From sequence record OP729297.1: DNA of 64,000 nt; one strand, given 5' to 3'. The notes beneath the pieces are model-generated. The model did no database searches. It saw nothing but the letters and a program-made list of their open reading frames with translations, and was not told the DNA's origin. A program made the position numbers and the translations under genes. Below are positions 1-64,000 of this stretch, one piece after another (position 1 is the first letter of the stretch; each line of letters starts with the position of its first letter).

Positions 1-310
1 GAGTTTTGATGTTCTCGGCGACAGGGCTATCGAAGCGTTTAAAGAAGATCGAATACGACACGTACTTGCTCGCTCCCCACTCGTCGATCTTTTCGAGTAA
101 CGCATCAGGGTAACAAGCGATAGGCTCAGAAGTACCTGGCTCAATATAGAAGCAGGTGTTAGCGCCAGTCTTGCCGACGATATACATCTGGCCTTTGATT
201 TCCACAGAGTAACGCCAGTCGAACAACGAACGAATCTCAGGCTCGTGATTCGCTTCGGTCGATAGCGCTTTTTTCACTTGCTGTTTTAAAATAGAAAACA
301 GGTTCATCAT
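1..310 (-). CDS. Hypothetical protein, partial (runs off the left edge)
   Basis: Manual translation MMNLFSILKQQVKKALSTEANHEPEIRSLFDW... open to base 1; starts 4 nt after the stop of the 315..578 gene. Confidence 0.6.
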   Translation of the reverse strand, partial: MMNLFSILKQQVKKALSTEANHEPEIRSLFDWRYSVEIKGQMYIVGKTGANTCFYIEPGTSEPIACYPDALLEKIDEWGASKYVSYSIFFKRFDSPVAENIKT

Positions 311-314
311 GCCC

Positions 315-578
315 TCAATCTGCCAACACGTAGTTGGTGTGCAGCTCGGATGCTGTGATTGCATCGAACTTACCATCTTCGCGTTTTATTGCATAGTTGC
401 CAACTGCCACGTTCGCAAGAGTGGGCTTGCCGTACTGGTCAGTCACACCGATTTGAACGTAACGCCCTACAACGTAACCGCTGCCGTTGAGAAAGTTATT
501 CATCTCCTCAACGTTCTCACCGTTCCACTGACAGGCTTCAATCACTGGAACTCGTTTTAACTGAAAGCGATTAATCAT
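315..578 (-). CDS. Small hypothetical phage protein
   Basis: 87-aa ORF with IEACQWNGEN motif typical of small phage proteins; tight operon spacing. Confidence 0.7.
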   Translation of the reverse strand: MINRFQLKRVPVIEACQWNGENVEEMNNFLNGSGYVVGRYVQIGVTDQYGKPTLANVAVGNYAIKREDGKFDAITASELHTNYVLAD

Positions 579-590
579 CGTGCCCTCGCG

Positions 591-1211
591 TTATTGCTGC
601 TGGCGCTTTTCAAGGAACTCTCGCACCAACCCTGCATAGTTGTGATACATGCTGCGCTTCACACCGAGTTTGTGTGCTGCAACAATCATTGACGGACTCG
701 ATAAGAACTTAGGCGTATCGTCCAGTTCTTCACGCGCGCCGTGTTCATCAAACTCCGAGCCTGACGCGAACCGCACTGACTTATCAGCGATAATAAATTC
801 GTGGTCAAGGTCGAAGTGTTTGATACGCCCAGCGATGCGTCCGAGTTGCCGTTGCTTCTTGTAGATGTTTACAGAAATTGAGGAAGCAACAACAGGCGTT
901 GAGCCACACTGCAAATCATCGCAGTAGATGATGTTATGGCTCTGACCGCATTGATCAATCATGCTACGTGCAACAAGAGAGCCTACGTAACTACTGATCA
1001 GGAACAGGCCGCGATAGGTACCCAGCACGTTACCGATATGTTTCTCGATCTCCTGCGCTTCAAAGCCCATAGACAATGAAGGATAAGGAGCATACTGAGC
1101 GCGAATGCGCGGATTGTTTGGAGCGTGAGTGCGGCAGTTGATATTCGACTCACGCAATTTCTCAGCTACATAATTGCAGCCTACGCCACCGTCAATGATG
1201 TGTACTAACAT
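591..1211 (-). CDS. Hypothetical protein, possibly a degenerate Asp/Glu racemase (MurI-like) fold
   Basis: ATG 1 nt after upstream stop; IIDGGVG resembles MurI VFDSGVG; APYP ~ FPYG; LISSYVGS ~ VACNTAS; FLSSPS ~ ILGCTH; Ser replaces both catalytic Cys. Confidence 0.4.
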   Translation of the reverse strand: MLVHIIDGGVGCNYVAEKLRESNINCRTHAPNNPRIRAQYAPYPSLSMGFEAQEIEKHIGNVLGTYRGLFLISSYVGSLVARSMIDQCGQSHNIIYCDDLQCGSTPVVASSISVNIYKKQRQLGRIAGRIKHFDLDHEFIIADKSVRFASGSEFDEHGAREELDDTPKFLSSPSMIVAAHKLGVKRSMYHNYAGLVREFLEKRQQQ

Positions 1212-1212
1212 G

Positions 1213-2082
1213 TTACGTCCTCGTTGACCAATCACGGGCAACATCCATGATACGCTTGCGCCCGTTGAAGTTGATCTCAGGATTATCCAGTAAGCGTTCG
1301 AAGTACGCAGGTACTCCAGCTTCTGTTTGATATCCGCGATGTGGGCGATGCCCTACAATAGCGATGTGGTCAGCCCATGCTTCTGTAATAGGTTGTTTCT
1401 GCTTAGGCTGATTGAGTTCCTGCCATGTGTACTTGATGAAGTAATCAAATACTTTCGGCTGCATCCACGGGTTAACGTGAACGAGGCCGAAGTGGTCACA
1501 CAGCATTTCGTGTTGCAGCATACCGCTTGGGTTATACCCATCAACACCGAGAGACTTCTTACCGTCTTTGATCCACGGGCGGAAGTATTCGGTGCGGTAC
1601 GCGTGATACTTTTCAGCGACTGAGTGCGGGCCACTTACTTTCTGAATGTGTGTATTGCGGTTATACAGGAAGTAACCGTCGGCCACCAGACCACTGAGCA
1701 CATACTTAAACCCAGCTTCTTTGATCGCCTTGTAGCAATACACCATAGGGTACGCACACTCATAGTCACGCTTCTTAATGCAGCGAAACTTTTTATGCAG
1801 CGTCTTCCAGCCCTGAGCAATAGCACTGTCAGACGTAGGCACTTTGACGAGCGTGAACTCCCAGCCCATCTTCTGTGCGACGATTGCAGCGTGTTTGCTA
1901 TCGAAGCTCTGGTTGTCGCCCATCTGGAAAGTAAAGGCATGGACCTTCATGCCGAGATCGTGCGCGGCGAGTGCGCTAACCAAACCGTCGAGGCCGCTCG
2001 AAAGCAGAACGGCCACTTCTTTGGCTTTGACCTCTTTCTTTACGTGCTGTTCAAACAGCTTGCGAAGAGGATGTTTAGCCAT
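1213..2082 (-). CDS. Asparagine-synthetase-like ATP-dependent amide ligase (synthetase domain only)
   Basis: PP-loop LLSSGLDG; LSGLVADGYF ~ LSGEGADELF; no N-terminal Ntn glutaminase domain; start MAKHPL overlaps upstream gene by 8 nt. Confidence 0.8.
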   Translation of the reverse strand: MAKHPLRKLFEQHVKKEVKAKEVAVLLSSGLDGLVSALAAHDLGMKVHAFTFQMGDNQSFDSKHAAIVAQKMGWEFTLVKVPTSDSAIAQGWKTLHKKFRCIKKRDYECAYPMVYCYKAIKEAGFKYVLSGLVADGYFLYNRNTHIQKVSGPHSVAEKYHAYRTEYFRPWIKDGKKSLGVDGYNPSGMLQHEMLCDHFGLVHVNPWMQPKVFDYFIKYTWQELNQPKQKQPITEAWADHIAIVGHRPHRGYQTEAGVPAYFERLLDNPEINFNGRKRIMDVARDWSTRT

Positions 2083-3130
2083 TGGACTCGCTCCTGCACA
2101 TAGCCTCTCGTTCAAGTCGATCAGCAATGTCAGCAACGTAAGACAGATCGCGCGATGGGTCGAACACAGGCATCGAGTACAGGTCCTCCATCTCGCGCAT
2201 AGCATCGTCTTGTTCTTCGATAGTCAGGTCGCTTTCAGAGAAATTGACACTGATACCGAGATACTCAGGAGTAAGACCGTGAATGGCCGCTGCGTCCAGG
2301 TTAGCAGTCAATTCGAATGTCAGGTCAGGCGCACGTTTAACACCGAGCTGGTTCTTACGGCCCCACGCATGACACATGATGAAGTAGTCAGGCTGCGAGC
2401 CAGCAATCAGGCTCATGCTGCCACCAGTATACGCTGGGTGAGTAATAGCACCCTGACCTTCGATCAGATACACACGATCAGCAGGACCATCTGGAGATAA
2501 AGACTCAGCAGCACCTGCAAGGAAGTCAGCCACCAGCGTATCGTTGTTGATGCCGCAGTTACTGATCAGAAAACCAGTCTGGCCAGTAGAGCAGAATACG
2601 GTATCTGGATGACGAGCCTTAAGCGCGTTAAACAGAGTCAGCGTCGTGAACTTCTTACCGCAGGAGCTATCGGTACCAACAGTCAGCAGACGAATGCCTT
2701 TGCGCTTCTCGCCAGTACCGAGAGGGTACGCATCAGGACGGTGGCGGAAGTCATACAGCTTGACGTTATACTGTTCGGCCAACGCAACGTACTCGGCATT
2801 ATCAGCCAGACGATTGTGCATAGCGGCAGCTACGTTCAGGCCACGATAGATAGCACTGCGAATAGTGCGGTCCATGTGCTCGTCAATCTTACCGCCGAAC
2901 GGTGCACAGCCGATTACCAGAGTACGTGCATCTGTGGCATGGACGCTTGCGATGTTGACGTGAGGCACATCAGGGAACAGGCCGTTATCGTCGGCAACAA
3001 CGCAGCAGACTTTCTCTGACGCCCATTCGATTGTGCCTGAGGCAACTTTTGCCTGAGCACGAGTTTCACAGTTGCCACAATACATGGCGAACGGTTGAGG
3101 GATGTTATAAATATCACCACTTACGCTCAT
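2075..3130 (-). CDS. DUF1611 family protein (DgcN-like N-acetyltransferase)
   Basis: Family motifs IPQPF, LVIGCAPFGG, AAAMHNRL, LLTVGTDSSCGKKFT, STGQTG, IEGQGAITHPAY, GSQPD. Confidence 0.85.
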   Translation of the reverse strand: MSVSGDIYNIPQPFAMYCGNCETRAQAKVASGTIEWASEKVCCVVADDNGLFPDVPHVNIASVHATDARTLVIGCAPFGGKIDEHMDRTIRSAIYRGLNVAAAMHNRLADNAEYVALAEQYNVKLYDFRHRPDAYPLGTGEKRKGIRLLTVGTDSSCGKKFTTLTLFNALKARHPDTVFCSTGQTGFLISNCGINNDTLVADFLAGAAESLSPDGPADRVYLIEGQGAITHPAYTGGSMSLIAGSQPDYFIMCHAWGRKNQLGVKRAPDLTFELTANLDAAAIHGLTPEYLGISVNFSESDLTIEEQDDAMREMEDLYSMPVFDPSRDLSYVADIADRLEREAMCRSESNG

Positions 3131-3141
3131 TTCGTTTTACC

Positions 3142-3912
3142 TTATTTGACTGCGATCCATCCAGCAAAGTTCAGGTCGCGGTAGAAACACTCTACACGGT
3201 CGAAGCCAGCTTTACGCAGCAGTTCTTCGTTCCATGCAGCTTTCACAGGCACCAGTACGCCTTCGAGGGACTTACGCTTAGCCGCAATAGATTCTTGCGA
3301 GTAGCCGTTATCGCCTTTCATGCCGTAGTAGGTGTCTACCAGCAGACGGTCAAGGAAGTTGTCGTCACCCAACACTTTCTCAACCAGAATAAACGCGCCG
3401 CCTTTCTGCAACGAGTCGTACACTTTCTCCAGGATGTGCTGACGGTGTTCAATCGGCGTGAACTGTAGAGTAAGCACAGACAGAATCAGTGAGCACTCAA
3501 CCTGCTCGTCGAAGCGGAACGTGTCTACTTCCACCAGCGACTCACTACTGATCTTCGCTTTAGCCGTTTTCAGCACAGGGTTTTCACGCAGACGCTCAAG
3601 CATCGCAGGCGCGACTTCGTAGCAGCAGTACAGGTTACCTACTTCACGGTCTGGCTCAGGACGATCAGCAGCGTGAAGATACAGGTACTCGCCGAACTCT
3701 GCACAGAACGGTTCGACAGCACGACCGAGTGATGCACCAAGATCGACAATGGCCGAGCCGGGTGTTACGAACTGGCGACCAAGACGGTACGTCAGGTCAC
3801 GCATACGGTCATACGATGGGATTGAGTTTTGCAGCATGTTATCGAACACAGAAGCTACTGGCTCATTGAACTCCCAGCGACCTTCTGGCATTGTTTTATC
3901 AACGTTGCTCAT
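3142..3912 (-). CDS. cmoA: CmoA-like carboxy-S-adenosylmethionine synthase
   Basis: Colinear with E. coli CmoA: WEFNEPVASVFDNM, DLGASLG, LTLQF, GGAFILVEK, NGYSQESIAAKRKSLEGV (Arg equivalent to R199), AGF. Confidence 0.85.
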   Translation of the reverse strand: MSNVDKTMPEGRWEFNEPVASVFDNMLQNSIPSYDRMRDLTYRLGRQFVTPGSAIVDLGASLGRAVEPFCAEFGEYLYLHAADRPEPDREVGNLYCCYEVAPAMLERLRENPVLKTAKAKISSESLVEVDTFRFDEQVECSLILSVLTLQFTPIEHRQHILEKVYDSLQKGGAFILVEKVLGDDNFLDRLLVDTYYGMKGDNGYSQESIAAKRKSLEGVLVPVKAAWNEELLRKAGFDRVECFYRDLNFAGWIAVK

Positions 3913-3963
3913 GATTGGATTTCCGTTATTTGTTTTGACGCTCGAAATTACCGTTCGCAGTTA

Positions 3964-4725
3964 TTAAACGCGAAAACGGCGACCGTTAACCGTACTGCGA
4001 GTTTCAGAGGGATCACTGAACCCACGAGTAACGTCACGTGGAGCGATAGAGCCGTTGAACACAGGAGTAAGGTCTGCATAGGAGCGAGGCTCAGCCAGTT
4101 TCTTACCAGCAGCGGCCGCATCTGCTTTTGCTTTCTCACGCGCTTTCTTTGATGCGACGATGCGTGGATCAGTATAGAGTGGCTCACGCTTCATGCCGAG
4201 AATGGACATCATGCGATGTGGGTGCGCCTCAGCAATCTCACGAATCTTATCCATCTCACCTTTGCGTACAGCCATGCGAAGAATAGATTGACCAGTTGAG
4301 ATCTCAGACGTAGTGCCAACACTCACTAGACGACGGCGACATTCACCTAAACCGAACCACGCGTCAGCAGACTTCCACACCGAGTAATCACCACGAGCCA
4401 GTTGGCCGAAGCGTTTGAGTTCAAGGAAGCGGAACTGCCAATCACTGCCATACAGATGAATAGCGGCAGCGATATAGATCGGTTGGATGTTGAGAGACAG
4501 ACCAATCTCCACAGCGTTATACGAGGCAGTACAGAAAGAGCCGACCTGCGAAAGACAGAACTCAAAGTAGCGATCTGAGTCAGCGCACAAATCACTTTCA
4601 GCAGACTTGCTGAGAATGCGAGTGCGTCCGTCTTTCATAAGTCCCTCAAGCATCTCACGATCAGGTGAGGGCCGAGTATAATCCAGTCTGTTTAAACGGG
4701 CTTCAATTTTCTGCACAGTTATCAT
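3964..4725 (-). CDS. Hypothetical protein
   Basis: 253-aa ORF overlapping upstream gene by 4 nt. Confidence 0.7.
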   Translation of the reverse strand: MITVQKIEARLNRLDYTRPSPDREMLEGLMKDGRTRILSKSAESDLCADSDRYFEFCLSQVGSFCTASYNAVEIGLSLNIQPIYIAAAIHLYGSDWQFRFLELKRFGQLARGDYSVWKSADAWFGLGECRRRLVSVGTTSEISTGQSILRMAVRKGEMDKIREIAEAHPHRMMSILGMKREPLYTDPRIVASKKAREKAKADAAAAGKKLAEPRSYADLTPVFNGSIAPRDVTRGFSDPSETRSTVNGRRFRV

Positions 4726-5066
4726 GGCACGTACTCCGACAGCTTATCGTGCGTTGTTACACCCGCAAGGAAGTCACATGCAATCAGCTTCAAGCGGAAA
4801 ACAGTTTTGTCTTTCGGGAATGCGTTAGCATCCAGAGTACGGAAAGAACAGCCGTAGCGAATGCGATACAGGCCTTCTTCCGTCTGAGCGTACAGGACTT
4901 CATTTTCCTGAATCGCTTGAATTACAGGCACCGCCACTCCTGGCTTAACTTCCACCTGCACTGATTTCGTTGCTTCTTCAACAACGACGCTTAAAATAGA
5001 GTGTTGGCCACTATCGGTTCCATCTCCGTAAAAGAGCCAATCAAATCCGCGTATTGTATTCATCAA
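4722..5066 (-). CDS. Hypothetical protein
   Basis: 114-aa ORF in tight operon. Confidence 0.65.
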   Translation of the reverse strand: MMNTIRGFDWLFYGDGTDSGQHSILSVVVEEATKSVQVEVKPGVAVPVIQAIQENEVLYAQTEEGLYRIRYGCSFRTLDANAFPKDKTVFRLKLIACDFLAGVTTHDKLSEYVP

Positions 5067-5078
5067 TACACCCCAGAG

Positions 5079-5672
5079 TTATTGCGCAACGCCCCGCACA
5101 AAGTTAGTGTTGTAGTTGCGTGGTAAGTATGCGTACATGTTGAACTGGTGCTTCTCACAGATAGCATCAAGGACGACACATACTTCTTCCCACGAAACCC
5201 CGCCGAGTCCGCCATAGAAACGCTGAATAGCGATCTGTCGGTCCAATGCAATGTTCAGTTTGTCTGCCTGCTCCAGCAGGTCTTCGAACGCCCGCGTCAG
5301 GAACTTCTCACTGAAACGATTGATAGGTTTGTGATAACCTTCCGAAGAACCATTCTGGCCGAGACCGAAACCGCGAGCGATGTGCATGTTGGCCACAAAC
5401 AGATTGCGGCGGTGCTGAGTGCCCACACGAACCATGTGCGTCTTACCGATAGTGAGTTCGTGTTCGTAGTCGATTGATTCGACCTTGCGCACAACCTCTG
5501 GGAATCGACGTGCAATGCTCTTTTGAATGGGACTACCGTAAGCACCACGAGCGTTGCACTCAACGCCGATAACGCGGAACTTACCTTGAATGAAGTCAGT
5601 AACGAGATTGCCCTTCTCAACGGGGATTACTCGAAACTGCTTCGGAGCGTAACCGATAGCAGACAAATCCAT
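5079..5672 (-). CDS. Macro domain protein (Poa1/DarG-like, divergent)
   Basis: GNL..DF, VECNARGAYGSPIQKSIARRFP, IAIQRFYGGLGGVSWEEV match the macrodomain pattern. Confidence 0.7.
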   Translation of the reverse strand: MDLSAIGYAPKQFRVIPVEKGNLVTDFIQGKFRVIGVECNARGAYGSPIQKSIARRFPEVVRKVESIDYEHELTIGKTHMVRVGTQHRRNLFVANMHIARGFGLGQNGSSEGYHKPINRFSEKFLTRAFEDLLEQADKLNIALDRQIAIQRFYGGLGGVSWEEVCVVLDAICEKHQFNMYAYLPRNYNTNFVRGVAQ

Positions 5673-6214
5673 TACTTCTCTCCCGAGTTATACATCTTAT
5701 TGTACAGGCTATTTACAGTTTCGATATCATCCACCAGGTTTCCGGTGAAGGCTTCACTGTTCCCTTTCTGAATGCTCCACGTAAGGCCAAGAGCATCCTC
5801 GCCAGGGTAACCACTCGGCAGGAAATTCAGCACCATGTCTTGCAGCGAATAGCAGCGAGCAAGGTACAGATATGTCATTGCCATTACCGCACTGCCCGGA
5901 GTTGTGGCCATGAGTGCGATATAGATTTTAACGTCTTCACTGACTTTGATGTGTGGGTACAAGTCAGTATTGAAACGGCGGCAGATCAGGTCGTACATAC
6001 GGAGTTCTTTGCGCAAATCCTCAAGGAACTCTTGCAGATTCAATCGATCTGCGGTCACAGTGTCTTTGTCACCCGAATCTTCGGCAGCTTTCGCCAATCG
6101 CTTATAAATAGCCAGAAGCAGTGCTGCATCACCATCAGGATTGACAGTGCCCATCTTGAACGCGACTTTCGCCGCTCCGTACCATTTCTCCAACTGCGTA
6201 ATCTTATCCGTCAT
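5672..6214 (-). CDS. Hypothetical protein
   Basis: 180-aa ORF, stop overlaps next start. Confidence 0.7.
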   Translation of the reverse strand: MTDKITQLEKWYGAAKVAFKMGTVNPDGDAALLLAIYKRLAKAAEDSGDKDTVTADRLNLQEFLEDLRKELRMYDLICRRFNTDLYPHIKVSEDVKIYIALMATTPGSAVMAMTYLYLARCYSLQDMVLNFLPSGYPGEDALGLTWSIQKGNSEAFTGNLVDDIETVNSLYNKMYNSGEK

Positions 6215-6224
6215 GATATCCTCA

Positions 6225-7253
6225 TTAGACGTGTAATAGATGCGGTAGACCCAAGCGTTTCATAGTTGCTTTCAACGCTTTTATATCAGGTCTGCCTGGC
6301 GCGAACGCTTCGATCTTGCGAGGCAAAGTCGGAACGTTACGGTCGATAGTTACAAGCTCCATTTGCAATTCAATATCCATTGAAGGTACCTTGCCTGTCA
6401 GTGCTTGCGCCCAACGAGCATTCGACTTCAACTTGCCGCTCAACAACGCATCTCGAAGTTCGAGCGCGCCGCCATAACGGTGAATGAACTCGGCCGCAGT
6501 CTTTTCGCCAATGCCCGGAATCCCTGGAACGTTATCAACGCTATCGCCGGAAAGTGCCAGCATATCAATAACGCGATCCGGAGGTACGCCAAAGAATCCT
6601 TGAGCAGTTTTAAGCGTGAAGCGACGCTCGGCTGCATTAGACTGCGCTTGCATGATAAGCTCAACGTTCTTGTGGTCCACAAGTTGCACGTAGTCTTTAT
6701 CACGCGAGTATAGCTTGACCAGATAGTTGTGCTTGAAGCGATCACTCAGTGTGCCTACAAGGTCATCACATTCGTAAGGCGCTTTTATGCCAACGTAGTA
6801 CCCAGCCATTTCAAGAATACGCTGCGCCAGTTCCATTTGCACAGGGAGTTCGACAGTCAGCGAACGATCTCGGTTGCCCTTATAGTCGCTCGACTTCTTG
6901 AAGACCTCCTTAACGTATTTCTTTTTGTTCTCGGCAGCCCATTGTTGAATCGCACGGTAGCGCCATGTTGCGGAACTGCTTGGGTCGAAGCACCACGCAA
7001 TGTACGCACCGTTAGGGTCTTTCGCCGCAATATCAATCAAGTCTTTCGCCATGTTCATGAACTGACGCAAGCCATAGTTGGGCGTACCATCTTTGGCATA
7101 GGTCGGATTCTTGTTTGTGGCAAAATACGCTCGGCACATCCAGTTCGAGGCATCAACGATATGCAGCATAGGCAGCTTACCGTACTTGATTTTCATCTTC
7201 GGTGTCGTGCCAGCAACGGGAGTTTTCCCGATAGAGGCGAACGATCTACTCAT
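6225..7253 (-). CDS. 5'-3' exonuclease / flap endonuclease (Pol I N-terminal type)
   Basis: IVDASNWMCRAYF, WCFD, YKGNR, YECDDLVGTL, YSRDKDYVQLV, LSGDSVDNVPGIPGIGEKTA; start MSRSF after GGAGG. Confidence 0.9.
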   Translation of the reverse strand: MSRSFASIGKTPVAGTTPKMKIKYGKLPMLHIVDASNWMCRAYFATNKNPTYAKDGTPNYGLRQFMNMAKDLIDIAAKDPNGAYIAWCFDPSSSATWRYRAIQQWAAENKKKYVKEVFKKSSDYKGNRDRSLTVELPVQMELAQRILEMAGYYVGIKAPYECDDLVGTLSDRFKHNYLVKLYSRDKDYVQLVDHKNVELIMQAQSNAAERRFTLKTAQGFFGVPPDRVIDMLALSGDSVDNVPGIPGIGEKTAAEFIHRYGGALELRDALLSGKLKSNARWAQALTGKVPSMDIELQMELVTIDRNVPTLPRKIEAFAPGRPDIKALKATMKRLGLPHLLHV

Positions 7254-7747
7254 TGTTCCTCCGCGAATACGAGAGAACGGCCTCGACCGCGTTCGCGTAG
7301 CGCATGATGAAACCCCAAGCCGCAACAGAACATATCAATCGTGTCTGTATCGACTTCGGCAATCTTCGACGTCTGGGCAAGCTCATGCAGATAGCTATCA
7401 CCAGCACAGAAGTAACGAGCGAGTGGATCGACAACTGCACCACCGCGAACGAACTGTAGAACGACCTGACCTGTGAACGTAAGTGTCCTAAGGTCAAGTT
7501 GTGGAGCTTGCGAACAGAGTTTGAAGTTGCGCTTAAAGAGGCGTTTCAAGGCGTAAGCGGCGCCGGGGCCGTCCGTAAACAAAATAATCTGACAATGTTC
7601 AGGAGCAGCCGATAGGAGAACTTTCAGTCCTTCCTTGTTTGAGGAACGAACGAAAGCTGTATCGAAGGGAGGTACTCGTTTCGGCTGCTTGAAGAAAATG
7701 CGATGCCTTGCGCTATTAGGACTTCCGTCCACTGAGTTTGTTTCCAT
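7250..7747 (-). CDS. Hypothetical protein
   Basis: 165-aa ORF with overlapping start and stop codons at both ends. Confidence 0.7.
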   Translation of the reverse strand: METNSVDGSPNSARHRIFFKQPKRVPPFDTAFVRSSNKEGLKVLLSAAPEHCQIILFTDGPGAAYALKRLFKRNFKLCSQAPQLDLRTLTFTGQVVLQFVRGGAVVDPLARYFCAGDSYLHELAQTSKIAEVDTDTIDMFCCGLGFHHALRERGRGRSLVFAEEQ

Positions 7748-7950
7748 TATGCCACCAAGAAGTTATAGAGTGATTCTACTTCCTCATTGTTAAGGGCAGC
7801 AAGCAGACTACGTGCTTCGTCGTCTGTCTTGTTAGTAAGGAACTTTGCTGCATAAGCCACGTTAGTATCAGCAAGATTCGTGAGGACCCGAAGGTCCTCA
7901 CGACAGACGTTAATCGAATTCTTCTTCGTCGGCTTCAACGGAATCATCAT
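7747..7950 (-). CDS. Hypothetical protein
   Basis: 67-aa ORF, stop overlaps next ATG. Confidence 0.55.
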   Translation of the reverse strand: MMIPLKPTKKNSINVCREDLRVLTNLADTNVAYAAKFLTNKTDDEARSLLAALNNEEVESLYNFLVA

Positions 7951-8296
7951 CTTCGTCTTCGTCTTCTTCTTCCATGTCTTCGCCAGTCAGCATACAGTTG
8001 ACGATGGCCATGTTACCGGCAACTACAACGCTGGTGATCACGATCTGTTTCGCTTCTTCGCGCTCTGCTTCTTCCAGCAGTTGCGCTACGTCGGCGTAAA
8101 TCAGTTCGGCTTCTTCTGGATCGCGCACGTCATCGACGGTCAATTCAGAAGGCGCAGTCGGCCAGGCTTCTGCCAGCACTTCTTCGACTTCACGCGCAGC
8201 TTCTACCGCGTCAGGATCGTTGTCGTCAGCGGGCTGAACGATGAACACGAAACCTTCTTTTTGATCGATAACGCGATGCGGGAATAATCCACTCAC
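7910..8296 (-). CDS. Acidic hypothetical protein
   Basis: 128 aa with D/E-rich C-terminus. Confidence 0.7.
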   Translation of the reverse strand: MSGLFPHRVIDQKEGFVFIVQPADDNDPDAVEAAREVEEVLAEAWPTAPSELTVDDVRDPEEAELIYADVAQLLEEAEREEAKQIVITSVVVAGNMAIVNCMLTGEDMEEEDEDEDDDSVEADEEEFD

Positions 8297-8628
8297 GATG
8301 TACTCTCCTGATTTTGATTGTAATAAACGATGCCCCCATTATTAGGGAATAAGGCATCTAGTGAAAGGCTCTGTCTATTTACAGATTCTCTCAGATTGAT
8401 CATACACGTAAAACACCACAGTTGAACATCCAACGGTGCGGTGTGGTCCGTGATTACTTCCAGCTTTGACTGGCCGTCAATAACACCATTAACGATGTTG
8501 CACTCAACGACAGTCATTTCGCCACTACGATCAATCTTCAACCCCAAGCCATAATCGGTAAAGATTGGGTGGCGATAAACAACCACCCCCTCAGTACCGT
8601 CAATTGGACACGTTGAAACGTTGTACAT
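8293..8628 (-). CDS. Hypothetical protein
   Basis: 111-aa ORF translationally coupled to the portal stop. Confidence 0.7.
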   Translation of the reverse strand: MYNVSTCPIDGTEGVVVYRHPIFTDYGLGLKIDRSGEMTVVECNIVNGVIDGQSKLEVITDHTAPLDVQLWCFTCMINLRESVNRQSLSLDALFPNNGGIVYYNQNQESTS

Positions 8629-10571
8629 TAACGGAGTCTCGACATTGCACGAAGCTCACCCGGTGTAGGCTGGAATGAAACCTTGCCGTTATCGAGAGGC
8701 ATCGTTTTGTTGGCTTCATAGTTCTTAGCAGCTTTCCAGATTTGGTCGTTAGCACGGCTGTTCGCCACAGACTGACGGAAGACGTGTTTCTTCTTACCTG
8801 TCTTGGACAGTTCAAAGATTTCAGAACGTTCACCGAAGTCGCGGTTAAGCAGCTTACGCTTCTCACCACCAAGAACAGCAGATGACAGGCCGATACCAGC
8901 GATATGACGACGGCGACGTTGCAGGTCACGGTCACCAGACATGCTACTGACAGAACTAAAGCTGTCACCGTCACCACCAGCACCAGGCTCAGGAGGTGCG
9001 AACTCAGCGTCGATTTCAGACATACGTTTGCGATAGGCCATCAGCTTACGACGCATAGCGAGGTCTTCATCCTGATCCATAAGAATCTGGTCGAAGTTGT
9101 ACCCGCCAGCCGCAGCGATAGCGCGTAACGGAACTGGAACGCCCAGCTCAGTCATCGCACGTAAGTTTTCCATCATCGCTTGATCAACGTCAGGACGCAG
9201 TTGCTTAGACCAATGCACGTTCGGAATAAACAGTTTGCTACCGTCATTCAGTTTGTACATTACTTCGGTCAAGCCGCCGTCCATGAGATTGTTCTTCTTG
9301 ATGATCTTACCGTTACGCTGAACAGCCAAGCCATTCATCATACTGATAAGAGGGAAGACTTTCTCGTAGTAGACTTTACGCGTCAGATGATCACGGAACG
9401 CTCGCATCGCTTCAACGAAAATCGTCAGGCCAGCAGCGCCGGAGTCATAGTTCGCTTCACCGCTGAGGAACGCTTCACTGATACCCATAGCTCGCATTTT
9501 GAATTGAGCAGTCTGGTCCCAGATATCCGTAATCTTCCAGAAGTCACCGCCTTGACGGAACTCGCTGATGTTCACGCCCAAGCGTGTAGTAATGATAGAT
9601 CCAATCGGGTCACTATCCGCAGACAGAAGAAGGTCGGTCATAAAGTCCATTTCTTCTTGCGACGGTTCCCACTGATCACCATCACCCAGCTGGGCGTGTA
9701 AGATACCGCGTTGACGACGGCCCGACTCAATCAGCGTACCACGATACAGGTTCTTTTCGATCAGCCAGATTGGCAGCACACGGCGTAACACCGAGATACC
9801 TTCACCGAAGCTGAACGTCTTACGTGGAATGTAGATTGTGCCGATGGGGTCGAGTTCCATCGTCGTGTCGTTCATCAACTTATCAACGAATCCCGCGCCA
9901 AGTTCTTTTTTCAGCGCGTCAATACGTTTACCTTCTTTGGCGAAAGCAGACTTCACGTACTGAGGGATGCGCAGTTCGAACATCGGGTCTTGGCTGATAA
10001 ACGGCAAAGGCGTCACGTCGATATTGTCGTAACGGTGCGTCATCAGGTCGATGAACTTCTTACGGTCTTTGTTGTAGATCATACTGCCAACGAACGCGCC
10101 AGTAACCTGAATATCGGTTGTGATGTTCGGCATACTGGTGGTCAGTGACAGACGTTCGTTCACTTCGTAATACGGCTCAAGCACACTGTCTTTCGCGCCA
10201 CTGAAACTCACATCGGAGAATGGTAGCGTTGAGAACAAGTCCACGTAAGAGCCGCAGATTGGATCGAAGTGATACATATCGCGGTAGACGTTGAATAGCT
10301 GTCGGTCGTCAGCATCATAGTCCATACCTTCCATCATCGGCTCTAAGTCGATATCAAGAGGCACGGTACCAATTTGCATATTACCGGCAGCCATCCCTGC
10401 GCCACCCGCAGATTGAGATACGAAGTCAGTGTGACGACGCGAACTCTCACTGCGGATTGCTTTGCCTATCTCGCGCGGTAAAGAGGCTGCGCCGAGAGAA
10501 TTGTTTGTTTTCTTCTTTGCAGGCTCCGAGGGTGCAGCGCCCAATTGACGACGCCCGACCTGAATACCCAT
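8628..10571 (-). CDS. Portal protein (T4 gp20-like)
   Basis: 647 aa, next to TerL; segments LFNVYRDMYHFDPICGSYVD and ISVLRRVLPIWLIEKNLYRGTLI resemble gp20-type portals. Confidence 0.7.
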   Translation of the reverse strand: MGIQVGRRQLGAAPSEPAKKKTNNSLGAASLPREIGKAIRSESSRRHTDFVSQSAGGAGMAAGNMQIGTVPLDIDLEPMMEGMDYDADDRQLFNVYRDMYHFDPICGSYVDLFSTLPFSDVSFSGAKDSVLEPYYEVNERLSLTTSMPNITTDIQVTGAFVGSMIYNKDRKKFIDLMTHRYDNIDVTPLPFISQDPMFELRIPQYVKSAFAKEGKRIDALKKELGAGFVDKLMNDTTMELDPIGTIYIPRKTFSFGEGISVLRRVLPIWLIEKNLYRGTLIESGRRQRGILHAQLGDGDQWEPSQEEMDFMTDLLLSADSDPIGSIITTRLGVNISEFRQGGDFWKITDIWDQTAQFKMRAMGISEAFLSGEANYDSGAAGLTIFVEAMRAFRDHLTRKVYYEKVFPLISMMNGLAVQRNGKIIKKNNLMDGGLTEVMYKLNDGSKLFIPNVHWSKQLRPDVDQAMMENLRAMTELGVPVPLRAIAAAGGYNFDQILMDQDEDLAMRRKLMAYRKRMSEIDAEFAPPEPGAGGDGDSFSSVSSMSGDRDLQRRRRHIAGIGLSSAVLGGEKRKLLNRDFGERSEIFELSKTGKKKHVFRQSVANSRANDQIWKAAKNYEANKTMPLDNGKVSFQPTPGELRAMSRLR

Positions 10572-10578
10572 CTGAACC

Positions 10579-10794
10579 TCACTGTAACGGAATGGCGAGA
10601 CTTACGCGGCAACCAGTGCAGAACATGACGTCCTCACCAGAAAGCAGTTTAGTCGGCACTGTTGAGGAACCACATTTAGGGCAGTAGTTAGCGCTATCAA
10701 CAACGAACGCGCTTGTGCTCTCTACTGCACCTTTGGTACCTGACTCTGACTTTACAGAGTTATTGTCCAGCAACGGATTGTAATGCTTGCTCAT
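10579..10794 (-). CDS. Small zinc-ribbon protein
   Basis: CPKC...CTGC in 71 aa, between TerL and portal. Confidence 0.65.
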   Translation of the reverse strand: MSKHYNPLLDNNSVKSESGTKGAVESTSAFVVDSANYCPKCGSSTVPTKLLSGEDVMFCTGCRVSLAIPLQ

Positions 10795-10833
10795 GATCTT
10801 GTTCCTTGTGATAACTGACTCTACTAAATTAGC

Positions 10834-13662
10834 TTATTTACGGCCAATCATTCGAGTACGAGCAGAACCGAGAACACGACCGCCAGTAAGCGCAACACGC
10901 GAGCTACCAGCAGTACCTGAGTTAAGTCTATGCGCTACGCGTCCCAAGCGATTCGGGTCACGGTTCATAGCTATCTCAGGAGCTTTCGTCAGATACTCGT
11001 CATACTCACCACACTCGAAGCCATAGACCATGAGGGCCATAGCACGCCACAGGTCATCGGTTGCCCCTGTGTTCTTGATTACGCTGCGGCCTGTGTCTTG
11101 CACAGTCTGGAGCTGCATAATCAAGTGCTCTGTTGGTTTGTTTTCGAAGCACTGAGGATATTCGTCGCCATCATACTTCAACGTGTCCGCAATAGTTTTC
11201 GCGTGAGTCATGCGAGGCAGACTGATGCGGCTTGGCTGCGATTCGAACATCGTCTTAACAGTCCACATGTCCTGATATTTCAGGCTGTACTGTGCAGACT
11301 CCTCAATCGAATCCACTTTCAGTTTCGCATCTTGCAGCAGCTTGAGGGACTGCCACTGGTCAGCGAGCATCACGCGCACGTTACGCGATTTGCACAACGG
11401 AATTAGGAGTTCATCGAATATGAGGGTGTAGTTCAATGGTATGCCAGGCTTCGGCACGATCTCTACCAGACAATCGACACTGATAATCCCAGCATCATCG
11501 CGTGAGCCTGTGACCAGAGCAAAACTGTTGTTCGAGAAGCCTGCGTCAATTGCAAGTATCGACGCTTTTGTCGTTGAGGCCGCTTTGACGAGACTACCAT
11601 AACGCTGGCGCTCGCCGTCCTTATGTCGAATGATGTGGTGGGTATAGGTACACATCGAACGACCTTTCTCACGAATAGCATCTGCGATAAACGTAGGCTG
11701 CGTGATGAAAGGGTTAGCCGACAACGGTGCTTCTGCTCCATAGTCACGAGCCGCACCTACAGGGTCACGACGAAATGCTTCTAACAGGAACTCGGAGTTG
11801 CGCGGCATGTCTGGGTTCATCTTCCATGTAGGAGCGTGAATCCCAAGCAGCGTCTTCGAGCCAACTGACATACGAAGCAGTTCGTTGATCTTATCACGGG
11901 CGTGTACAGGACTACTGATGTTGCAGAAGTAACCTGTGAACGCTTCATCATAGCCAGCTTCGACCTGGCGTTTTTCTTTAGCGCGAACGGTTGCGAGTGA
12001 ACGGTCAAGTGCTCCGTATACCGCACCAGCACTAACTTTAATCTTCTTCGATTGGGCGTCGTTGTCGAAGTACGCCACTTCGTCGATTACCGCCAGTACA
12101 CGGGTTCGACCACGAAGAATACGACCATCTGGACCTGCTGGGTAGATAACAAAGTTCCTGTGTCCGTATAGCACGAACGTATCACGAATCTTCATCACCT
12201 CGATGCCGTAACGGCGTTCGTGTTTGCGAATCAGATCATGATAGGCTTGGAACCATGGGCTACCCATGATGTAGTTGAAGTACGGAGTCCAGAGTGTATC
12301 GGACGCTTGCTTCTGAGTCAGCGCGACGAACGTGCCGTGCAATACGGTTGTGTTGTCGATGCTCAAGATGCCAGTAGGCGACTGCGACATAAGCAGTCTG
12401 TGCGTCAGATAGGTCGAGATCATTGCTACTACGACCGACTTACCGCTGTTGTGATGTAGGATGCCTGACGCAACGAACTGTGGCAGACCTTCCATCTGCA
12501 AGTCATACGTAACCTGCGGAGTACCATCATCAACGGATATCACTTCGACGTGAACGGAACGACACTCAGGCTGTTCAGTCAAATCATAGACCAAGCTCCA
12601 CATGCGCGTACCGTGAACGATTTGCGGCATATGACCAGCGTTGATCAGAATCGACCACACCATTTGAAGCGCGTCTGTGTCGTCAGTAACGTACTGCATC
12701 TTATCACCAAGAGGCACACTTCTCTCGGCAATGTAACGCAGCGCTTCTTCTCGCGTAGACAGGCCAGCATCGTAGATACTGACAGGCCGTTGAATCTTGC
12801 CCCATGCGTTCGTACCGAGTTTGATTTCGATACGCTCACCACCACGCAGCTTAGACACTTTCTTAAAGCCTTCCTCAGTGCGCACAGGGTGCTCATGAGT
12901 AGCTTCAATCCACATGCCGTTTGCAAGCATGACGACTTTGGTTGGCGCAACGTCGGACACATAGACTTGGCTGACGCTTCGAATCTCACGGCCGTTATGC
13001 GCATTGAAGTTACGCTGCGGCTTGTGGAACCCAGGGCTGTCGTGGCCAATCATCATATGACCGATAGGCATAATACCACGAGAAGTCACAACGGGCGTAG
13101 ATGCAATCACACAACGCTGTCCGGCGTTCACCGCCAGTTCGTTGTAGAAGTTCATCTCACCCTTTTTAATCATCTCAGAACGACGAGCGCCGCAATGAGG
13201 GCACACACCATTGTGTAACAGGTGCAGATGCTTCTCAATCGCGGCTGTGGTTTCTTGCGGCTCGTGGTTCTCTGTGTACATCCATTGCAAGTTAGGACTA
13301 CAGCGTACACAGATCTCACCGAATAGACGAAGGCCAATAAGGGCCTGTTCGAGATACGGTTCTGCTTTTAAGAAGTCAGGACTAGTACACCACTCAAGGA
13401 AGTGTTTCGCCTTGGGCATTGAACTATCATCAAACTTCAAATCGCGCGGCACAAGTGTGCGTTGCTCCAAAGCACCCTCGACGAGATCAACAATGTTGAC
13501 CTCACCCTTTTCGAGAAAGTTAATCGCACTCGAACTATTCTCCGACAAAAAGTCCATGTCGGAAGCGGCAGACACACCTACGTCGTCACCAAGCAGCGCA
13601 TCAAACGCAGCGATTCGTTTCGGACGTATCGTGAATGCTGGGCCCTTTTTAGGCTTGGCCAT
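10834..13662 (-). CDS. terL: Terminase large subunit (intein-containing)
   Basis: Walker A GQR/SGKS split by intein; Walker B LAVIDE; motif C CNISSP; nuclease ILAIDAGFSNNSFA and DDLWRA. Confidence 0.9.
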   Translation of the reverse strand: MAKPKKGPAFTIRPKRIAAFDALLGDDVGVSAASDMDFLSENSSSAINFLEKGEVNIVDLVEGALEQRTLVPRDLKFDDSSMPKAKHFLEWCTSPDFLKAEPYLEQALIGLRLFGEICVRCSPNLQWMYTENHEPQETTAAIEKHLHLLHNGVCPHCGARRSEMIKKGEMNFYNELAVNAGQRCVIASTPVVTSRGIMPIGHMMIGHDSPGFHKPQRNFNAHNGREIRSVSQVYVSDVAPTKVVMLANGMWIEATHEHPVRTEEGFKKVSKLRGGERIEIKLGTNAWGKIQRPVSIYDAGLSTREEALRYIAERSVPLGDKMQYVTDDTDALQMVWSILINAGHMPQIVHGTRMWSLVYDLTEQPECRSVHVEVISVDDGTPQVTYDLQMEGLPQFVASGILHHNSGKSVVVAMISTYLTHRLLMSQSPTGILSIDNTTVLHGTFVALTQKQASDTLWTPYFNYIMGSPWFQAYHDLIRKHERRYGIEVMKIRDTFVLYGHRNFVIYPAGPDGRILRGRTRVLAVIDEVAYFDNDAQSKKIKVSAGAVYGALDRSLATVRAKEKRQVEAGYDEAFTGYFCNISSPVHARDKINELLRMSVGSKTLLGIHAPTWKMNPDMPRNSEFLLEAFRRDPVGAARDYGAEAPLSANPFITQPTFIADAIREKGRSMCTYTHHIIRHKDGERQRYGSLVKAASTTKASILAIDAGFSNNSFALVTGSRDDAGIISVDCLVEIVPKPGIPLNYTLIFDELLIPLCKSRNVRVMLADQWQSLKLLQDAKLKVDSIEESAQYSLKYQDMWTVKTMFESQPSRISLPRMTHAKTIADTLKYDGDEYPQCFENKPTEHLIMQLQTVQDTGRSVIKNTGATDDLWRAMALMVYGFECGEYDEYLTKAPEIAMNRDPNRLGRVAHRLNSGTAGSSRVALTGGRVLGSARTRMIGRK
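12448..13113 (-). mobile_element. Intein (222 aa) in TerL Walker A, no intact homing endonuclease visible
   Basis: Begins Cys (CVIASTPV); block B IEATHEHPV; block F VTYDLQM; ends HHN followed by extein Ser; removal restores AGQR-SGKS. Confidence 0.9.
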
Positions 13663-14476
13663 TTTCGGTCAGCTTTTTCCTGTGTTCAGTATAACCACGC
13701 GTTGTTCCTATCCCAACGCCTTTAGCAACAAGGTCATCGTTACCGTGCATCAAGCGGCGCAGTTTATCACGTAAGGTATTCGTTCCGTGTTTCAACTTAT
13801 ACTCCGCTCGCACATCATCGAACGATTTGATCAGCCAGTCTTTCAGCACGTCAGTACGCACAGACTCTGGAACCGAATCAGACTTAGACAACATCACACC
13901 AATGATGTTTGCCAAGCCAACACGTTCAATGTAAGGCACGAGTTCACTATCAATCTCCAGATCTGTTTTGAGGCAGTCCTTAGAGATTGCTTCGACTTCA
14001 CCCGCTGCGATATCAAACCCAAGTATCGGGCTGAATACCTGATGCAGCAAATAGTCACGGAAGGTTTTCGAGTGTTCGTCTATGCTGTCAAGCGCACCGT
14101 CGATTACTTCACTTTCGACTGAGAAGACGTTTTCTGGACCAACGTGGTCTTTGTTTTTACGGGCTCGGACTTCATTGAGTCGAGGCTTGATAAGAAGTCG
14201 GGACTCAGTTTTCGAGAGCGCTGCGGCTTCTTCGTCGAGGTCGAGTACATCGTCGTGGTCCTCTACAGGGGTACTATGAATAGCATGGATATCATTCACC
14301 ATACGCACAGGCGCTGTGGCGTTTGATAATCTATCGAGTTCCCACGCTTCTACACGACGCACCTGCCCATGCTTAACAGGGTACGTCCAGCGTGGGACCA
14401 TTGAATCAGACTCAACAAGTCCGTACGGGCCTTCGAAGTTACTCACGGGCAAACACGTACTTGTCGGCATGATCAT
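13649..14476 (-). CDS. Hypothetical protein (positional candidate for terminase small subunit)
   Basis: 275 aa overlapping the TerL start; TerS suggested by position only. Confidence 0.6.
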   Translation of the reverse strand: MIMPTSTCLPVSNFEGPYGLVESDSMVPRWTYPVKHGQVRRVEAWELDRLSNATAPVRMVNDIHAIHSTPVEDHDDVLDLDEEAAALSKTESRLLIKPRLNEVRARKNKDHVGPENVFSVESEVIDGALDSIDEHSKTFRDYLLHQVFSPILGFDIAAGEVEAISKDCLKTDLEIDSELVPYIERVGLANIIGVMLSKSDSVPESVRTDVLKDWLIKSFDDVRAEYKLKHGTNTLRDKLRRLMHGNDDLVAKGVGIGTTRGYTEHRKKLTENGQA

Positions 14477-14681
14477 CGAACGTCATCTGCACTGCATAGT
14501 GAGAAACGTCACTCATGTCAGTACGATTAGGTTCACCTGGATTCTGGCAGTGGAACCCATTACCGTTCGGGTACATACCAGAGAGTTCTGCACCCTCCTT
14601 GGTGCGAACGTAATAGACATAATCCTTGTCTATGTTGTTGCGGGCTTCGTCATCAAAGACTAGCCACTCGATATTGTCCAT
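14439..14681 (-). CDS. Hypothetical protein
   Basis: 80-aa ORF after GGAG. Confidence 0.65.
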   Translation of the reverse strand: MDNIEWLVFDDEARNNIDKDYVYYVRTKEGAELSGMYPNGNGFHCQNPGEPNRTDMSDVSHYAVQMTFDDHADKYVFARE

Positions 14682-14689
14682 GAAGACTC

Positions 14690-16198
14690 CTAAGCTACGT
14701 CATAAGACTTACGCTTTTTCTTTTTCTTCGGCAGGTCGTCGTCATCATCGTCATCGCTATCGTTGCCTGAATTGAGGAACGCAGCAGCACCACGACGAGA
14801 CTTCTTAATCTCAATCTTATCACCTTTCTTCTTGAAATTACCTTTTCCGAATTTCTTCTTGGAATCTCCGCCTTCCATATCGTCAGCAGATATCGCTTTC
14901 GACTTCGGTACCTCTGTGCCTTCGTCTGCATCTTCGACGCGCATTTTCTCAAAGAGGTCTTTGAGTGGCATCTCGAACAGTTCACCGTCACGCGCTTTCA
15001 TTACCTGAACAGGAATGATTTTGCCTTCACGGATTTCAGGGTCAGAGTAGTTCCACGCCCACACAACGTCGGCGTGTTCACGCATACCGCCAGAGTAACG
15101 AATACGACCAGACTGGTCATCCAACTGACACAGGATAACAACGAGCTGGCCTGTCGCCGATGCGTGTACTTTCGCTTTACGCACAACGGTAGACAGTTCA
15201 CGCCACTGGTTGTCGTTATCAATACCTTCAAGCAGACCAACGTAGTCGATGAACGTTACGTGTACGCCATATGGAATCGACATATACAGAACGTCATCAA
15301 TCGACATGCCGCGCTCAGGGCTGGTAAACGAGTTACGTCCCTTCGACTTGCTCATGAGCTTGTCGTACTTCTTCGCGGCTTTCAGCAGTTCTTTCTGCTC
15401 ACGCTTCGAGAGTTTACCCTGCTTGATCTTCCAGAAGTCGATGCCACTGATCATGGACAGCATACGCTTCATTTCCTGCTCGGCGGTCATTTCGAGTGTG
15501 ACCTTGAGACAGTGAATGCCATTGATCTTTGCCATGCGGTCTGCGATGTTCATTGACAGCACAGACTTACCACCAGAAGTTGAACCAGCTAACAACACAA
15601 CACCAGTAGTCGGCCAGCCGCCGTTCTTCTTGTCGTAGGAGTTGAAGCCAGTTTTGTACATCACTTCTTTCGGGTTAGTGATTACCTGCTTGGCTAACTT
15701 GGTTGCGTTCGACTTCTTGCCACCAAACGTCCAAACCTTCTCGGTCGTTCGTGTGCCACGCTGCGCCTGCCCGAGCTTATCTGCCAGCTCTTGCATGTAC
15801 GTCTGCTCGTCAAACTCTTCCGGGTCAGCTTCACCAAAGTCTTTGGCAATCATCTTACCCAGGTTCATGATATCACGACGCTGGCGATACTTCTCCAGAC
15901 TGTCATAAATCTTATCGAACCCTTTCATGGTCTTTGCTGGTGTCTCTTCCGCTTCACGCAGACTATCCCTGAACTCCTCGCTCAGGTTAGGGTCTTCCAG
16001 CAAGTCTTCCCATTCAATTATTTCGCTTTTAACTTCCACCAGCTTAGTTATGCGGCGGAATGCCTTGCGAGTGACTTCCGAACTAAAGTGAGAAACGCCA
16101 AGACGGCCCATCATGGCCGTCCTGTATGCTTCCTTAATCTTTGGGTTCGTTACTGTTCGAATGGCCCGAACTTCCAGGCCAAGCGAAAACATTTCCAT
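14690..16198 (-). CDS. dnaB: Replicative DNA helicase (DnaB family)
   Basis: Walker A LAGSTSGGKS, TLEM, FIDYVGLL, ILCQLD, HADVV, MKARDG; K/D-rich C-terminal tail. Confidence 0.9.
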   Translation of the reverse strand: MEMFSLGLEVRAIRTVTNPKIKEAYRTAMMGRLGVSHFSSEVTRKAFRRITKLVEVKSEIIEWEDLLEDPNLSEEFRDSLREAEETPAKTMKGFDKIYDSLEKYRQRRDIMNLGKMIAKDFGEADPEEFDEQTYMQELADKLGQAQRGTRTTEKVWTFGGKKSNATKLAKQVITNPKEVMYKTGFNSYDKKNGGWPTTGVVLLAGSTSGGKSVLSMNIADRMAKINGIHCLKVTLEMTAEQEMKRMLSMISGIDFWKIKQGKLSKREQKELLKAAKKYDKLMSKSKGRNSFTSPERGMSIDDVLYMSIPYGVHVTFIDYVGLLEGIDNDNQWRELSTVVRKAKVHASATGQLVVILCQLDDQSGRIRYSGGMREHADVVWAWNYSDPEIREGKIIPVQVMKARDGELFEMPLKDLFEKMRVEDADEGTEVPKSKAISADDMEGGDSKKKFGKGNFKKKGDKIEIKKSRRGAAAFLNSGNDSDDDDDDDLPKKKKKRKSYDVA

Positions 16199-16206
16199 TT
16201 ACGCCC

Positions 16207-16599
16207 CTACTGCAACAAGCGGGTGATGTGAGGTCGAGTTGATTCTACTTCTGCGATCCAGTTATCAATCGCTTCGTTTGAATTAACACGACATACACGG
16301 TTAGCTTTCAGATCTGCACGAGGCACGAACACAGAAAGCGAGTTGAATGCCGCAGGCGCTTTGAGCGCACTGATAGCAGACTTCACATCTTCTTTGTTCA
16401 GGCCATACTTCTGGCTGAGTTCAAACACCAGACGATTGACTTGCATCATGCCATTACGATTTACAGTCTTATACACGAGGTACAACACGGTACGCTTATA
16501 GTCCTCGTCCAGCTGCGGACGAGTGAACAGGGCGAGAGCGCAACGCTCTACGTCAGTGTTAATGATTGATGCTTGCATAACTATATGGTGACCCCTCAT
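16207..16599 (-). CDS. Hypothetical protein
   Basis: 130-aa ORF overlapping upstream stop. Confidence 0.65.
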   Translation of the reverse strand: MRGHHIVMQASIINTDVERCALALFTRPQLDEDYKRTVLYLVYKTVNRNGMMQVNRLVFELSQKYGLNKEDVKSAISALKAPAAFNSLSVFVPRADLKANRVCRVNSNEAIDNWIAEVESTRPHITRLLQ

Positions 16600-17735
16600 G
16601 CTACCTGTAATGAACCACGTAATGTTTCCAGACCACCTGTTATGGCGTCAACGCTAACCTCTAACCATTTGGCCAGAGTCTTGCGTATGAACTTCGTAGG
16701 CTTTGACATTATCCACTGAGTGGCACATGTCATGGTCTGTTTAAGCATTCCGTTCTCACGCAGATATTCGGTGAACTCAGCACAATCACGGCCGAGTACC
16801 GTTTGATACAGCTTGTGGCGTTTCGTTCCTTCTGAATCTTCCAGCAGACGATTGATGGTCAGATTGTTTTCCATCTGCTCGGTGTGTACGCGAGCATCCT
16901 CACCCAACATGTCTTCGTAAGAGTTAGACGAATCATCTTCTGGATTGTGCCACATCTGATTGTCAGACATAACCACGATCTCATATTTGTCTTCGCCCAC
17001 TTTCTTCATACGCTTGCGCTTCTCAGCGCCGTAGTAGTTGTTCATGTTGTTAATGCGGTTCGTCAGTGACGCACGTAAGTAGTTAAGCTGGTGGCCCTCA
17101 CTAAAACGATTAGGCAGAGACTGATAATACGACAGCAATACCTTACACATGATATCGCAGGTAAGGTCCGCGATAGGAATGTTGTGGCTTACTGACACCC
17201 ACTGCAATTTCTTTCTGCACAGACGCTTGGCGCTGCGATGAATCTCACCGAACAGGCTAGCAGACTGCTCAAGACGCAAGCGCAATTCATTGCTACTGAC
17301 CATAGTGATATCAAGACCACCTTTGGACTTCGCTCGCGCTTTCGCACAACGACGAATCTGTGTACGCTTCGCATCGTCTTTCAGCACCAAGTTCCATGCT
17401 AACACGGCTTCGCGCTTCGACAGGCCATACGAGGCGTATTTCAAAACTGTTTCTTTCGGATTCTTGTGCAAGCATACAGCCAGCACGAAGAAACGCATCT
17501 TCAACGTGAAACGACAAATGGAAGATATCTCAATACGCAAGTCAGGAGCAGTAAATTCGTACTGCTTAAAATCAACGGCTGCTTGCAAGTCGCGGTGATA
17601 GCCCGCGATGGAATTATAACCGCTGCCAATATAACGAATCGTTGCAGCGTATACTCGTTGGAACGCCTCTGAGGATTCCTCAATTCCCAGACGCTGTGCC
17701 AGATAAGCATTAAGACCTAATTCTTCTGTGATCAT
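16596..17735 (-). CDS. Putative phage RNA polymerase sigma-like factor
   Basis: Region-2-like LNYLRASLTNRINNMNNYYGAEKR; C-terminal HTH RKTLAKWLEVSVDAITGGLETLR resembles region 4. Confidence 0.5.
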   Translation of the reverse strand: MITEELGLNAYLAQRLGIEESSEAFQRVYAATIRYIGSGYNSIAGYHRDLQAAVDFKQYEFTAPDLRIEISSICRFTLKMRFFVLAVCLHKNPKETVLKYASYGLSKREAVLAWNLVLKDDAKRTQIRRCAKARAKSKGGLDITMVSSNELRLRLEQSASLFGEIHRSAKRLCRKKLQWVSVSHNIPIADLTCDIMCKVLLSYYQSLPNRFSEGHQLNYLRASLTNRINNMNNYYGAEKRKRMKKVGEDKYEIVVMSDNQMWHNPEDDSSNSYEDMLGEDARVHTEQMENNLTINRLLEDSEGTKRHKLYQTVLGRDCAEFTEYLRENGMLKQTMTCATQWIMSKPTKFIRKTLAKWLEVSVDAITGGLETLRGSLQVA

Positions 17736-17791
17736 GTTTTCCGAGATCCTGTTCGTATAGTTTTGAAGGTATGCTTTGCTTAGATCTTAAA

Positions 17792-18664
17792 TTACAGGTC
17801 GCCGAGTTCGACAACACCGTTCTTACCGACACGGAGTTTCTTTTTCTTCTCTTTAGACTTGTAAGAGTTGCCACCAAGAGTCATTACACCCGACTCGTCC
17901 TGCTCTGCACCCATGTCGTGACCGTTCTCGATCATAGACACAATGTCCACCAGCGTCTGAGTCTTCTTACCCTTACGCTTACCACCACGGCCTTTCGCCA
18001 CATCTTCCATCAGAGGAATAGCGAAGCCATCGAGTGAACTTGGTGCGGAGAAGTTAACGTTGTCTTCTTGTGGAAGATTACGTTTAGCGGTTTTGATCTC
18101 CTGCTCAGGGTCGATCAGCTTACCAGCTTTGATCATCTCTGTGCGCAGTTTAGCAAATTGCTTCTTCGTATATACGGACGGACCATTGAAGCCGTTGTTG
18201 GCGTAAGTCAGAACGATATCACCTTTCTCTGAAATAAGGCGAATCGAATCATCGTCAACGTCCAGCACACGCGCTGCCATGAAGTTGTTCAGGTAGTTGC
18301 GTGTCTCACGACCACGATAACGAACAAATACAGCTTGTCCCATCTTCACGCCATGACGACGAGTTTTAGATTCAGACAGCAGCATACCAGCGACAACGCG
18401 CAGGTCTTTGTCCGAGAATTTACGGAACGTGTTGAAAAGAGCCACCAGCGTATCGCCATGCTCGGTCATCAGCTCGGTCAGTGATTGACTGTCAGAGCGA
18501 TAGTGTTTGCAGATCTTAGAATCCGCCAACTGACCTTGAGTAGCACACGGCTTTTCGGCAGTCGGTAACAAGGCATCACGAGTCAGCCCGCGGCAGTCAC
18601 CACAAGTGAGTTCGCTTTTTACGAGTGCCTTGATGTCCAGAGTGCGTACTTTTGGATTCGCCAT
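17792..18664 (-). CDS. Hypothetical protein with Cys4 N-terminus and Lys-rich C-terminus
   Basis: CGDC...C...C; tail KGRGGKRKGKK...KEKKKK. Confidence 0.7.
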   Translation of the reverse strand: MANPKVRTLDIKALVKSELTCGDCRGLTRDALLPTAEKPCATQGQLADSKICKHYRSDSQSLTELMTEHGDTLVALFNTFRKFSDKDLRVVAGMLLSESKTRRHGVKMGQAVFVRYRGRETRNYLNNFMAARVLDVDDDSIRLISEKGDIVLTYANNGFNGPSVYTKKQFAKLRTEMIKAGKLIDPEQEIKTAKRNLPQEDNVNFSAPSSLDGFAIPLMEDVAKGRGGKRKGKKTQTLVDIVSMIENGHDMGAEQDESGVMTLGGNSYKSKEKKKKLRVGKNGVVELGDL

Positions 18665-19139
18665 TTTTTAACCCCTTTGATTTCAATGTTGTCTCAATGC
18701 AGTACCGCAACACTTGGCTCATATTAGTAATGCCAGGCGTGTCGCGCTTTAGAAGTTCTAGCGCATGTCTGGTTTCCATGTCGACCTTAATCATCGGCAG
18801 CAGGACTTCTTTCTGTCCAGGCTGTACCGGTGGGTTGAGCATAGCATCTACCAGAATGTCTAGCCACGTTTGTGCTCTACGTTCGGCGTCTGGGTCATCC
18901 CAGAACGTACCGATAGGTTGCTTACGGTTACCTGCTAACTTCGCTACCACAGCTTCTGCTTTTGCGTGAAGCGTTGTGTGGCAGTCACCGTCTATTGGGA
19001 TTTGTAGCGAAAGCTCGCCTCCCAGTGAGCGGGGAACGGTGTGGTGATAGTGAATCGATCTACTGAACTTCATGCAGATGATACACTGAGATAAATCACC
19101 TTTCGTTACCGCCGGTAGTCGGTTATCGTTGTTAGCCAT
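18597..19139 (-). CDS. HNH endonuclease with possible C-terminal ribbon-helix-helix
   Basis: CIIC..HYHHTVPRSLGG..DCHTTLH; C-terminal IKVDMETRHALELLK..TNMSQVLRYCIE. Confidence 0.7.
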   Translation of the reverse strand: MANNDNRLPAVTKGDLSQCIICMKFSRSIHYHHTVPRSLGGELSLQIPIDGDCHTTLHAKAEAVVAKLAGNRKQPIGTFWDDPDAERRAQTWLDILVDAMLNPPVQPGQKEVLLPMIKVDMETRHALELLKRDTPGITNMSQVLRYCIETTLKSKGLKNGESKSTHSGHQGTRKKRTHLW

Positions 19140-20406
19140 TTGTCCACGGCAGGAACCAGTTCTGCAACTTCACGTCGCCGCCAGTGTGGCGCAGCAACAA
19201 GTTGATAGCTGATTTCTCCATAAGCCAAGCACAATGCACATCGCTGTCCTTCATCACGCCGCGTAACGGCATGGTGGTGAACAGACCGAGCGTGGAACTG
19301 CTTTTTTCATTGAGCATATCGACAATAGGGTTAAGGTAGTCTAACATCGCGTGATCGTTTGAGGTCTTCATCTGGCGATACACGCGCTCTTTGGAGTTGC
19401 TCGCACGGACTTTCGTTTCCATAGAGTCCAGCTTCGCAGTGATATCGTCGATGTTCTCTTGTGTCTCTGTGATTTGTTCACGGAGAGCACGACGAGCTTT
19501 CAGCGACTTCGCCTGCTCCAAAAGCTGATTGAGCTTCTTGAGGTCACGGCGTTCTGCGTTGCGTTCTTTCTGGAGACGTTTGCGTTCTACGAGGGTACCA
19601 TCGAGCATCTTGTGATCCTTCGCGGCTTCTTCTGCCATACCTTTCGCGTCAGACATGCGGAAGAAAAGCAGAAGCTGGTTTTCAAAGATGATACCTAAGT
19701 CTGAACTTGGGGTTGAGTGCAGACCAGCAGTTTCGATTTTGAAACCCATACGCGATAACGACTCAGGACTCATGGCGAGTGTACCGAATCGAGCCATCAC
19801 AGGAAGTTGGACTATCTGAATAGCGTTCTTGAACGTTCTCGGGACTTTGTGTCCGTACGTGTCCTTGAGGCGCTTGAGCACACGACTTGTTTTAGCAGTC
19901 GCAGCATCTTCGCGTTGCTCACGGCGTACAGCTTTGTCATTCGATTCCTGTTCGTAGATCTCTTCCGCAACTTTCTGGAATGAATCCAGATCGGTGCTAC
20001 CGTCTGCGTTCATCTTCACATCGTCGAGCGTTACGACTTTGCGAGACTCAGGCAGATAACCTAGACAAGACTTCGCCAACGACACGTCGGCTTCAAACGA
20101 CTTCACAATCTCACCGAGCTTTTCCATCAGTTCGCGTGGCTTAATACGTTTAGCGGCCACTTGTTCTGACAGGCTTAGGCAGGTGGTGCAGGTTGCGCGT
20201 ACAGAATCACGCAATTGCAGTACATCGGGGTACGACTTATAAGTATTACTCTTTAATGCCTTGGTCAGGTCTGCCAATACAGAGGTCGGCTGACCTAATG
20301 AATCAACAACGTGCTGGCGTTTCAAATTGGTACCTGAACGGAGGGAGGCCAATGTTCCATTAACCTTCTCTAAACCAGCTTTAAGGTTGCTTACCTGATT
20401 TTTCAT
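19132..20406 (-). CDS. Hypothetical coiled-coil protein
   Basis: 424 aa with heptad-like charged helices. Confidence 0.75.
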   Translation of the reverse strand: MKNQVSNLKAGLEKVNGTLASLRSGTNLKRQHVVDSLGQPTSVLADLTKALKSNTYKSYPDVLQLRDSVRATCTTCLSLSEQVAAKRIKPRELMEKLGEIVKSFEADVSLAKSCLGYLPESRKVVTLDDVKMNADGSTDLDSFQKVAEEIYEQESNDKAVRREQREDAATAKTSRVLKRLKDTYGHKVPRTFKNAIQIVQLPVMARFGTLAMSPESLSRMGFKIETAGLHSTPSSDLGIIFENQLLLFFRMSDAKGMAEEAAKDHKMLDGTLVERKRLQKERNAERRDLKKLNQLLEQAKSLKARRALREQITETQENIDDITAKLDSMETKVRASNSKERVYRQMKTSNDHAMLDYLNPIVDMLNEKSSSTLGLFTTMPLRGVMKDSDVHCAWLMEKSAINLLLRHTGGDVKLQNWFLPWTNG

Positions 20407-20679
20407 CTATGGATTTCCAAACTTCATTAAGAGTTGAGGACCATTGTTGCCAGTCCTAGCGACACTTCGAATGCCGATACGATATCATATTAGCATTACT
20501 TGGGTCGATTATAGTATTGCTCTGCCTCAGTTTATATGTCCGAGGTCAGGCGGTTCGGCTTTTTAAGCTCGGTTTATTTTTAATGCCTGAGTGTGATTTT
20601 GCTGTGACGCTACTTTCCTCCAGTTTAAGTTAGGAGCAGGCTGCCTACTTCCCCATAGACAGCACTACTCAACAGTACC

Positions 20680-20735
20680 ATTATATCATATAAGACTATT
20701 CTGATACAACCGCATTTCGTCCAGGAATATGCTTA
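20680..20735 (-). promoter_or_regulatory. Conserved phage promoter P1
   Basis: Minus strand GCA TATTC CTGGAC, 33 nt, TATAAT preceded by TGA. Confidence 0.8.
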
Positions 20736-20753
20736 GTTGTATTTACAGATTTC

Positions 20754-22403
20754 TCAAAGACTTACAGGCATCTTATCGTCTGGAGACTTGAGATAGGCCT
20801 TAACTTTCGCAGCAGTACCAGCAGCGGCATATTTGCCTGGTTCTTTCAGACCGCCTTTGTACTCAGCAATCTCGGCCTTCAGCTCTTTAACTTTTTGGGC
20901 TAATGCTGCACGTTCGAGTCTTGCCAACTTACGAACCTGACGGTCGAGTATGATCTTGGCGCTCTCAAGTTTAATCTTGAAAATCTTCGCCAGCATTTCA
21001 TCAGGGTCTTTAGCCATAAGAACCTTAGGCAGAGCTTTGAGCAACTTGTCCATGTTATCCACAGCCCACAAATATACCTCATTGAGATACAACTGCCGTT
21101 CTGCTTTGGCCAGCTTGTTTTTGAGCATCGCAGTTTCCAGCTTAACGCGATACGCAACCCATGCTTTGAAGTAGTTCACATACGACAGATACATGAACTT
21201 GTTTGAGGCATCAGCACGGCGAACTGTCACACCGAGCGAGTAGTTGATGGCCGACGTTACTTCACGCTGAATCTTGGTGGCGAGTTCATACAATTGGTCT
21301 TCGCTACCACGACACTTGATCGCAAACGCGGCGCCCCACGGGCCTGCGTCTTTGTTCTTCTTCGAGCTGGCGTTTGATGCAGATACAACACCAGGCCATT
21401 CAGCAATCTTCTCCAGCTTCTTAGTGATGGTGGAGTTGTTTGACATACCGCCGGGCACATACGTTTGAATCGTGATCGTCTTCGCCTTCTCGTCGATCTT
21501 CATCTGCGGTTCGTATGTGACTTTACCTCGCCCAGTAGACATGAGCGCCAGATAGTCTTCGTCTGAGCTTACGTCCAAGCAACCGTACTCGTGGTTAACT
21601 TTGAGCGTGTCTGCCAGTTTCTTCGCGCTGTACTCTTTGCCGTTGAGCATATCGCACACGACTTTCGCAACAGACGTAAAGCTGAACGATGGGTTACCGC
21701 ACTTAACGCCGTATGCTGGTGCAGGCACACTACCGTTGAACAACATGTACGGCAGCAGCGCTGGCAGATACAAAGGTATCTTCATATCGTTCGAGAAGTT
21801 GTCTACCATCGGCGTTACTTCTAGGTAGTCAGGGTCAAGCAAGAAGCTACCTGCGAACTTACTCATTTTCGCTTCGGTGTAACGCATCGCAGCGGCAGGT
21901 GCTACAGGGTCGCCCCAGTTACCTTGACCAGCTACAGCAGGAGGCACTGTGTTTGCAATCGTTACCATTGCACCGTAACAGGCTGCATCGCCGTGCGGGT
22001 GATACTTACCTAACGCATCACCAACGGTACGCGCAGACTTCTTGAATGCTCCGCCTGGACGTAAGCCCAAGTCACACAACGACCAAAGTAACGCACGGTG
22101 TACAGGCTTGAGGCCATCACGGTAGTCAGCGATAGCACGGTCTTCAACAACGTAAGAGCCGTACTGGAAGAGAGCGCGTCGTGTGTAGTCAGCGAGGTTC
22201 TCGTCACGAATGAGAGATTCATCTTGACCCAGCATCGGGTACAATGAAGCGCCTGTGCTGGTTGTTGCTACTTCGCCTTTCTTCTTTTTCTTTTTCTGCA
22301 TGTCATCGACAGCAACAGCTTTCGATTTCAACTTGACCTTTGCAGGCTTCGCTACAGCAGTCGATTTCTTTTCGACTTTTACTTTCTTTGGCTTAACTGC
22401 CAT
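20754..22403 (-). CDS. gyrA: Type II topoisomerase subunit A (GyrA/ParC-like, no C-terminal pinwheel)
   Basis: RAIADYRDGLKPVHR, GKYHPHGD, GQGNWG, AAMRYTEAKM (catalytic Tyr); only 549 aa. Confidence 0.95.
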   Translation of the reverse strand: MAVKPKKVKVEKKSTAVAKPAKVKLKSKAVAVDDMQKKKKKKGEVATTSTGASLYPMLGQDESLIRDENLADYTRRALFQYGSYVVEDRAIADYRDGLKPVHRALLWSLCDLGLRPGGAFKKSARTVGDALGKYHPHGDAACYGAMVTIANTVPPAVAGQGNWGDPVAPAAAMRYTEAKMSKFAGSFLLDPDYLEVTPMVDNFSNDMKIPLYLPALLPYMLFNGSVPAPAYGVKCGNPSFSFTSVAKVVCDMLNGKEYSAKKLADTLKVNHEYGCLDVSSDEDYLALMSTGRGKVTYEPQMKIDEKAKTITIQTYVPGGMSNNSTITKKLEKIAEWPGVVSASNASSKKNKDAGPWGAAFAIKCRGSEDQLYELATKIQREVTSAINYSLGVTVRRADASNKFMYLSYVNYFKAWVAYRVKLETAMLKNKLAKAERQLYLNEVYLWAVDNMDKLLKALPKVLMAKDPDEMLAKIFKIKLESAKIILDRQVRKLARLERAALAQKVKELKAEIAEYKGGLKEPGKYAAAGTAAKVKAYLKSPDDKMPVSL

Positions 22404-22723
22404 TACTGTTCCCCTTTGGCAATCGCGTTAATCTTACTGAGCATTGATTGAGGTATATGCAGTTGCACACGCTCAACAGGCTTGTCGTCAACAATACGAT
22501 GCGCAGACACCGTATGACCAGTGCATCCGTACTTGGCGCAAATCTCTTTGCCGACAAGTTCCGGGTTCAACTCGTTGCCGTCTTTATCTTTAACGGACAC
22601 GGTCTCTGGTGGCACATAACTGGTACGCAGATTCTTGAGTCTGTTTTCGAATCGCGGCTCAATAGCGCCCAGATCGATGAAGCGAACTTCGGTGCCGTTC
22701 GACAAGTTCTCTTTCGTGAACAT
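22403..22723 (-). CDS. Hypothetical protein between topoisomerase subunits
   Basis: 106 aa from MFTKE after GGAGG; stop overlaps gyrA ATG. Confidence 0.7.
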   Translation of the reverse strand: MFTKENLSNGTEVRFIDLGAIEPRFENRLKNLRTSYVPPETVSVKDKDGNELNPELVGKEICAKYGCTGHTVSAHRIVDDKPVERVQLHIPQSMLSKINAIAKGEQ

Positions 22724-22724
22724 G

Positions 22725-24755
22725 CTATTCCTCCAGACCCAACAGACGGCGACGATGGACAGCATCTTCTGCCAGCACACCACGGAAGAAACGTTCTTGC
22801 TCAACGCTAGTGAACGGGTTCACACGAATCAAGCGACGAGTCTTCGGATTGAATGAGATCGCTTCGAGCACGTCAGGTTCAACTTCACCCCAACCTTTTG
22901 CACGAACGATTTCTTTATCTTTTACAGCAGACGGTGCTTTCGCTCGGCATTCTTCAAACGTCATGCCGCCGTAGTGAATGCCTTTGTGCATCACGTTATA
23001 CAGCGGAGCATCTACGATCCACACGCGGCCCTCTTTCATCAGGTCAGGCAGCAGACGATAGATAACGCCGAGGAACAACGTTGCGATGTGGAAGCCGTCT
23101 GGGTCAGCATCCATCAGGAACAGCAGGTTGCCGATACGCAGATTCTTCGTGCTTAACTTCGGCGCTTCTGCTTTCGGGTCTAACGATTTCAGGTCAGCAC
23201 CGACAGACACTAACATGCCCTGCACTTCTTTGTGCTTGAGCACGTCAGCCAGTGAGGCTTTCAGACCGTTGAGCGGCTTACCACCAGCAAGCATAACTTC
23301 CTGATAGTCAGGGTTACGTGCGTGTTTCGCAGTACCACCAGCAGAGTCACCTTCTACAACGATAAGCTCACGCTCATGCGGCTTACACTTGAGCGCAGAG
23401 ATCAGGTCAGCTGGGAGTGAGTTACCTTTCAGCTTCTTCTTCGTGTCAGCCATAGACTTCACGACGGCGCTGAGTTCTTCACGTCCCTTGTTCATCGCTT
23501 CGGCGCGTTTGATGATCGTCGTTGCGACCTTCTTATTCTCTTTGAAGTATTTCACGAAAGCGTCTTTCAGCATTTCGTACACTTCTTTTTCGACACGGCT
23601 CGCCAGCTTGTCTTTAACCTGCGAGGTGTACTGAGCACCGTGCATACGCCAGTCGAACATACCAGTCAGGCCGATAAGCAAGTCTTCCTGTTTGAAGCCC
23701 TGCTTCTTCTTGCTCTTACCTTTCTGCTCTTTCATGAAAGGCTTGATTGCTTCGAACAACGCATCGCGGAAACCAACAACATGCCACCCGCCGTCAATCG
23801 TTGGGCTGGTGTTAACGAAAGACAGGAAGTTGTCTGTGTCTGCATGGTCAGTCCATGTCAGCGCAGCGGTGATGTTGTCGTTCTTGAAGATGAACGGCTT
23901 ACCAACTGAGCCAAGCTCGCGTTCTTCAACCATCGTCTTGACAACGTGCACCAAGTCTTTCTTGTTGAGGAAGGTGAACTCTTTGCGCTTGCCTTTCTTG
24001 ATCAACGTCAGGCGCACTTCAAGGCCTGGGTTGAGCATAGACATGTTACGCAGCCATGAGCCAAGCTGTGCTGGGTCTGGGGCAGCGTGACGATAGTTCT
24101 TCGGCAGCTTCTTACCACGCTGTACGTCAGCAGACACAACAGTCTGGTCGAGGGTCCATGCGACAATCGTACCGTACTTGCTGTGTTTCTTTTCACGCAG
24201 CAGACTCATAACATCTTTGTCTACTGCTTTAACCTGTTTCGGGTCTTTGCCAGACTTGGCGACACCGCACTCCCACATCTGATACGCACAACCGCCTTTG
24301 TACATTGACCACACACGCAGGCGACTTGAGATTGCGTTCAGTGCTGCAACGCCTACGCCGTGAGTACCAGCAGAGGTCTTATATGCTTTATCATCGAACT
24401 TACCACCAGCGTGTGCTCGGCTAAACGCTGCGGTCATGATCGTTTCTTTCGAACCGTCTTTCAGTTTCTTGAAGTCGGTCGGAATACCTTTCGCCATATC
24501 GGCAACAACGTTCAGGTCGTTATCGTAGTCAATGACCACTTCGATAAGTTTGTTTCGACCTGCGATGTATTCATCGTAATCGTTATCGACTGGCTCTTTA
24601 ACCGCACGGTAAGCCATATCGGCACCGCGTTCCCCCATGTACATCCCGGGATTTAGACGAATACCATCAAGGCCTTCGGCAATCATGAATCCTTCTTGTT
24701 CGGACCCATCTCCCGTTTTCTTTTTAACTTTGGCAGCTTTAGGCGCTTTGGCCAT
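22725..24755 (-). CDS. gyrB: Type II topoisomerase subunit B (GyrB/ParE-like)
   Basis: GHKL motifs EPVDN, DMAKGIP, HAGGKF, GTHGVG; Toprim VEGDSAGG and DADPDG; KGWGE. Confidence 0.95.
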   Translation of the reverse strand: MAKAPKAAKVKKKTGDGSEQEGFMIAEGLDGIRLNPGMYMGERGADMAYRAVKEPVDNDYDEYIAGRNKLIEVVIDYDNDLNVVADMAKGIPTDFKKLKDGSKETIMTAAFSRAHAGGKFDDKAYKTSAGTHGVGVAALNAISSRLRVWSMYKGGCAYQMWECGVAKSGKDPKQVKAVDKDVMSLLREKKHSKYGTIVAWTLDQTVVSADVQRGKKLPKNYRHAAPDPAQLGSWLRNMSMLNPGLEVRLTLIKKGKRKEFTFLNKKDLVHVVKTMVEERELGSVGKPFIFKNDNITAALTWTDHADTDNFLSFVNTSPTIDGGWHVVGFRDALFEAIKPFMKEQKGKSKKKQGFKQEDLLIGLTGMFDWRMHGAQYTSQVKDKLASRVEKEVYEMLKDAFVKYFKENKKVATTIIKRAEAMNKGREELSAVVKSMADTKKKLKGNSLPADLISALKCKPHERELIVVEGDSAGGTAKHARNPDYQEVMLAGGKPLNGLKASLADVLKHKEVQGMLVSVGADLKSLDPKAEAPKLSTKNLRIGNLLFLMDADPDGFHIATLFLGVIYRLLPDLMKEGRVWIVDAPLYNVMHKGIHYGGMTFEECRAKAPSAVKDKEIVRAKGWGEVEPDVLEAISFNPKTRRLIRVNPFTSVEQERFFRGVLAEDAVHRRRLLGLEE

Positions 24756-24829
24756 TTTCGTATTCTCCTGAGTGAGTATCGTGTGGACTACTCGATATTA
24801 GCAATTTCAGACACTGCTTGTCTGACGCT

Positions 24830-24883
24830 ATTATATCACATAAGACTATTCTTATATACCCGCAATCTGTCCAGTTATTTGCA
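24830..24883 (-). promoter_or_regulatory. Conserved phage promoter P2 (upstream of gyrB)
   Basis: GCA AATAA CTGGAC, 33 nt, TATAAT preceded by TGA; followed by hairpin TCAGACA-AGCAG-TGTCTGA. Confidence 0.8.
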
Positions 24884-24892
24884 GAGTTTGAA

Positions 24893-25630
24893 TTAGGTAC
24901 GGCGCAGCAGATAGCCCTTAATAAGAGAGCGCATAGTGTGCTCGTGCGCAGTCTTTTCAATACCCCATGCGCCTGCAAGACTAAGCAGTTCTTCCTTAGT
25001 CAGGAGGTCAACTTCTTTGAGGGCGGCATGGTTAGGAAGGCTTTCGAAGCGTTTAACCATTTCGCCAACAACATCGACGAGTCTGACAGGAACATCAGGG
25101 TTAAGACCGTAGTGTTCACACAGAGCTTCCTGCAATTGCTCCGCATCCATGTCAGCAGCTTTGCCTTTTGTACCAAGACCTTCATCTGCAAACATCTGCA
25201 CCAGAGTGGCTTTGTCCGCACAAAGAATTGAGGTGCGCAGATTATCCAGCTCCTGTATGTCGAGATCTTCGTCATCCATTTCAGGCACAGGCTGGGATTC
25301 GTCACGCGTCAGGCTGCGGTACTCGGCATACACATCTTTATCCTGAGTGAACGGATAATCGTCTTGCATACCATTAGCAACCCACTGCTCGGCAGTTTGC
25401 AGATACTGGCCATACGTTATCAGCTCCTGACCAGTCAGACCTTCGATCAGCTTTGCTTCCATCAAAGATGCTTTGCTTACCAGTACGCACTGGAGTGCCT
25501 GGAGTTGTGTGCTGAAACTTACGACACACAAGTAACGGTCACTAACAGGCAGGACGCGGTACATTTGCTCACGGATTTTTTCCATGAGATTAAAATAGCG
25601 GTTGATTTGTTCAGACAGTTTCTGAGTCAT
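24893..25630 (-). CDS. Hypothetical protein with repeated helical module(s)
   Basis: Contains DKATLVQMFADEGLGTKGKAADMDAEQLQEALCEHYG; start MTQKL. Confidence 0.7.
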   Translation of the reverse strand: MTQKLSEQINRYFNLMEKIREQMYRVLPVSDRYLCVVSFSTQLQALQCVLVSKASLMEAKLIEGLTGQELITYGQYLQTAEQWVANGMQDDYPFTQDKDVYAEYRSLTRDESQPVPEMDDEDLDIQELDNLRTSILCADKATLVQMFADEGLGTKGKAADMDAEQLQEALCEHYGLNPDVPVRLVDVVGEMVKRFESLPNHAALKEVDLLTKEELLSLAGAWGIEKTAHEHTMRSLIKGYLLRRT

Positions 25631-26096
25631 GATCGCAATCCCCATTGCAGACGTGTTTAGTTTCGATATGCAGCACTTGAGGCTGAGTGAGAAGTTTGAA
25701 GCCACCAGCGTGGTCAATCAGGTTGCGACACTCACGCTCCAATGCTTCTCGTTGAGCATGTTCCATAACAACAATACGGAACGCTTCGACACATGCAGGG
25801 AGGTCGTTACGGAGCTTGACGTCATTCAGCAGGCCGTTATCGGATGCAGGTATTTGACCCATGCAAATTTCAGCCCAATACTTCTCTGCCTTATCGAGAG
25901 CTTGTTTCAGCAGAGGTTCATTGACGGCATTTGAGATCACGTTAGCAGCACACAGCGTTTTGAGAGAACGAGCAAGACGAGCACCAGCTTCAAGGCGTAG
26001 CGTCATCAGATCGTAATAGGAAGGTTTTTCTGGAGCTTGTTTTGACGGTCGAGTATCGTCAGGCAGGTCGTCGTTAAGCAGATGTTCGGCAGACAT
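25611..26096 (-). CDS. Hypothetical protein
   Basis: 161-aa ORF after GAGGT. Confidence 0.7.
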   Translation of the reverse strand: MSAEHLLNDDLPDDTRPSKQAPEKPSYYDLMTLRLEAGARLARSLKTLCAANVISNAVNEPLLKQALDKAEKYWAEICMGQIPASDNGLLNDVKLRNDLPACVEAFRIVVMEHAQREALERECRNLIDHAGGFKLLTQPQVLHIETKHVCNGDCDHDSETV

Positions 26097-26123
26097 GGCA
26101 TTACCTCAAAAATTCGTGCAGAT

Positions 26124-26160
26124 AAGACAAAAGGGCAAACGCTCGTCAGCGCTGCCCTTT
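26124..26160 (-). terminator. Rho-independent terminator
   Basis: Minus strand AAAGGGCAGCGCT-GACG-AGCGTTTGCCCTTT then TGTCTT, just after the H1-like gene. Confidence 0.75.
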
Positions 26161-26193
26161 CGATCAAGTGACCGCTAGTGCGCGATTACTTGC

Positions 26194-26712
26194 TTATTCC
26201 ATTTCGAAGTCGAAGTCTTCTTCTTGTTTTTTCTGCTTGCCGCCTTTGGCTTTTTTATCGCCTTTCACTTTCTTGGCAGCTTTGTCTGCTTTAGCAGGCT
26301 TAGCGGATTTTTCGGCTTTAGCTTTTTTATCAGCTTTGGCTGGCTTTTCAGCTTTCGCTTTTTTGTCTGCTTTAGCAGGCTTAGCGGCTTTCTCAGCTTT
26401 AGCAGGTTTTTCTGCTTTAGCTTTCTTGCCAGCTTTTTCAGCTTTAGCAGGCTTCTCAGCTTTTGCTTTCTTAGCAGCTTTTTCTGCTTTAGCAGGCTTA
26501 GCGGCTTTCTCAGCTTTCGCTGGTTTAGCAGCTTTAGCTGGAGCAGCACCGTCAGCAGACAGAGCTTCAACCTGAGCGGTCAGACCGGCGCGGCGCTGTG
26601 CGATCGCTTCGGCTTCTTTAGTCAGGCTGGCAGCAGTTTTAACCAGATTTTTTTCAGATTTGTCCAGGGCACGGATTTCTTTGTTCAGGCCGCTGATTGC
26701 TTTCTTAGACAT
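26194..26712 (-). CDS. Histone H1-like / AlgP-like basic repeat protein
   Basis: N-terminal coiled coil, then about eight KPAKA(E/D)K repeats, acidic tail EEDFDFEME. Confidence 0.8.
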   Translation of the reverse strand: MSKKAISGLNKEIRALDKSEKNLVKTAASLTKEAEAIAQRRAGLTAQVEALSADGAAPAKAAKPAKAEKAAKPAKAEKAAKKAKAEKPAKAEKAGKKAKAEKPAKAEKAAKPAKADKKAKAEKPAKADKKAKAEKSAKPAKADKAAKKVKGDKKAKGGKQKKQEEDFDFEME

Positions 26713-26792
26713 ACGATTTCCTTACTTTGTTTTTGATGCGGCGTTTTCACCGCTGGATGAAAAGATAAATTTGTTCAGGTTTGTTTCCCTGT

Positions 26793-26827
26793 AGACGTAC
26801 ATTATTATATTCAACATACGTCTGCAA
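26793..26827 (-). promoter_or_regulatory. Sigma70-like promoter overlapped by an inverted repeat
   Basis: TTGCAG-17 nt-TAATGT; arms AGACGTA (26793-26799) and TACGTCT (26817-26823). Confidence 0.5.
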
Positions 26828-26928
26828 GGAATTTTGAAACTTTTTACAAAAATATTCGAAAAGTTTTCTCGAATATTTGCCCCTCGCTCATTCACAGAGA
26901 ACTAGAGGGGCGCGCCGGTCAGAAGATA

Positions 26929-27732
26929 TTACTCGTCGTCTTCGTCTTCGTCTTCATCGTCGAAGTCTTCGTCGTCTTCGTCTTCATCTTCGTCTTCGTC
27001 GTCTTCACCGCCGAAGTGACTTTCGCAGAGTTCGCGCAGTTCATCTTCGTCCATCTTCTTCGCCTTTTTGGCGGTGGCCAGCTTGTGTTCGATTACCAGG
27101 GCGCGAAGTTCATCTTCGTCGAGAGAGTCGAGGTCGAGTTCGTCATCTTCGTCCTCGTCTTCATCTTCGTCGTCTTCTTCGTCTTCGTCGTCCTCTTCAT
27201 CTTCATCTTCGTCGTCGCCGTCTTCGTCGTCTTCGTCGTCCTCTTCATCAGAGTCTTCGTCGTCTTCGTCTTCGTCGTCGCCGTCTTCATCTTCGTCGTC
27301 CGAGTCGTCTTCGTCCTCGTCTTCGTCGTCCTCTTCTTCGTCTTCGTCCTCTTCGGACTCGCCGCCCAGGTTATCGTTCAGCAGTTCGCGCAGTTCATCT
27401 TCGTCCAGCGCTTTCGCTTTCTTAGCGGTAGACAGCTTGGCTTTGACAACTGCTTCGCGCAGAGTGTCTTCATCGACGCCGGAGATATCCAGTTCGTCTT
27501 CTTCTTTCACAGCAGCGACGATTTCAGCGACGGTTGGTGCCTTAGGCTTTTTGCCTTTAGCAGCTTTACCGCCTTTGTCAGCTTTAACAACTTTGCCACC
27601 AGACACGGTCAGGCCGGCAGAGGTGAGCAGCGCGGCGATTTCTTTGTCGGTCGCGTTTTCCACTACAACACCCAGCATTTTAGCCAGAACCAGAGATGCG
27701 GTGTTAACGGTTGCTTTAGCAGCTTTAGCCAT
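26929..27732 (-). CDS. Basic N-terminus / polyacidic protein with two copies of the ~45-aa module
   Basis: K/A-rich first ~70 aa; module copies at ~27361-27495 and ~27007-27141; long D/E tracts. Confidence 0.8.
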   Translation of the reverse strand: MAKAAKATVNTASLVLAKMLGVVVENATDKEIAALLTSAGLTVSGGKVVKADKGGKAAKGKKPKAPTVAEIVAAVKEEDELDISGVDEDTLREAVVKAKLSTAKKAKALDEDELRELLNDNLGGESEEDEDEEEDDEDEDEDDSDDEDEDGDDEDEDDEDSDEEDDEDDEDGDDEDEDEEDDEDEEDDEDEDEDEDDELDLDSLDEDELRALVIEHKLATAKKAKKMDEDELRELCESHFGGEDDEDEDEDEDDEDFDDEDEDEDDE

Positions 27733-27779
27733 GATATTTATTTCCTGTTTGATTAGAAGCGATGTTGCTTCAATTAAGA

Positions 27780-27847
27780 TTTACAGATTTCGAGAGACAG
27801 GCAGCGAGAACATTTTATCTCGCTGCATACTTAATGTTTACAGATTT
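27780..27847 (-). promoter_or_regulatory. Tandem AAATCTGTAAA motifs (candidate second promoter class) flanking a hairpin
   Basis: Copies at 27780-27790 and 27837-27847 around GCAGCGAGA-TAAAATGT-TCTCGCTGC. Confidence 0.5.
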
Positions 27848-27881
27848 CAGAAAGTCAGTTAAAAGTCTTCGTCAGACTTTA

Positions 27882-28427
27882 TTACTTTTTTACTTTCTTC
27901 ACCAGCTTCGCAGGCTTGTCTGCTTTGTCGCCTTTCTTAGCTTTGGTTGGAGCAGCGGTGCCGTACTTCTTAGCGGCCGCGTTTTCGTTTACAGTAGGAC
28001 GAACGTTGAAGCCAGGCAGAGCGGTGTTGATGTGAATCACTTCGCCGGTTTCGACAGAGGTTGCGTGAATCATGGCGCCGACGTATTTAACGGTGAAGCC
28101 TTTGTACTCACGAACCGGCGCGTTAACCAGAGCAGTAACACTACCGTGCTGACCGGCATCGCCCAGGATAGACAGGATTTGGTTCGGACCGAAGGTTGAG
28201 ATGATCTGCGCAGAAGAACCGTGGCCTTTTTTATGGCGGATGGTCACGCTGTTATCGGTGCGGTCAGTAATGAAACCAATCAGCTCAACAGCCTGAACTG
28301 TTTCGATCAGAATGTCGTGCGGCAGTTCAGCAGGCTTCACTTTAGAGGTGCTAATGGAACCAGATTTTTTAGCGATGCGAGAAGCCAGGGTAGGTGCCAG
28401 TGAAGTGCCTTTAGTTACTTTAGCCAT
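27882..28427 (-). CDS. Hypothetical basic protein
   Basis: 181 aa from MAKVTKG; Lys-rich tail. Confidence 0.75.
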   Translation of the reverse strand: MAKVTKGTSLAPTLASRIAKKSGSISTSKVKPAELPHDILIETVQAVELIGFITDRTDNSVTIRHKKGHGSSAQIISTFGPNQILSILGDAGQHGSVTALVNAPVREYKGFTVKYVGAMIHATSVETGEVIHINTALPGFNVRPTVNENAAAKKYGTAAPTKAKKGDKADKPAKLVKKVKK

Positions 28428-28526
28428 TTGTTTAATGCTCCGGGATTTATAAAGTGTGAGCGTATCGCTCGGTTCGAACTTCAATTAGTGTTTACAGTTT
28501 CGATTGCAGGTAACTTTTACAGATTA

Positions 28527-29357
28527 TTAAAAGCTATCACGAATCAGATGCGTACAAATTTTCAGAAGTGTTTCGCAGAACAATTCTTCGTAATCATCGT
28601 CATCTTCGAGATGGTCAATAGCATCGCTCTCAAATGCGATAGGCAACCAGTCGAAGGCCTGACAAATGTTACGTGCGGCGAAGCCCATGTGGGCAGAGTT
28701 ATTCTTCGCCTCCCACACCCAATGTAACATCTTACGTGACTGTTCATACTGGGTGTCTTTGAGGAACAGGTCGATGTTCGCTCGGATGTAATTATTGAGT
28801 TCCCCCAGCAGCGCAGCGCTTGCAGGAGCGTCGGCACCAACAGCAGAACAATACATTGCGACAGAGCGATACAGAGAAGGCTGTTTGATTACCACGTCGG
28901 TGCGGTTCAAATCAGCAAGCGCTCTGGCCACTTTGTTCGTTTCACGGTTTACAGAACCGTGTGCGAGTTGCTGTACGACATTGTGATAGTGGCTAATGCC
29001 AGCACACATTATCATATGCAGAGCAAACGGCAGCGGATTCGCTTGCTTCTGTTTACTCTTTACAGATTCGTTTTCAGCTTGCAGCTTTTTAAGCTCGGCT
29101 GTTTGTTCGTTGCAGAAGCCAACCACTTCTTTAATGCGTTCATCGCGCAGTGCGATTTCAACGGCGTGTTGGCGTACTTTACGTCTGAGTGCGACACGCA
29201 GCACTGTGCTGCGGCTTACTTCATCCTCTAAGACGTTCTCCACATCTTTCTTATCACCAATAGCTTCTTCAAGCTCGTTGGTCAGTTCGCGGATTTTATC
29301 GTCACGGGTACTAATCATCTGTACGATGTTAGCTTCGTGGTCTACTTCTTGTGTCAT
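28527..29357 (-). CDS. Hypothetical coiled-coil protein
   Basis: 276 aa with heptad N-terminal half. Confidence 0.75.
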   Translation of the reverse strand: MTQEVDHEANIVQMISTRDDKIRELTNELEEAIGDKKDVENVLEDEVSRSTVLRVALRRKVRQHAVEIALRDERIKEVVGFCNEQTAELKKLQAENESVKSKQKQANPLPFALHMIMCAGISHYHNVVQQLAHGSVNRETNKVARALADLNRTDVVIKQPSLYRSVAMYCSAVGADAPASAALLGELNNYIRANIDLFLKDTQYEQSRKMLHWVWEAKNNSAHMGFAARNICQAFDWLPIAFESDAIDHLEDDDDYEELFCETLLKICTHLIRDSF

Positions 29358-29372
29358 GTTTACAGATCCCCA

Positions 29373-29402
29373 AGAAAAGTAAGCGGCCCTTTCGAGCCGC
29401 TC
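29373..29402 (-). terminator. Rho-independent terminator
   Basis: AGCGGCTC-GAAA-GGGCCGCT followed by TACTTTTCTT. Confidence 0.8.
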
Positions 29403-29414
29403 AATCAGACGATA

Positions 29415-32400
29415 TTACTCGTCGTCGCCTTCGTCTTCTGCGGACTCGTCTTCTTCGTCCTCAGGAGAGCACAGCACCAGCACGGTCAGGTCACCGCCGT
29501 TGTCGAACGTTGCAGCAGCCAGACCACCAGACAGCACAGCCAGCGGCAGGTCACGAGAGTCCAGCGCACTTGCTACTTCGATCACGTCTTCGGCATCGTC
29601 GAAGTTCGCAGCGTCAGCAGCAGAGTAGGACTGTACGTTTTCCATGGCGCGCAGTGCGGTCAGCGCTTCGAACAGGCGGTCGTTGTTCAGCAGGGCAGCG
29701 GACTCCATAGTGAAGCCAGCGTACACTTTGATACCTTCGACTGTTTCAGCCAGAGAGATAACGCGGTTAACAGCAGCCTGCACCAGACGTGAAACTTCGG
29801 AGTCACCCCAGAAGCCTGGGACAGCTACGTTCATCACGGTGGTGTGCAGCGCAACGTGTGCGGTGTCAACCTGAACAGGACGAACGCGAGACTTAGCACT
29901 GTACAGGCTAGCCAGCGGCAAATGATCACCCTGCATTTCGTCCAGACCGTCTTCGTCGAGATAGCCCATCTCAGCAGCCTGAGCCATTTCTTCTTCGTCG
30001 ATGAAGTCACCAACAATCAGACCCGCTTCGGTAGGGTCCATACCGTCTTCAATGCGGCCGGCGTACAGGTTCGCATCGAGGTCCTGCTTGATGGTCTGCT
30101 CCAGGCTTTCCGCCCACGTTTCAATATCAAACGTTTTAGGGTTAGCGAGGAAGCGAGTAGTACCGACGCGCTCCAGAATATCCAGAATAGACTGAGCTGG
30201 CAGGTGCATAGAGCCAGGCGCTTTACCAGGTTTACCCAGATTGAACGGGTAGCGGTAGTTGAAGCCGCCAACGTCAGACAGTTCGCTTTCAATCGGACCG
30301 TAGGTGTTACCGTCAGTCAGAGTGAAGTTGATGATCAGCGTCTGGTCCATATCGACAGACAGCATCGGGCCGACGGAGTTGGTGGTGTCAACGTCTTTAA
30401 CGAATTTCAGATGATCGTTAGTTTCAGACTCAGCAGCCTGCTCGGCGCTGTCTTCTTCGTCTTCTTCTTCGTCATCCACGAAGTCGCCTTCTTCATCTTC
30501 GGCTTCTTCGTCGCTTTCGCCTTCGTCTTCCTGATCGGCAGATTCGTCATCGGCCAGGAACTCAGGCAGCACAGCCAGCAGCGCGTCAACAAACGACAGA
30601 CCGTCTTCGTCAGCAATCTCTGACAGGTCAACACCGTAGTTGGTTGCGATTTCTTCAACAGCCGCGAAGTCATCTTCGCTACCGCCGTTAATGATCGCTT
30701 CGATCATTTCGTCAGCAGTTTCGCATTCATCGACCAGAATGCCCAGGCTTTCTGCTACGTGCTGAATTGTAGCGTCGTCGTACTGGCGCAGCAGCTCAAC
30801 AACTTGCTCGGCGTTAGAGGTTTCAACTTCTTCGGCTTCAACTTCTTCGTTGGCCTGACCCTGGATGCGGGTGAACGCTTTCATTACCTGAACGATGGTC
30901 ATCGTTGAGGCGTCTTCGCCCATAGCAGTAACAGCGGCAGCGCGTTGTTCGGCAGTCAGCATACCGCCAGCAAACTGGAAGTAGTCGAGAGGATCGGTAA
31001 CAGCGTCGATCTGGTGCTGCACTTCGTCTTCGTCTTCGTCTTCTTCTTCGCTGTCTTCGGACTCGTCTTCTTCCGATTCTTCTTCATCGGATTCTTCTTC
31101 GTCTTCTTCGTCTTCTTCGTCAGAAGACAGAGCGGCCAGCATGTTAGGGCAGGCGATTTCGTGCTCTTGCAGAGCGCCGACGAAGGTGTTCAGCAGTTCA
31201 ATCATTTCCTGCTCGGTTGCACCTTCAACAACTTCCAGCAGTTTCGCAGTCAGAGTTTCAACGGTGTCTTTCTTCATCACCGGAATATCCTGAGTGCGGA
31301 TCAGAACTTTCAGACCGGCGCGATCAAGCTCTTCGGCGACCAGCACAGAAGCGAGGAACTGAACAGCATCGAAGTCTTCTTCTTCGCCATCTTCTTCCTC
31401 TTCTTCTTCGTCTTCCGCAGAGTCATCGGCGGAGTCGTCACCGCTTTCGCTTTTTTCCAGCCAGATGGCCTGCTCAGTTTCGAACGATTCGCGGATGCCG
31501 TCTTCGTTCATCGCGTCCAGCGTATAGCCGATAGCTTCAAGCGCTTCGGACATTTGTTCGATGCTCAAGGTTTCAGCCTTGTAACCAAACAGGTCCGTGC
31601 CGGCCGCGACTTCTTCTTCGCTGCCTTCGTTCTGATCTACAACTTCGTCTTCGGCATCGAAGTCTTCGTTCAGATTAACCGGCGTTGCGTTAGTAGGTTG
31701 TTTCACGTTCAGTTCTCCGTTATTTGGAATTGCAGCAACGATCTCGCCGCCAATGGTTTGCATGATGAAAGTACGCACAGCGCCGGACAGCACAGTAACA
31801 GGATTGGCCGGCAACGCGCTGTAGTCGATTACTGCTTTATCGAAAGCGCCGTCAGTTTCATCAATGCTTGTGATATTTACAGTTTGCAGATTTTCCACCT
31901 GCGCGGCCAATGCGCGGATGTACGGACCAGCTTTGCTTTCTTCGACAATCGAGATGGAGTGAACGCCAAACTCGGCTGCGAGGTCCGCGAGATCTGTTTC
32001 GCCAGCACTGAACAGAGCAAGCGACAGACTGCCGTGCATCTCCGACACTGCTTTATTTACAGTATACGAAACGATGACTGCATCGCCTTCACCCACTTTG
32101 ATGCGCTCGTCGATACGAGTAGGCACACCGTTGTTTGGATGCAGGATGTAGTACGCGCTGTTTTGGTCAGTCGAAGGACCAGATGCGCGTTCGATCAGAT
32201 TTGGCAGACGGTCCATCACTTTGCCTTCGATCTGCTTTTCGTGCAGTTGCTCACTGGCGCTCATATAAGAGAAGCGGCCGTGTGCGTTAAGCGAAGTCAA
32301 AACAACGATGGTACATTTGTTGATGTGGCCCGACTCAGACGAGTTAGCGCGACGTTGTTCATCAGCGATCTGGCGTTGAGTCTCAGAACCGAATGTTGCA

Positions 32401-32426
32401 GCAGCGCCCAGGTTATTATTAGACAT
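29415..32426 (-). CDS. Large polyacidic protein (1003 aa)
   Basis: Several D/E tracts separating short helix-extension-helix-like segments. Confidence 0.8.
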   Translation of the reverse strand: MSNNNLGAAATFGSETQRQIADEQRRANSSESGHINKCTIVVLTSLNAHGRFSYMSASEQLHEKQIEGKVMDRLPNLIERASGPSTDQNSAYYILHPNNGVPTRIDERIKVGEGDAVIVSYTVNKAVSEMHGSLSLALFSAGETDLADLAAEFGVHSISIVEESKAGPYIRALAAQVENLQTVNITSIDETDGAFDKAVIDYSALPANPVTVLSGAVRTFIMQTIGGEIVAAIPNNGELNVKQPTNATPVNLNEDFDAEDEVVDQNEGSEEEVAAGTDLFGYKAETLSIEQMSEALEAIGYTLDAMNEDGIRESFETEQAIWLEKSESGDDSADDSAEDEEEEEEDGEEEDFDAVQFLASVLVAEELDRAGLKVLIRTQDIPVMKKDTVETLTAKLLEVVEGATEQEMIELLNTFVGALQEHEIACPNMLAALSSDEEDEEDEEESDEEESEEDESEDSEEEDEDEDEVQHQIDAVTDPLDYFQFAGGMLTAEQRAAAVTAMGEDASTMTIVQVMKAFTRIQGQANEEVEAEEVETSNAEQVVELLRQYDDATIQHVAESLGILVDECETADEMIEAIINGGSEDDFAAVEEIATNYGVDLSEIADEDGLSFVDALLAVLPEFLADDESADQEDEGESDEEAEDEEGDFVDDEEEDEEDSAEQAAESETNDHLKFVKDVDTTNSVGPMLSVDMDQTLIINFTLTDGNTYGPIESELSDVGGFNYRYPFNLGKPGKAPGSMHLPAQSILDILERVGTTRFLANPKTFDIETWAESLEQTIKQDLDANLYAGRIEDGMDPTEAGLIVGDFIDEEEMAQAAEMGYLDEDGLDEMQGDHLPLASLYSAKSRVRPVQVDTAHVALHTTVMNVAVPGFWGDSEVSRLVQAAVNRVISLAETVEGIKVYAGFTMESAALLNNDRLFEALTALRAMENVQSYSAADAANFDDAEDVIEVASALDSRDLPLAVLSGGLAAATFDNGGDLTVLVLCSPEDEEDESAEDEGDDE

Positions 32427-32453
32427 TTGTGTTATCTCCTCAGATAAGGTTGT

Positions 32454-33734
32454 CTACAGTGACCAGACGCGACTTGCGCCTTTGCGGTCATACGTAAGGA
32501 TAGACTTCTTCAAACTACTATTAACAGTGTTGACTGTAGTGAATCCCCACCGAGTGAGAATTTTATTCACATCGTCAAGACCAGACGATACCGACATGTA
32601 CGTACTGCGGTCCATGATAGTACCACAATCTACGGCGGCAAACAGAGCACGGGCTGCGGCGAACTTCTTCGCTGCATGGTGGTTCTCTTTCTTCTCGAAC
32701 TTGTCGAAAGCGTCCATGAACTCTTTACGCTTCTGGAAGAAGTCGTTAGCTTTCTGGAGCTTCTCAGCTTGCTCAGGCTTGAGCGTTCGAGTCGTGCTAC
32801 CGTACTTGGCAATCACTGCGTTCCACTTCGGAGCCTGCTCGTTCAACGCAACACGTTCGTCCAGCAGTGCCTGATATTCAGGGCTGCGGCGATCAGCATA
32901 CTTGTCGTTTGACAGCAACGTCAGGTACGGGTCGTCGTCGATATCCTGCAGTTCGCGGAAGTTAGAAACAGAATCACCTTCTGTCCAGTAAACCATGCCC
33001 ATGACCATCGCATACATGCTCTTGCCACGCAGCGCTTTCGACTTGAACTCTTTCGGTGCAGCTTTGAACTCAGGTCGTAACGCTATCTGTGCGAACGGCA
33101 TCGGATAACCAAGCGGGCTTATCGTGAATGCGTCACACAAAGTAAATGTGGCTTGCTCATGATTCGTGTTCTGGTAGATGAACACGACAGGAATACCATC
33201 AGGCACTTTCACCTTGTTCGCATAGCCGTCTTCTTTCAGATGAATGAAGGACTGCATGTTGAGCATGTTCGCCGTGTAAGCGGCAGGCATCAACCAGCGA
33301 CTTCCCGCGAAGCTATGACGATGCTTGCGGTGGTATTCGTTAATCAGTTTGCGGATATACTTGATACCCACACCCTTCTTATCGTTTTCCTGGCAGTAGT
33401 CTTTCAGGTACACCGCAATGTCATGTTGCTTCGGTACACCAAGCCCTAGCTCAAACAGCGCAGCCAGACTGGACGACGCGCTTTTGCTTTGGGTGTCACG
33501 TACTTCACGCACAAGCCGCTGTACGGTTGCGGAATGAATGCGAGGTACGAATGCAGTTGTGATTGTACCGCTACGACGCTGTTCGCCGCGGTTGGTTACT
33601 GTGTGCCGAACTTCAATTGCATGTTTCGACTTTTTCAAATAGTCGGGGCAGTCAAGCCGCACCAGATATTTAGATTCAGCCACAGACAAGAGCAACTGTC
33701 TCTGGTCGTGGTTGAATACGTGGTCATAAAACAT
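32454..33734 (-). CDS. Hypothetical protein
   Basis: 426-aa ORF. Confidence 0.75.
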   Translation of the reverse strand: MFYDHVFNHDQRQLLLSVAESKYLVRLDCPDYLKKSKHAIEVRHTVTNRGEQRRSGTITTAFVPRIHSATVQRLVREVRDTQSKSASSSLAALFELGLGVPKQHDIAVYLKDYCQENDKKGVGIKYIRKLINEYHRKHRHSFAGSRWLMPAAYTANMLNMQSFIHLKEDGYANKVKVPDGIPVVFIYQNTNHEQATFTLCDAFTISPLGYPMPFAQIALRPEFKAAPKEFKSKALRGKSMYAMVMGMVYWTEGDSVSNFRELQDIDDDPYLTLLSNDKYADRRSPEYQALLDERVALNEQAPKWNAVIAKYGSTTRTLKPEQAEKLQKANDFFQKRKEFMDAFDKFEKKENHHAAKKFAAARALFAAVDCGTIMDRSTYMSVSSGLDDVNKILTRWGFTTVNTVNSSLKKSILTYDRKGASRVWSL

Positions 33735-34185
33735 TGTATCCCTCTACTGTTTTCGCATCAGTCACAAACTGCGGATAACCATCGGCTACAACTACTTCAA
33801 ACAGAGATTCGATGGCAGACTGGCTCAATGCGTTTGTGCGCACATGCTCCCAAGGAATCGCTACAACCTCGTCACCAGCATAATCACTGGCCGACGTATG
33901 CGGCATAATTAGTAATCCCAGTGGAATCTTGTGCAATCTACAGAACGCATTAAGTTCTTTTACAGTTTTATGCAATGCGCTCTGGTTCGCTTGATTTGCC
34001 TTACCCGTGTCAGCAATAGACGTCAGGTAATTGTAGTTCGCAACGTTCAATAACATTTGCTGGCTGATAACAGTAGGGTTAACACCGATGGTACCCAGAA
34101 TAAACTCAGCTACCAGCTTCTGAGCTTCTTCTGGTGAAGACGGCCTGTAGCCGCCACGACTAATTACAACTTTCGACTTTTTCAT
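33724..34185 (-). CDS. Hypothetical protein
   Basis: 153-aa overlapping ORF. Confidence 0.7.
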   Translation of the reverse strand: MKKSKVVISRGGYRPSSPEEAQKLVAEFILGTIGVNPTVISQQMLLNVANYNYLTSIADTGKANQANQSALHKTVKELNAFCRLHKIPLGLLIMPHTSASDYAGDEVVAIPWEHVRTNALSQSAIESLFEVVVADGYPQFVTDAKTVEGYNVL

Positions 34186-34562
34186 GATGGCTCCCGAAGA
34201 TCTGGCTCATATGATTTCCACACATGTTCAACGAGTGCTTGCCATTCATCAAGTGTCAGGCGCTTCCCAGTGAGCTTGTAGTATTCAGAGAAGAACTTCT
34301 TCGCAGGAGCCTTCTCGTCGTTTGCCCGCGACACATAAAGAGCAGCTAACGGTGGGCGGCCGTTAGCGATATCAAGACGCATGGTCTTCACTACAAATTC
34401 CCACAGCGCGTGATACTGTGCCGTGCTCACGTTAAGCTGGAGACCAAACACCGCAGGTGACAGGTCAGAGTAGTACACGTAGGTTTTGAGTATCGCGGCC
34501 GTTGTCAGCCGCGAATAGATTTGAGCGAATACACCAGACAAAACGATTTCGTTGTTTGTCAT
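34182..34562 (-). CDS. Hypothetical protein
   Basis: 126-aa ORF with 4-nt overlaps. Confidence 0.7.
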   Translation of the reverse strand: MTNNEIVLSGVFAQIYSRLTTAAILKTYVYYSDLSPAVFGLQLNVSTAQYHALWEFVVKTMRLDIANGRPPLAALYVSRANDEKAPAKKFFSEYYKLTGKRLTLDEWQALVEHVWKSYEPDLREPS

Positions 34563-35791
34563 ACGCTGGCATCCAGTTCAGAGGTTTTGCCCAGGGTCAG
34601 GTTGAACGTGCTGTCAACATTAGCATGGGCCATCACACATTCAGCACCGTCTTTGTCGATGAAGACAGGACCCGTCATATCGCAAGTCAGGAACATCAAC
34701 TCAACGCCGTTCGGCTTGTAGACGATCAGGCCGCGCTTCACGTCAGAAGATTTGATACCCAGCTTTTTGGCGATGACTGCTTTCGATGCTTTCGAATGCT
34801 CTTTCAGCGCTGGCATATCTTTCTTGCCTGGCTTAATGAGCTTGATCGTCATCTTGCGAATACGCTTGGTGATTTCTTTTTCCGAAGCGTATGTAGGCAC
34901 GGCAAGTTTATGCTTTGCCTTCTTTGATTTCACTTTCGGGTTCTCGATGGACTTATCGAGAGACAGCTTGAGGTTGCCCATCAGAGTTTGAATGGCAACA
35001 TCGTAGAATTTCACGTCGAGGTCAAGCGCACTAAGTACGCGCTCAATCTGCGAACGATTCAACGTCAGGGCGCCGTCTTGAATCAGACGTTTCAACGCGA
35101 CAGGCATCTGCTTGATGAACGTGTCTTGCGTTACGCTGGCGTTCAGGCGATTCACTGCGGTCTGTGCAGCTTTGCGGCCCATGTGTTTGATAACACCAGC
35201 ACCGCCGTGTTTCTTCACATCTTTCCAGTCCATGTCAAACGCTTCGCTCAACATCTTGCGGCGGTCTTTCGTATTCGCGTCGGCGATGGTTGCGTCGATG
35301 ATGCCAGCCAGTTCAGCTTTACGATCAACTTTATCAGACGGCAGCATGTCGATTTCGTCTTTCGACGCGGCGACTTCTGCTTTACGCTCTTTCTTGGTGC
35401 GCTTGTCTTTGTTACGTTCGCGGGTAGCTTTCACGCCGCCTTTCACTTTCGCAGTTTTCACAGCAGGCTTGCCTGTCTCAGGGTCGATGTAGACCAGATT
35501 GCCGAAGTCAGGCTTGATAGTGTCAACGTCGATTTCGTCGTTGCGCAGATCTTTCTGCTGGCGCTTGTTCAGCTTAACGGTGATACCGTCAATCAGAACG
35601 TGCTCGGCTTTCGCATACGGCTGTTCGATCTCTTTCAGAGTTTTACCAGCAAGCACGATACGCTTCACCGGAATCTGCGGACCTTTCGCGTCGGTGCTAT
35701 AACCGTTAGCGTTTACTTTGTTGATGAAAGTGGTGGTGCCATCCAGACGACGTACACGGGCATTCAACAGGTTTGCATTTGCGTTTGACAT
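34559..35791 (-). CDS. Hypothetical Lys-rich protein
   Basis: ~410 aa from MSNANA after GAGGA. Confidence 0.75.
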   Translation of the reverse strand: MSNANANLLNARVRRLDGTTTFINKVNANGYSTDAKGPQIPVKRIVLAGKTLKEIEQPYAKAEHVLIDGITVKLNKRQQKDLRNDEIDVDTIKPDFGNLVYIDPETGKPAVKTAKVKGGVKATRERNKDKRTKKERKAEVAASKDEIDMLPSDKVDRKAELAGIIDATIADANTKDRRKMLSEAFDMDWKDVKKHGGAGVIKHMGRKAAQTAVNRLNASVTQDTFIKQMPVALKRLIQDGALTLNRSQIERVLSALDLDVKFYDVAIQTLMGNLKLSLDKSIENPKVKSKKAKHKLAVPTYASEKEITKRIRKMTIKLIKPGKKDMPALKEHSKASKAVIAKKLGIKSSDVKRGLIVYKPNGVELMFLTCDMTGPVFIDKDGAECVMAHANVDSTFNLTLGKTSELDASV

Positions 35792-35879
35792 AGTGTGATT
35801 CCTCAATCAGCTTAGTTGTCAGAGATGCGGCTCTGTCTGAACCGCATCTTACTTCAAGTTTTCGTATTACAGGTCGATC

Positions 35880-37508
35880 TTATTTCAGCAGCTTGCGCAG
35901 TTGTGCGGCTTTCATGTTCTCAGCTTTACGCACAGTGGTCAGGCCGGCTTCAACAACGCGGTCACGCAGTTCGTCTTCGGACAGGTCTTCCAGATCTTCG
36001 GACGGCAGGTCGTTAAACTCGAAGTCGTCTTCTTCTTCGCCGTCTTCTTCTTCGCCATCTTCTTCATCTTCGAAGTCGTTTTCTTCACCGTCTTCTTCTT
36101 CACCGTCTTCTTCTGAATCGTCAGCTTCACCGCTATCGATCACAGGGCTAAAGTCGGTCAGAGTTTTGATATCGGCTTTGCTATACACCAGCACGTTATC
36201 ATCTTCGTCTGCATCATCAGACAGGTCGATAACCAGCAGACCGCCTTTGCTATCGCAGCCGAGGTAAGCGAAAGTAGTTTCGCCGTCAGTTAACATCAGG
36301 CCTGGGGCCAGAGCTTCTTCATCAACACCGAAGCGTTCAGCCAGCGCAGCGTGATACTTGGCGGTTACTTTCTTGTTGACCAGTTCGAGTTGATCAGCAT
36401 CGACTGCGACGAACTCGTATTCGGCATCTTGCGGTTCGCCGTCTTCTTCTTCGCCATCGTCTTCTTCACCGTCTTCTTCGTCTTCGGAGGATTCTTCCTC
36501 TTCTTCTTCCTCCTCGATTTCATCTTCATCTTCAATTTCATCTTCTTCCTCTTCTTCGCTTTCATCAGCGACGATTTCGAAGTCGGCCAGTTTGTCGGCA
36601 CCGAATGATTTGAAGCCGTCAGTGTCGGCGCTATACATCAGCGCTTTGCCTGCATGTTTCGCAGACTCACCGACGAACACGAACTCAGTACCTTCGCTGG
36701 TCAACACGGTACCAGGCAGCAGGTCGTTCGCGTCTTCAAGGTCGAAGGCCGCTTTGATTGCTTTCGCCAGCACTTTGCCAATCTTCTTGGCAGCGAGCTT
36801 GGCCGCACGTTTCGCAACAGCTTCGTCCAGCTCAGGCGCAGCAGCAACAGTTTTAACAGGCGCAGCGTATTGCAGGTTCAGCGTAATCTGGAGCACGTTA
36901 CCTTCAGGCGCATACTCAGCACCGTAAGTAACGTCCAGTGCGTTAGCGATCGGCGTTTTGTTATCAGCGCACACTTTTGCAACGTCAGAGTTAAGCACGT
37001 AATGGGCCAGACGTTGAGCAACTGCATCGGTCAGCGACTCGTCTACAGCTTCGATCTCAACAGCAGGCTTGGCTTTGCCGCCTTTGATGATAGCGTGAGC
37101 CAAATTCTGGTAATCTTCGGATTGCTCTTCGGAAGATTTACGACGAACTTTCGGCTCTTTGTCTTTCGACGGCTTCGCGTCTTTCTTGCCAGAAGTTTTC
37201 TTTGTACCAGCTTTCTTGCCAGACGCTTTCGGCGCGGCAGCTTCTTTCTTGGCAGTTTTCTTACCAGACGCTTTCGCATCTTTCAGCTTAACATAACCTT
37301 CGCCTGTATCTTCCAGCTGGCTCATGTTCATGCGCTCGATTTCGCGGAAGTGAGAGCCTTCTTTGATGATGCAGCGGGTGGCGATACGCTTGGTCAGGCC
37401 CTTCACTTTATAGCCAGACGCGATTGCATCTTCGATTTTAGATTTGGTGCCGTTCAGCAGGACGATAGTTTTGCCAACCAGGTTAGTGTTAGTTTCGATA
37501 CGTGCCAT
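35880..37508 (-). CDS. Basic/polyacidic protein with C-terminal module copy
   Basis: K/A-rich segment, D/E tracts, ends LEDLSEDELRDRVVEAGLTTVRKAENMKAAQLRKLLK. Confidence 0.8.
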   Translation of the reverse strand: MARIETNTNLVGKTIVLLNGTKSKIEDAIASGYKVKGLTKRIATRCIIKEGSHFREIERMNMSQLEDTGEGYVKLKDAKASGKKTAKKEAAAPKASGKKAGTKKTSGKKDAKPSKDKEPKVRRKSSEEQSEDYQNLAHAIIKGGKAKPAVEIEAVDESLTDAVAQRLAHYVLNSDVAKVCADNKTPIANALDVTYGAEYAPEGNVLQITLNLQYAAPVKTVAAAPELDEAVAKRAAKLAAKKIGKVLAKAIKAAFDLEDANDLLPGTVLTSEGTEFVFVGESAKHAGKALMYSADTDGFKSFGADKLADFEIVADESEEEEEDEIEDEDEIEEEEEEEESSEDEEDGEEDDGEEEDGEPQDAEYEFVAVDADQLELVNKKVTAKYHAALAERFGVDEEALAPGLMLTDGETTFAYLGCDSKGGLLVIDLSDDADEDDNVLVYSKADIKTLTDFSPVIDSGEADDSEEDGEEEDGEENDFEDEEDGEEEDGEEEDDFEFNDLPSEDLEDLSEDELRDRVVEAGLTTVRKAENMKAAQLRKLLK

Positions 37509-37564
37509 GATTAATACTCCTCAGTATATGTTTTTGTGTGTGACGCACTATTGCGTCTGAATCT

Positions 37565-37618
37565 ATTATAGCATAGGTGGCCGTCAGATAACAACCACGA
37601 TTTTGTCCAGTTTTCTGC
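37565..37618 (-). promoter_or_regulatory. Conserved phage promoter P3
   Basis: GCA GAAAA CTGGAC, 34 nt, TATAAT preceded by TGC; followed by hairpin GACGCA-ATAG-TGCGTC. Confidence 0.8.
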
Positions 37619-37670
37619 ATACTTCGCAGATAGCAGGGCAGCTATATTTCACTGCCCCGCTCGTTATTGC

Positions 37671-38480
37671 TTATGCGCGGTAGTAGCTATACAGCTTCAC
37701 TACGTCATTGTCAGACAGCTTGACGGCAGCTTCTGGCTTGATGATTTGCGCAGCTACCAGATACTTGCGCATCTTAGCAACAGCAGCGGCGTTATCATCT
37801 TCTTCTTCGTCAGATTCTTCTTCGTCGCCATACTCGACGTTCTCAGGAATCTCCTCTTCATCTTCTTCGAGGTGCGCACCGTCAAGCAGAACTTCTGTTC
37901 TGGTTGTCACGGCAGCAGACGTTTCGCCAATACGATCAGAACTGATATCAGCACGAATCACTTGCGTACTGTTTTCAGGCAGTCGAACGAAAATCCAATC
38001 AGGAGAATCGTGTTCGACATACACCCACTGACCGAACTCTTTGCAGAGGTCCATATCGGTCAGAATATCGTTAACCAGCGACGGGATTTTAGTGAAGCGC
38101 GTATTCTTGAGGTCACGCAAGGCGCCTTCAATCTTACGACGAGACACTTTGATGATACCCGTAGCAGCCGCTTCCGCGTCAGTCGTAACCTTCCATGCTG
38201 ATAAGATTGCGTGAACCAGATTGAACACGCGTTCCTCGTCACGAATTTTCGTCTGCGTGTCCGGGAGACGTTCGCCCGTAGCTTTCGATTTGTAACCGTA
38301 GCCAGGAGGCAGTTGACGTGGTTTAGCGGAAGACGGCCCGCGTGGTGTTGGGCGTTTCTTCTCACCTTCGTTCTCAGGACGCTCGCTAGGCTTTTTGCCT
38401 TTAACGCGCTTTGGCGAGTTCTTAGCGGCGCGAGCGCGGGAGAATTTGTCTTCTGTCTTAGGGCGTGAAGTATTAGGCAT
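37671..38480 (-). CDS. Hypothetical protein with basic N-terminus and acidic C-terminus
   Basis: 269 aa after AGGA. Confidence 0.75.
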   Translation of the reverse strand: MPNTSRPKTEDKFSRARAAKNSPKRVKGKKPSERPENEGEKKRPTPRGPSSAKPRQLPPGYGYKSKATGERLPDTQTKIRDEERVFNLVHAILSAWKVTTDAEAAATGIIKVSRRKIEGALRDLKNTRFTKIPSLVNDILTDMDLCKEFGQWVYVEHDSPDWIFVRLPENSTQVIRADISSDRIGETSAAVTTRTEVLLDGAHLEEDEEEIPENVEYGDEEESDEEEDDNAAAVAKMRKYLVAAQIIKPEAAVKLSDNDVVKLYSYYRA

Positions 38481-38676
38481 ATCTATTTCCTTTGCGGTTT
38501 AGCATGAGAGCACGGCAGGCGGAAACCGCGTAAAGCCCGACGCGCTCAAAGGGTATCGAACCCTTTTTAAAACAGCCTCACAGGAAGCAGCTTTAAAAAG
38601 GACCGTGTGCCCGGGAAAAGATAAACACACGGTCAAGACGTTATAGGAACATCACAGAGAGAACATGTCTCGCTGT
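38481..38676 (-). ncRNA. Candidate structured 5' leader / small RNA
   Basis: ORF-free ~195 nt after P4 with stems GACCGTGTG/CACACGGTC and CTTTTTAAA/TTTAAAAAG, and T-loop-like AAAGGG-TTCGATA-CCCTTT. Confidence 0.35.
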
Positions 38677-38682
38677 CTCTAT

Positions 38683-38735
38683 ATTGTATCACGGACGCTG
38701 TTTTGAGACAATCCTCATTTTGTCCAGATTTATGC
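38683..38735 (-). promoter_or_regulatory. Conserved phage promoter P4
   Basis: GCA TAAAT CTGGAC, 33 nt, TACAAT preceded by TGA. Confidence 0.8.
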
Positions 38736-38951
38736 TTAGAAGCGACGATCTGCCAGAAGCATTCGAACCAGCGCTTCGCGGCTGTAGTTGCTTGCGTCGT
38801 CATCTTCGTCCACAAGCTCGTTAGCTTCTACAGCGTCGGCCAGCTCGTCGTCTGTCCAGTCGTCGTATTGAGCGATTTGCTCATTATAGCGTTGTTCTTC
38901 GGCGGCAGCTATCTGGCCGTTCACTTCATCTTGTGTAGGACATCGGCTCAT
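38736..38951 (-). CDS. Small acidic protein, module-like
   Basis: 71 aa from MSRCPTQ; YDDWTDDELADAVEANEL...SREALVRMLL. Confidence 0.65.
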   Translation of the reverse strand: MSRCPTQDEVNGQIAAAEEQRYNEQIAQYDDWTDDELADAVEANELVDEDDDASNYSREALVRMLLADRRF

Positions 38952-38955
38952 TTGA

Positions 38956-39369
38956 TTACTCCACACGATTGCATTCGCAATGCTCTTTATGGCAGGAGAA
39001 GCAGACTTCATCTTCACCTTCGTCGAGGTTCTGCCAACCGTTTTCATCGGTACGGCCATCATCGTTGAGATTGCCTGGTCGTTCTTCCGCAGTGTCGAGG
39101 TCTTCATCATCGAAGTCATCGTCTGCATCAGCAACACGTACAGCTTTATGCTCACCGAGAATCGCTTCGACCTCAACTTCTACCTCAGGCGCCATATCTG
39201 TCATCAGCACACAGAACTCGTCGAACGTCAGACCTATCTGGCTTAATGCCGTTTCGATCAGCTTTTTGCCTTCGTCTTCTTCGTCGCGTCCGAAGACTTC
39301 AATTACACCAGCGAGTGCACCACCCATGAGAATGACCTGTGCATCTTTACTTGCTTCGTTGAACTTCAT
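38956..39369 (-). CDS. Acidic hypothetical protein with Cys-rich tail
   Basis: MKFNEA after GGAGG; ends CFSCHKEHCEC. Confidence 0.7.
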   Translation of the reverse strand: MKFNEASKDAQVILMGGALAGVIEVFGRDEEDEGKKLIETALSQIGLTFDEFCVLMTDMAPEVEVEVEAILGEHKAVRVADADDDFDDEDLDTAEERPGNLNDDGRTDENGWQNLDEGEDEVCFSCHKEHCECNRVE

Positions 39370-39510
39370 TAACAGCCTCCTGTTTGGTTTTAGGTACTTT
39401 ATGCAGCGCACTAATCAGTACGCTTCAAAAAGGACCCGCGTCGTCACGCCTCTGCGATGGGGCGCCTCATTGGGGGTGAGCATTTCTGGACGGGCGAGCC
39501 AAACTGATTG

Positions 39511-39702
39511 TTAGTGCATGTTCGTCAACTTGATTGTGATAACGCGGCCTCGCTTGGTTGTTTCCACTTCCCGCTTCTTGTATGTGAGACACAGACAATC
39601 AAGCGTGAACGTTAAGTCGGGCACTGCGTCTTTCTGGCGTTCTTCAATAACAAGCTCGCCGCGTTGTCGCAACTCTTTGATCATTTCGTTAGTGGTTTTC
39701 AT
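39511..39702 (-). CDS. Hypothetical protein
   Basis: 63-aa ORF coupled to upstream stop. Confidence 0.6.
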   Translation of the reverse strand: MKTTNEMIKELRQRGELVIEERQKDAVPDLTFTLDCLCLTYKKREVETTKRGRVITIKLTNMH

Positions 39703-40412
39703 TAGAAGTATTTGTCCTTCGCATCAGGTGCGAGTGGCAGTTCAATGTCAGGGTCAACGCCAACTTCAAGGCTATGTACTTCCTGAACCTGATCATCGTT
39801 CAGAGTGATTGCCCAGTCTTCGGCGCGATATCCCCAACTGCAAATCATCATACGCTCGATTTCGGGGTTAGCATCTTCCATGTCGAAGTCTTCTTCATCG
39901 TCGATACATTCATCGTCGTTAAAGTCGTCCTCGTCGTCGATGGCGTCATCATCCTCCTCATACCCGTTATGAGCATCCTCATACAGGGGATGTTTTGGTG
40001 CGAGGGCCACAGCCAGCTTGTCTGCGATTTCAGGGTCAATGTGAATCTCACTGATCATCGGACCGTGTTCATCATACATCGTGCGAATATCGACAGGTAT
40101 GGCAAGACTGGCCGCAATACCCTGCGAGCGAAGCATCAGGCACATGTTGTATCGGTTCATGATAGTATCAGTTGATACCAGCTCACGGGTGAGCGAGACA
40201 ACTAAGTGCTCTACGGTACGGGAGCCGTCACGCCATACAACATCGACTTCTTTCAGACCGTGCTCTTTAACAACTGCCTGGAGAGCTTCCAGAAACTTTC
40301 TAGGTCTGAAAGAGGCGAGCACTTCGTTTTCACGAACGAGTGCAAATACTTCAGGAGCCAGCTTACTGCGTTTCAACATAAACGGTGAGAGTTTCATGTT
40401 ATTTAGCCTCAA
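39702..40412 (-). CDS. Hypothetical protein
   Basis: 236 aa with acidic C-terminal third. Confidence 0.7.
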   Translation of the reverse strand: MRLNNMKLSPFMLKRSKLAPEVFALVRENEVLASFRPRKFLEALQAVVKEHGLKEVDVVWRDGSRTVEHLVVSLTRELVSTDTIMNRYNMCLMLRSQGIAASLAIPVDIRTMYDEHGPMISEIHIDPEIADKLAVALAPKHPLYEDAHNGYEEDDDAIDDEDDFNDDECIDDEEDFDMEDANPEIERMMICSWGYRAEDWAITLNDDQVQEVHSLEVGVDPDIELPLAPDAKDKYF

Positions 40413-40863
40413 CCAGATTCATGACGTAGTTCTTTTTGGCGAAGCGGAAGCAAACTTTGCTAACCGTGCCAGCAAGACCATCGTAGCCGATCATAAACAG
40501 GCGGCCAGAACAAATCGCAAGGTCCATTAGCGAGTGACCATCTTCGTTCGCTTCGGCTGTAGCGAGAATCGCCTCACAGATTTCCATCTGCTTGGCATGA
40601 TCGATATCGTTCGCAACAAACTCAGAACCTTCGGCAACTTCGTTCAAATTGAACTGGAGTTTGCATGGACGGTTGTTGTGTACGAAACGCATTTCAGGAA
40701 TCGGACCACCAAGCTGGTCACACACGGTCAGGTACAGGCGAAGGCCTGCGGCTGCCACGTCAATCCACTCAGGGGTCAGTTCAATAACTTTCTGGACAGC
40801 GGCGTCCATCATGCGGTCCTGCAATTCGATATCAGATGGGGTTGCTTGAGTTTCGTTCATCAT
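40399..40863 (-). CDS. Hypothetical protein
   Basis: 154 aa after GAGGAG, first gene downstream of P5. Confidence 0.75.
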   Translation of the reverse strand: MMNETQATPSDIELQDRMMDAAVQKVIELTPEWIDVAAAGLRLYLTVCDQLGGPIPEMRFVHNNRPCKLQFNLNEVAEGSEFVANDIDHAKQMEICEAILATAEANEDGHSLMDLAICSGRLFMIGYDGLAGTVSKVCFRFAKKNYVMNLVEAK

Positions 40864-40916
40864 TTCGTTGTCTCCTCAGACATATGTTATAAAAGCGCAG
40901 CACAAGCTACGCTTCT

Positions 40917-40969
40917 ATTGTATCATAGGACGCTCTCAGATACTACCGCTGTTTTGTCCAGTTTTATGC
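40917..40969 (-). promoter_or_regulatory. Conserved phage promoter P5
   Basis: GCA TAAAA CTGGAC, 33 nt, TACAAT preceded by TGA; followed by hairpin AAGCGTAGC-TTGT-GCTGCGCTT. Confidence 0.8.
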
Positions 40970-41269
40970 TTACCAGAGCTTCTTGCGGAAGTCTGTCTTT
41001 GTCCACAGCCACGGTCTGTCTGGGTCTGTTTTGACTTCATGACTCAGAGCCAGAACACCCTCGTCTGTCAGAGCGCGTAATTCACGTTCCTCTATCTCAG
41101 AGTATTCTTCGCGGCTGCGGTAGCGCAGGATATGCGCCTCGAATTTATCGAGTGCTTCCTTGCTTGCCAGATAGACAAACCCATCTTCTTTCGGCCCTAA
41201 GAATGCGCGGCGTTCGTTCATCTTCAGGACGATAGCGACATTCGGTACCAATGTCAGTTTATCAGTCAT
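40970..41269 (-). CDS. Hypothetical protein
   Basis: 99 aa after GAGGTG. Confidence 0.7.
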   Translation of the reverse strand: MTDKLTLVPNVAIVLKMNERRAFLGPKEDGFVYLASKEALDKFEAHILRYRSREEYSEIEERELRALTDEGVLALSHEVKTDPDRPWLWTKTDFRKKLW

Positions 41270-41277
41270 AGATCACC

Positions 41278-41712
41278 TCACTGCATATTAGCCGGGATTT
41301 CAGTACGCTTGAACGGGAAGTTAGCAGCCACTGGGAAGACATGGAGGTTAAATCCGTTCTCCTCTGCTACACGTTTGATTGTGTGCAGATGGTTCAGGTA
41401 GTCGTGGTCTTCGACGTGGTTTAATACTTCTTCGTCGGCTGCGGACGCTATGAGGAATAGCGCACTTGTGGTGACTGAGCCATGATCAGTCCAGAGTAGT
41501 TCAGCACGAACACAGGCCTCAGGATTCTCCTCAGCCAAAGCGAAGGTAATCTTATGTTGAAGTTTAGCCATAACGATTGCGGTCGCATAAGCCAGTGACA
41601 TAGCCGATGCGCCACGATCATCACGCGCAGCATCAGTCAGCTTCTTGACCAGCTCGTCGTTCATAGCCAGTTGAATACGATTTACTACCAGAATGTTTTG
41701 TTCGAATTTCAT
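41278..41712 (-). CDS. Hypothetical protein
   Basis: 144-aa ORF. Confidence 0.7.
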   Translation of the reverse strand: MKFEQNILVVNRIQLAMNDELVKKLTDAARDDRGASAMSLAYATAIVMAKLQHKITFALAEENPEACVRAELLWTDHGSVTTSALFLIASAADEEVLNHVEDHDYLNHLHTIKRVAEENGFNLHVFPVAANFPFKRTEIPANMQ

Positions 41713-41747
41713 TTTTGTTCCCTACAATGTTAGGTATGGTTGGACAA

Positions 41748-43283
41748 TTAACGCAGTGCGTGTTTAATTAGTTCTTTCAGGTATTCTGCATCACGAGGAT
41801 AGCGATCACCATCTTTCATTTTTGTCAGAGCGTAAGCGATAGCCTCCAATGAAATTTGAGGCAGTTTATCCAGCAGACCAGCTTCGACTGCATTTGTCAG
41901 AGCACTTATTATGCTTTTACGCACATCACGCACGACGGTTTTCTTGTTTGAGTACAGGTCCCCAGCATATGTAGCGCGAGGAACTTTAGCTTTCATCAGA
42001 GTCTTACGAATCGTTTCGTAGCTGATATTGCGGTCATCACTGACTGCTGGGAATTTACGAGGCTCACGCTCCTGTTCCGGCTCGTCCTCCTCAACTTCAT
42101 CATACCCGAAATGATCTTCACAAAGCTCACGTAACTCAGAGATATCAAGTGATGCGGCTTTCTTGGCTGAGGCCAGCTTATACTGGATGACCAGATCTAA
42201 CAGACCTTCTCTGTCCAGTTTATCCAGATCAACATCACCATCTTCTGATTCTTCGTCTGCATGTGGGTCGAAGTTATCTGCACACGTAACCATGCCACGA
42301 TCGATCTTGTATACGCCAACTTCATTTTGTACATGACGCTGCAAGCTAATCAGCGCGGCACGTACCAACGATTGCTGGTACTCAAACGTTTCTTCGTTGA
42401 TCGTAATCCACGTATAGTCCGGGTACCAACCATAAATAAAGTTGACCACGAATTGCGGATTATCAATCAGTTCAGCCATTTTATCTTTCGCGTCGTGTGC
42501 AAAGATCAAATGCGTTGCATAGTAGCAAGTCAATTGATAACGATTGAAGTTACGACCAGGATGCGGGATATCACCGCGAATACGACACTGACGCAACAGG
42601 TCATTCAGAGTTTGGTCCATCATTTCCTGCGTCTTACCGTTAGCCATCATACGCTTCGTAAGATCACGAATGCGTTCAGGGCGATAGTCAGCAGGAATTT
42701 TTTCGTTGTCGTCCAAGCCGATTGCGTTATGCGTGTACTTGTATTTATCGTCGAAGTCTTCGAGCCAGCGATCATGTAGTTTGATCAGACCTTCTTTATC
42801 TTCACGCGATACGCGCATTGGGCCTACACCAAACGACAGTAACATGCTACGCATTTCAGGCTCTGGCAGATCAGCGAACCAAGTGATCTTTTGTTCTTCA
42901 CGACAGGTTGCCTTGAGATGAATCTTGATTATGCGGCGCAGACTATCTTCAATGAACAGACCATTGATTGGCTTGAAGCCTTCGTGCGCACTCTCAAGCA
43001 TCTCATATGGCAGGAACGTTTTGCAGGACTTGCCTACATGATGGTGAAGCATTAGGTCATTGTTATCATCGAACGACCAAACTTCCAGCGTAGGGTCAGA
43101 AGCAAAACCCCAGTAAGTGTTAGTGCAGAGCGTACCTTCTTTCTGACGCTCAATGATTTCCCGCAGCACATCGCCAGTGAGAACCATCTCACGCCCCATG
43201 GCATTGTAGAAATAAAACAACGGCTTACCTGTCAGGGCAGCGTCACGAACAAGCAGTAAGTTTTGGCGAAGATCGAATGACAT
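41748..43283 (-). CDS. Hypothetical protein carrying one copy of the ~45-aa module
   Basis: 511 aa; VDLDKLDREGLLDLVIQYKLASAKKAASLDISELRELCEDHFG at ~42105-42236. Confidence 0.75.
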   Translation of the reverse strand: MSFDLRQNLLLVRDAALTGKPLFYFYNAMGREMVLTGDVLREIIERQKEGTLCTNTYWGFASDPTLEVWSFDDNNDLMLHHHVGKSCKTFLPYEMLESAHEGFKPINGLFIEDSLRRIIKIHLKATCREEQKITWFADLPEPEMRSMLLSFGVGPMRVSREDKEGLIKLHDRWLEDFDDKYKYTHNAIGLDDNEKIPADYRPERIRDLTKRMMANGKTQEMMDQTLNDLLRQCRIRGDIPHPGRNFNRYQLTCYYATHLIFAHDAKDKMAELIDNPQFVVNFIYGWYPDYTWITINEETFEYQQSLVRAALISLQRHVQNEVGVYKIDRGMVTCADNFDPHADEESEDGDVDLDKLDREGLLDLVIQYKLASAKKAASLDISELRELCEDHFGYDEVEEDEPEQEREPRKFPAVSDDRNISYETIRKTLMKAKVPRATYAGDLYSNKKTVVRDVRKSIISALTNAVEAGLLDKLPQISLEAIAYALTKMKDGDRYPRDAEYLKELIKHALR

Positions 43284-43319
43284 AATGTTTCTCCAGTAGA
43301 GCGCCCGTAAGCGCTCAGG

Positions 43320-43895
43320 TTAGATTGTACGGTAGATAGCGTGTTGTGAGTGTACGCGATACACTTTGCTTTTGTTGATGAAGTGCTCAATCTCGGTGAG
43401 CATCGCCAACGTTTCTTCTGAGGTGACAAGCGGATCGCCGTTCTCTGCAAACACAAGCAGACGGCCGTCGTACACAGTTGCCACAGTAAACAAATGAAGG
43501 GCATTCATGAAGTGGCTCATGAAGTCTTCAAAGTCGCGCATGAACAACGCTACCTTCTCTGTGTGGTTGTACACATTGATCAGGTACTGCGGGTCGGCGT
43601 TGCTCATACGGCGCACGTCGCCCTGATTTTTCAACAAACTGGCTTTCAGTTTATCATGCGTGACGAGCACGAACTCATGAATCACAACCAGCTTCTTGCG
43701 AAACTTCAATTTACCAGGACGCATACTTGGGTACTTAGCAAGATATTCGTCACTAAGTACAGGCTGGCCGAACGCAGCAATCACGCGACGGTCATTGCGC
43801 GTAACCACAGACGGATGCAAACGATCTGAATCAAGTTCGGTGTACTCGGAGATTTCATGCGCACCTTGAGTATCGAACATATCAATCTGTTCCAT
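43320..43895 (-). CDS. Hypothetical protein
   Basis: 191-aa ORF. Confidence 0.7.
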   Translation of the reverse strand: MEQIDMFDTQGAHEISEYTELDSDRLHPSVVTRNDRRVIAAFGQPVLSDEYLAKYPSMRPGKLKFRKKLVVIHEFVLVTHDKLKASLLKNQGDVRRMSNADPQYLINVYNHTEKVALFMRDFEDFMSHFMNALHLFTVATVYDGRLLVFAENGDPLVTSEETLAMLTEIEHFINKSKVYRVHSQHAIYRTI

Positions 43896-44209
43896 TAGAG
43901 CTCCAGTTCAACGATATCTTCGAGGTCAGCAACAGGCTGGAATATCAGCATGTCACCCTTTTTACTGTTATGGACAGTTGCTACGTACCAGCCATACAGG
44001 TTGATGTTTATGGCTTCGCGCAGAATCGCATTGATCAGGCGCAACTCACCTTCGAACAGGCGCTTACCATCTTTGGCAAAAGATGAGGCGAGAAACGAGA
44101 ATGCTATCGGGCCTTCGTTTCTATTGGTTGTTTCATCCCAGCAAGTCTCAAGAGCCTTGCGTACTTTGTTTGTCAATTTGGGTTCGATAGTTATCTCAGC
44201 CATAATCAA
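43895..44209 (-). CDS. Hypothetical protein
   Basis: 104-aa coupled ORF. Confidence 0.7.
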   Translation of the reverse strand: MIMAEITIEPKLTNKVRKALETCWDETTNRNEGPIAFSFLASSFAKDGKRLFEGELRLINAILREAININLYGWYVATVHNSKKGDMLIFQPVADLEDIVELEL

Positions 44210-44436
44210 TCTCTCAGTTTACGTGGGCGGTGCCGTGCGCGTTCTTCTGCTTTTCGCAAACGGCGTTTAATCAGTTCATGTGGCGTTTTCACTTTGGCTA
44301 TCTTCGCCTGTGCTTTCTGCCGCATCTCTTTTATCTTCATCCAGTTCTTCACGAAGCCAACGATATGTGCAAGGAAAGCCATAGCGCCAAGCAGGTAGAA
44401 CAAGACAGCACTTACCTTGTATATATCGTGCATCAT
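44206..44436 (-). CDS. Small membrane protein
   Basis: One hydrophobic helix followed by a basic tail. Confidence 0.65.
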   Translation of the reverse strand: MMHDIYKVSAVLFYLLGAMAFLAHIVGFVKNWMKIKEMRQKAQAKIAKVKTPHELIKRRLRKAEERARHRPRKLRD

Positions 44437-44438
44437 GA

Positions 44439-45143
44439 TTAGCCCCTTCTTTTCTCGAATTGAGAAATACGAATACGCTTGAAGATATGTTCGGGCATGT
44501 ATTCTTCTTCCAGACTCTCCAAGCAGTCTGACAGATCATCGTGCGGAGTGAAGCGCCCTGACGTTGCGGCATCTAAGAACTGCGACCACGTGGTGCCTTT
44601 AGCGTGGTCAATGGTGAGCAGCGCTTCCCACGTTTCATCGTCAATCTGATCGAGTGCAGAAGTACGTAGGTAGTCAGTTCGAATCGTTGCTCCGTAGCGT
44701 GGCACGTTGCGGAAACGTTGAGGCATGTCAGGATGTGGCGGTACTTGGCGTATGTCTACTGGACATACATAACGTTTGTCGCGTACATCGGACTCAGCAA
44801 CATCAGGCAACGAACCAAGATAAGCAATATACGTTCGCTTCTGGTGGTGCATGTCAACATAGCGACTGTTAATGTCGATGAATCCCAGCTCGGTGTGGAA
44901 CCCTTCGTCGCAGGACGGGTCGCAGGCTAACACTGGAATAAACGTTCTGTAATCCACGCCAGGCAAATAAGATTCACGAGAAACGTTAGGATTCATACGC
45001 ACACCGATTTTTATTTCTTTGTCGCCGCGTTCCTGATCGTGAACGGTGACGTCCATGTAGAAGAAGGCCATCGGTATTACGATTCCATTAATCGCAAATA
45101 AGCTGGCGTCTACGTTTGGATGAATGCGCTTCAAGTATTTCAT
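44439..45143 (-). CDS. Hypothetical protein
   Basis: 234 aa, first gene downstream of P6. Confidence 0.7.
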   Translation of the reverse strand: MKYLKRIHPNVDASLFAINGIVIPMAFFYMDVTVHDQERGDKEIKIGVRMNPNVSRESYLPGVDYRTFIPVLACDPSCDEGFHTELGFIDINSRYVDMHHQKRTYIAYLGSLPDVAESDVRDKRYVCPVDIRQVPPHPDMPQRFRNVPRYGATIRTDYLRTSALDQIDDETWEALLTIDHAKGTTWSQFLDAATSGRFTPHDDLSDCLESLEEEYMPEHIFKRIRISQFEKRRG

Positions 45144-45175
45144 TCGAGTTCTCTCTATTATGTGTGTCTATGCGT

Positions 45176-45228
45176 ATTATATCACAGGCACGTGGTTCGT
45201 ATACCGTCTATTTCATCCTATTATTTGC
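45176..45228 (-). promoter_or_regulatory. Conserved phage promoter P6 (variant box)
   Basis: GCA AATAA TAGGAT GAAAT, 33-nt spacer, TATAAT preceded by TGA; box includes the HD gene stop codon. Confidence 0.7.
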
Positions 45229-46189
45229 GTCTTTCGCAGACCACACAACTCTCGCCATTACGCAGATGAACCGAAGTGCCGTCATTGAAATAGACGTTGA
45301 AACCCACACCCATGTCAGCAACACGCTCAATCAAGCGACGAGCTTTCAACGTATCTTCTGGTGTGTCGATAAACAGAACATCGTTCGCTTTGACGCGGCG
45401 AGCACTGGTAACAATAAAATCAATGTTGTCTGTCATCCAGCTTTCAATCTTCGCCTGATGGTTGTGATCGTTTTCTGCATCAAGCAACCAGTCCATAGCG
45501 TCTTTGCCGGTCTGCGTAAACATCTCAACGCTACGCAGGAAGTCAACACGACCAGCAGCCCACTCTTTCTGTGTGAAGGTATAAGGCATATCAGGATTGC
45601 TATTCACTTCTTCACGTAAACCAAACATAACGTGGTCGATAACAAACGGCTGCATGCCGTAGAGAATATCCGCGTCACGAATGCAACGTTCAATCATGTT
45701 TTTCGGCACGCGGTCTTCCGAGTAGGGGAATTGCGTAACACGAATCAGGTCGGCCGCAATATCGCAGTTATCGATCAGCACAGCGTCGGCCAGTTCATGG
45801 TGAGCAGCTTTCTCCAATGCGGCAACAGCTTGCTGGACATTGTACGCATCGTCTTTCTGACCGAGAGTATGATTCATGTCGTGGAACATACAGGCAATAG
45901 CTAATGGGACTGCGCCGTTTCTGTATTGCCAATCGTGAATAGCTTCGCAGTCAAGCAACCAAAGCGCAAGAGCCGTTACGTGCTTCATGTGTACGGTCGA
46001 ATGATAGTGCAGAGCTTCCATTATCTGATCGTCGCCGAACGCAGGACAGTTGTTGCGCTCTACGTATTCCCACACCTTAGTCAGGCCAAGACGTTTGATA
46101 CGCTCGTTGAAGTAGACGTTAAGTGCAACAGAAGAATAGAATGGCAGAAGGGTTTTACCTGCAGGGATTTGTTGGAATTGATTAGTCAT
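45221..46189 (-). CDS. HD-superfamily metal-dependent phosphohydrolase
   Basis: YHSTVH...FHDMNH...IRDADIL...LREE...EW..GRVDFL...FT. Confidence 0.8.
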   Translation of the reverse strand: MTNQFQQIPAGKTLLPFYSSVALNVYFNERIKRLGLTKVWEYVERNNCPAFGDDQIMEALHYHSTVHMKHVTALALWLLDCEAIHDWQYRNGAVPLAIACMFHDMNHTLGQKDDAYNVQQAVAALEKAAHHELADAVLIDNCDIAADLIRVTQFPYSEDRVPKNMIERCIRDADILYGMQPFVIDHVMFGLREEVNSNPDMPYTFTQKEWAAGRVDFLRSVEMFTQTGKDAMDWLLDAENDHNHQAKIESWMTDNIDFIVTSARRVKANDVLFIDTPEDTLKARRLIERVADMGVGFNVYFNDGTSVHLRNGESCVVCERRK

Positions 46190-46200
46190 CGTCGTAGTCT

Positions 46201-46252
46201 CAAAAATTTGCGCAGAAATGAAAAACGGGAAACCAGTTAAGGTCTCCCGTTG
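46201..46252 (-). repeat. Hairpin element copy A (TTAAC loop), possible terminator
   Basis: ACGGGAGACC-TTAACT-GGTTTCCCGT TTTTCATTTCTGCGCAAATTT; similar to 54620-54672. Confidence 0.6.
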
Positions 46253-46256
46253 TGTT

Positions 46257-46943
46257 TTATTGTGTTACTGCATCGAAGCCGTGTGCCGACTTGACACCAC
46301 GCAGACGAGAGATAAGCTGGGCAGCAATTGCTTTCGCTTTCTCGCTCGGCTGTAGAGCTTTAGTGAAGTCCAGACTTCCAGAGAACATATTGTTGTCGCG
46401 CAACATCTCAAACGACAACAGGCGATCATCACGCATAGCCTGCTGGTCTTTCGTAGGACGAATAACCACAGGCAGCACACCACAGTTGTACGCGTCGAGC
46501 ATACTGTCAACGAACTGGCCAAGCAAGAACGGCAGAGCGTCATGGACCAGAATCAATTCAGCGCCTTCACGCATCAGCAATTCATCAGGAGTTTCACGCA
46601 TCATTACAACGCGAGTCAGAGCCTGATACAGAGAATCGCGCAGGTCAGGTGCAACAACCAGAGCGTGATTACGAATGCAGAAGATCTCTTCGGTGACTTC
46701 ATCCGAGTTCAACACAGGTACGATGAATGGCACGGCATTCTCATACTGGTTGGCGGCAGCGAACGCATCATACAGACGCGCAACGTGCGGATAGTCACGA
46801 ACGATTACTTGAGCCAGTGCAGCCACATCGCCATCTTGCACATTGTCACAGAGCAGCACAACAAGCGCATACTCCTGACGAGGTGACAGAGGTTTCAGTA
46901 ACTGGAATTGCATTTTGTACAGCGTGGTGATATTGATGTTCAT
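46257..46943 (-). CDS. Hypothetical protein
   Basis: 228 aa after GAGGA. Confidence 0.7.
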   Translation of the reverse strand: MNINITTLYKMQFQLLKPLSPRQEYALVVLLCDNVQDGDVAALAQVIVRDYPHVARLYDAFAAANQYENAVPFIVPVLNSDEVTEEIFCIRNHALVVAPDLRDSLYQALTRVVMMRETPDELLMREGAELILVHDALPFLLGQFVDSMLDAYNCGVLPVVIRPTKDQQAMRDDRLLSFEMLRDNNMFSGSLDFTKALQPSEKAKAIAAQLISRLRGVKSAHGFDAVTQ

Positions 46944-46957
46944 TATTATGTCCTCTA

Positions 46958-47638
46958 TTATGAAGATGGAGTATGCTTGCGGCGATACTCAGTCTGAACT
47001 TTCGCTAAATATTGCGGGGCACGTACCCCCTTCAAATATGCTCCCCAACCAGTGTTGTAACTTTGGATAACGCAGGCGCGTCGTCCTTTACACTGCTTGT
47101 TTAGTAACGCAACAATCTGGGCTGCCTGATCAACGTTGATACGGTAATCTTGCAGTTCCTTAACAGTACGTCCGTGCATGTTAGGCATGATTTGACACAG
47201 GCCTGTAGCGCCGGATTTATTTCTGACCTTTGCACGAAGATGCGACTCGGAGACGCAGATCGATAGAAGCAGTTTTGCATCTACGTTGTACTTCTCTGCG
47301 GCCAAATCAATCTGCTTGCCTAAGTCAGAAGGATGAGGCAAGTGAGCATAGAGTTGTCGGAGGCGCTCGCGTGTTACATAGCGTTTTGGCCTTCGTTCCT
47401 CTTTTGCAGCTACTGCCTTTTCTATCTCCTTGTATTTGGTTGCCACGCGATTGGAGGGATCGAGTGACACGGAAGATGAAATATCAATGGCGTTGTCAGG
47501 GCCTGTAGACATACTGGCAGATGCAGGCGTTAAGAGCACTGCGGCAAAGATTGCCGATGCAAACGCTACGCAAATCCATACTGCTACGTTCAGGCGGTTA
47601 ATTACCTCGTCGGTACGATTGTTAAGAACAGTTATCAT
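46958..47638 (-). CDS. Lytic transglycosylase (SLT domain) with N-terminal membrane anchor/signal
   Basis: AAEKYNVD..VSES (catalytic Glu), ATGLCQIMP, SYNTG; hydrophobic N-terminal segment. Confidence 0.85.
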   Translation of the reverse strand: MITVLNNRTDEVINRLNVAVWICVAFASAIFAAVLLTPASASMSTGPDNAIDISSSVSLDPSNRVATKYKEIEKAVAAKEERRPKRYVTRERLRQLYAHLPHPSDLGKQIDLAAEKYNVDAKLLLSICVSESHLRAKVRNKSGATGLCQIMPNMHGRTVKELQDYRINVDQAAQIVALLNKQCKGRRACVIQSYNTGWGAYLKGVRAPQYLAKVQTEYRRKHTPSS

Positions 47639-47675
47639 CGGAAGATTCCCCTAGTGTGAAGGCGCTAGGACCCAA

Positions 47676-47990
47676 CTATAAAAGCAGGCCATAAAGGTTT
47701 TTAAACTCTACTTCTCTCCTTTGATGGTTTAGAACAAGACAGTCGTAGTTGTATGGGTCAATCCAGACAACCGTGTATGCGAGCTTGTTCGATTTCGTAT
47801 ACACCTTGTAGCCAAAGAGCTTACCTACAAAGAAACGGCCGCGCGCCATTTGTGCCACACTTGCTTTGCAATACGATTCTAATACTGCGCGATTAGCATT
47901 AGGCTTCCGGGCGAGAAACGCGAGATAGGCTCGTAGATTAGGCAACGGGCTTGGGCGCTCACGAGGTAGCAGATAAGTTTTCTTTGCCAT
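47676..47990 (-). CDS. Hypothetical basic protein
   Basis: 104 aa from MAKKTY. Confidence 0.6.
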   Translation of the reverse strand: MAKKTYLLPRERPSPLPNLRAYLAFLARKPNANRAVLESYCKASVAQMARGRFFVGKLFGYKVYTKSNKLAYTVVWIDPYNYDCLVLNHQRREVEFKNLYGLLL

Positions 47991-48048
47991 AGTGTTTATA
48001 TTACGATAATGAGGAGCCCACGTAAGGCTCCTCGTGTGAGTAGCGTCA

Positions 48049-48264
48049 CTATACGCGGAATATCCAGCAAGGAATGTGGATAAACACAACGAATAGCACA
48101 ACACGGATAAGTTCAATCGCCAGACCTGTGTTAGAGGTCTGTTCGAGTTCTGCATCGAACGCTGTACGTAAATCCGTGTCTTCAACTGCGCCGAGTAGAT
48201 CGCGAATGAATATGATAACGCCCACAATATAGTAGGCGATAAGCACTATCAGCAAATCATCCAC
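48049..48264 (-). CDS. Small two-helix membrane protein (holin-like candidate)
   Basis: GTG start overlapping the dUTPase stop; two hydrophobic segments. Confidence 0.45.
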   Translation of the reverse strand: MDDLLIVLIAYYIVGVIIFIRDLLGAVEDTDLRTAFDAELEQTSNTGLAIELIRVVLFVVFIHIPCWIFRV

Positions 48265-48751
48265 GAGCAGGTGTGGTGGAACCGAAACCACCCTCACCAC
48301 GTTCAGTGTCGTCCAGCGCGGCAACCTGCACGATTTCCATCAGAGGCACTTCGAAGAACAGCACCTGTGCATACGCTTCGCCGCGTTTCACGTCGATGTA
48401 ATACTGTGGAGTATCGCCCTGGAAGAAGTGCTCAGTTGTGTCTGCTTTCGTACCCTTACCGCCGAGGTGCAGTGCGGCCATCCACTGACCACGATAGTCG
48501 CTGTCAATCACACCGAGCGTGTTAGACAGTTGGCAGTTGAACTTAGCTCCCAGGCCACTACGAGGGAAGATGATGCCGACGTAACCTTCAGGTACAGCCG
48601 CCTTGAAACCCAGCTCGAACAAACGAGTCTCGCTCGTAATGTGCATATCTTCCTGCGCGAACAGGTCAACACCAGCAGCCTGACCAGAAGCACGTTTCGG
48701 CATAATGAAGTCTGGGAAGCGGTAGAGATCTGGCATTACTTTGAATTGCAT
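48257..48751 (-). CDS. dut: dUTPase (trimeric)
   Basis: AAGVDL, FPRSGLG, GVIDSDYRG, AQVL, RGEGGFGST. Confidence 0.95.
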   Translation of the reverse strand: MQFKVMPDLYRFPDFIMPKRASGQAAGVDLFAQEDMHITSETRLFELGFKAAVPEGYVGIIFPRSGLGAKFNCQLSNTLGVIDSDYRGQWMAALHLGGKGTKADTTEHFFQGDTPQYYIDVKRGEAYAQVLFFEVPLMEIVQVAALDDTERGEGGFGSTTPARG

Positions 48752-48761
48752 TCTTATATCC

Positions 48762-49220
48762 TTAGTTGTCGATTAGTTCTTTGGTGGAGCGAGGTCGCGG
48801 AGCATACTGACATTCTTTGCCAGTGACGTAGCGACCTGAATGTGGGCCTGTGGTAATAAGAATTACCAAAAGCAAATCACGATGCGTCACAACAACGCCT
48901 TCGCATTTATTTTGCGTGTCGTAGTCAAACACAACATCGACGAACTGACCTTCGTACTCACCTTTAGCACAGATAGGTGAATGCTTCGCGTAGTTCTCAA
49001 TGTAGTGGCGAGACACGAACAGGTCATCGCTTTCAGCGAAGTAACGACGAGGAAGATTCTTTGCATCGATCTTCCATATCTCATTGTACGGCTGGTCGTT
49101 ATCTTGTCGCACAATGACCGCTGGATAAATTCCCCAGCGAGTCTTGAGAGCAATCTTCTGGCCCTCGTCACGTCCCCGTGAAGGGAACGTGGTAGCGGTT
49201 ATGCCTTTAACAACTCCCAT
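48762..49220 (-). CDS. Hypothetical protein
   Basis: 152 aa after GGAG. Confidence 0.7.
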   Translation of the reverse strand: MGVVKGITATTFPSRGRDEGQKIALKTRWGIYPAVIVRQDNDQPYNEIWKIDAKNLPRRYFAESDDLFVSRHYIENYAKHSPICAKGEYEGQFVDVVFDYDTQNKCEGVVVTHRDLLLVILITTGPHSGRYVTGKECQYAPRPRSTKELIDN

Positions 49221-49232
49221 GAGCGTTGTCTC

Positions 49233-49787
49233 CTAAAACAGAGGCAGATGTTTGAATTGCTCAGGAATATCGTTTTTGCCATAAGCCTGAGCAGGAAGCA
49301 GACCGTAAGTTCTGGCTGTCTGCGTCACTTCCCCGTGTGCGCACGAATGCGCGAAGCTGGTCAGCTTACCATCAAGGAAGACAGCTTGATCTTCCATGAG
49401 CATGTGTCGCAGATAGTAGGGCACGTTAAGCGCTTCACCACTATCAAAGAAACCGAACTGCTCGGTCAGTTGTTCTTTCGTGTACGCAAACGGCACGAAG
49501 AAGCGAATACCACCAACGATAGATTTGAGTTCTTCATCGTGCAGCGCTTTCACCAACATCATACGCTGCGCAACAGTCGGATGAATATCGGATGCCGGTG
49601 GATAGATTGCCTGAGTTAAGTCACGCACAAGTTTAGCAGCGCGAGGCTCTGCGTCAGGTCGAGCAAAAATAGATGCGCGATTGAGCATGTCCAGTTCAAT
49701 CAGAGCTTTAAATCCGACGTCCTTGTCGGGTGCATCTACGGCCATAGCGATGTGATTCAGAATGAAGAAGTAACCGTAGCTTTTCAT
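49233..49787 (-). CDS. Hypothetical protein
   Basis: 184 aa after AAGGA. Confidence 0.7.
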   Translation of the reverse strand: MKSYGYFFILNHIAMAVDAPDKDVGFKALIELDMLNRASIFARPDAEPRAAKLVRDLTQAIYPPASDIHPTVAQRMMLVKALHDEELKSIVGGIRFFVPFAYTKEQLTEQFGFFDSGEALNVPYYLRHMLMEDQAVFLDGKLTSFAHSCAHGEVTQTARTYGLLPAQAYGKNDIPEQFKHLPLF

Positions 49788-49795
49788 TTTAATCC

Positions 49796-50107
49796 TTAAA
49801 GGTTACGGAGCATCTCACGCATTTCATCAGTCAGCACGTCAGCGATTTTCGGATTATAGTCATTGCTGGTGCGACGACGAACCTGAGTGACGCGGATTGC
49901 AGTATCGATCATGTCATCGACCACTTTAGTTGGGTCTTCACCAGATTGAATCTTGGCTATTACCATTTCACGAAACTCAAACAGGTGAGTCGAGTCCATA
50001 TCTTCGGCCAACAGGCGAGGCAGGTACTCAGGGTGTTTCGCGTTGTAAGTGGTGGACATGAGGTTAACTGCTTTCTTGCGTGAAATAGTGCGTGACATAA
50101 ATGACAA
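49796..50107 (-). CDS. Hypothetical protein
   Basis: 103 aa downstream of P7. Confidence 0.65.
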   Translation of the reverse strand: MSFMSRTISRKKAVNLMSTTYNAKHPEYLPRLLAEDMDSTHLFEFREMVIAKIQSGEDPTKVVDDMIDTAIRVTQVRRRTSNDYNPKIADVLTDEMREMLRNL

Positions 50108-50165
50108 TTCCCGTTATAAACGTATGGTTAAAAGTGACGTTGAGAGCGATATTGCTCTAGCTATG

Positions 50166-50218
50166 ATTATAGCAGAAAAGCGCCTCAGATCGAAGCGCTA
50201 GTTTGACCAGTTATTTGC
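50166..50218 (-). promoter_or_regulatory. Conserved phage promoter P7
   Basis: GCA AATAA CTGGTC, 33 nt, TATAAT preceded by TGC; followed by hairpin AGAGC-AATATC-GCTCT. Confidence 0.8.
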
Positions 50219-51413
50219 TACTTTCGTCCATAAGCACGGCAGCAACTGCGAGTGCTTCACGGGCTGTGGCGATTGCATGACTTACGCCGCACGTGTGGCG
50301 TGATACGAGCGTAATAGCAAAACGACGATCACCGAACTCTTTGTTATCAGTATCAATCGTGTGCCAGATTTGTTGCTCACGGGTAAGGAGCAATTTAGTA
50401 CGCGATGTTTTCTGAACTGGCTTCTTGTAGCGAGAAGGCGCTCGGCCTACATAAGCATCCGGCGCAGGACGCGGTAACGTTACGGCAGGCAGATCGATTT
50501 CGACTTCCATGAGCGATACGTCAGGCTGCCAGATATCTTGTTCTGGTTCTTCGTCGTCGTCAGGGTCACCGAACTTACCGTAAAAATCTTCAAGCAGTTC
50601 TTCGGTGTCGCCTTCGTAATCTTCGCGGCTGCGGTAATCATCGTCCTCACATTCGCAATCTTCATCATCACAGCTACATGAGTGTTTTGGCACAGAGTTA
50701 GGACCAATAACATTCAGGCGCTCACACAGATCTGCGAGTTGATTGAACGACATTCCACGAACCTGATCGTATTCTTCAGGACGATTCGCACGACGCGCCG
50801 CTTTCAATGAAGCGATATATTCATCAGGTAGCACGTTGCAGGAATAGATGTTGCCTGTATCTTGATGCGGATGATAAAGCGTGAAGTGACGCAGCGCACC
50901 TTCGTCTTTACCTGCAACCTGCGTTGCGATCAGGAACTGCGCCAGACGCGTATGGCTCACTACAGAAGTGTCTTTGACCAGAATGTTCTCCAGACCTTCC
51001 TGAGCAACCAGCCAGATAAAAGCGCGGGTCAATAGCAGATTCAGATCGTTGTTGTTCTTTGGCCAATAACCGCGACCAGCAGTACGTGGGTCAGTGCAGT
51101 ACATAGTCAGTGCTATGTTTTCTACGGCGCGCATGAACGTGGCTTTCTTGCCTTTACGCAGCAACGTGTCGAGTGCGTAGATTTCATCGGCAGGTAGCAT
51201 TTGTTGGCCATCGCCAGAGAATTGAATCTTAGACAGCAGACGATAGGTAGTTTCAACATCAGGCTCGGTGCCTTCGTAAGCTAGCGCAGCAGAACCAGCA
51301 AGCACCGTGTTGGCTACAGCACGAAGTGCATCACGCTGTTCAGCGGTACCAGAACGAAAAATGGTTTTAGCGGCGTTTGTTACTTGGTCGATGTTCATCT
51401 CAGCTTCGGTCAT
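50211..51413 (-). CDS. Hypothetical protein with Cys/acidic patch
   Basis: 400 aa; CSCDDEDCECEDDD. Confidence 0.75.
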   Translation of the reverse strand: MTEAEMNIDQVTNAAKTIFRSGTAEQRDALRAVANTVLAGSAALAYEGTEPDVETTYRLLSKIQFSGDGQQMLPADEIYALDTLLRKGKKATFMRAVENIALTMYCTDPRTAGRGYWPKNNNDLNLLLTRAFIWLVAQEGLENILVKDTSVVSHTRLAQFLIATQVAGKDEGALRHFTLYHPHQDTGNIYSCNVLPDEYIASLKAARRANRPEEYDQVRGMSFNQLADLCERLNVIGPNSVPKHSCSCDDEDCECEDDDYRSREDYEGDTEELLEDFYGKFGDPDDDEEPEQDIWQPDVSLMEVEIDLPAVTLPRPAPDAYVGRAPSRYKKPVQKTSRTKLLLTREQQIWHTIDTDNKEFGDRRFAITLVSRHTCGVSHAIATAREALAVAAVLMDESSK

Positions 51414-51715
51414 TTGATTGGTCCTTCCTCAAGGTCAATGTAGAGCGCGATCATTTCTTCAAGCGTTTGGTTCGCTTTCTTCAACGTCATCAGTTTTAAA
51501 AGCGTGGCCTGACAGACAGGGAGCGCATATTTCTTTTCCGCGTGCCAAGTGCGAGCTAAGTGTCGCACCGCAGCATCGGGTCGTGGTTCAACAGCAACGG
51601 CAAGCCGTATGTTCAACAGCATTTCTTTATAAGTCTGCCAGTCTTGTGGACTTGAGGCGACCTTGTTTATTGCCGTGCGTTGTTGCAGGAATACGTCTAA
51701 CTTCTTTCCTTTCAT
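51410..51715 (-). CDS. Hypothetical protein
   Basis: 101-aa coupled ORF. Confidence 0.65.
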   Translation of the reverse strand: MKGKKLDVFLQQRTAINKVASSPQDWQTYKEMLLNIRLAVAVEPRPDAAVRHLARTWHAEKKYALPVCQATLLKLMTLKKANQTLEEMIALYIDLEEGPIK

Positions 51716-52227
51716 TAGTTCAGCACCGCCACCATGTCATCTTGAATAGTGGCCGCATAGCAATCAAGCAACCAGTCTTTAACGGCGGACTGTTCTTCGT
51801 AGCCCATCGCATTCATATCTCCGACCTGAACGATCTGATACGCAGGTGCATCATCGTCGTTCTCAGACTTAACGCGCTGCAATACCAGCGTAAGTTTTGG
51901 CAGTTTCACATCGTTGTTGATGTAGGTGATCGTCAGGTCGGCGCCTGTACGCTCAACGTTGATTGATTTGGTTTCAACAGTCGGCGCACAGACCAGAGGC
52001 CAGAGCGGCACGGTGTCGATAGCGTCACGCGACACGGCAAAGTCAACAACGGCACCACGCAGGTCAATGGCCTGAGCCAGCTTAGTTTGGCAGGAGTCGT
52101 CCAGTTTGTCAGAGATAGACATGCCAGAAGACTCCATGCCCGCAGCAGGTGCTGGCGCTTTGTAGTTTGCAGCGTTAGCGGAAGAAGCGGCCATAACCAG
52201 TGCGATAGCGATGGAAGTGAATTTCAT
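51715..52227 (-). CDS. Secreted/periplasmic protein
   Basis: Signal peptide MKFTSIAIALVMAASSANA after GAGG; three Cys in the mature part. Confidence 0.7.
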   Translation of the reverse strand: MKFTSIAIALVMAASSANAANYKAPAPAAGMESSGMSISDKLDDSCQTKLAQAIDLRGAVVDFAVSRDAIDTVPLWPLVCAPTVETKSINVERTGADLTITYINNDVKLPKLTLVLQRVKSENDDDAPAYQIVQVGDMNAMGYEEQSAVKDWLLDCYAATIQDDMVAVLN

Positions 52228-52301
52228 TCTGAACCTCATTAGATAGTGAATTTGTGTGTTGCCCGTAAGCGCCACATTAAGAATAGGTGCAGGCGAGGCT
52301 G

Positions 52302-52553
52302 CTATGTATTTACAGACTCGCCTTGCTCTGTGCGGGTATCGTACATCGCTCTTTCAGAGAAGGCGTTGTATACGATCCACCCTATATCGCAAACCTCATG
52401 CAGCTTGTCCGCGCATTCCTTTGCGCTCTCGAAGTCTTTAAACTCGGCTGAGGTAACTTGATGGCCGTTGAGAGTGATCTCTTTCAGCCACGTACCTTCG
52501 TATGCTTCGCCGTAGTATTTATGGGTTGCGCTAAACACATGATAACGTGCCAT
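52302..52553 (-). CDS. Hypothetical protein
   Basis: 83 aa after GGAGG. Confidence 0.7.
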   Translation of the reverse strand: MARYHVFSATHKYYGEAYEGTWLKEITLNGHQVTSAEFKDFESAKECADKLHEVCDIGWIVYNAFSERAMYDTRTEQGESVNT

Positions 52554-52908
52554 GTAAACCTCCGAAGTTTGTCTCTACGTATTTCAGACCAGAGAGTCTG
52601 TGTTCGAAGTGCGGATTGCGGAACGCGATTGTTCCGAATACGCGGCTATTGAACTGAGGACATGCTGCGTTGAGTTCAAATGGCTTAATCTGGGCGAACG
52701 CCCGGATTTTAATCACATGCGTCGCACCCGTAAGCTCGGGAGCCCAAACAACATCAGATTTGCGTACTACATAGAAGCAATTGTTTTTGTCGGTCAGGAC
52801 GATAAAGTCCGCACGTAGCAACATGCGAGTTTTACCAAAAACAAAAGCATCCCCGTGTGCCAGACGATCAGCACAAAACTGTTTTGAACTGTTACAAATG
52901 ACGATCAT
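52531..52908 (-). CDS. Hypothetical protein
   Basis: ~125 aa; start uncertain. Confidence 0.55.
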   Translation of the reverse strand: MIVICNSSKQFCADRLAHGDAFVFGKTRMLLRADFIVLTDKNNCFYVVRKSDVVWAPELTGATHVIKIRAFAQIKPFELNAACPQFNSRVFGTIAFRNPHFEHRLSGLKYVETNFGGLHGTLSCV

Positions 52909-52981
52909 TTTAAGACACCCCACGATAGGTCAGCACATGAATTTATTGTTGGTTATTCTATGGCTTCTGGTTGTGAGCTTG

Positions 52982-53245
52982 CTAGGGCGCCGTTTTATTC
53001 GGTTCGCTTTCCTTGCTGTCACGCACTTCGAACGTTGATTGTGGTACTTGTGTTCCATACACAGCACGGCCAAAACGGTCGTAACCCACAACCACACGTT
53101 CATGTATATCGTGTGATAACCGTTGTAATCTAACCTCCGTACCATCGAGATATTTTGATTCGACAGGACGGAAGCCACGTTTCTCCACAAGCGGAGTATT
53201 GGTATTCGTAGTACCGTATACGGCTTCCAAACATTGGACTTTCAT
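52982..53245 (-). CDS. Hypothetical protein
   Basis: 87 aa from MKVQCL after GAGG. Confidence 0.6.
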   Translation of the reverse strand: MKVQCLEAVYGTTNTNTPLVEKRGFRPVESKYLDGTEVRLQRLSHDIHERVVVGYDRFGRAVYGTQVPQSTFEVRDSKESEPNKTAP

Positions 53246-53246
53246 T

Positions 53247-53549
53247 TTACGCCTCAGTGATAGTTGCGAGAATACGAACTGCCAGCTCAGGATTATTCGG
53301 AGCAAGGTGTTTAGTCACCAGGTTCAGAATATCTGCGCGGCGACCTTTAAAGCGAACACGCATGTAAGCATCAAGGTCGTTGGTGATTTCGTTTACACGG
53401 CACCAACGTTTAATATTCGCAGGAACTTCCAGAGCGCCAGGCCAAATGCAGGAGATACGGTTAGTAGGTGTGATACCTGTAATACCGAATGAATGGTTGG
53501 CGGACTGAACAACAGGTGCTTTCTTTGCGATAGTGGTTGTTGTGAACAT
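53247..53549 (-). CDS. Hypothetical protein
   Basis: 100 aa after GAGGA, first gene downstream of P8. Confidence 0.7.
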   Translation of the reverse strand: MFTTTTIAKKAPVVQSANHSFGITGITPTNRISCIWPGALEVPANIKRWCRVNEITNDLDAYMRVRFKGRRADILNLVTKHLAPNNPELAVRILATITEA

Positions 53550-53605
53550 TGTCTTATTTCCTCTGTCTAGTTATATGAGAAAAACGAGCGATAGTGCTCA
53601 TAAAC

Positions 53606-53659
53606 AGTGTATCACAGGTCGAATATCGCAAACAAGCCTCATTTTGTCCATTTATTTGC
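53606..53659 (-). promoter_or_regulatory. Conserved phage promoter P8
   Basis: GCA AATAA ATGGAC AAAAT, 34-nt spacer, TACACT preceded by TGA; box lies in the last uvsE codons; followed by hairpin GAGC-ACTATC-GCTC. Confidence 0.7.
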
Positions 53660-54619
53660 AGAGTTGACGCTAAAACACGCCAGTTTGACTCTAGCCCTGT
53701 TTTTAGCTTTTGACTCACACATCAGGTCAAAATCAGTGAAGCTGAGGGCCCAGTCGTTTACATCGTCATTGTGATAGTAGTCAGAGTGTGCGCGTAACTG
53801 CATACGATTAGCGGACAGCTTGTTCTGATCAGGCAGACCACGCGAAGGCACGAACTCAGGCTTCGACACAGAGTAGTGAGCAGTCGGTCGAACGCCACGC
53901 CAAGAGTCAATGACACGCTTAACACGATCATCGGTCGGCTGTATGTACTCGTTAGTCATAACCCAGTGATGATGAATGTCGAGGACGATCGGGCATATGT
54001 CTGCCAGCTCTAAACAGTCTTCGAGGCTGGAAGTGATCTCGTCGTTCTCAACGGTCAACATCTTGCGGCAGTGGTCAGAAAGTTTCTGGTGTGCAGCACG
54101 AAAGCCTTTTGCACCAAGTTTACCACTGAGGTGAATGTTGATCTTGAAGTCTTGAAAGCGTCGGCCATATCCCATGTGGTAGGCACAGTACGCATGGTAC
54201 TCAAGTTCACGAATGGAGTTCTCAACCACGTCAGGACGATCAGATGCAAGTACCGTGAACTGACCTGGGTGAAAAGATAGTCGCACATCAAGCCGACGTG
54301 CCGCTGCACCACAGAGTGCTAACATCTTTTCGGTTAAGGCTGCGACGTCATGGCGCATGTACATGTGGAACACTTTCGGGTGAGTGTACAACGGAAGTAA
54401 CTCACTTGTGATTCGAAACATACGCAGGTCGGTACGCAGACGACCAACGTGCTTTATCATGTCGAGTAACGAAGTCAGGTTGTGTGCGACAACGGCCAAA
54501 AGTTTTTCATGCTGGTCAGGTGCGGATAGCGCCGAGAAATGTTTATAGCTAAGGCTCTTGTTGGTGTATGGTTGTTTGTCGTTTGCGTCAAGCAGCTTAC
54601 AGGCGAATCCGAATCTCAT
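53639..54619 (-). CDS. uvsE: UV-damage endonuclease UvsE/UVDE
   Basis: RFGFAC, MFRITS, LSFHPGQF, VENDE, LDIHHHW, HYS, AHSDY, MCESKAK. Confidence 0.9.
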   Translation of the reverse strand: MRFGFACKLLDANDKQPYTNKSLSYKHFSALSAPDQHEKLLAVVAHNLTSLLDMIKHVGRLRTDLRMFRITSELLPLYTHPKVFHMYMRHDVAALTEKMLALCGAAARRLDVRLSFHPGQFTVLASDRPDVVENSIRELEYHAYCAYHMGYGRRFQDFKINIHLSGKLGAKGFRAAHQKLSDHCRKMLTVENDEITSSLEDCLELADICPIVLDIHHHWVMTNEYIQPTDDRVKRVIDSWRGVRPTAHYSVSKPEFVPSRGLPDQNKLSANRMQLRAHSDYYHNDDVNDWALSFTDFDLMCESKAKNRARVKLACFSVNSANKWTK

Positions 54620-54672
54620 GCGAAATTTGCTCCAGAAATGACTAATGGGAAACCCTGTTAAGGGCCTCCCAT
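54620..54672 (-). repeat. Hairpin element copy B (TTAAC loop)
   Basis: ATGGGAGGCCC-TTAACA-GGGTTTCCCAT TAGTCATTTCTGGAGCAAATTT directly before the uvsE start. Confidence 0.6.
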
Positions 54673-54677
54673 GATTG

Positions 54678-55229
54678 TTACTTGCTCTTACGTGCTTGCA
54701 AATAGTTTTCGAGTTGATACAGGTTGTTTACAACATACGGCTGCGCCAGCTTCAACATCGGGTCAACTTTGATTAAGTTTTCCAGAGTGCGGAAGTGTTC
54801 GATACACAGCTTGAGGTCGCCATCGGACAAAGGCTTGGCCGAGTTGTAGGTCTCAAGCGCTTTCTGCGTGGCACCTTCTTTGGTCATCATGTGCACCACC
54901 TTTTTAATCTGAGTAGGATTAGGCTCTTTGCCGTAGTTACGGAATTTCAGACTGGCAGCAGTACGCAGAATGCTGTCGAGCGTGTCGCCGCTAATCATGC
55001 CGCAGTTACGCCATGACACTTTCTTTGATTCGCGCAGTTTGTCGCGGGACTTCTTATCGAACTCGGCGTACCAGCCACCCTGCGTTTCACCACGGTCATC
55101 GGTGTACACAGTTTCGTAACCAACATCACCTTCATTACAACGCAGACCAACTTGCAGCAATGCGTGATTGATCTTCTCAATGCCGTCTGCAATCTCTTCG
55201 GCACTCAGTACGATTTCATTTTTTCTCAT
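54678..55229 (-). CDS. Hypothetical protein
   Basis: 183-aa ORF. Confidence 0.7.
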   Translation of the reverse strand: MRKNEIVLSAEEIADGIEKINHALLQVGLRCNEGDVGYETVYTDDRGETQGGWYAEFDKKSRDKLRESKKVSWRNCGMISGDTLDSILRTAASLKFRNYGKEPNPTQIKKVVHMMTKEGATQKALETYNSAKPLSDGDLKLCIEHFRTLENLIKVDPMLKLAQPYVVNNLYQLENYLQARKSK

Positions 55230-55419
55230 TGTCTTTTCCGTAACTAGGCTTACATGCCCAAGTAGCGAAGAAGTACACAGCCACGATAACAGCCACCAGC
55301 ATAGTCAGCTTAGGGTTGCGCACTTCAAAATAAGGTAAAGCGAAGGCGATGACAACTAACACGATCAGTATCACCACCTCGCGCCAATAACGTTTAGCCA
55401 CGCAGCGCAAAGTTTTCAT
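55216..55419 (-). CDS. Small two-TM membrane protein
   Basis: Two hydrophobic helices in 67 aa. Confidence 0.6.
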   Translation of the reverse strand: MKTLRCVAKRYWREVVILIVLVVIAFALPYFEVRNPKLTMLVAVIVAVYFFATWACKPSYGKDNEKK

Positions 55420-56152
55420 CGTCAGCCGCCTGTTCGTCGTCGAACTTAGGACCAGAAACGAATTGAGAATACGGCATAGACAATTCGTTAATGCTGCCCA
55501 TGATCAGTTCACGGAGATTCTTTATGCTTTTAGACGAGCCGAGAATCAGGCCGTGTACACAGTCTACCATCTCGTCGTGCGTCATCTCGCCGTAGTTATC
55601 GTGGGCGTCAGAGTCCAGCTTCTTGGTAAGCAGAACGCAGAACTCGAACGTCGATGCAGCAGAAGAAGCCAGGTCGATGTAGTGACGAACGCTATCAGCC
55701 AAAATGAGATGCGGGTTATTGCTACGCGTTTTGCCAAGACCAACACGCAACGTTACTTCACGCGTAGCTGTGTCAGGTTGAATACTGATCATCGCGTCAG
55801 CCTGATGTTGGTGCACACCTTTCAGGCTCAGGGCTTCACGGGAGAGTTCGATGTGCTGTTCAATCAGATCAGCAATCTCAGTTACCTTGCCTTCGGTGTC
55901 TGCATCGAAGTAGATAGACGCATGACGAAACTCCTCCAGACAGGAGGCAGGGTGATCGTTCATGAGATTGCGAAACACAAGCCACGGGCCGTGGAAGGTA
56001 TTCGTTTCGTTCTTGGCCTGTTCGCCAATTGAATCACGCAACATGCGATACGCGTCAGCGATCATCGCGCGAATCTCACAGATGCGGTCACGGCTGTCGA
56101 GATCAGAAAAGCGAACGGTGTTTGGATGGCTGCCTACGAATAACTGTTTCAT
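55394..56152 (-). CDS. Hypothetical protein
   Basis: 252-aa ORF. Confidence 0.7.
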   Translation of the reverse strand: MKQLFVGSHPNTVRFSDLDSRDRICEIRAMIADAYRMLRDSIGEQAKNETNTFHGPWLVFRNLMNDHPASCLEEFRHASIYFDADTEGKVTEIADLIEQHIELSREALSLKGVHQHQADAMISIQPDTATREVTLRVGLGKTRSNNPHLILADSVRHYIDLASSAASTFEFCVLLTKKLDSDAHDNYGEMTHDEMVDCVHGLILGSSKSIKNLRELIMGSINELSMPYSQFVSGPKFDDEQAADDENFALRG

Positions 56153-56153
56153 C

Positions 56154-56525
56154 TTACTTCCCCTTAATATCGTCGAGTGCGGTAGTGTTGCCCATGCGTT
56201 TCTGTTCTTTTACAGCTTTGACGCGAGCACGGTGTTCTTTCTGCATACGGCGTAAGTCATTGCGATGCAGACCGAGAGCCAGCAGTGCGTCGATATCAGA
56301 GAAGCCAGCATGAGTCAGAATATGCACACCGGTCAAATCAGGATTGATTTTATAAGGACCGATAAGTGCTATGCGAGGTTTACGATCTGCGCCATTGCCG
56401 CAAATCAGTTGCCAATCACCACGAACGATTATCGTATAGTTAGTGAGGCCGAGACGCGCTGCGGTCGATTGTGCTGTTACATCTGGATCTTTGCTTAAAA
56501 GCTGCAACGGCATTTGTCTGATCAT
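56154..56525 (-). CDS. Hypothetical protein
   Basis: 123-aa ORF. Confidence 0.65.
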   Translation of the reverse strand: MIRQMPLQLLSKDPDVTAQSTAARLGLTNYTIIVRGDWQLICGNGADRKPRIALIGPYKINPDLTGVHILTHAGFSDIDALLALGLHRNDLRRMQKEHRARVKAVKEQKRMGNTTALDDIKGK

Positions 56526-57151
56526 TCTTCTTCACCCTCTTCTTCAATTTCAGTTTTGGTTTGAGGCAGGTTGCGTGTGAACTGAGTGTCCACCATCTGA
56601 GTGATGGAGCGCAGACAACCTTCATGCTCACCCTCAATCACATAACGATTAATCATTTTGTAGAAGACTTCAACATCTTCGTCCAAAGGTAAATTGCCTA
56701 CCTTACGCATAAGGTCACGCATGGACGAATCAATGCCGTCCAGCGTTTTGGATTCTAACGCCAAATCATAGAATCCCCAGAGAATAGGAATACGGTACGA
56801 GTACCATTCTTCTGGATCGAATCGAACATACACCGCAGAACTACCTGCTTCGTGTATTCTGTCCACAACGCGCTTGGCCAATTTAGCAGTGGCCATAAGA
56901 GTCTTGTCAAACTCATTGCCAAAAGTAGCGTAAGGTTTGAGGGCTGGTTCGCTTCTGAGTGTAGTCACAGACGGTACGAATATGATTCTGTGTGGCTCAG
57001 GTGCTACGTTCGGTTTGGGTGCGTTTTTCGCTTCACTCAAAATCGTTTCAATCACACGACGTTTGTTTTCATCGGTAGGGTCAGTGTGGTACGAGGTGAG
57101 TGCATCTTCTATCTCGTTCTCATCCATGAGAAATTGAATTGTGGTGTTCAT
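56522..57151 (-). CDS. Hypothetical protein
   Basis: 209-aa coupled ORF. Confidence 0.7.
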   Translation of the reverse strand: MNTTIQFLMDENEIEDALTSYHTDPTDENKRRVIETILSEAKNAPKPNVAPEPHRIIFVPSVTTLRSEPALKPYATFGNEFDKTLMATAKLAKRVVDRIHEAGSSAVYVRFDPEEWYSYRIPILWGFYDLALESKTLDGIDSSMRDLMRKVGNLPLDEDVEVFYKMINRYVIEGEHEGCLRSITQMVDTQFTRNLPQTKTEIEEEGEEE

Positions 57152-57504
57152 TACTTGAATCCTTTGTCTACAAGTTGATGAAGTGCCACAAAGTAATTCG
57201 GCACAGGACCTACTGCAACGCCGTTTTGGTTAAGCAAGCGAATCAGATCGCGCTTAGGCCACAGGTAGGGAAGATTATGCTTCACACCGCGAGGGCGCTT
57301 CAACTCCTGAAAGAACGAAAGCACCTTGATGCAGACCATAGTTCCGTTCTGCATATCGCGCTCAGTGAGATCGTGCAGAGCTTTGAGCACTTCGGCTTCA
57401 TGCTCCATAGCAGCGAGTTCACGATTCGCTTTAAGCAGCTTGAAGAAGTACGTTACCTGTGTGCATGTAAGCCAGAAGTAACGCGGCAGTTTTGTCAGTT
57501 TCAT
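57151..57504 (-). CDS. Hypothetical protein
   Basis: 117-aa coupled ORF. Confidence 0.65.
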   Translation of the reverse strand: MKLTKLPRYFWLTCTQVTYFFKLLKANRELAAMEHEAEVLKALHDLTERDMQNGTMVCIKVLSFFQELKRPRGVKHNLPYLWPKRDLIRLLNQNGVAVGPVPNYFVALHQLVDKGFK

Positions 57505-57818
57505 ACGCGGCGCTCCATAGTAGGCGCATCAATTGCAATTGCAGAGAAGCCATCGTCAGCAAAAACAACAACGCACGGATAGTCCATACGCTGTGCCTTG
57601 GCCGCTACTTCTTCATGCTTGTGTTTATTGAGCACAGCCAGCGAAGGACTGGAGTCACGGTACTCATGCAGGTGGTGAGTAAATGCCTCTGCGAATCCAG
57701 CACGATTCATAACGCAGTAGCTCTTATAGCCAACGCGTGTACATGCCTGACGTTTACGCATAGCATCAGCCACAGTAGGAAATTTGAATCCAATAGCTAC
57801 CCAAAGTTTACGCAGCAT
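57501..57818 (-). CDS. Hypothetical protein
   Basis: 105-aa coupled ORF. Confidence 0.65.
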   Translation of the reverse strand: MLRKLWVAIGFKFPTVADAMRKRQACTRVGYKSYCVMNRAGFAEAFTHHLHEYRDSSPSLAVLNKHKHEEVAAKAQRMDYPCVVVFADDGFSAIAIDAPTMERRV

Positions 57819-58018
57819 TATGTTGGCTCCCCTGAGTCTTCACGATCAGCACAGCAATTCTCACACAGGTCATCAAATTCACCGTACACCTCATCTTCTG
57901 CTAGAGGTGTACGGCAGTCTTCGCAACGTGAGTAAGGTTCGGCGCGTTCTTCGCTACGCTTACCTAAGCGTTCGAGGAACTGTTTGCGTTCTTCTTCGTT
58001 CACCACATCTCTCCCCAC
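57818..58018 (-). CDS. Small zinc-finger protein
   Basis: CEDC...CENCC in 66 aa. Confidence 0.6.
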   Translation of the reverse strand: MGRDVVNEEERKQFLERLGKRSEERAEPYSRCEDCRTPLAEDEVYGEFDDLCENCCADREDSGEPT

Positions 58019-58428
58019 AGTTCTTCTACTTCGCTGCGCACAACACGCACAACACGGAAATGAGTAGCAGACTCTGGCTTGTTGTACTTGAGATTAAGGC
58101 GATCAACCAGACCAGTAACTTCTTCTGGCGTTGCGATACCGCTACGAATAACTACCCAGTCGTTAGCAGTCTTAACGAACGCTTCGAGAGAATACGTCAC
58201 GTTCGGATCAACTACTGGCTGGACGTCAGGGTAGGTGCCTTTCTTCACTTCGATAGTCAGCGTCTGAACAACGTTCACTTCTACCGTGTAGTCGTTCTTA
58301 TGCAAGTCCATCCACTTCTGATATTCCTCTTCGGAGCGATACACATCAGTGAACGTGTTGCTTGGCTGATCTTTCTGCGTAACCTTAACGCGCCACTCAG
58401 TGGCAGACTGCAATACTTTAGTTTCCAT
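58000..58428 (-). CDS. Hypothetical protein
   Basis: 142 aa after GAGGT. Confidence 0.7.
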   Translation of the reverse strand: METKVLQSATEWRVKVTQKDQPSNTFTDVYRSEEEYQKWMDLHKNDYTVEVNVVQTLTIEVKKGTYPDVQPVVDPNVTYSLEAFVKTANDWVVIRSGIATPEEVTGLVDRLNLKYNKPESATHFRVVRVVRSEVEELWGEMW

Positions 58429-58430
58429 AG

Positions 58431-58694
58431 TTACCTCAGCTGGGAATCTTTTGAGCCACGACGATTGTAGCCGACGTTAGCAGTGCCATCGTGCGCTGCC
58501 TGACAGTTAACACAGTAACGCGCATTCGGCATAGCGAGCTTACGCATTACAGGAATCTTTTCACCGCAGTCAGGGTTGACGCAGTAGTCGGAACCTACGC
58601 CTTGAAGTTCTGAACGAGCGCGGTCAATCTCGTTCAGCACGTTTGTTTCGATGGTATCGTTCACGCCATCGTCTTTGACAAAACCTACTGCCAT
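58431..58694 (-). CDS. ybiI: DksA/TraR-family C4 zinc-finger protein (YbiI-like)
   Basis: MAVGFVKDDGVN, CVNPDC..IP..R...P.ARYCVNCQ; C-terminal GYNRRGSKDSQLR matches enterobacterial YbiI as recalled. Confidence 0.9.
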   Translation of the reverse strand: MAVGFVKDDGVNDTIETNVLNEIDRARSELQGVGSDYCVNPDCGEKIPVMRKLAMPNARYCVNCQAAHDGTANVGYNRRGSKDSQLR

Positions 58695-58695
58695 T

Positions 58696-59163
58696 TTATT
58701 TCTTTTCCTCGTAGCGATTAATTGTAGCGCCAAGCCCTGAACGTAGTTTACAGTGATTGGCCGCATCATAGGTTACGAACAAATCAACGCGATTACCATC
58801 TGCGTCTTTCACTTCGAGTCGCATAGGATCGCCATGTCTACGGCAATGCTCTTCGGTGTATGCAATACGCAGTGACTTCAATCGGGCCGCCGACAATTTG
58901 AATTGAGCGCGTAGATAATACATATCGTGACGCTCGCCACGTGACTGACAAAGTTGATCCCACGTCTTAGGCTCAACCAGACGACGCACACGATGTGGGC
59001 TACTGCGGCGCTTCAACGCGATAGCAGCCTGATAGTATTTCAGGTCTTTCAGCGTCTCCATACCTTCAAGGTGGATGCGCTCGCACACATCACCGTGATA
59101 CTCAGGATGATTGCGATCACGGAAATACTTGGTGCGGTGAGTTTCAGTAAACATGCGCGGCAT
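58696..59163 (-). CDS. Hypothetical protein
   Basis: 155-aa coupled ORF. Confidence 0.7.
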   Translation of the reverse strand: MPRMFTETHRTKYFRDRNHPEYHGDVCERIHLEGMETLKDLKYYQAAIALKRRSSPHRVRRLVEPKTWDQLCQSRGERHDMYYLRAQFKLSAARLKSLRIAYTEEHCRRHGDPMRLEVKDADGNRVDLFVTYDAANHCKLRSGLGATINRYEEKK

Positions 59164-59519
59164 CAGTCAATACTCCATGTGTTAGTTTTAGGTGGCTTGT
59201 GACCGAACTTCTTTTCGTACCAGACAGCGTGGCGCCGTTCGATCTTATCGAAGTTCAACGAACCAATAACAGTGCTGTTATCTAGTGGACCCATTGCAGC
59301 AAGCAGATAGCATTCATAGGACCACATACGAATATAGCACACACCACCTACGACACCGAAGATAATGCCAGTCCAGAACCACATGTCTTCGACAGCAGGA
59401 GCGGAGCGACCGTGCATGACCAGGATAGCAATCAACATCGCACCGACAATGGCAAGACGTCTACGCCACACAATAAGCCCGTAATAGAAAGGGCTGTCAT
59501 AGTAATAGTTACGACGCAT
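59163..59519 (-). CDS. Two-TM membrane protein
   Basis: Two hydrophobic helices; start MRRNYYY after GGAG. Confidence 0.65.
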   Translation of the reverse strand: MRRNYYYDSPFYYGLIVWRRRLAIVGAMLIAILVMHGRSAPAVEDMWFWTGIIFGVVGGVCYIRMWSYECYLLAAMGPLDNSTVIGSLNFDKIERRHAVWYEKKFGHKPPKTNTWSID

Positions 59520-59520
59520 G

Positions 59521-60138
59521 TTATTCTCCAAGCTCGGCCAGCGCTTCGGTAAGTTCAAACGCACTACTCGTAATAGTGAGGCCAGCAAACTTCTCAGGGA
59601 ACGGTCGACCCGCAGCAAGACGTTGCAGTTTGCGTACGGTTAACATGCCGTACAAACGATGCGTTTCTGGACCTGTGCATTCACGCACAATGTCAGCCAG
59701 AGCTTTCAGGTCATCTTGTGAAACGACGATGGTGGCCAGAGGCTCCGTGATAACCTCTGGGTGTTCTTCGAGAATATCCATCTCTTCCATGACGTCGAAC
59801 ATCACCATCTCAAGTTCTTTGATGGTGCCTTGCCAGTCTTTCAGCGCCAGATACAGGACGCGGAAGACGTGCGAGCGATCAAGCTCTGCATCAATGCGGT
59901 CAAGCACGGCCTCTTCATCTTCGCCGTCGATAACATCGTCATCCTCGTCTTCGTCAAACTCACCTTCCTGGTCGTACATGTCAAACACATCTTCATCGAG
60001 ATAGCCGATGAAAGAACCACGATTGGTTTGCTCAAGGACGTTAAGACCAAACTCGTCTTCGTCCGTGATAGGAATAGAGAGACCGTAGTTCTTTTCGAAC
60101 TCGATCAGAAAATCGTTTACTTCTTTTTGAGTAGCCAT
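59521..60138 (-). CDS. Acidic hypothetical protein
   Basis: 205 aa with D/E tract. Confidence 0.7.
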   Translation of the reverse strand: MATQKEVNDFLIEFEKNYGLSIPITDEDEFGLNVLEQTNRGSFIGYLDEDVFDMYDQEGEFDEDEDDDVIDGEDEEAVLDRIDAELDRSHVFRVLYLALKDWQGTIKELEMVMFDVMEEMDILEEHPEVITEPLATIVVSQDDLKALADIVRECTGPETHRLYGMLTVRKLQRLAAGRPFPEKFAGLTITSSAFELTEALAELGE

Positions 60139-60153
60139 TTTAGTTTTTCCTTA

Positions 60154-61653
60154 TTAGCACATGCCGCTGCCGAAATTGCAAGACGAACCACGCGAGTAAC
60201 TGCACGGAGAAGAATAGTTGCAGCTATCTGGGTAGCCTTGTGGCTCAGTCTTCTTCGCTTTCTTAACGCGAACAGGTTTGGCTTTCTTACCCTGTTCAAG
60301 TTTAAGCGCAGCACCGTTAGGTGCATCATGTTCGCCTTTTTGCTCGAACTCGAAGTCGAAACGCTTCGTCTTTTTAGTCTTCGCCTTCATTTCTGGCACA
60401 GGCTCTTTGCGTGACCAGTCGAAGTACAAGTTGCCGTCCATGTGGAATACCATCTCGGTATATTCTTCTTCGTCTTCGTTCGGTTCGTATGAAGACGCTT
60501 TCAGGTATGCGAAGCTATTACCCAAGTCAGTGCTGCGGTGCGTGAAGCAGGACGGACATGCGGTTGTAAACGTATCGCCAAGTCCACGCATAGTCTCTTC
60601 GGTCACATCGTCATAGAAGCTACCGTCGAAGATAGAGTTAAACAGCTTGATCAGCGCAGGCTCTTTAACTTTCGGAGGCGTATACTTGATGCTCTTATCA
60701 CGTGGTCGTTTTGCTTCACGCGCAGCCTGTACTGCCAGACCGTACTTACGCAGTTCTTTGTTGAGCTTCTTGTTGTTGTAATCAACACGGAACACAACGT
60801 CAATCCACTGGTTCTCTTTCATGAACTCGTTGGCCTGACGGAACTCCCACTCAATGTTATCAATGTTTTGTTCGTTGATAACGAAGTTGATGTGGAAACT
60901 CAGCTTGCGGCCTAACTGACGGCGGAAGCGAGCAAGGTCTTCGAGAGTCCACGTATAGTTGGCGCCCATGATCTTGTTTGCTTTCTCGCGGTCGAACGAG
61001 TGCATACTGATATTCAGATGCGACAGTTTGCTTTCCAACATCTCGTTGGTGTTCAGGTCGAGGAACGTCAGCAACTGATTAGGTTTCTCAAGGAACTGGC
61101 CGTTCGACGTCAGACCGACTTTATACATATGTGCTTTGGTCTGAATCTGGTCGATCGTTTCGAACAGGTACTTCATACGCAGCGTAGGTTCGCCGCCTGA
61201 GATTGATACGTGGTCAACGCGATGCCCGTGCGTCTTAATCGCAGCAATCAGTTTGTCTTGCCACTCTTTCTGAGGCGCCTTGTTTTCCATCTCCTTCTCA
61301 GGACAGAACGAACAATCGGCGTTGCAGGTCACAGGCAGAATAGCAGTGAAGTTACGCAGCACGTTAGGGATCTCGCGCTCTTTCTTTTTCTTCTTGCCGT
61401 ACTTACCAGCTTCCCACTTGTCGAGCATCTCACCCTGATTGCGCTTAATGAGCGACAAACATTCTTCTGGGTATTGCATGTGATGAACGCCAACACCTTC
61501 GATGTGAAGATCGTACATTTGACAGTCAAGCTCACGACCAACAATGATAGCACGTTTACCGTGATGCAATTGGGAATAATCAACGGTATCGACTTTTTCA
61601 ATATTAACCAGGTCGGTCAGACGGAAAGCGTGTTTAATCTTTTTCATATACAT
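60154..61653 (-). CDS. Radical SAM protein with Cys-rich C-terminal tail
   Basis: CNADCSFC (CxxxCxxC), SISGGEPT, LTSNG, NISMHS; tail SCNYSSPCSYSRGSSCNFGSGMC. Confidence 0.85.
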   Translation of the reverse strand: MYMKKIKHAFRLTDLVNIEKVDTVDYSQLHHGKRAIIVGRELDCQMYDLHIEGVGVHHMQYPEECLSLIKRNQGEMLDKWEAGKYGKKKKKEREIPNVLRNFTAILPVTCNADCSFCPEKEMENKAPQKEWQDKLIAAIKTHGHRVDHVSISGGEPTLRMKYLFETIDQIQTKAHMYKVGLTSNGQFLEKPNQLLTFLDLNTNEMLESKLSHLNISMHSFDREKANKIMGANYTWTLEDLARFRRQLGRKLSFHINFVINEQNIDNIEWEFRQANEFMKENQWIDVVFRVDYNNKKLNKELRKYGLAVQAAREAKRPRDKSIKYTPPKVKEPALIKLFNSIFDGSFYDDVTEETMRGLGDTFTTACPSCFTHRSTDLGNSFAYLKASSYEPNEDEEEYTEMVFHMDGNLYFDWSRKEPVPEMKAKTKKTKRFDFEFEQKGEHDAPNGAALKLEQGKKAKPVRVKKAKKTEPQGYPDSCNYSSPCSYSRGSSCNFGSGMC

Positions 61654-61674
61654 GTTCCTCAGATAAAATTCAGA

Positions 61675-62004
61675 TTAGTTGGAAGCAGTTTCAACGTAGG
61701 CAATAAATTCTGCGGACGGCTTTACGTTGTGGTGTTCGATCATGTGCTGGTAAGAATAAGACCAGAGCCAGTTGTCTTTGGTATATTCACCAAGCATCAT
61801 CATCTCACCGCAGTATGGACAGCAGGACATACCACGAATGCGTTCCAGCCTAGAACTTTCCTGAACTCTACGTAACAGAGGAAGGAAGGAATCACGATCA
61901 GCAAACGGCGTAGTCGATTCAGGCGGAATTTGCTCGGCACTGAAAAGAGTAAAAACGCGACCTTCGATTGTAGGTTGAGCAGCAGTTTTCTTTTTCATAT
62001 ACAT
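61675..62004 (-). CDS. Hypothetical protein with Cys/His motif
   Basis: CCPYC...WLWSYSYQHMIEHHNVKPSAEF; start MYMKK after GAGGA. Confidence 0.7.
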   Translation of the reverse strand: MYMKKKTAAQPTIEGRVFTLFSAEQIPPESTTPFADRDSFLPLLRRVQESSRLERIRGMSCCPYCGEMMMLGEYTKDNWLWSYSYQHMIEHHNVKPSAEFIAYVETASN

Positions 62005-62047
62005 GTCCTCATGTAAGTAGCTAAACGAGTGTCTAGCGTTCATCTCT

Positions 62048-62100
62048 ATTATATCACGAACGATATCTGCTTGTAAGACCTATTTCGTCCAGAATTGTGC
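62048..62100 (-). promoter_or_regulatory. Conserved phage promoter P9
   Basis: GCA CAATT CTGGAC GAAAT, 33-nt spacer, TATAAT preceded by TGA; inside the 3' end of the upstream gene; followed by hairpin GCTAGAC-ACTC-GTTTAGC. Confidence 0.8.
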
Positions 62101-62467
62101 TTAGTTGCTGTACCTTCTGTCCGTAGAAAGTCTGTCTAAGCGCTTCGAGCATCTCAGCAAGCTCCGACGTGTGCGGGTTCTTTTCTTCTTCTGACTGACG
62201 AGCAATCGCAAGCACTACCTTACCCCAGTGGTTGTACTTGTTCTTATTATCCTTGAAGTCATTGCGAGTTCGTTTGAGAAACTCACGCTCCAGATTCCTA
62301 CAAGAGGCAGGAGATATGTCTCGCCACACCTCTGTACCACTGCGATAGAACGAAGTGCCGTAGCGATTCGTCACCCAAGCACCTTCACGTCCATGAACAG
62401 AATACCACTTGCCTGTTGGAGATCTCACATAGCGCGATCCCCAGTGTGTCATGTACGTCTTCTCCAT
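62054..62467 (-). CDS. Hypothetical protein
   Basis: 137-aa ORF 2 nt after the kptA stop. Confidence 0.7.
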   Translation of the reverse strand: MEKTYMTHWGSRYVRSPTGKWYSVHGREGAWVTNRYGTSFYRSGTEVWRDISPASCRNLEREFLKRTRNDFKDNKNKYNHWGKVVLAIARQSEEEKNPHTSELAEMLEALRQTFYGQKVQQLSTILDEIGLTSRYRS

Positions 62468-62469
62468 AA

Positions 62470-63003
62470 CTACACCAGTCGAATATAACGGGACGGTACG
62501 TACTCGGTCAGGATGACTCCGTTCTCAGCACGGTAGAACTTATAGCCGTGAGTAATCATGGACAGCGTGTCGATCTGAAACACAACAGGTACGCCGTGAC
62601 GTTGACCAACACGTCGAGCAGTTTCGATATCGTTGCTCAAATGGACGTGCTTGCGTTTGCGCTTGAGGATGCCGTCATGTTGAATAGACGAGATGTTCTT
62701 TTCGGCCGTACCATGATATAACGGCGACCAGTCTGTCCACGCCTGCATGTTCAAAAGCACATGCTCAACCGAGTGACCCTGAACACAACGAATGCGCGAT
62801 TTGTTTTTGTTGAACTCGAAGCGGCCTTTGTTGTCTGCCTCCACTTCGGCTGTCAGTGATTCAAGAGTGACTGGTTTTACATAACGCGCCTTCTCAAGAA
62901 GTTCATGCACAGACACCCAACCCTGAGTGTCCATTGCGATGCCAATATCTTGTGGCTTATGACGCAAGATATACGTCAGGTAAACACCAAGTGATTTAGC
63001 CAT
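62470..63003 (-). CDS. kptA: RNA 2'-phosphotransferase (KptA/Tpt1)
   Basis: YILRH, DTQGWV, DNKGRF, IRCVQGHS, LYHGT, HVHLS, VGQRHG, NGVILT. Confidence 0.95.
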   Translation of the reverse strand: MAKSLGVYLTYILRHKPQDIGIAMDTQGWVSVHELLEKARYVKPVTLESLTAEVEADNKGRFEFNKNKSRIRCVQGHSVEHVLLNMQAWTDWSPLYHGTAEKNISSIQHDGILKRKRKHVHLSNDIETARRVGQRHGVPVVFQIDTLSMITHGYKFYRAENGVILTEYVPSRYIRLV

Positions 63004-63205
63004 TCTTTTCTTTTCCTTTCTTAACGCAGTAATCCCATGTGGCCGCGTCTAAGCACTTCACGCAGATAACGAGGCCAACGCCGAATACGATTGTGAGCAA
63101 CGTGCTCAACAAGAAGCTGTAGTGATTGAGTGCGACGGTGGAAGCAACCACTCCCACCACGCAGAAGATCACCAAAGCTGCCCAGGCGATCATCTTTCTA
63201 TTCAT
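62996..63205 (-). CDS. Small two-TM membrane protein
   Basis: Two hydrophobic helices. Confidence 0.6.
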   Translation of the reverse strand: MNRKMIAWAALVIFCVVGVVASTVALNHYSFLLSTLLTIVFGVGLVICVKCLDAATWDYCVKKGKEKNG

Positions 63206-63993
63206 TCATCTTCATCCAGTGCATCGTCGTTTGCCTGATAGTCAAACTGCGGGTCAAACTGACGAGTTTCAAAGTTAAAGCCAAGCGCTTCTGCAACAGC
63301 AACGAAACACACCCACGCGTTTACTTCTGACCAGCTCTTAACACCTTCAGGCATTTTAGCATCATCAGCAACAGCAACTGCCGCCGTTCGCCAGTCATGT
63401 TCAGTCAGGCGACCAATGCCGTCAACTGACGTAGGCTCTTTATGATCGAGCACACCTTTGAAGTGTGCCACCAGCTCTGCTTTCACATGAGGGCTGAGGC
63501 TACGCAGGAACATGAAGATGCGATGGGTGTCGCTTACACCAGATAACGGAATCGCTTTCTGTGCGGCCTTCACGTTCGGACTATGCCATTCTGCCACCAG
63601 CACCCAATGACTAAGTAACGTCATAGGCAGATCGTCATCGTCACGATTTCCAGTAGAGTCACTGAACCACATAGTGGATTCACTTCCTTCATAGGATTCT
63701 ACGAAGGTCATGCCGTCAGCACTGTTAGGGAACAGGCGACCGTAACGAACCTGTTCGTGTTCGTCGAGGCACAGATACATACCAGAGATATCTGGTGCGT
63801 AGTCAGTACCAGCGTGAGTCAAATCAATATTACGCAAACCGCAAATCCACTGATTGAGTGCTTTGATCACATCACCACGAGAGCTATCACCACCAAGCAT
63901 GTTTTTACGGCGCTCGTCGGCAAAGGTGCGTTTGATCATGATAGGGCTATTCAATTCAGGCAGACTGTATTGAATGATACCACACGCATTCAT
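63202..63993 (-). CDS. Hypothetical protein
   Basis: 263-aa ORF. Confidence 0.7.
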   Translation of the reverse strand: MNACGIIQYSLPELNSPIMIKRTFADERRKNMLGGDSSRGDVIKALNQWICGLRNIDLTHAGTDYAPDISGMYLCLDEHEQVRYGRLFPNSADGMTFVESYEGSESTMWFSDSTGNRDDDDLPMTLLSHWVLVAEWHSPNVKAAQKAIPLSGVSDTHRIFMFLRSLSPHVKAELVAHFKGVLDHKEPTSVDGIGRLTEHDWRTAAVAVADDAKMPEGVKSWSEVNAWVCFVAVAEALGFNFETRQFDPQFDYQANDDALDEDE

Positions 63994-64000
63994 GGCCAGA

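Follow-up and report, generated by a model that had tools for sequence, protein, structure and literature searches.

The DNA analysed here (the window) is a 64,000-nucleotide stretch of sequence record OP729297.1, from Erwinia phage vB_Ea_2910A, an Alexandravirus and jumbo phage of the fire-blight bacterium that has 263 kb of DNA and does not form a nucleus. All the ORFs named in a preliminary description of the locus are present on the minus strand, where the deposited record lists hypothetical proteins (Table 1). Extreme poly-D/E ORFs, taken as those with a 30-amino-acid window of at least 60% D/E, number 9 among the 327 ORFs of the genome, and five of them lie at 26.2-40.4 kb, interleaved with lysine-rich proteins; by our own arithmetic, five out of nine in ~13.5 kb (5% of the genome) corresponds to a binomial P of ~4e-5. 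The GAA/GAC codon tracts reported earlier are genuine, with GAA:GAG and GAC:GAT at 51:8 and 53:14 in B267 but at ~1.4:1 and ~1.1:1 elsewhere. Sequence and family searches gave no DNA-binding or chaperone family match for any member of the cluster, and the PHROG families that were matched have no assigned function; no H1/AlgP or DNA-mimic family was matched. No known family fits these proteins.

Table 1. Genes and control features of the charged-protein cluster and its surroundings (positions in the window).
Feature	Position	Strand	Description
Z245	24893..25630	-	Between block and topoisomerase II; divergent helical module (86-92%)
A172	26194..26712	-	N-terminal coiled-coil-like helix of ~55 aa, K/A/P/E repeats, acid-aromatic tip EEDFDFEME
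B267	26929..27732	-	N-terminal helical part, Lys-rich linker, helical module plus poly-D/E (twice)
B267 control region	27733..27881	-	CTGTAAA box, hairpin varying by lineage, second box CTGTAAA-N3-TAATTGAAG, leader
Candidate -1 frameshift	27859..27891	-	A_AAA_AAG 27891-27885, zero-frame stop 27884-27882, -1 frame 27885-27859
C181	27882..28427	-	Basic N-tail, all-beta core (residues 35-155), Lys-rich disordered tail; net +14
C181 control region	28428..28526	-	Two CTGTAAA boxes; TAATTGAAG extends the second, as in the B267 region
D276	28527..29357	-	Helical; average codon bias, poor conservation
Terminator after E1003	29380..29403	-	Intrinsic; 10-bp stem with 6 GC pairs, T-run
E1003	29415..32426	-	Conserved N-terminal (1-258) and C-terminal (665-985) domains flanking four helical units
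F426, G153, H126	32454..34562	-	Conserved, uncharged, folded; average codon bias
I411	34559..35791	-	Basic, net +27; probable J542 paralogue
J542	35880..37508	-	Beads-on-a-string, net -74; AF2 model
J542 promoter	37565..37613	-	Sigma-70-type, upstream CTGGACAAAA box, extended -10; conserved across genera
K269	from 37671 (37671-38480)	-	Basic N-terminus, acid tract, possible C-terminal module (K_C 82%)
K269, L137, M231, N154	37671..40863	-	Less conserved upstream members
Promoters of J542 type	38683-38730, 40917-40964	-	Sigma-70-type
Q511	41748..43283	-	Outside the range first described; one helical module, aa 349-398 (97-99%)

The basic A172 (30% K/R, net +27) contains tandem 18/27/45-nt repeats at the DNA level and has an AlgP/H1-like composition. 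It had been described as an H1-like repeat protein, which holds for composition but not for recognisable homology, as comparison with the H1 winged helix and AlgP gave no Pfam match above threshold, only a sub-threshold coiled-coil match and a low-complexity match. Its strongly positive Lys/Ala/Pro repeat character is found in all lineages, including Pseudomonas phages PaBG and Lu11 (homologues PaBG_124 and Lu11_0162), and in 12 lineages the conserved tip reads DF[DE]F or GFEF. D and E make up 47% of the polyacidic B267 (net -99), which also has a short Lys-rich stretch and, in its C-terminal tail, an invariant DEDF; its net charge stays between -83 and -100 in all lineages, and the positional counterparts PaBG_125 (-93) and Lu11_0161 (-99) have another length and architecture. 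In the largest member, E1003 (24% D/E, net -190, from -160 to -201 in all lineages), poly-D/E tracts separate the helical units, the first and third of which resemble each other (95%). J542 consists of an N-domain, a basic linker, an alpha/beta domain, barrel R1, an acid tract, barrel R2, a second acid tract ending in DDFEF, and a C-terminal helical module. I411 is probably its paralogue, the match being strong between N-domains (96.5%, E 9e-10) and weaker between the C-terminal beta-domains (J_R2 to I_C, 74%). Among the upstream genes, K269, L137 and M231 are poorly conserved, and M231 carries an acid tract with EEDFD.

The helical module, the N-domain of J542 and I411, and the barrel are common to this cluster and nearly absent elsewhere in the proteome. 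Similarly, five of the seven ORFs (out of 327) with a [DE]3F[DE] motif belong to the cluster, and acid-Phe (DF) motifs, found in A172, B267, E1003 and J542, occur mainly in the block. No common N-terminal signal, such as one for capsid targeting, was seen among the members. Disorder is predicted for the acid tracts (AF2 pLDDT 29-40), and the helical module is modelled as three short helices (511-520, 526-530 and 534-541; pLDDT ~90). The sequence models of the SAP/HeH/Rho_N families matched this module only below threshold (Ish1 at E 0.026 and SAP at E 0.023 in the wrong register); PF07498, PF02037 and PF12949 had no match in the phage genome, and a profile search against PDB sequences found none. 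The core of C181, the start of which is the ATG at 28427 and not the TTG at 28484, is modelled at pLDDT ~90. Its fold matches, of the Hfq, SH3, KOW, SSB, PriB and Sm/OB type, are all weak (Z 3.6-4.8), as are those of J542 (Z up to 5.5), with R1 an SH3/Tudor-like barrel in the AF2 model; none reaches the level at which it would mean more than a common arrangement. Foldseek found no match for C181 in the PDB; by structure, a PaBG protein and two other viral entries are among its relatives (E ~1e-11), and its family has 46 members among 5.8 billion proteins. The uncharged genes F426, G153 and H126 form 29 clusters restricted to this phage lineage and have no Pfam domain.

On codon indices computed without D, E and K, B267, J542, E1003 and C181 are among the top 14 of the 327 ORFs, together with the probable capsid protein (identified by its length and synteny with phage Y3) and the SSB. 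This capsid-grade bias points to very high expression of the charged members. The cluster had also been credited with its own promoters and terminators. Generic scans for sigma-70 promoters and for terminators did not exceed chance, but phage-specific motifs conserved across genera precede A172, B267, C181, J542, K269 and N154, and clear hairpin-plus-T structures follow E1003 and A172. A 19-nt element upstream of B267 and C181 is unique to this pair in the genome and conserved across genera; on this sequence evidence, acidic B267 and basic C181 are probably co-regulated. The two-box CTGTAAA layout is annotated twice in Lu11 as a putative middle/late promoter, and the motif is also present upstream of the SSB gene, the ORF of which combines the same promoter variant with high codon bias. 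Sigma-70-type promoters precede J542, K269 and N154; those of J542 and K269 are similar to that of the topoisomerase gene.

The cluster contains a 10-gene block that ends at the topoisomerase II genes and is syntenic in six lineages plus two metagenomic lineages. Throughout these, net charges remain in narrow bands of about -95, -180 and -65 for the acidic proteins and +27, +14 and +27 for the basic ones, at 27-60% identity; charge thus appears to be under selection while sequence drifts. The core trio of C181, B267 and A172 keeps the same gene order in PaBG and Lu11 among replication genes, surrounded in both by SSB, RecA, exonuclease and helicase genes (exonuclease, sigma factor, SSB, RecA and DnaB in PaBG), and is extended in the Erwinia, Dickeya and Yersinia lineages by E1003 and the J542/I411 paralogue pair. 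With charge kept, parts shared and a control element common to B267 and C181, the view of the cluster as a coherent, selected set of charge-complementary and largely disordered proteins, rather than one assembled by chance, stands. The more specific proposal of histones plus chaperones does not find the same backing, as there was no sequence match to a histone, the H1 globular domain, HU, SAP/HeH or any DNA-binding family, and "phage chromatin" is an analogy, applied to a phage that is not a nucleus former.

In T4, the DNA is packaged together with basic internal proteins and acidic internal peptides, and the cluster could likewise encode internal head proteins, loaded into the prohead either to organise the 263 kb of DNA or to be ejected into the host. 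The codon bias, as strong as that of the probable capsid protein, is consistent with this, as are the late-type CTGTAAA promoters that B267 and C181 share with structural-region genes and the T4-like prohead core protease annotated in the relative Y3. Many proteins are commonly packaged by jumbo phages (Prichard et al., PMC10299810). However, the cluster lies ~110-130 kb from the head/tail module, in surroundings of DNA metabolism adjoining topoisomerase II, and the J542 and K269 promoters resemble that of the topoisomerase gene. Homologues bear no structural label in the Y3 and Lu11 records, and PaBG gp124-126 and gp131 are absent from that virion's 14 Coomassie bands, a shallow list from a distant relative in which poly-D/E and Lys-rich proteins would stain and digest poorly. 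A separate acidic protein of 672 amino acids beside the capsid gene is the better scaffold candidate, and some -430 of charge per set would be unfavourable in a DNA-filled capsid. The T4 proteins IPI-III and acidic internal peptides offer a parallel in abundance, in the pairing of basic with acidic phage proteins and in association with phage DNA, but in T4 these proteins end up in the capsid and the prohead protease processes them, while the cluster is far from the head genes; packaging seems unlikely here.

The acid tracts, large and disordered, could also act in host takeover or anti-defence, as poly-D/E mimics of nucleic acid that titrate the host's DNA-binding proteins (RNA polymerase, nucleoid proteins, and restriction or sensor proteins) while the basic members coat host or phage DNA. 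J542, K269 and N154 have sigma-70-type promoters readable by the host RNA polymerase, K269, L137 and M231 are as poorly conserved as an arms race predicts, and R1 of J542 bears a weak likeness to the Tudor-like domains with which CarD, Mfd and UvrD bind RNA polymerase. Nevertheless, the core proteins are conserved down to their exact charge over hosts ranging from Pseudomonas to Erwinia, which is not the pattern of fast-evolving counter-defence genes, the promoter of B267, the most acidic member, is of the middle/late and not the early type, and the co-conserved basic partners are left unaccounted for. Known DNA mimics of the Ocr type present folded surfaces rather than low-complexity tracts; Ocr and ArdA are, like the cluster proteins, very acidic and encoded by phages or plasmids, but they are rigid folded mimics of B-DNA, and such an identity is ruled against by the predicted disorder of the acid tracts, their conserved basic partners and the missing family match. 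Both the decoy role and the targets listed are, in our view, quite unlikely.

At the end of C181, a heptamer A_AAA_AAG in phase with the reading frame, the sole one at a stop in the genome, directly precedes the stop codon, and the -1 frame after it reads VIKSDEDF and then terminates. Heptamer, stop and acidic -1 tip occur together in 15 of the 21 C181 sequences, and in the other six SDEDF or SDENF is read in frame. The heptamer and stop recur in Lu11, where the -1 tip ends in EGDLD. An acidic-aromatic tip (SDEDF, SDENF, DEQF or EGDLD), in frame or in -1, is found in all 21 as well as in Lu11 and PaBG. The -1 tip is kept despite GAC/GAT and TTT/TTC changes, which leave the residues of the -1 frame unaltered, its sequence differs in the Yersinia phage and Lu11, and the tip is in frame where the heptamer is missing, all of which suggests that the -1 product is under selection. 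A conserved -1 frameshift probably supplies C181 with its acidic SDEDF tip. The programmed -1 frameshift of dnaX uses A_AAA_AAG, and C181 resembles it in the in-phase heptamer, a hairpin a few bases downstream and two predicted protein forms; in C181, however, the shift would bypass a stop and add 7-11 residues, with no truncation. The downstream hairpin is weak (-7.6 kcal/mol, z -2.3) and of doubtful conservation, and no Shine-Dalgarno-like stimulator was seen upstream of the heptamer.

The SSB of E. coli and gp2.5 of T7 have acidic C-terminal tips. C181 has the same layout, in which a disordered linker follows a beta-barrel and leads to a short acidic tip with an aromatic last residue, although its linker is Lys-rich, the OB fold is only weakly matched and the tip would be optional through the candidate frameshift. 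vB_Ea_2910A has a separate gp32-like SSB. C181 might be an auxiliary binder of single- or double-stranded DNA in a replisome or recombination hub, with no bulk condensation, its tip and the DF motifs of A172, B267, E1003 and J542 docking onto phage replication proteins as SSB tips do. The retention of the tip by either route, the concentration of DF motifs in the block, the replication and recombination genes next to the trio in PaBG and Lu11, and the promoter variant and codon bias of the SSB ORF agree with such a hub. It leaves unexplained, though, why net charges of ~-95 or -190 are conserved and why an acidic protein of 1003 amino acids is expressed at capsid grade; we regard both the C181 role and the docking as very unlikely.

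We favour, with a probability of roughly 0.4, an intracellular, DNA-linked polycation/polyanion matrix of stoichiometric, charge-complementary proteins. Non-nucleus jumbo phages of the Lu11/PaBG/Y3 type would make these proteins in bulk inside the infected cell, around the core trio of C181 in two forms (with and without the SDEDF tip), the polyanion B267 and the coiled-coil A172. The basic members would cover or compact nucleic acid, in the likeliest case phage DNA that is being replicated or is at the packaging stage, and the polyacidic ones would bind their Lys-rich tails by fuzzy electrostatic contacts, thereby buffering, chaperoning or displacing them; the helical module and acid-Phe motifs may provide multivalent links to a common partner. 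The sum would be a DNA-associated polyelectrolyte matrix, a coacervate-like or chromatin-like phase. The analysis itself shows the anatomy of the proteins, their conserved charge, shared parts, promoter classes, codon bias and surroundings in the genome; that they bind nucleic acid, partner acid with base or form a condensate is our inference. Several observations favour this reading, namely selection on charge, the syntenic block and its shared parts, the control element common to B267 and C181, the codon bias, the neighbouring DNA-metabolism genes, the missing PaBG virion bands, the SSB-like layout of C181 and the middle/late annotation of the CTGTAAA motif in Lu11; the missing match to a DNA-binding or chaperone family and the weak fold matches speak against it, and the PaBG band list is shallow. 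At 1:1 the acidic members sum to ~-430 against ~+85 for the basic ones, and plain mutual neutralisation would therefore require unequal copy numbers or a main counter-ion other than DNA.

The pairing of H1 with prothymosin-alpha or nucleoplasmin is similar to the proposed matrix in that a disordered Lys/Ala/Pro-rich polycation goes together with a poly-D/E protein and charge, not sequence, is conserved; the cluster is phage-encoded and has no H1 globular domain, no nucleoplasmin core and no sequence or fold kinship with them. The H1-like AlgP is reported to sit on polyphosphate granules in Pseudomonas, and Hfq to form condensates with polyphosphate (PMC9239181; PMC11839049). This system combines, like the cluster, a Lys-rich repeat protein and an Sm-like barrel with a polyanion near DNA, but the polyanion of the cluster would be protein (B267, E1003) instead of polyphosphate, and the resemblance is one of composition for A172 and AlgP and of weak fold match for C181, among whose best matches is Hfq. 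Extending the matrix further, it is conceivable, if on balance doubtful, that in Lu11/PaBG/Y3-type phages B267 and E1003, as encoded counterparts of polyphosphate or nucleic acid, coacervate with A172 and C181 into a shell-less DNA compartment, a membrane-less site for replication, late transcription or packaging. If true, such phages would use a condensate in place of the chimallin nucleus, and ribosomal frameshifting would tune its material state by setting how much of C181 carries the acidic tip.

The sequence is identical to that of Erwinia phage vB_Ea_2910A (OP729297.1, 262,854 bp, genus Alexandravirus; 2910A from here on), with genome base 124,001 corresponding to window base 1. 2910A belongs to the "hairy myovirus" group, together with the Dickeya phages AD1 and JA11, the Erwinia phages Y3 and Yoloswag and, more distantly, the Pseudomonas phages Lu11 and PaBG. 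A placement among the nucleus-forming, chimallin-encoding RAY/Agricanvirus phages (Chimalliviridae) was ruled out, since both the record and the literature point to Alexandravirus and the Lu11/PaBG/Y3 group. All genes between 24.9 and 43.3 kb lie on the minus strand and are deposited as "hypothetical protein" in 2910A and in Y3, and two topoisomerase II subunit genes are found directly downstream of the block. In related phages, two annotations look like low-complexity artefacts: Lu11_0155 (370 aa, 23% D/E), labelled "putative polyphosphate kinase", and pEaSNUABM5_00339, labelled "putative valyl-tRNA synthase" but a Lys-rich positional ortholog of A172 (ORFs are named by a letter and their length in amino acids).

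Features of the minus-strand gene block of 2910A (window coordinates), with net charges and counterparts in the Pseudomonas phages
Feature	Coordinates	Strand	Net charge, 2910A	Net charge across lineages	PaBG and Lu11 counterparts
A172	26194-26712	minus	+27	+26 to +30	PaBG_124 (net +31), Lu11_0162 (net +25)
B267 (47% D/E)	26929-27732	minus	-99	-83 to -100	Ultra-acidic protein, 150-159 aa, 67% D/E: PaBG_125 (net -93), Lu11_0161 (net -99)
Candidate programmed -1 ribosomal frameshift, A_AAA_AAG directly before C181 stop	27859-27891	minus
C181	27882-28427	minus	+14	+11 to +17	PaBG_126, Lu11_0160
D276	28527-29357	minus
E1003	29415-32426	minus	-190	-160 to -201
F426	32454-33734	minus
G153	33724-34185	minus
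H126	34182-34562	minus
I411	34559-35791	minus	+27	+22 to +32
J542	35880-37508	minus	-74	-56 to -78
K269, L137, M231, N154	upstream of J542	minus

The extreme composition claimed for these proteins in the preliminary description was borne out for three acidic (B267, E1003, J542) and three basic (A172, C181, I411) members, and so was their clustering: a 30-residue window with at least 60% D/E occurs in only 9 of the 327 ORFs of the genome, five of them here. The long GAA/GAC tracts are equally real, both codons being used far above the genomic preference, and appear as imperfect tandem repeats with units of 3 to 48 nt. The ORFs themselves were also confirmed, except for two start codons: the cross-genus alignments, like the deposited record, put the start of C181 at the ATG at 28427 rather than the longest-ORF TTG at 28484, and that of I411 at the downstream ATG at 35791 rather than the TTG at 35806.

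The ten genes from J542 to A172, followed by topoisomerase II, are syntenic in Alexandra, Y3, Yoloswag, pEa_SNUABM_5, JA11, the Yersinia phage fHe-Yen9-02 and two metagenomic IMG/VR contigs. Identity to 2910A falls to 27-50% across lineages, but the net charges nonetheless stay within narrow bands (see table). The positions of the acid tracts are constant; their lengths differ even among close strains. A search of predicted viral structures for folds like the C181 model gave three significant relatives (E about 1e-11), two of them unnamed entries and the third an uncharacterised protein of PaBG. This PaBG match led us to examine the phage and Lu11 for the whole core trio, that is, the beta-barrel protein C181, the polyanion B267 and A172, a coiled-coil protein with Lys/Ala/Pro/Glu repeats. 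All three genes are present in both phages in unchanged order, and upstream of the PaBG trio, PaBG_131 (acidic, net -60) matches J542 at E 6e-6. The ultra-acidic protein varies in length (150-279 aa) and architecture between Pseudomonas and Erwinia phages; judging by the values for PaBG_125 and Lu11_0161, what has been kept is a net charge close to -95. Among 5.8 billion proteins, the C181 family has 46 members and the F426 family 29, all from this lineage, and no Pfam domain was found in members of either.

C181 (18-sequence alignment) was predicted with confidence to have an all-beta core (residues 35-155, pLDDT about 90) flanked by disordered basic tails. Its PDB matches in a wide fold search were weak (Z no higher than 4.8) and comprised Sm/Hfq, SH3/KOW and OB barrels. 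J542 is, in its predicted structure, a beads-on-a-string protein, composed of an N-domain, a disordered basic linker, an alpha/beta domain, a barrel (R1), a disordered acid tract, helices with a second barrel (R2), another disordered acid tract and a compact three-helix C-terminal module. The modelled R1 resembles SH3/Tudor-like barrels (CarD, Mfd-RID, UvrD-CTD, KOW and eukaryotic Tudor domains) at Z 4-5.5, scores that are compatible with nucleic-acid or protein binding and establish neither. For C181 and J542, Foldseek found nothing significant in the PDB, and Z stayed below 5.5 throughout the wide fold search; scanning 20 proteins against Pfam and PHROGs returned nothing informative, the ESM Atlas yielded no usable match to C181 or F426, and profile searches of F426 and E1003 against PDB sequences gave nothing or acid-tract noise. 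F426 was dropped as a handle on function, its family being lineage-restricted and without a domain. Complex prediction for C181 with residues 197-267 of B267 scored 0.00, which speaks neither for nor against binding.

Profile-profile comparison of the ortholog alignments revealed that several of these proteins are built from common parts. B267 contains two copies of a helical module of about 40 aa, which is also present at the C-terminus of J542 and in the flanking ORF Q511 (96-99% probability for all of these), as well as in a second flanking ORF, Z245 (86-92%), with a possible copy in K269 (82%). J542 and I411 have a common N-terminal domain (96.5%), a small domain is weakly shared by R1, R2 and the C-terminus of I411 (74-75%), and E1003 contains an internal helical repeat (95%). 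HMMs of the shared parts found no further match in the rest of the phage proteome; given these domains, found nowhere else in it, J542 and I411 are probably adjacent paralogs of opposite charge. An assignment of the helical module to SAP, HeH or Rho_N is not supported, as its Pfam matches were below threshold and the three Pfam models had no match genome-wide; a search of its profile against PDB sequences found no match. Charge is under selection here within a conserved, lineage-specific protein network made of shared parts.

Another recurrent element is the acid-Phe motif [DE]3F[DE], present in seven of the 327 ORFs, five of which are in the cluster. Across lineages, A172 retains a DF[DE]F tip, B267 retains DEDF and the second acid tract of J542 ends in DDF[DE]F, with DF only in JA11-type lineages. 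C181 may carry a similar peptide optionally. In 2910A, its zero frame ends GTA AAA AAG TAA, with A_AAA_AAG in X_XXY_YYZ phase, and the -1 frame reads VIKSDEDF before a stop. The heptamer, the stop and an acidic-aromatic -1 tip occur together in 15 of the 21 sequences compared; substitutions among these are synonymous when read in the -1 frame, and in the Yersinia phage another peptide, VTPPDEQF, has the same character. In the remaining six sequences the heptamer is missing, and SDEDF or SDENF is read in the zero frame. In Lu11, too, the heptamer and the stop are present in phase, and the -1 tip ends in EGDLD; in PaBG an acidic tip is in frame. Across the ORFs of the genome, A_AAA_AAG occurs in phase just three times, and the copy in C181 is the only one that abuts a stop; a 7-bp hairpin begins 4 nt downstream (-7.6 kcal/mol, z -2.3). 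These features make a programmed -1 frameshift, giving tip-less and tipped forms of C181, likely. By analogy with SSB-type tips, the acidic peptide could be a docking site for partner proteins, or it could fold back onto the basic surface of C181 itself. A docking hub for the replisome is one role that could be drawn from such tips, but we consider it improbable.

The preliminary description gave these genes their own promoters and terminators. A generic promoter/terminator scan was not above chance, and two specific promoter classes were found. Class 1 is of sigma-70 type and combines an extended -10 with an upstream box that is conserved (…CTGGACAAAA…; box GCAnATAnCTGGACnAAAT). About ten copies, all on the minus strand, lie within one large minus-strand block (genome 144.7-196.8 kb, window 20680-72764). 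This promoter type precedes the gyrB-like gene, J542, K269 and N154 and is kept across genera. Class 2 (CTGTAAATA) is a T4-late-like motif found on both strands, where it lies 18-66 nt ahead of many genes, its core being the motif annotated "putative middle/late promoter" by the Lu11 depositors. The genome-wide form, (a/t)tCTGTAAATA, precedes about 15-25 genes (e.g., window 27836-27843 and 28490-28497), including ORFs in the region equivalent in position to the capsid and tail module of Y3. A variant, CTGTAAAC, is found upstream of the SSB gene, B267, C181 and D276. C181 has two class 2 boxes and B267 two around a hairpin, and this arrangement of two boxes before the acidic gene recurs in all genera as well as in Lu11. 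B267 and C181 also have in common a 19-nt element, CTGTAAA-N3-TAATTGAAG, absent elsewhere in the genome.

By codon indices computed without D, E and K, B267, J542, E1003 and C181 are among the top 14 of the 327 ORFs, along with SSB and, judged by length and synteny with Y3, the probable capsid protein and a structural protein encoded nearby, whereas D276, F426, G153 and H126 have average codon bias. We read this as indicating that the charged members are specifically very highly expressed. No infection time course was among the RNA runs found, and contigs of four runs gave only low-complexity cross-matches on acid tracts and short low-depth pieces, uninformative on expression. Short fragments of window 26194-31313 with 0-1 differences from 2910A occur in contigs of one plant-associated library labelled "transcriptomic", where they indicate presence only, RNA and DNA being indistinguishable. 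The Shine-Dalgarno sequences of J542 (37509-37535) and E1003 (32427-32450), both on the minus strand, each lie within a short hairpin loop (AATACT-GAGG-AGTATT and TTATCT-GAGG-AGATAA). Compensatory changes in the JA11 stem (ATTTCT-TAGG-AGAAAT) suggest a conserved translation-initiation structure.

Conserved regulatory regions, including an element shared by acidic and basic neighbors, codon bias of capsid grade, a DNA-metabolism neighborhood and a probably optional acidic tip are all observed in this cluster. The reading we prefer, at a probability of roughly 40%, is that the basic members would bind nucleic acid and the polyacidic members would pair with them, forming a DNA-associated polyelectrolyte matrix. 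That the charged proteins act instead as decoys for the host or its defences seems to us distinctly unlikely. The nearest conceptual parallels to such a matrix are eukaryotic H1 with prothymosin or nucleoplasmin and, in the parts of the literature consulted, bacterial AlgP or Hfq with polyphosphate. In the literature consulted, neither these proteins nor a comparable phage system is described, and histone-like proteins, condensates and acidic proteins go unmentioned in a 2026 review of jumbo-phage biology. Attention has so far been mostly on nucleus-forming jumbo phages, and little is known about how the other large lineages arrange their genomes of about 260 kb inside the cell. The cluster offers a compact, testable candidate: three to six proteins, probably abundant, in which charge is the property that has been conserved. 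A DNA-associated polyelectrolyte phase, if real, would give a bacterial virus a new mode of compartmentalisation and would provide, outside eukaryotes, a natural model of paired polycation and polyanion proteins. Were the proteins instead packaged or decoys, the acid-Phe motifs, the putative frameshift-controlled tip and the conserved "charge ruler" of about -95 would still be new, and they concern phages used in fire-blight and soft-rot biocontrol in which all genes of this set are still annotated as hypothetical.

Packaging as internal proteins of the virion is an explanation that we consider unlikely. The virion proteome of PaBG, obtained by MALDI from 14 Coomassie bands, lists gp76, 80, 81, 83, 94, 191, 202, 213-215, 240, 257, 261, and 263; gp124-126 and gp131 are all missing from this list (PMC7412058). 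Homologues in the Y3 and Lu11 records have no structural label either. Both observations argue weakly against packaging; absence from the virion list is not proof, because the PaBG data set is shallow and such proteins stain and digest poorly. Moreover, a 672-aa acidic protein distinct from the cluster, in the head-gene region beside the probable capsid gene, is a more natural scaffold candidate and may be a scaffold or prohead core protein. It belongs to a second group of acidic proteins outside the window (genome 24156-37770, plus strand), which are 630, 672 and 140 aa long with as much as 30% D/E and surround the probable capsid gene (36195-37295); the 672-aa protein also contains DEDFD and EDEFD motifs. 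A further acidic protein of 205 aa (26% D/E, net -37) is encoded well outside the cluster at window 59521-60138 on the minus strand.
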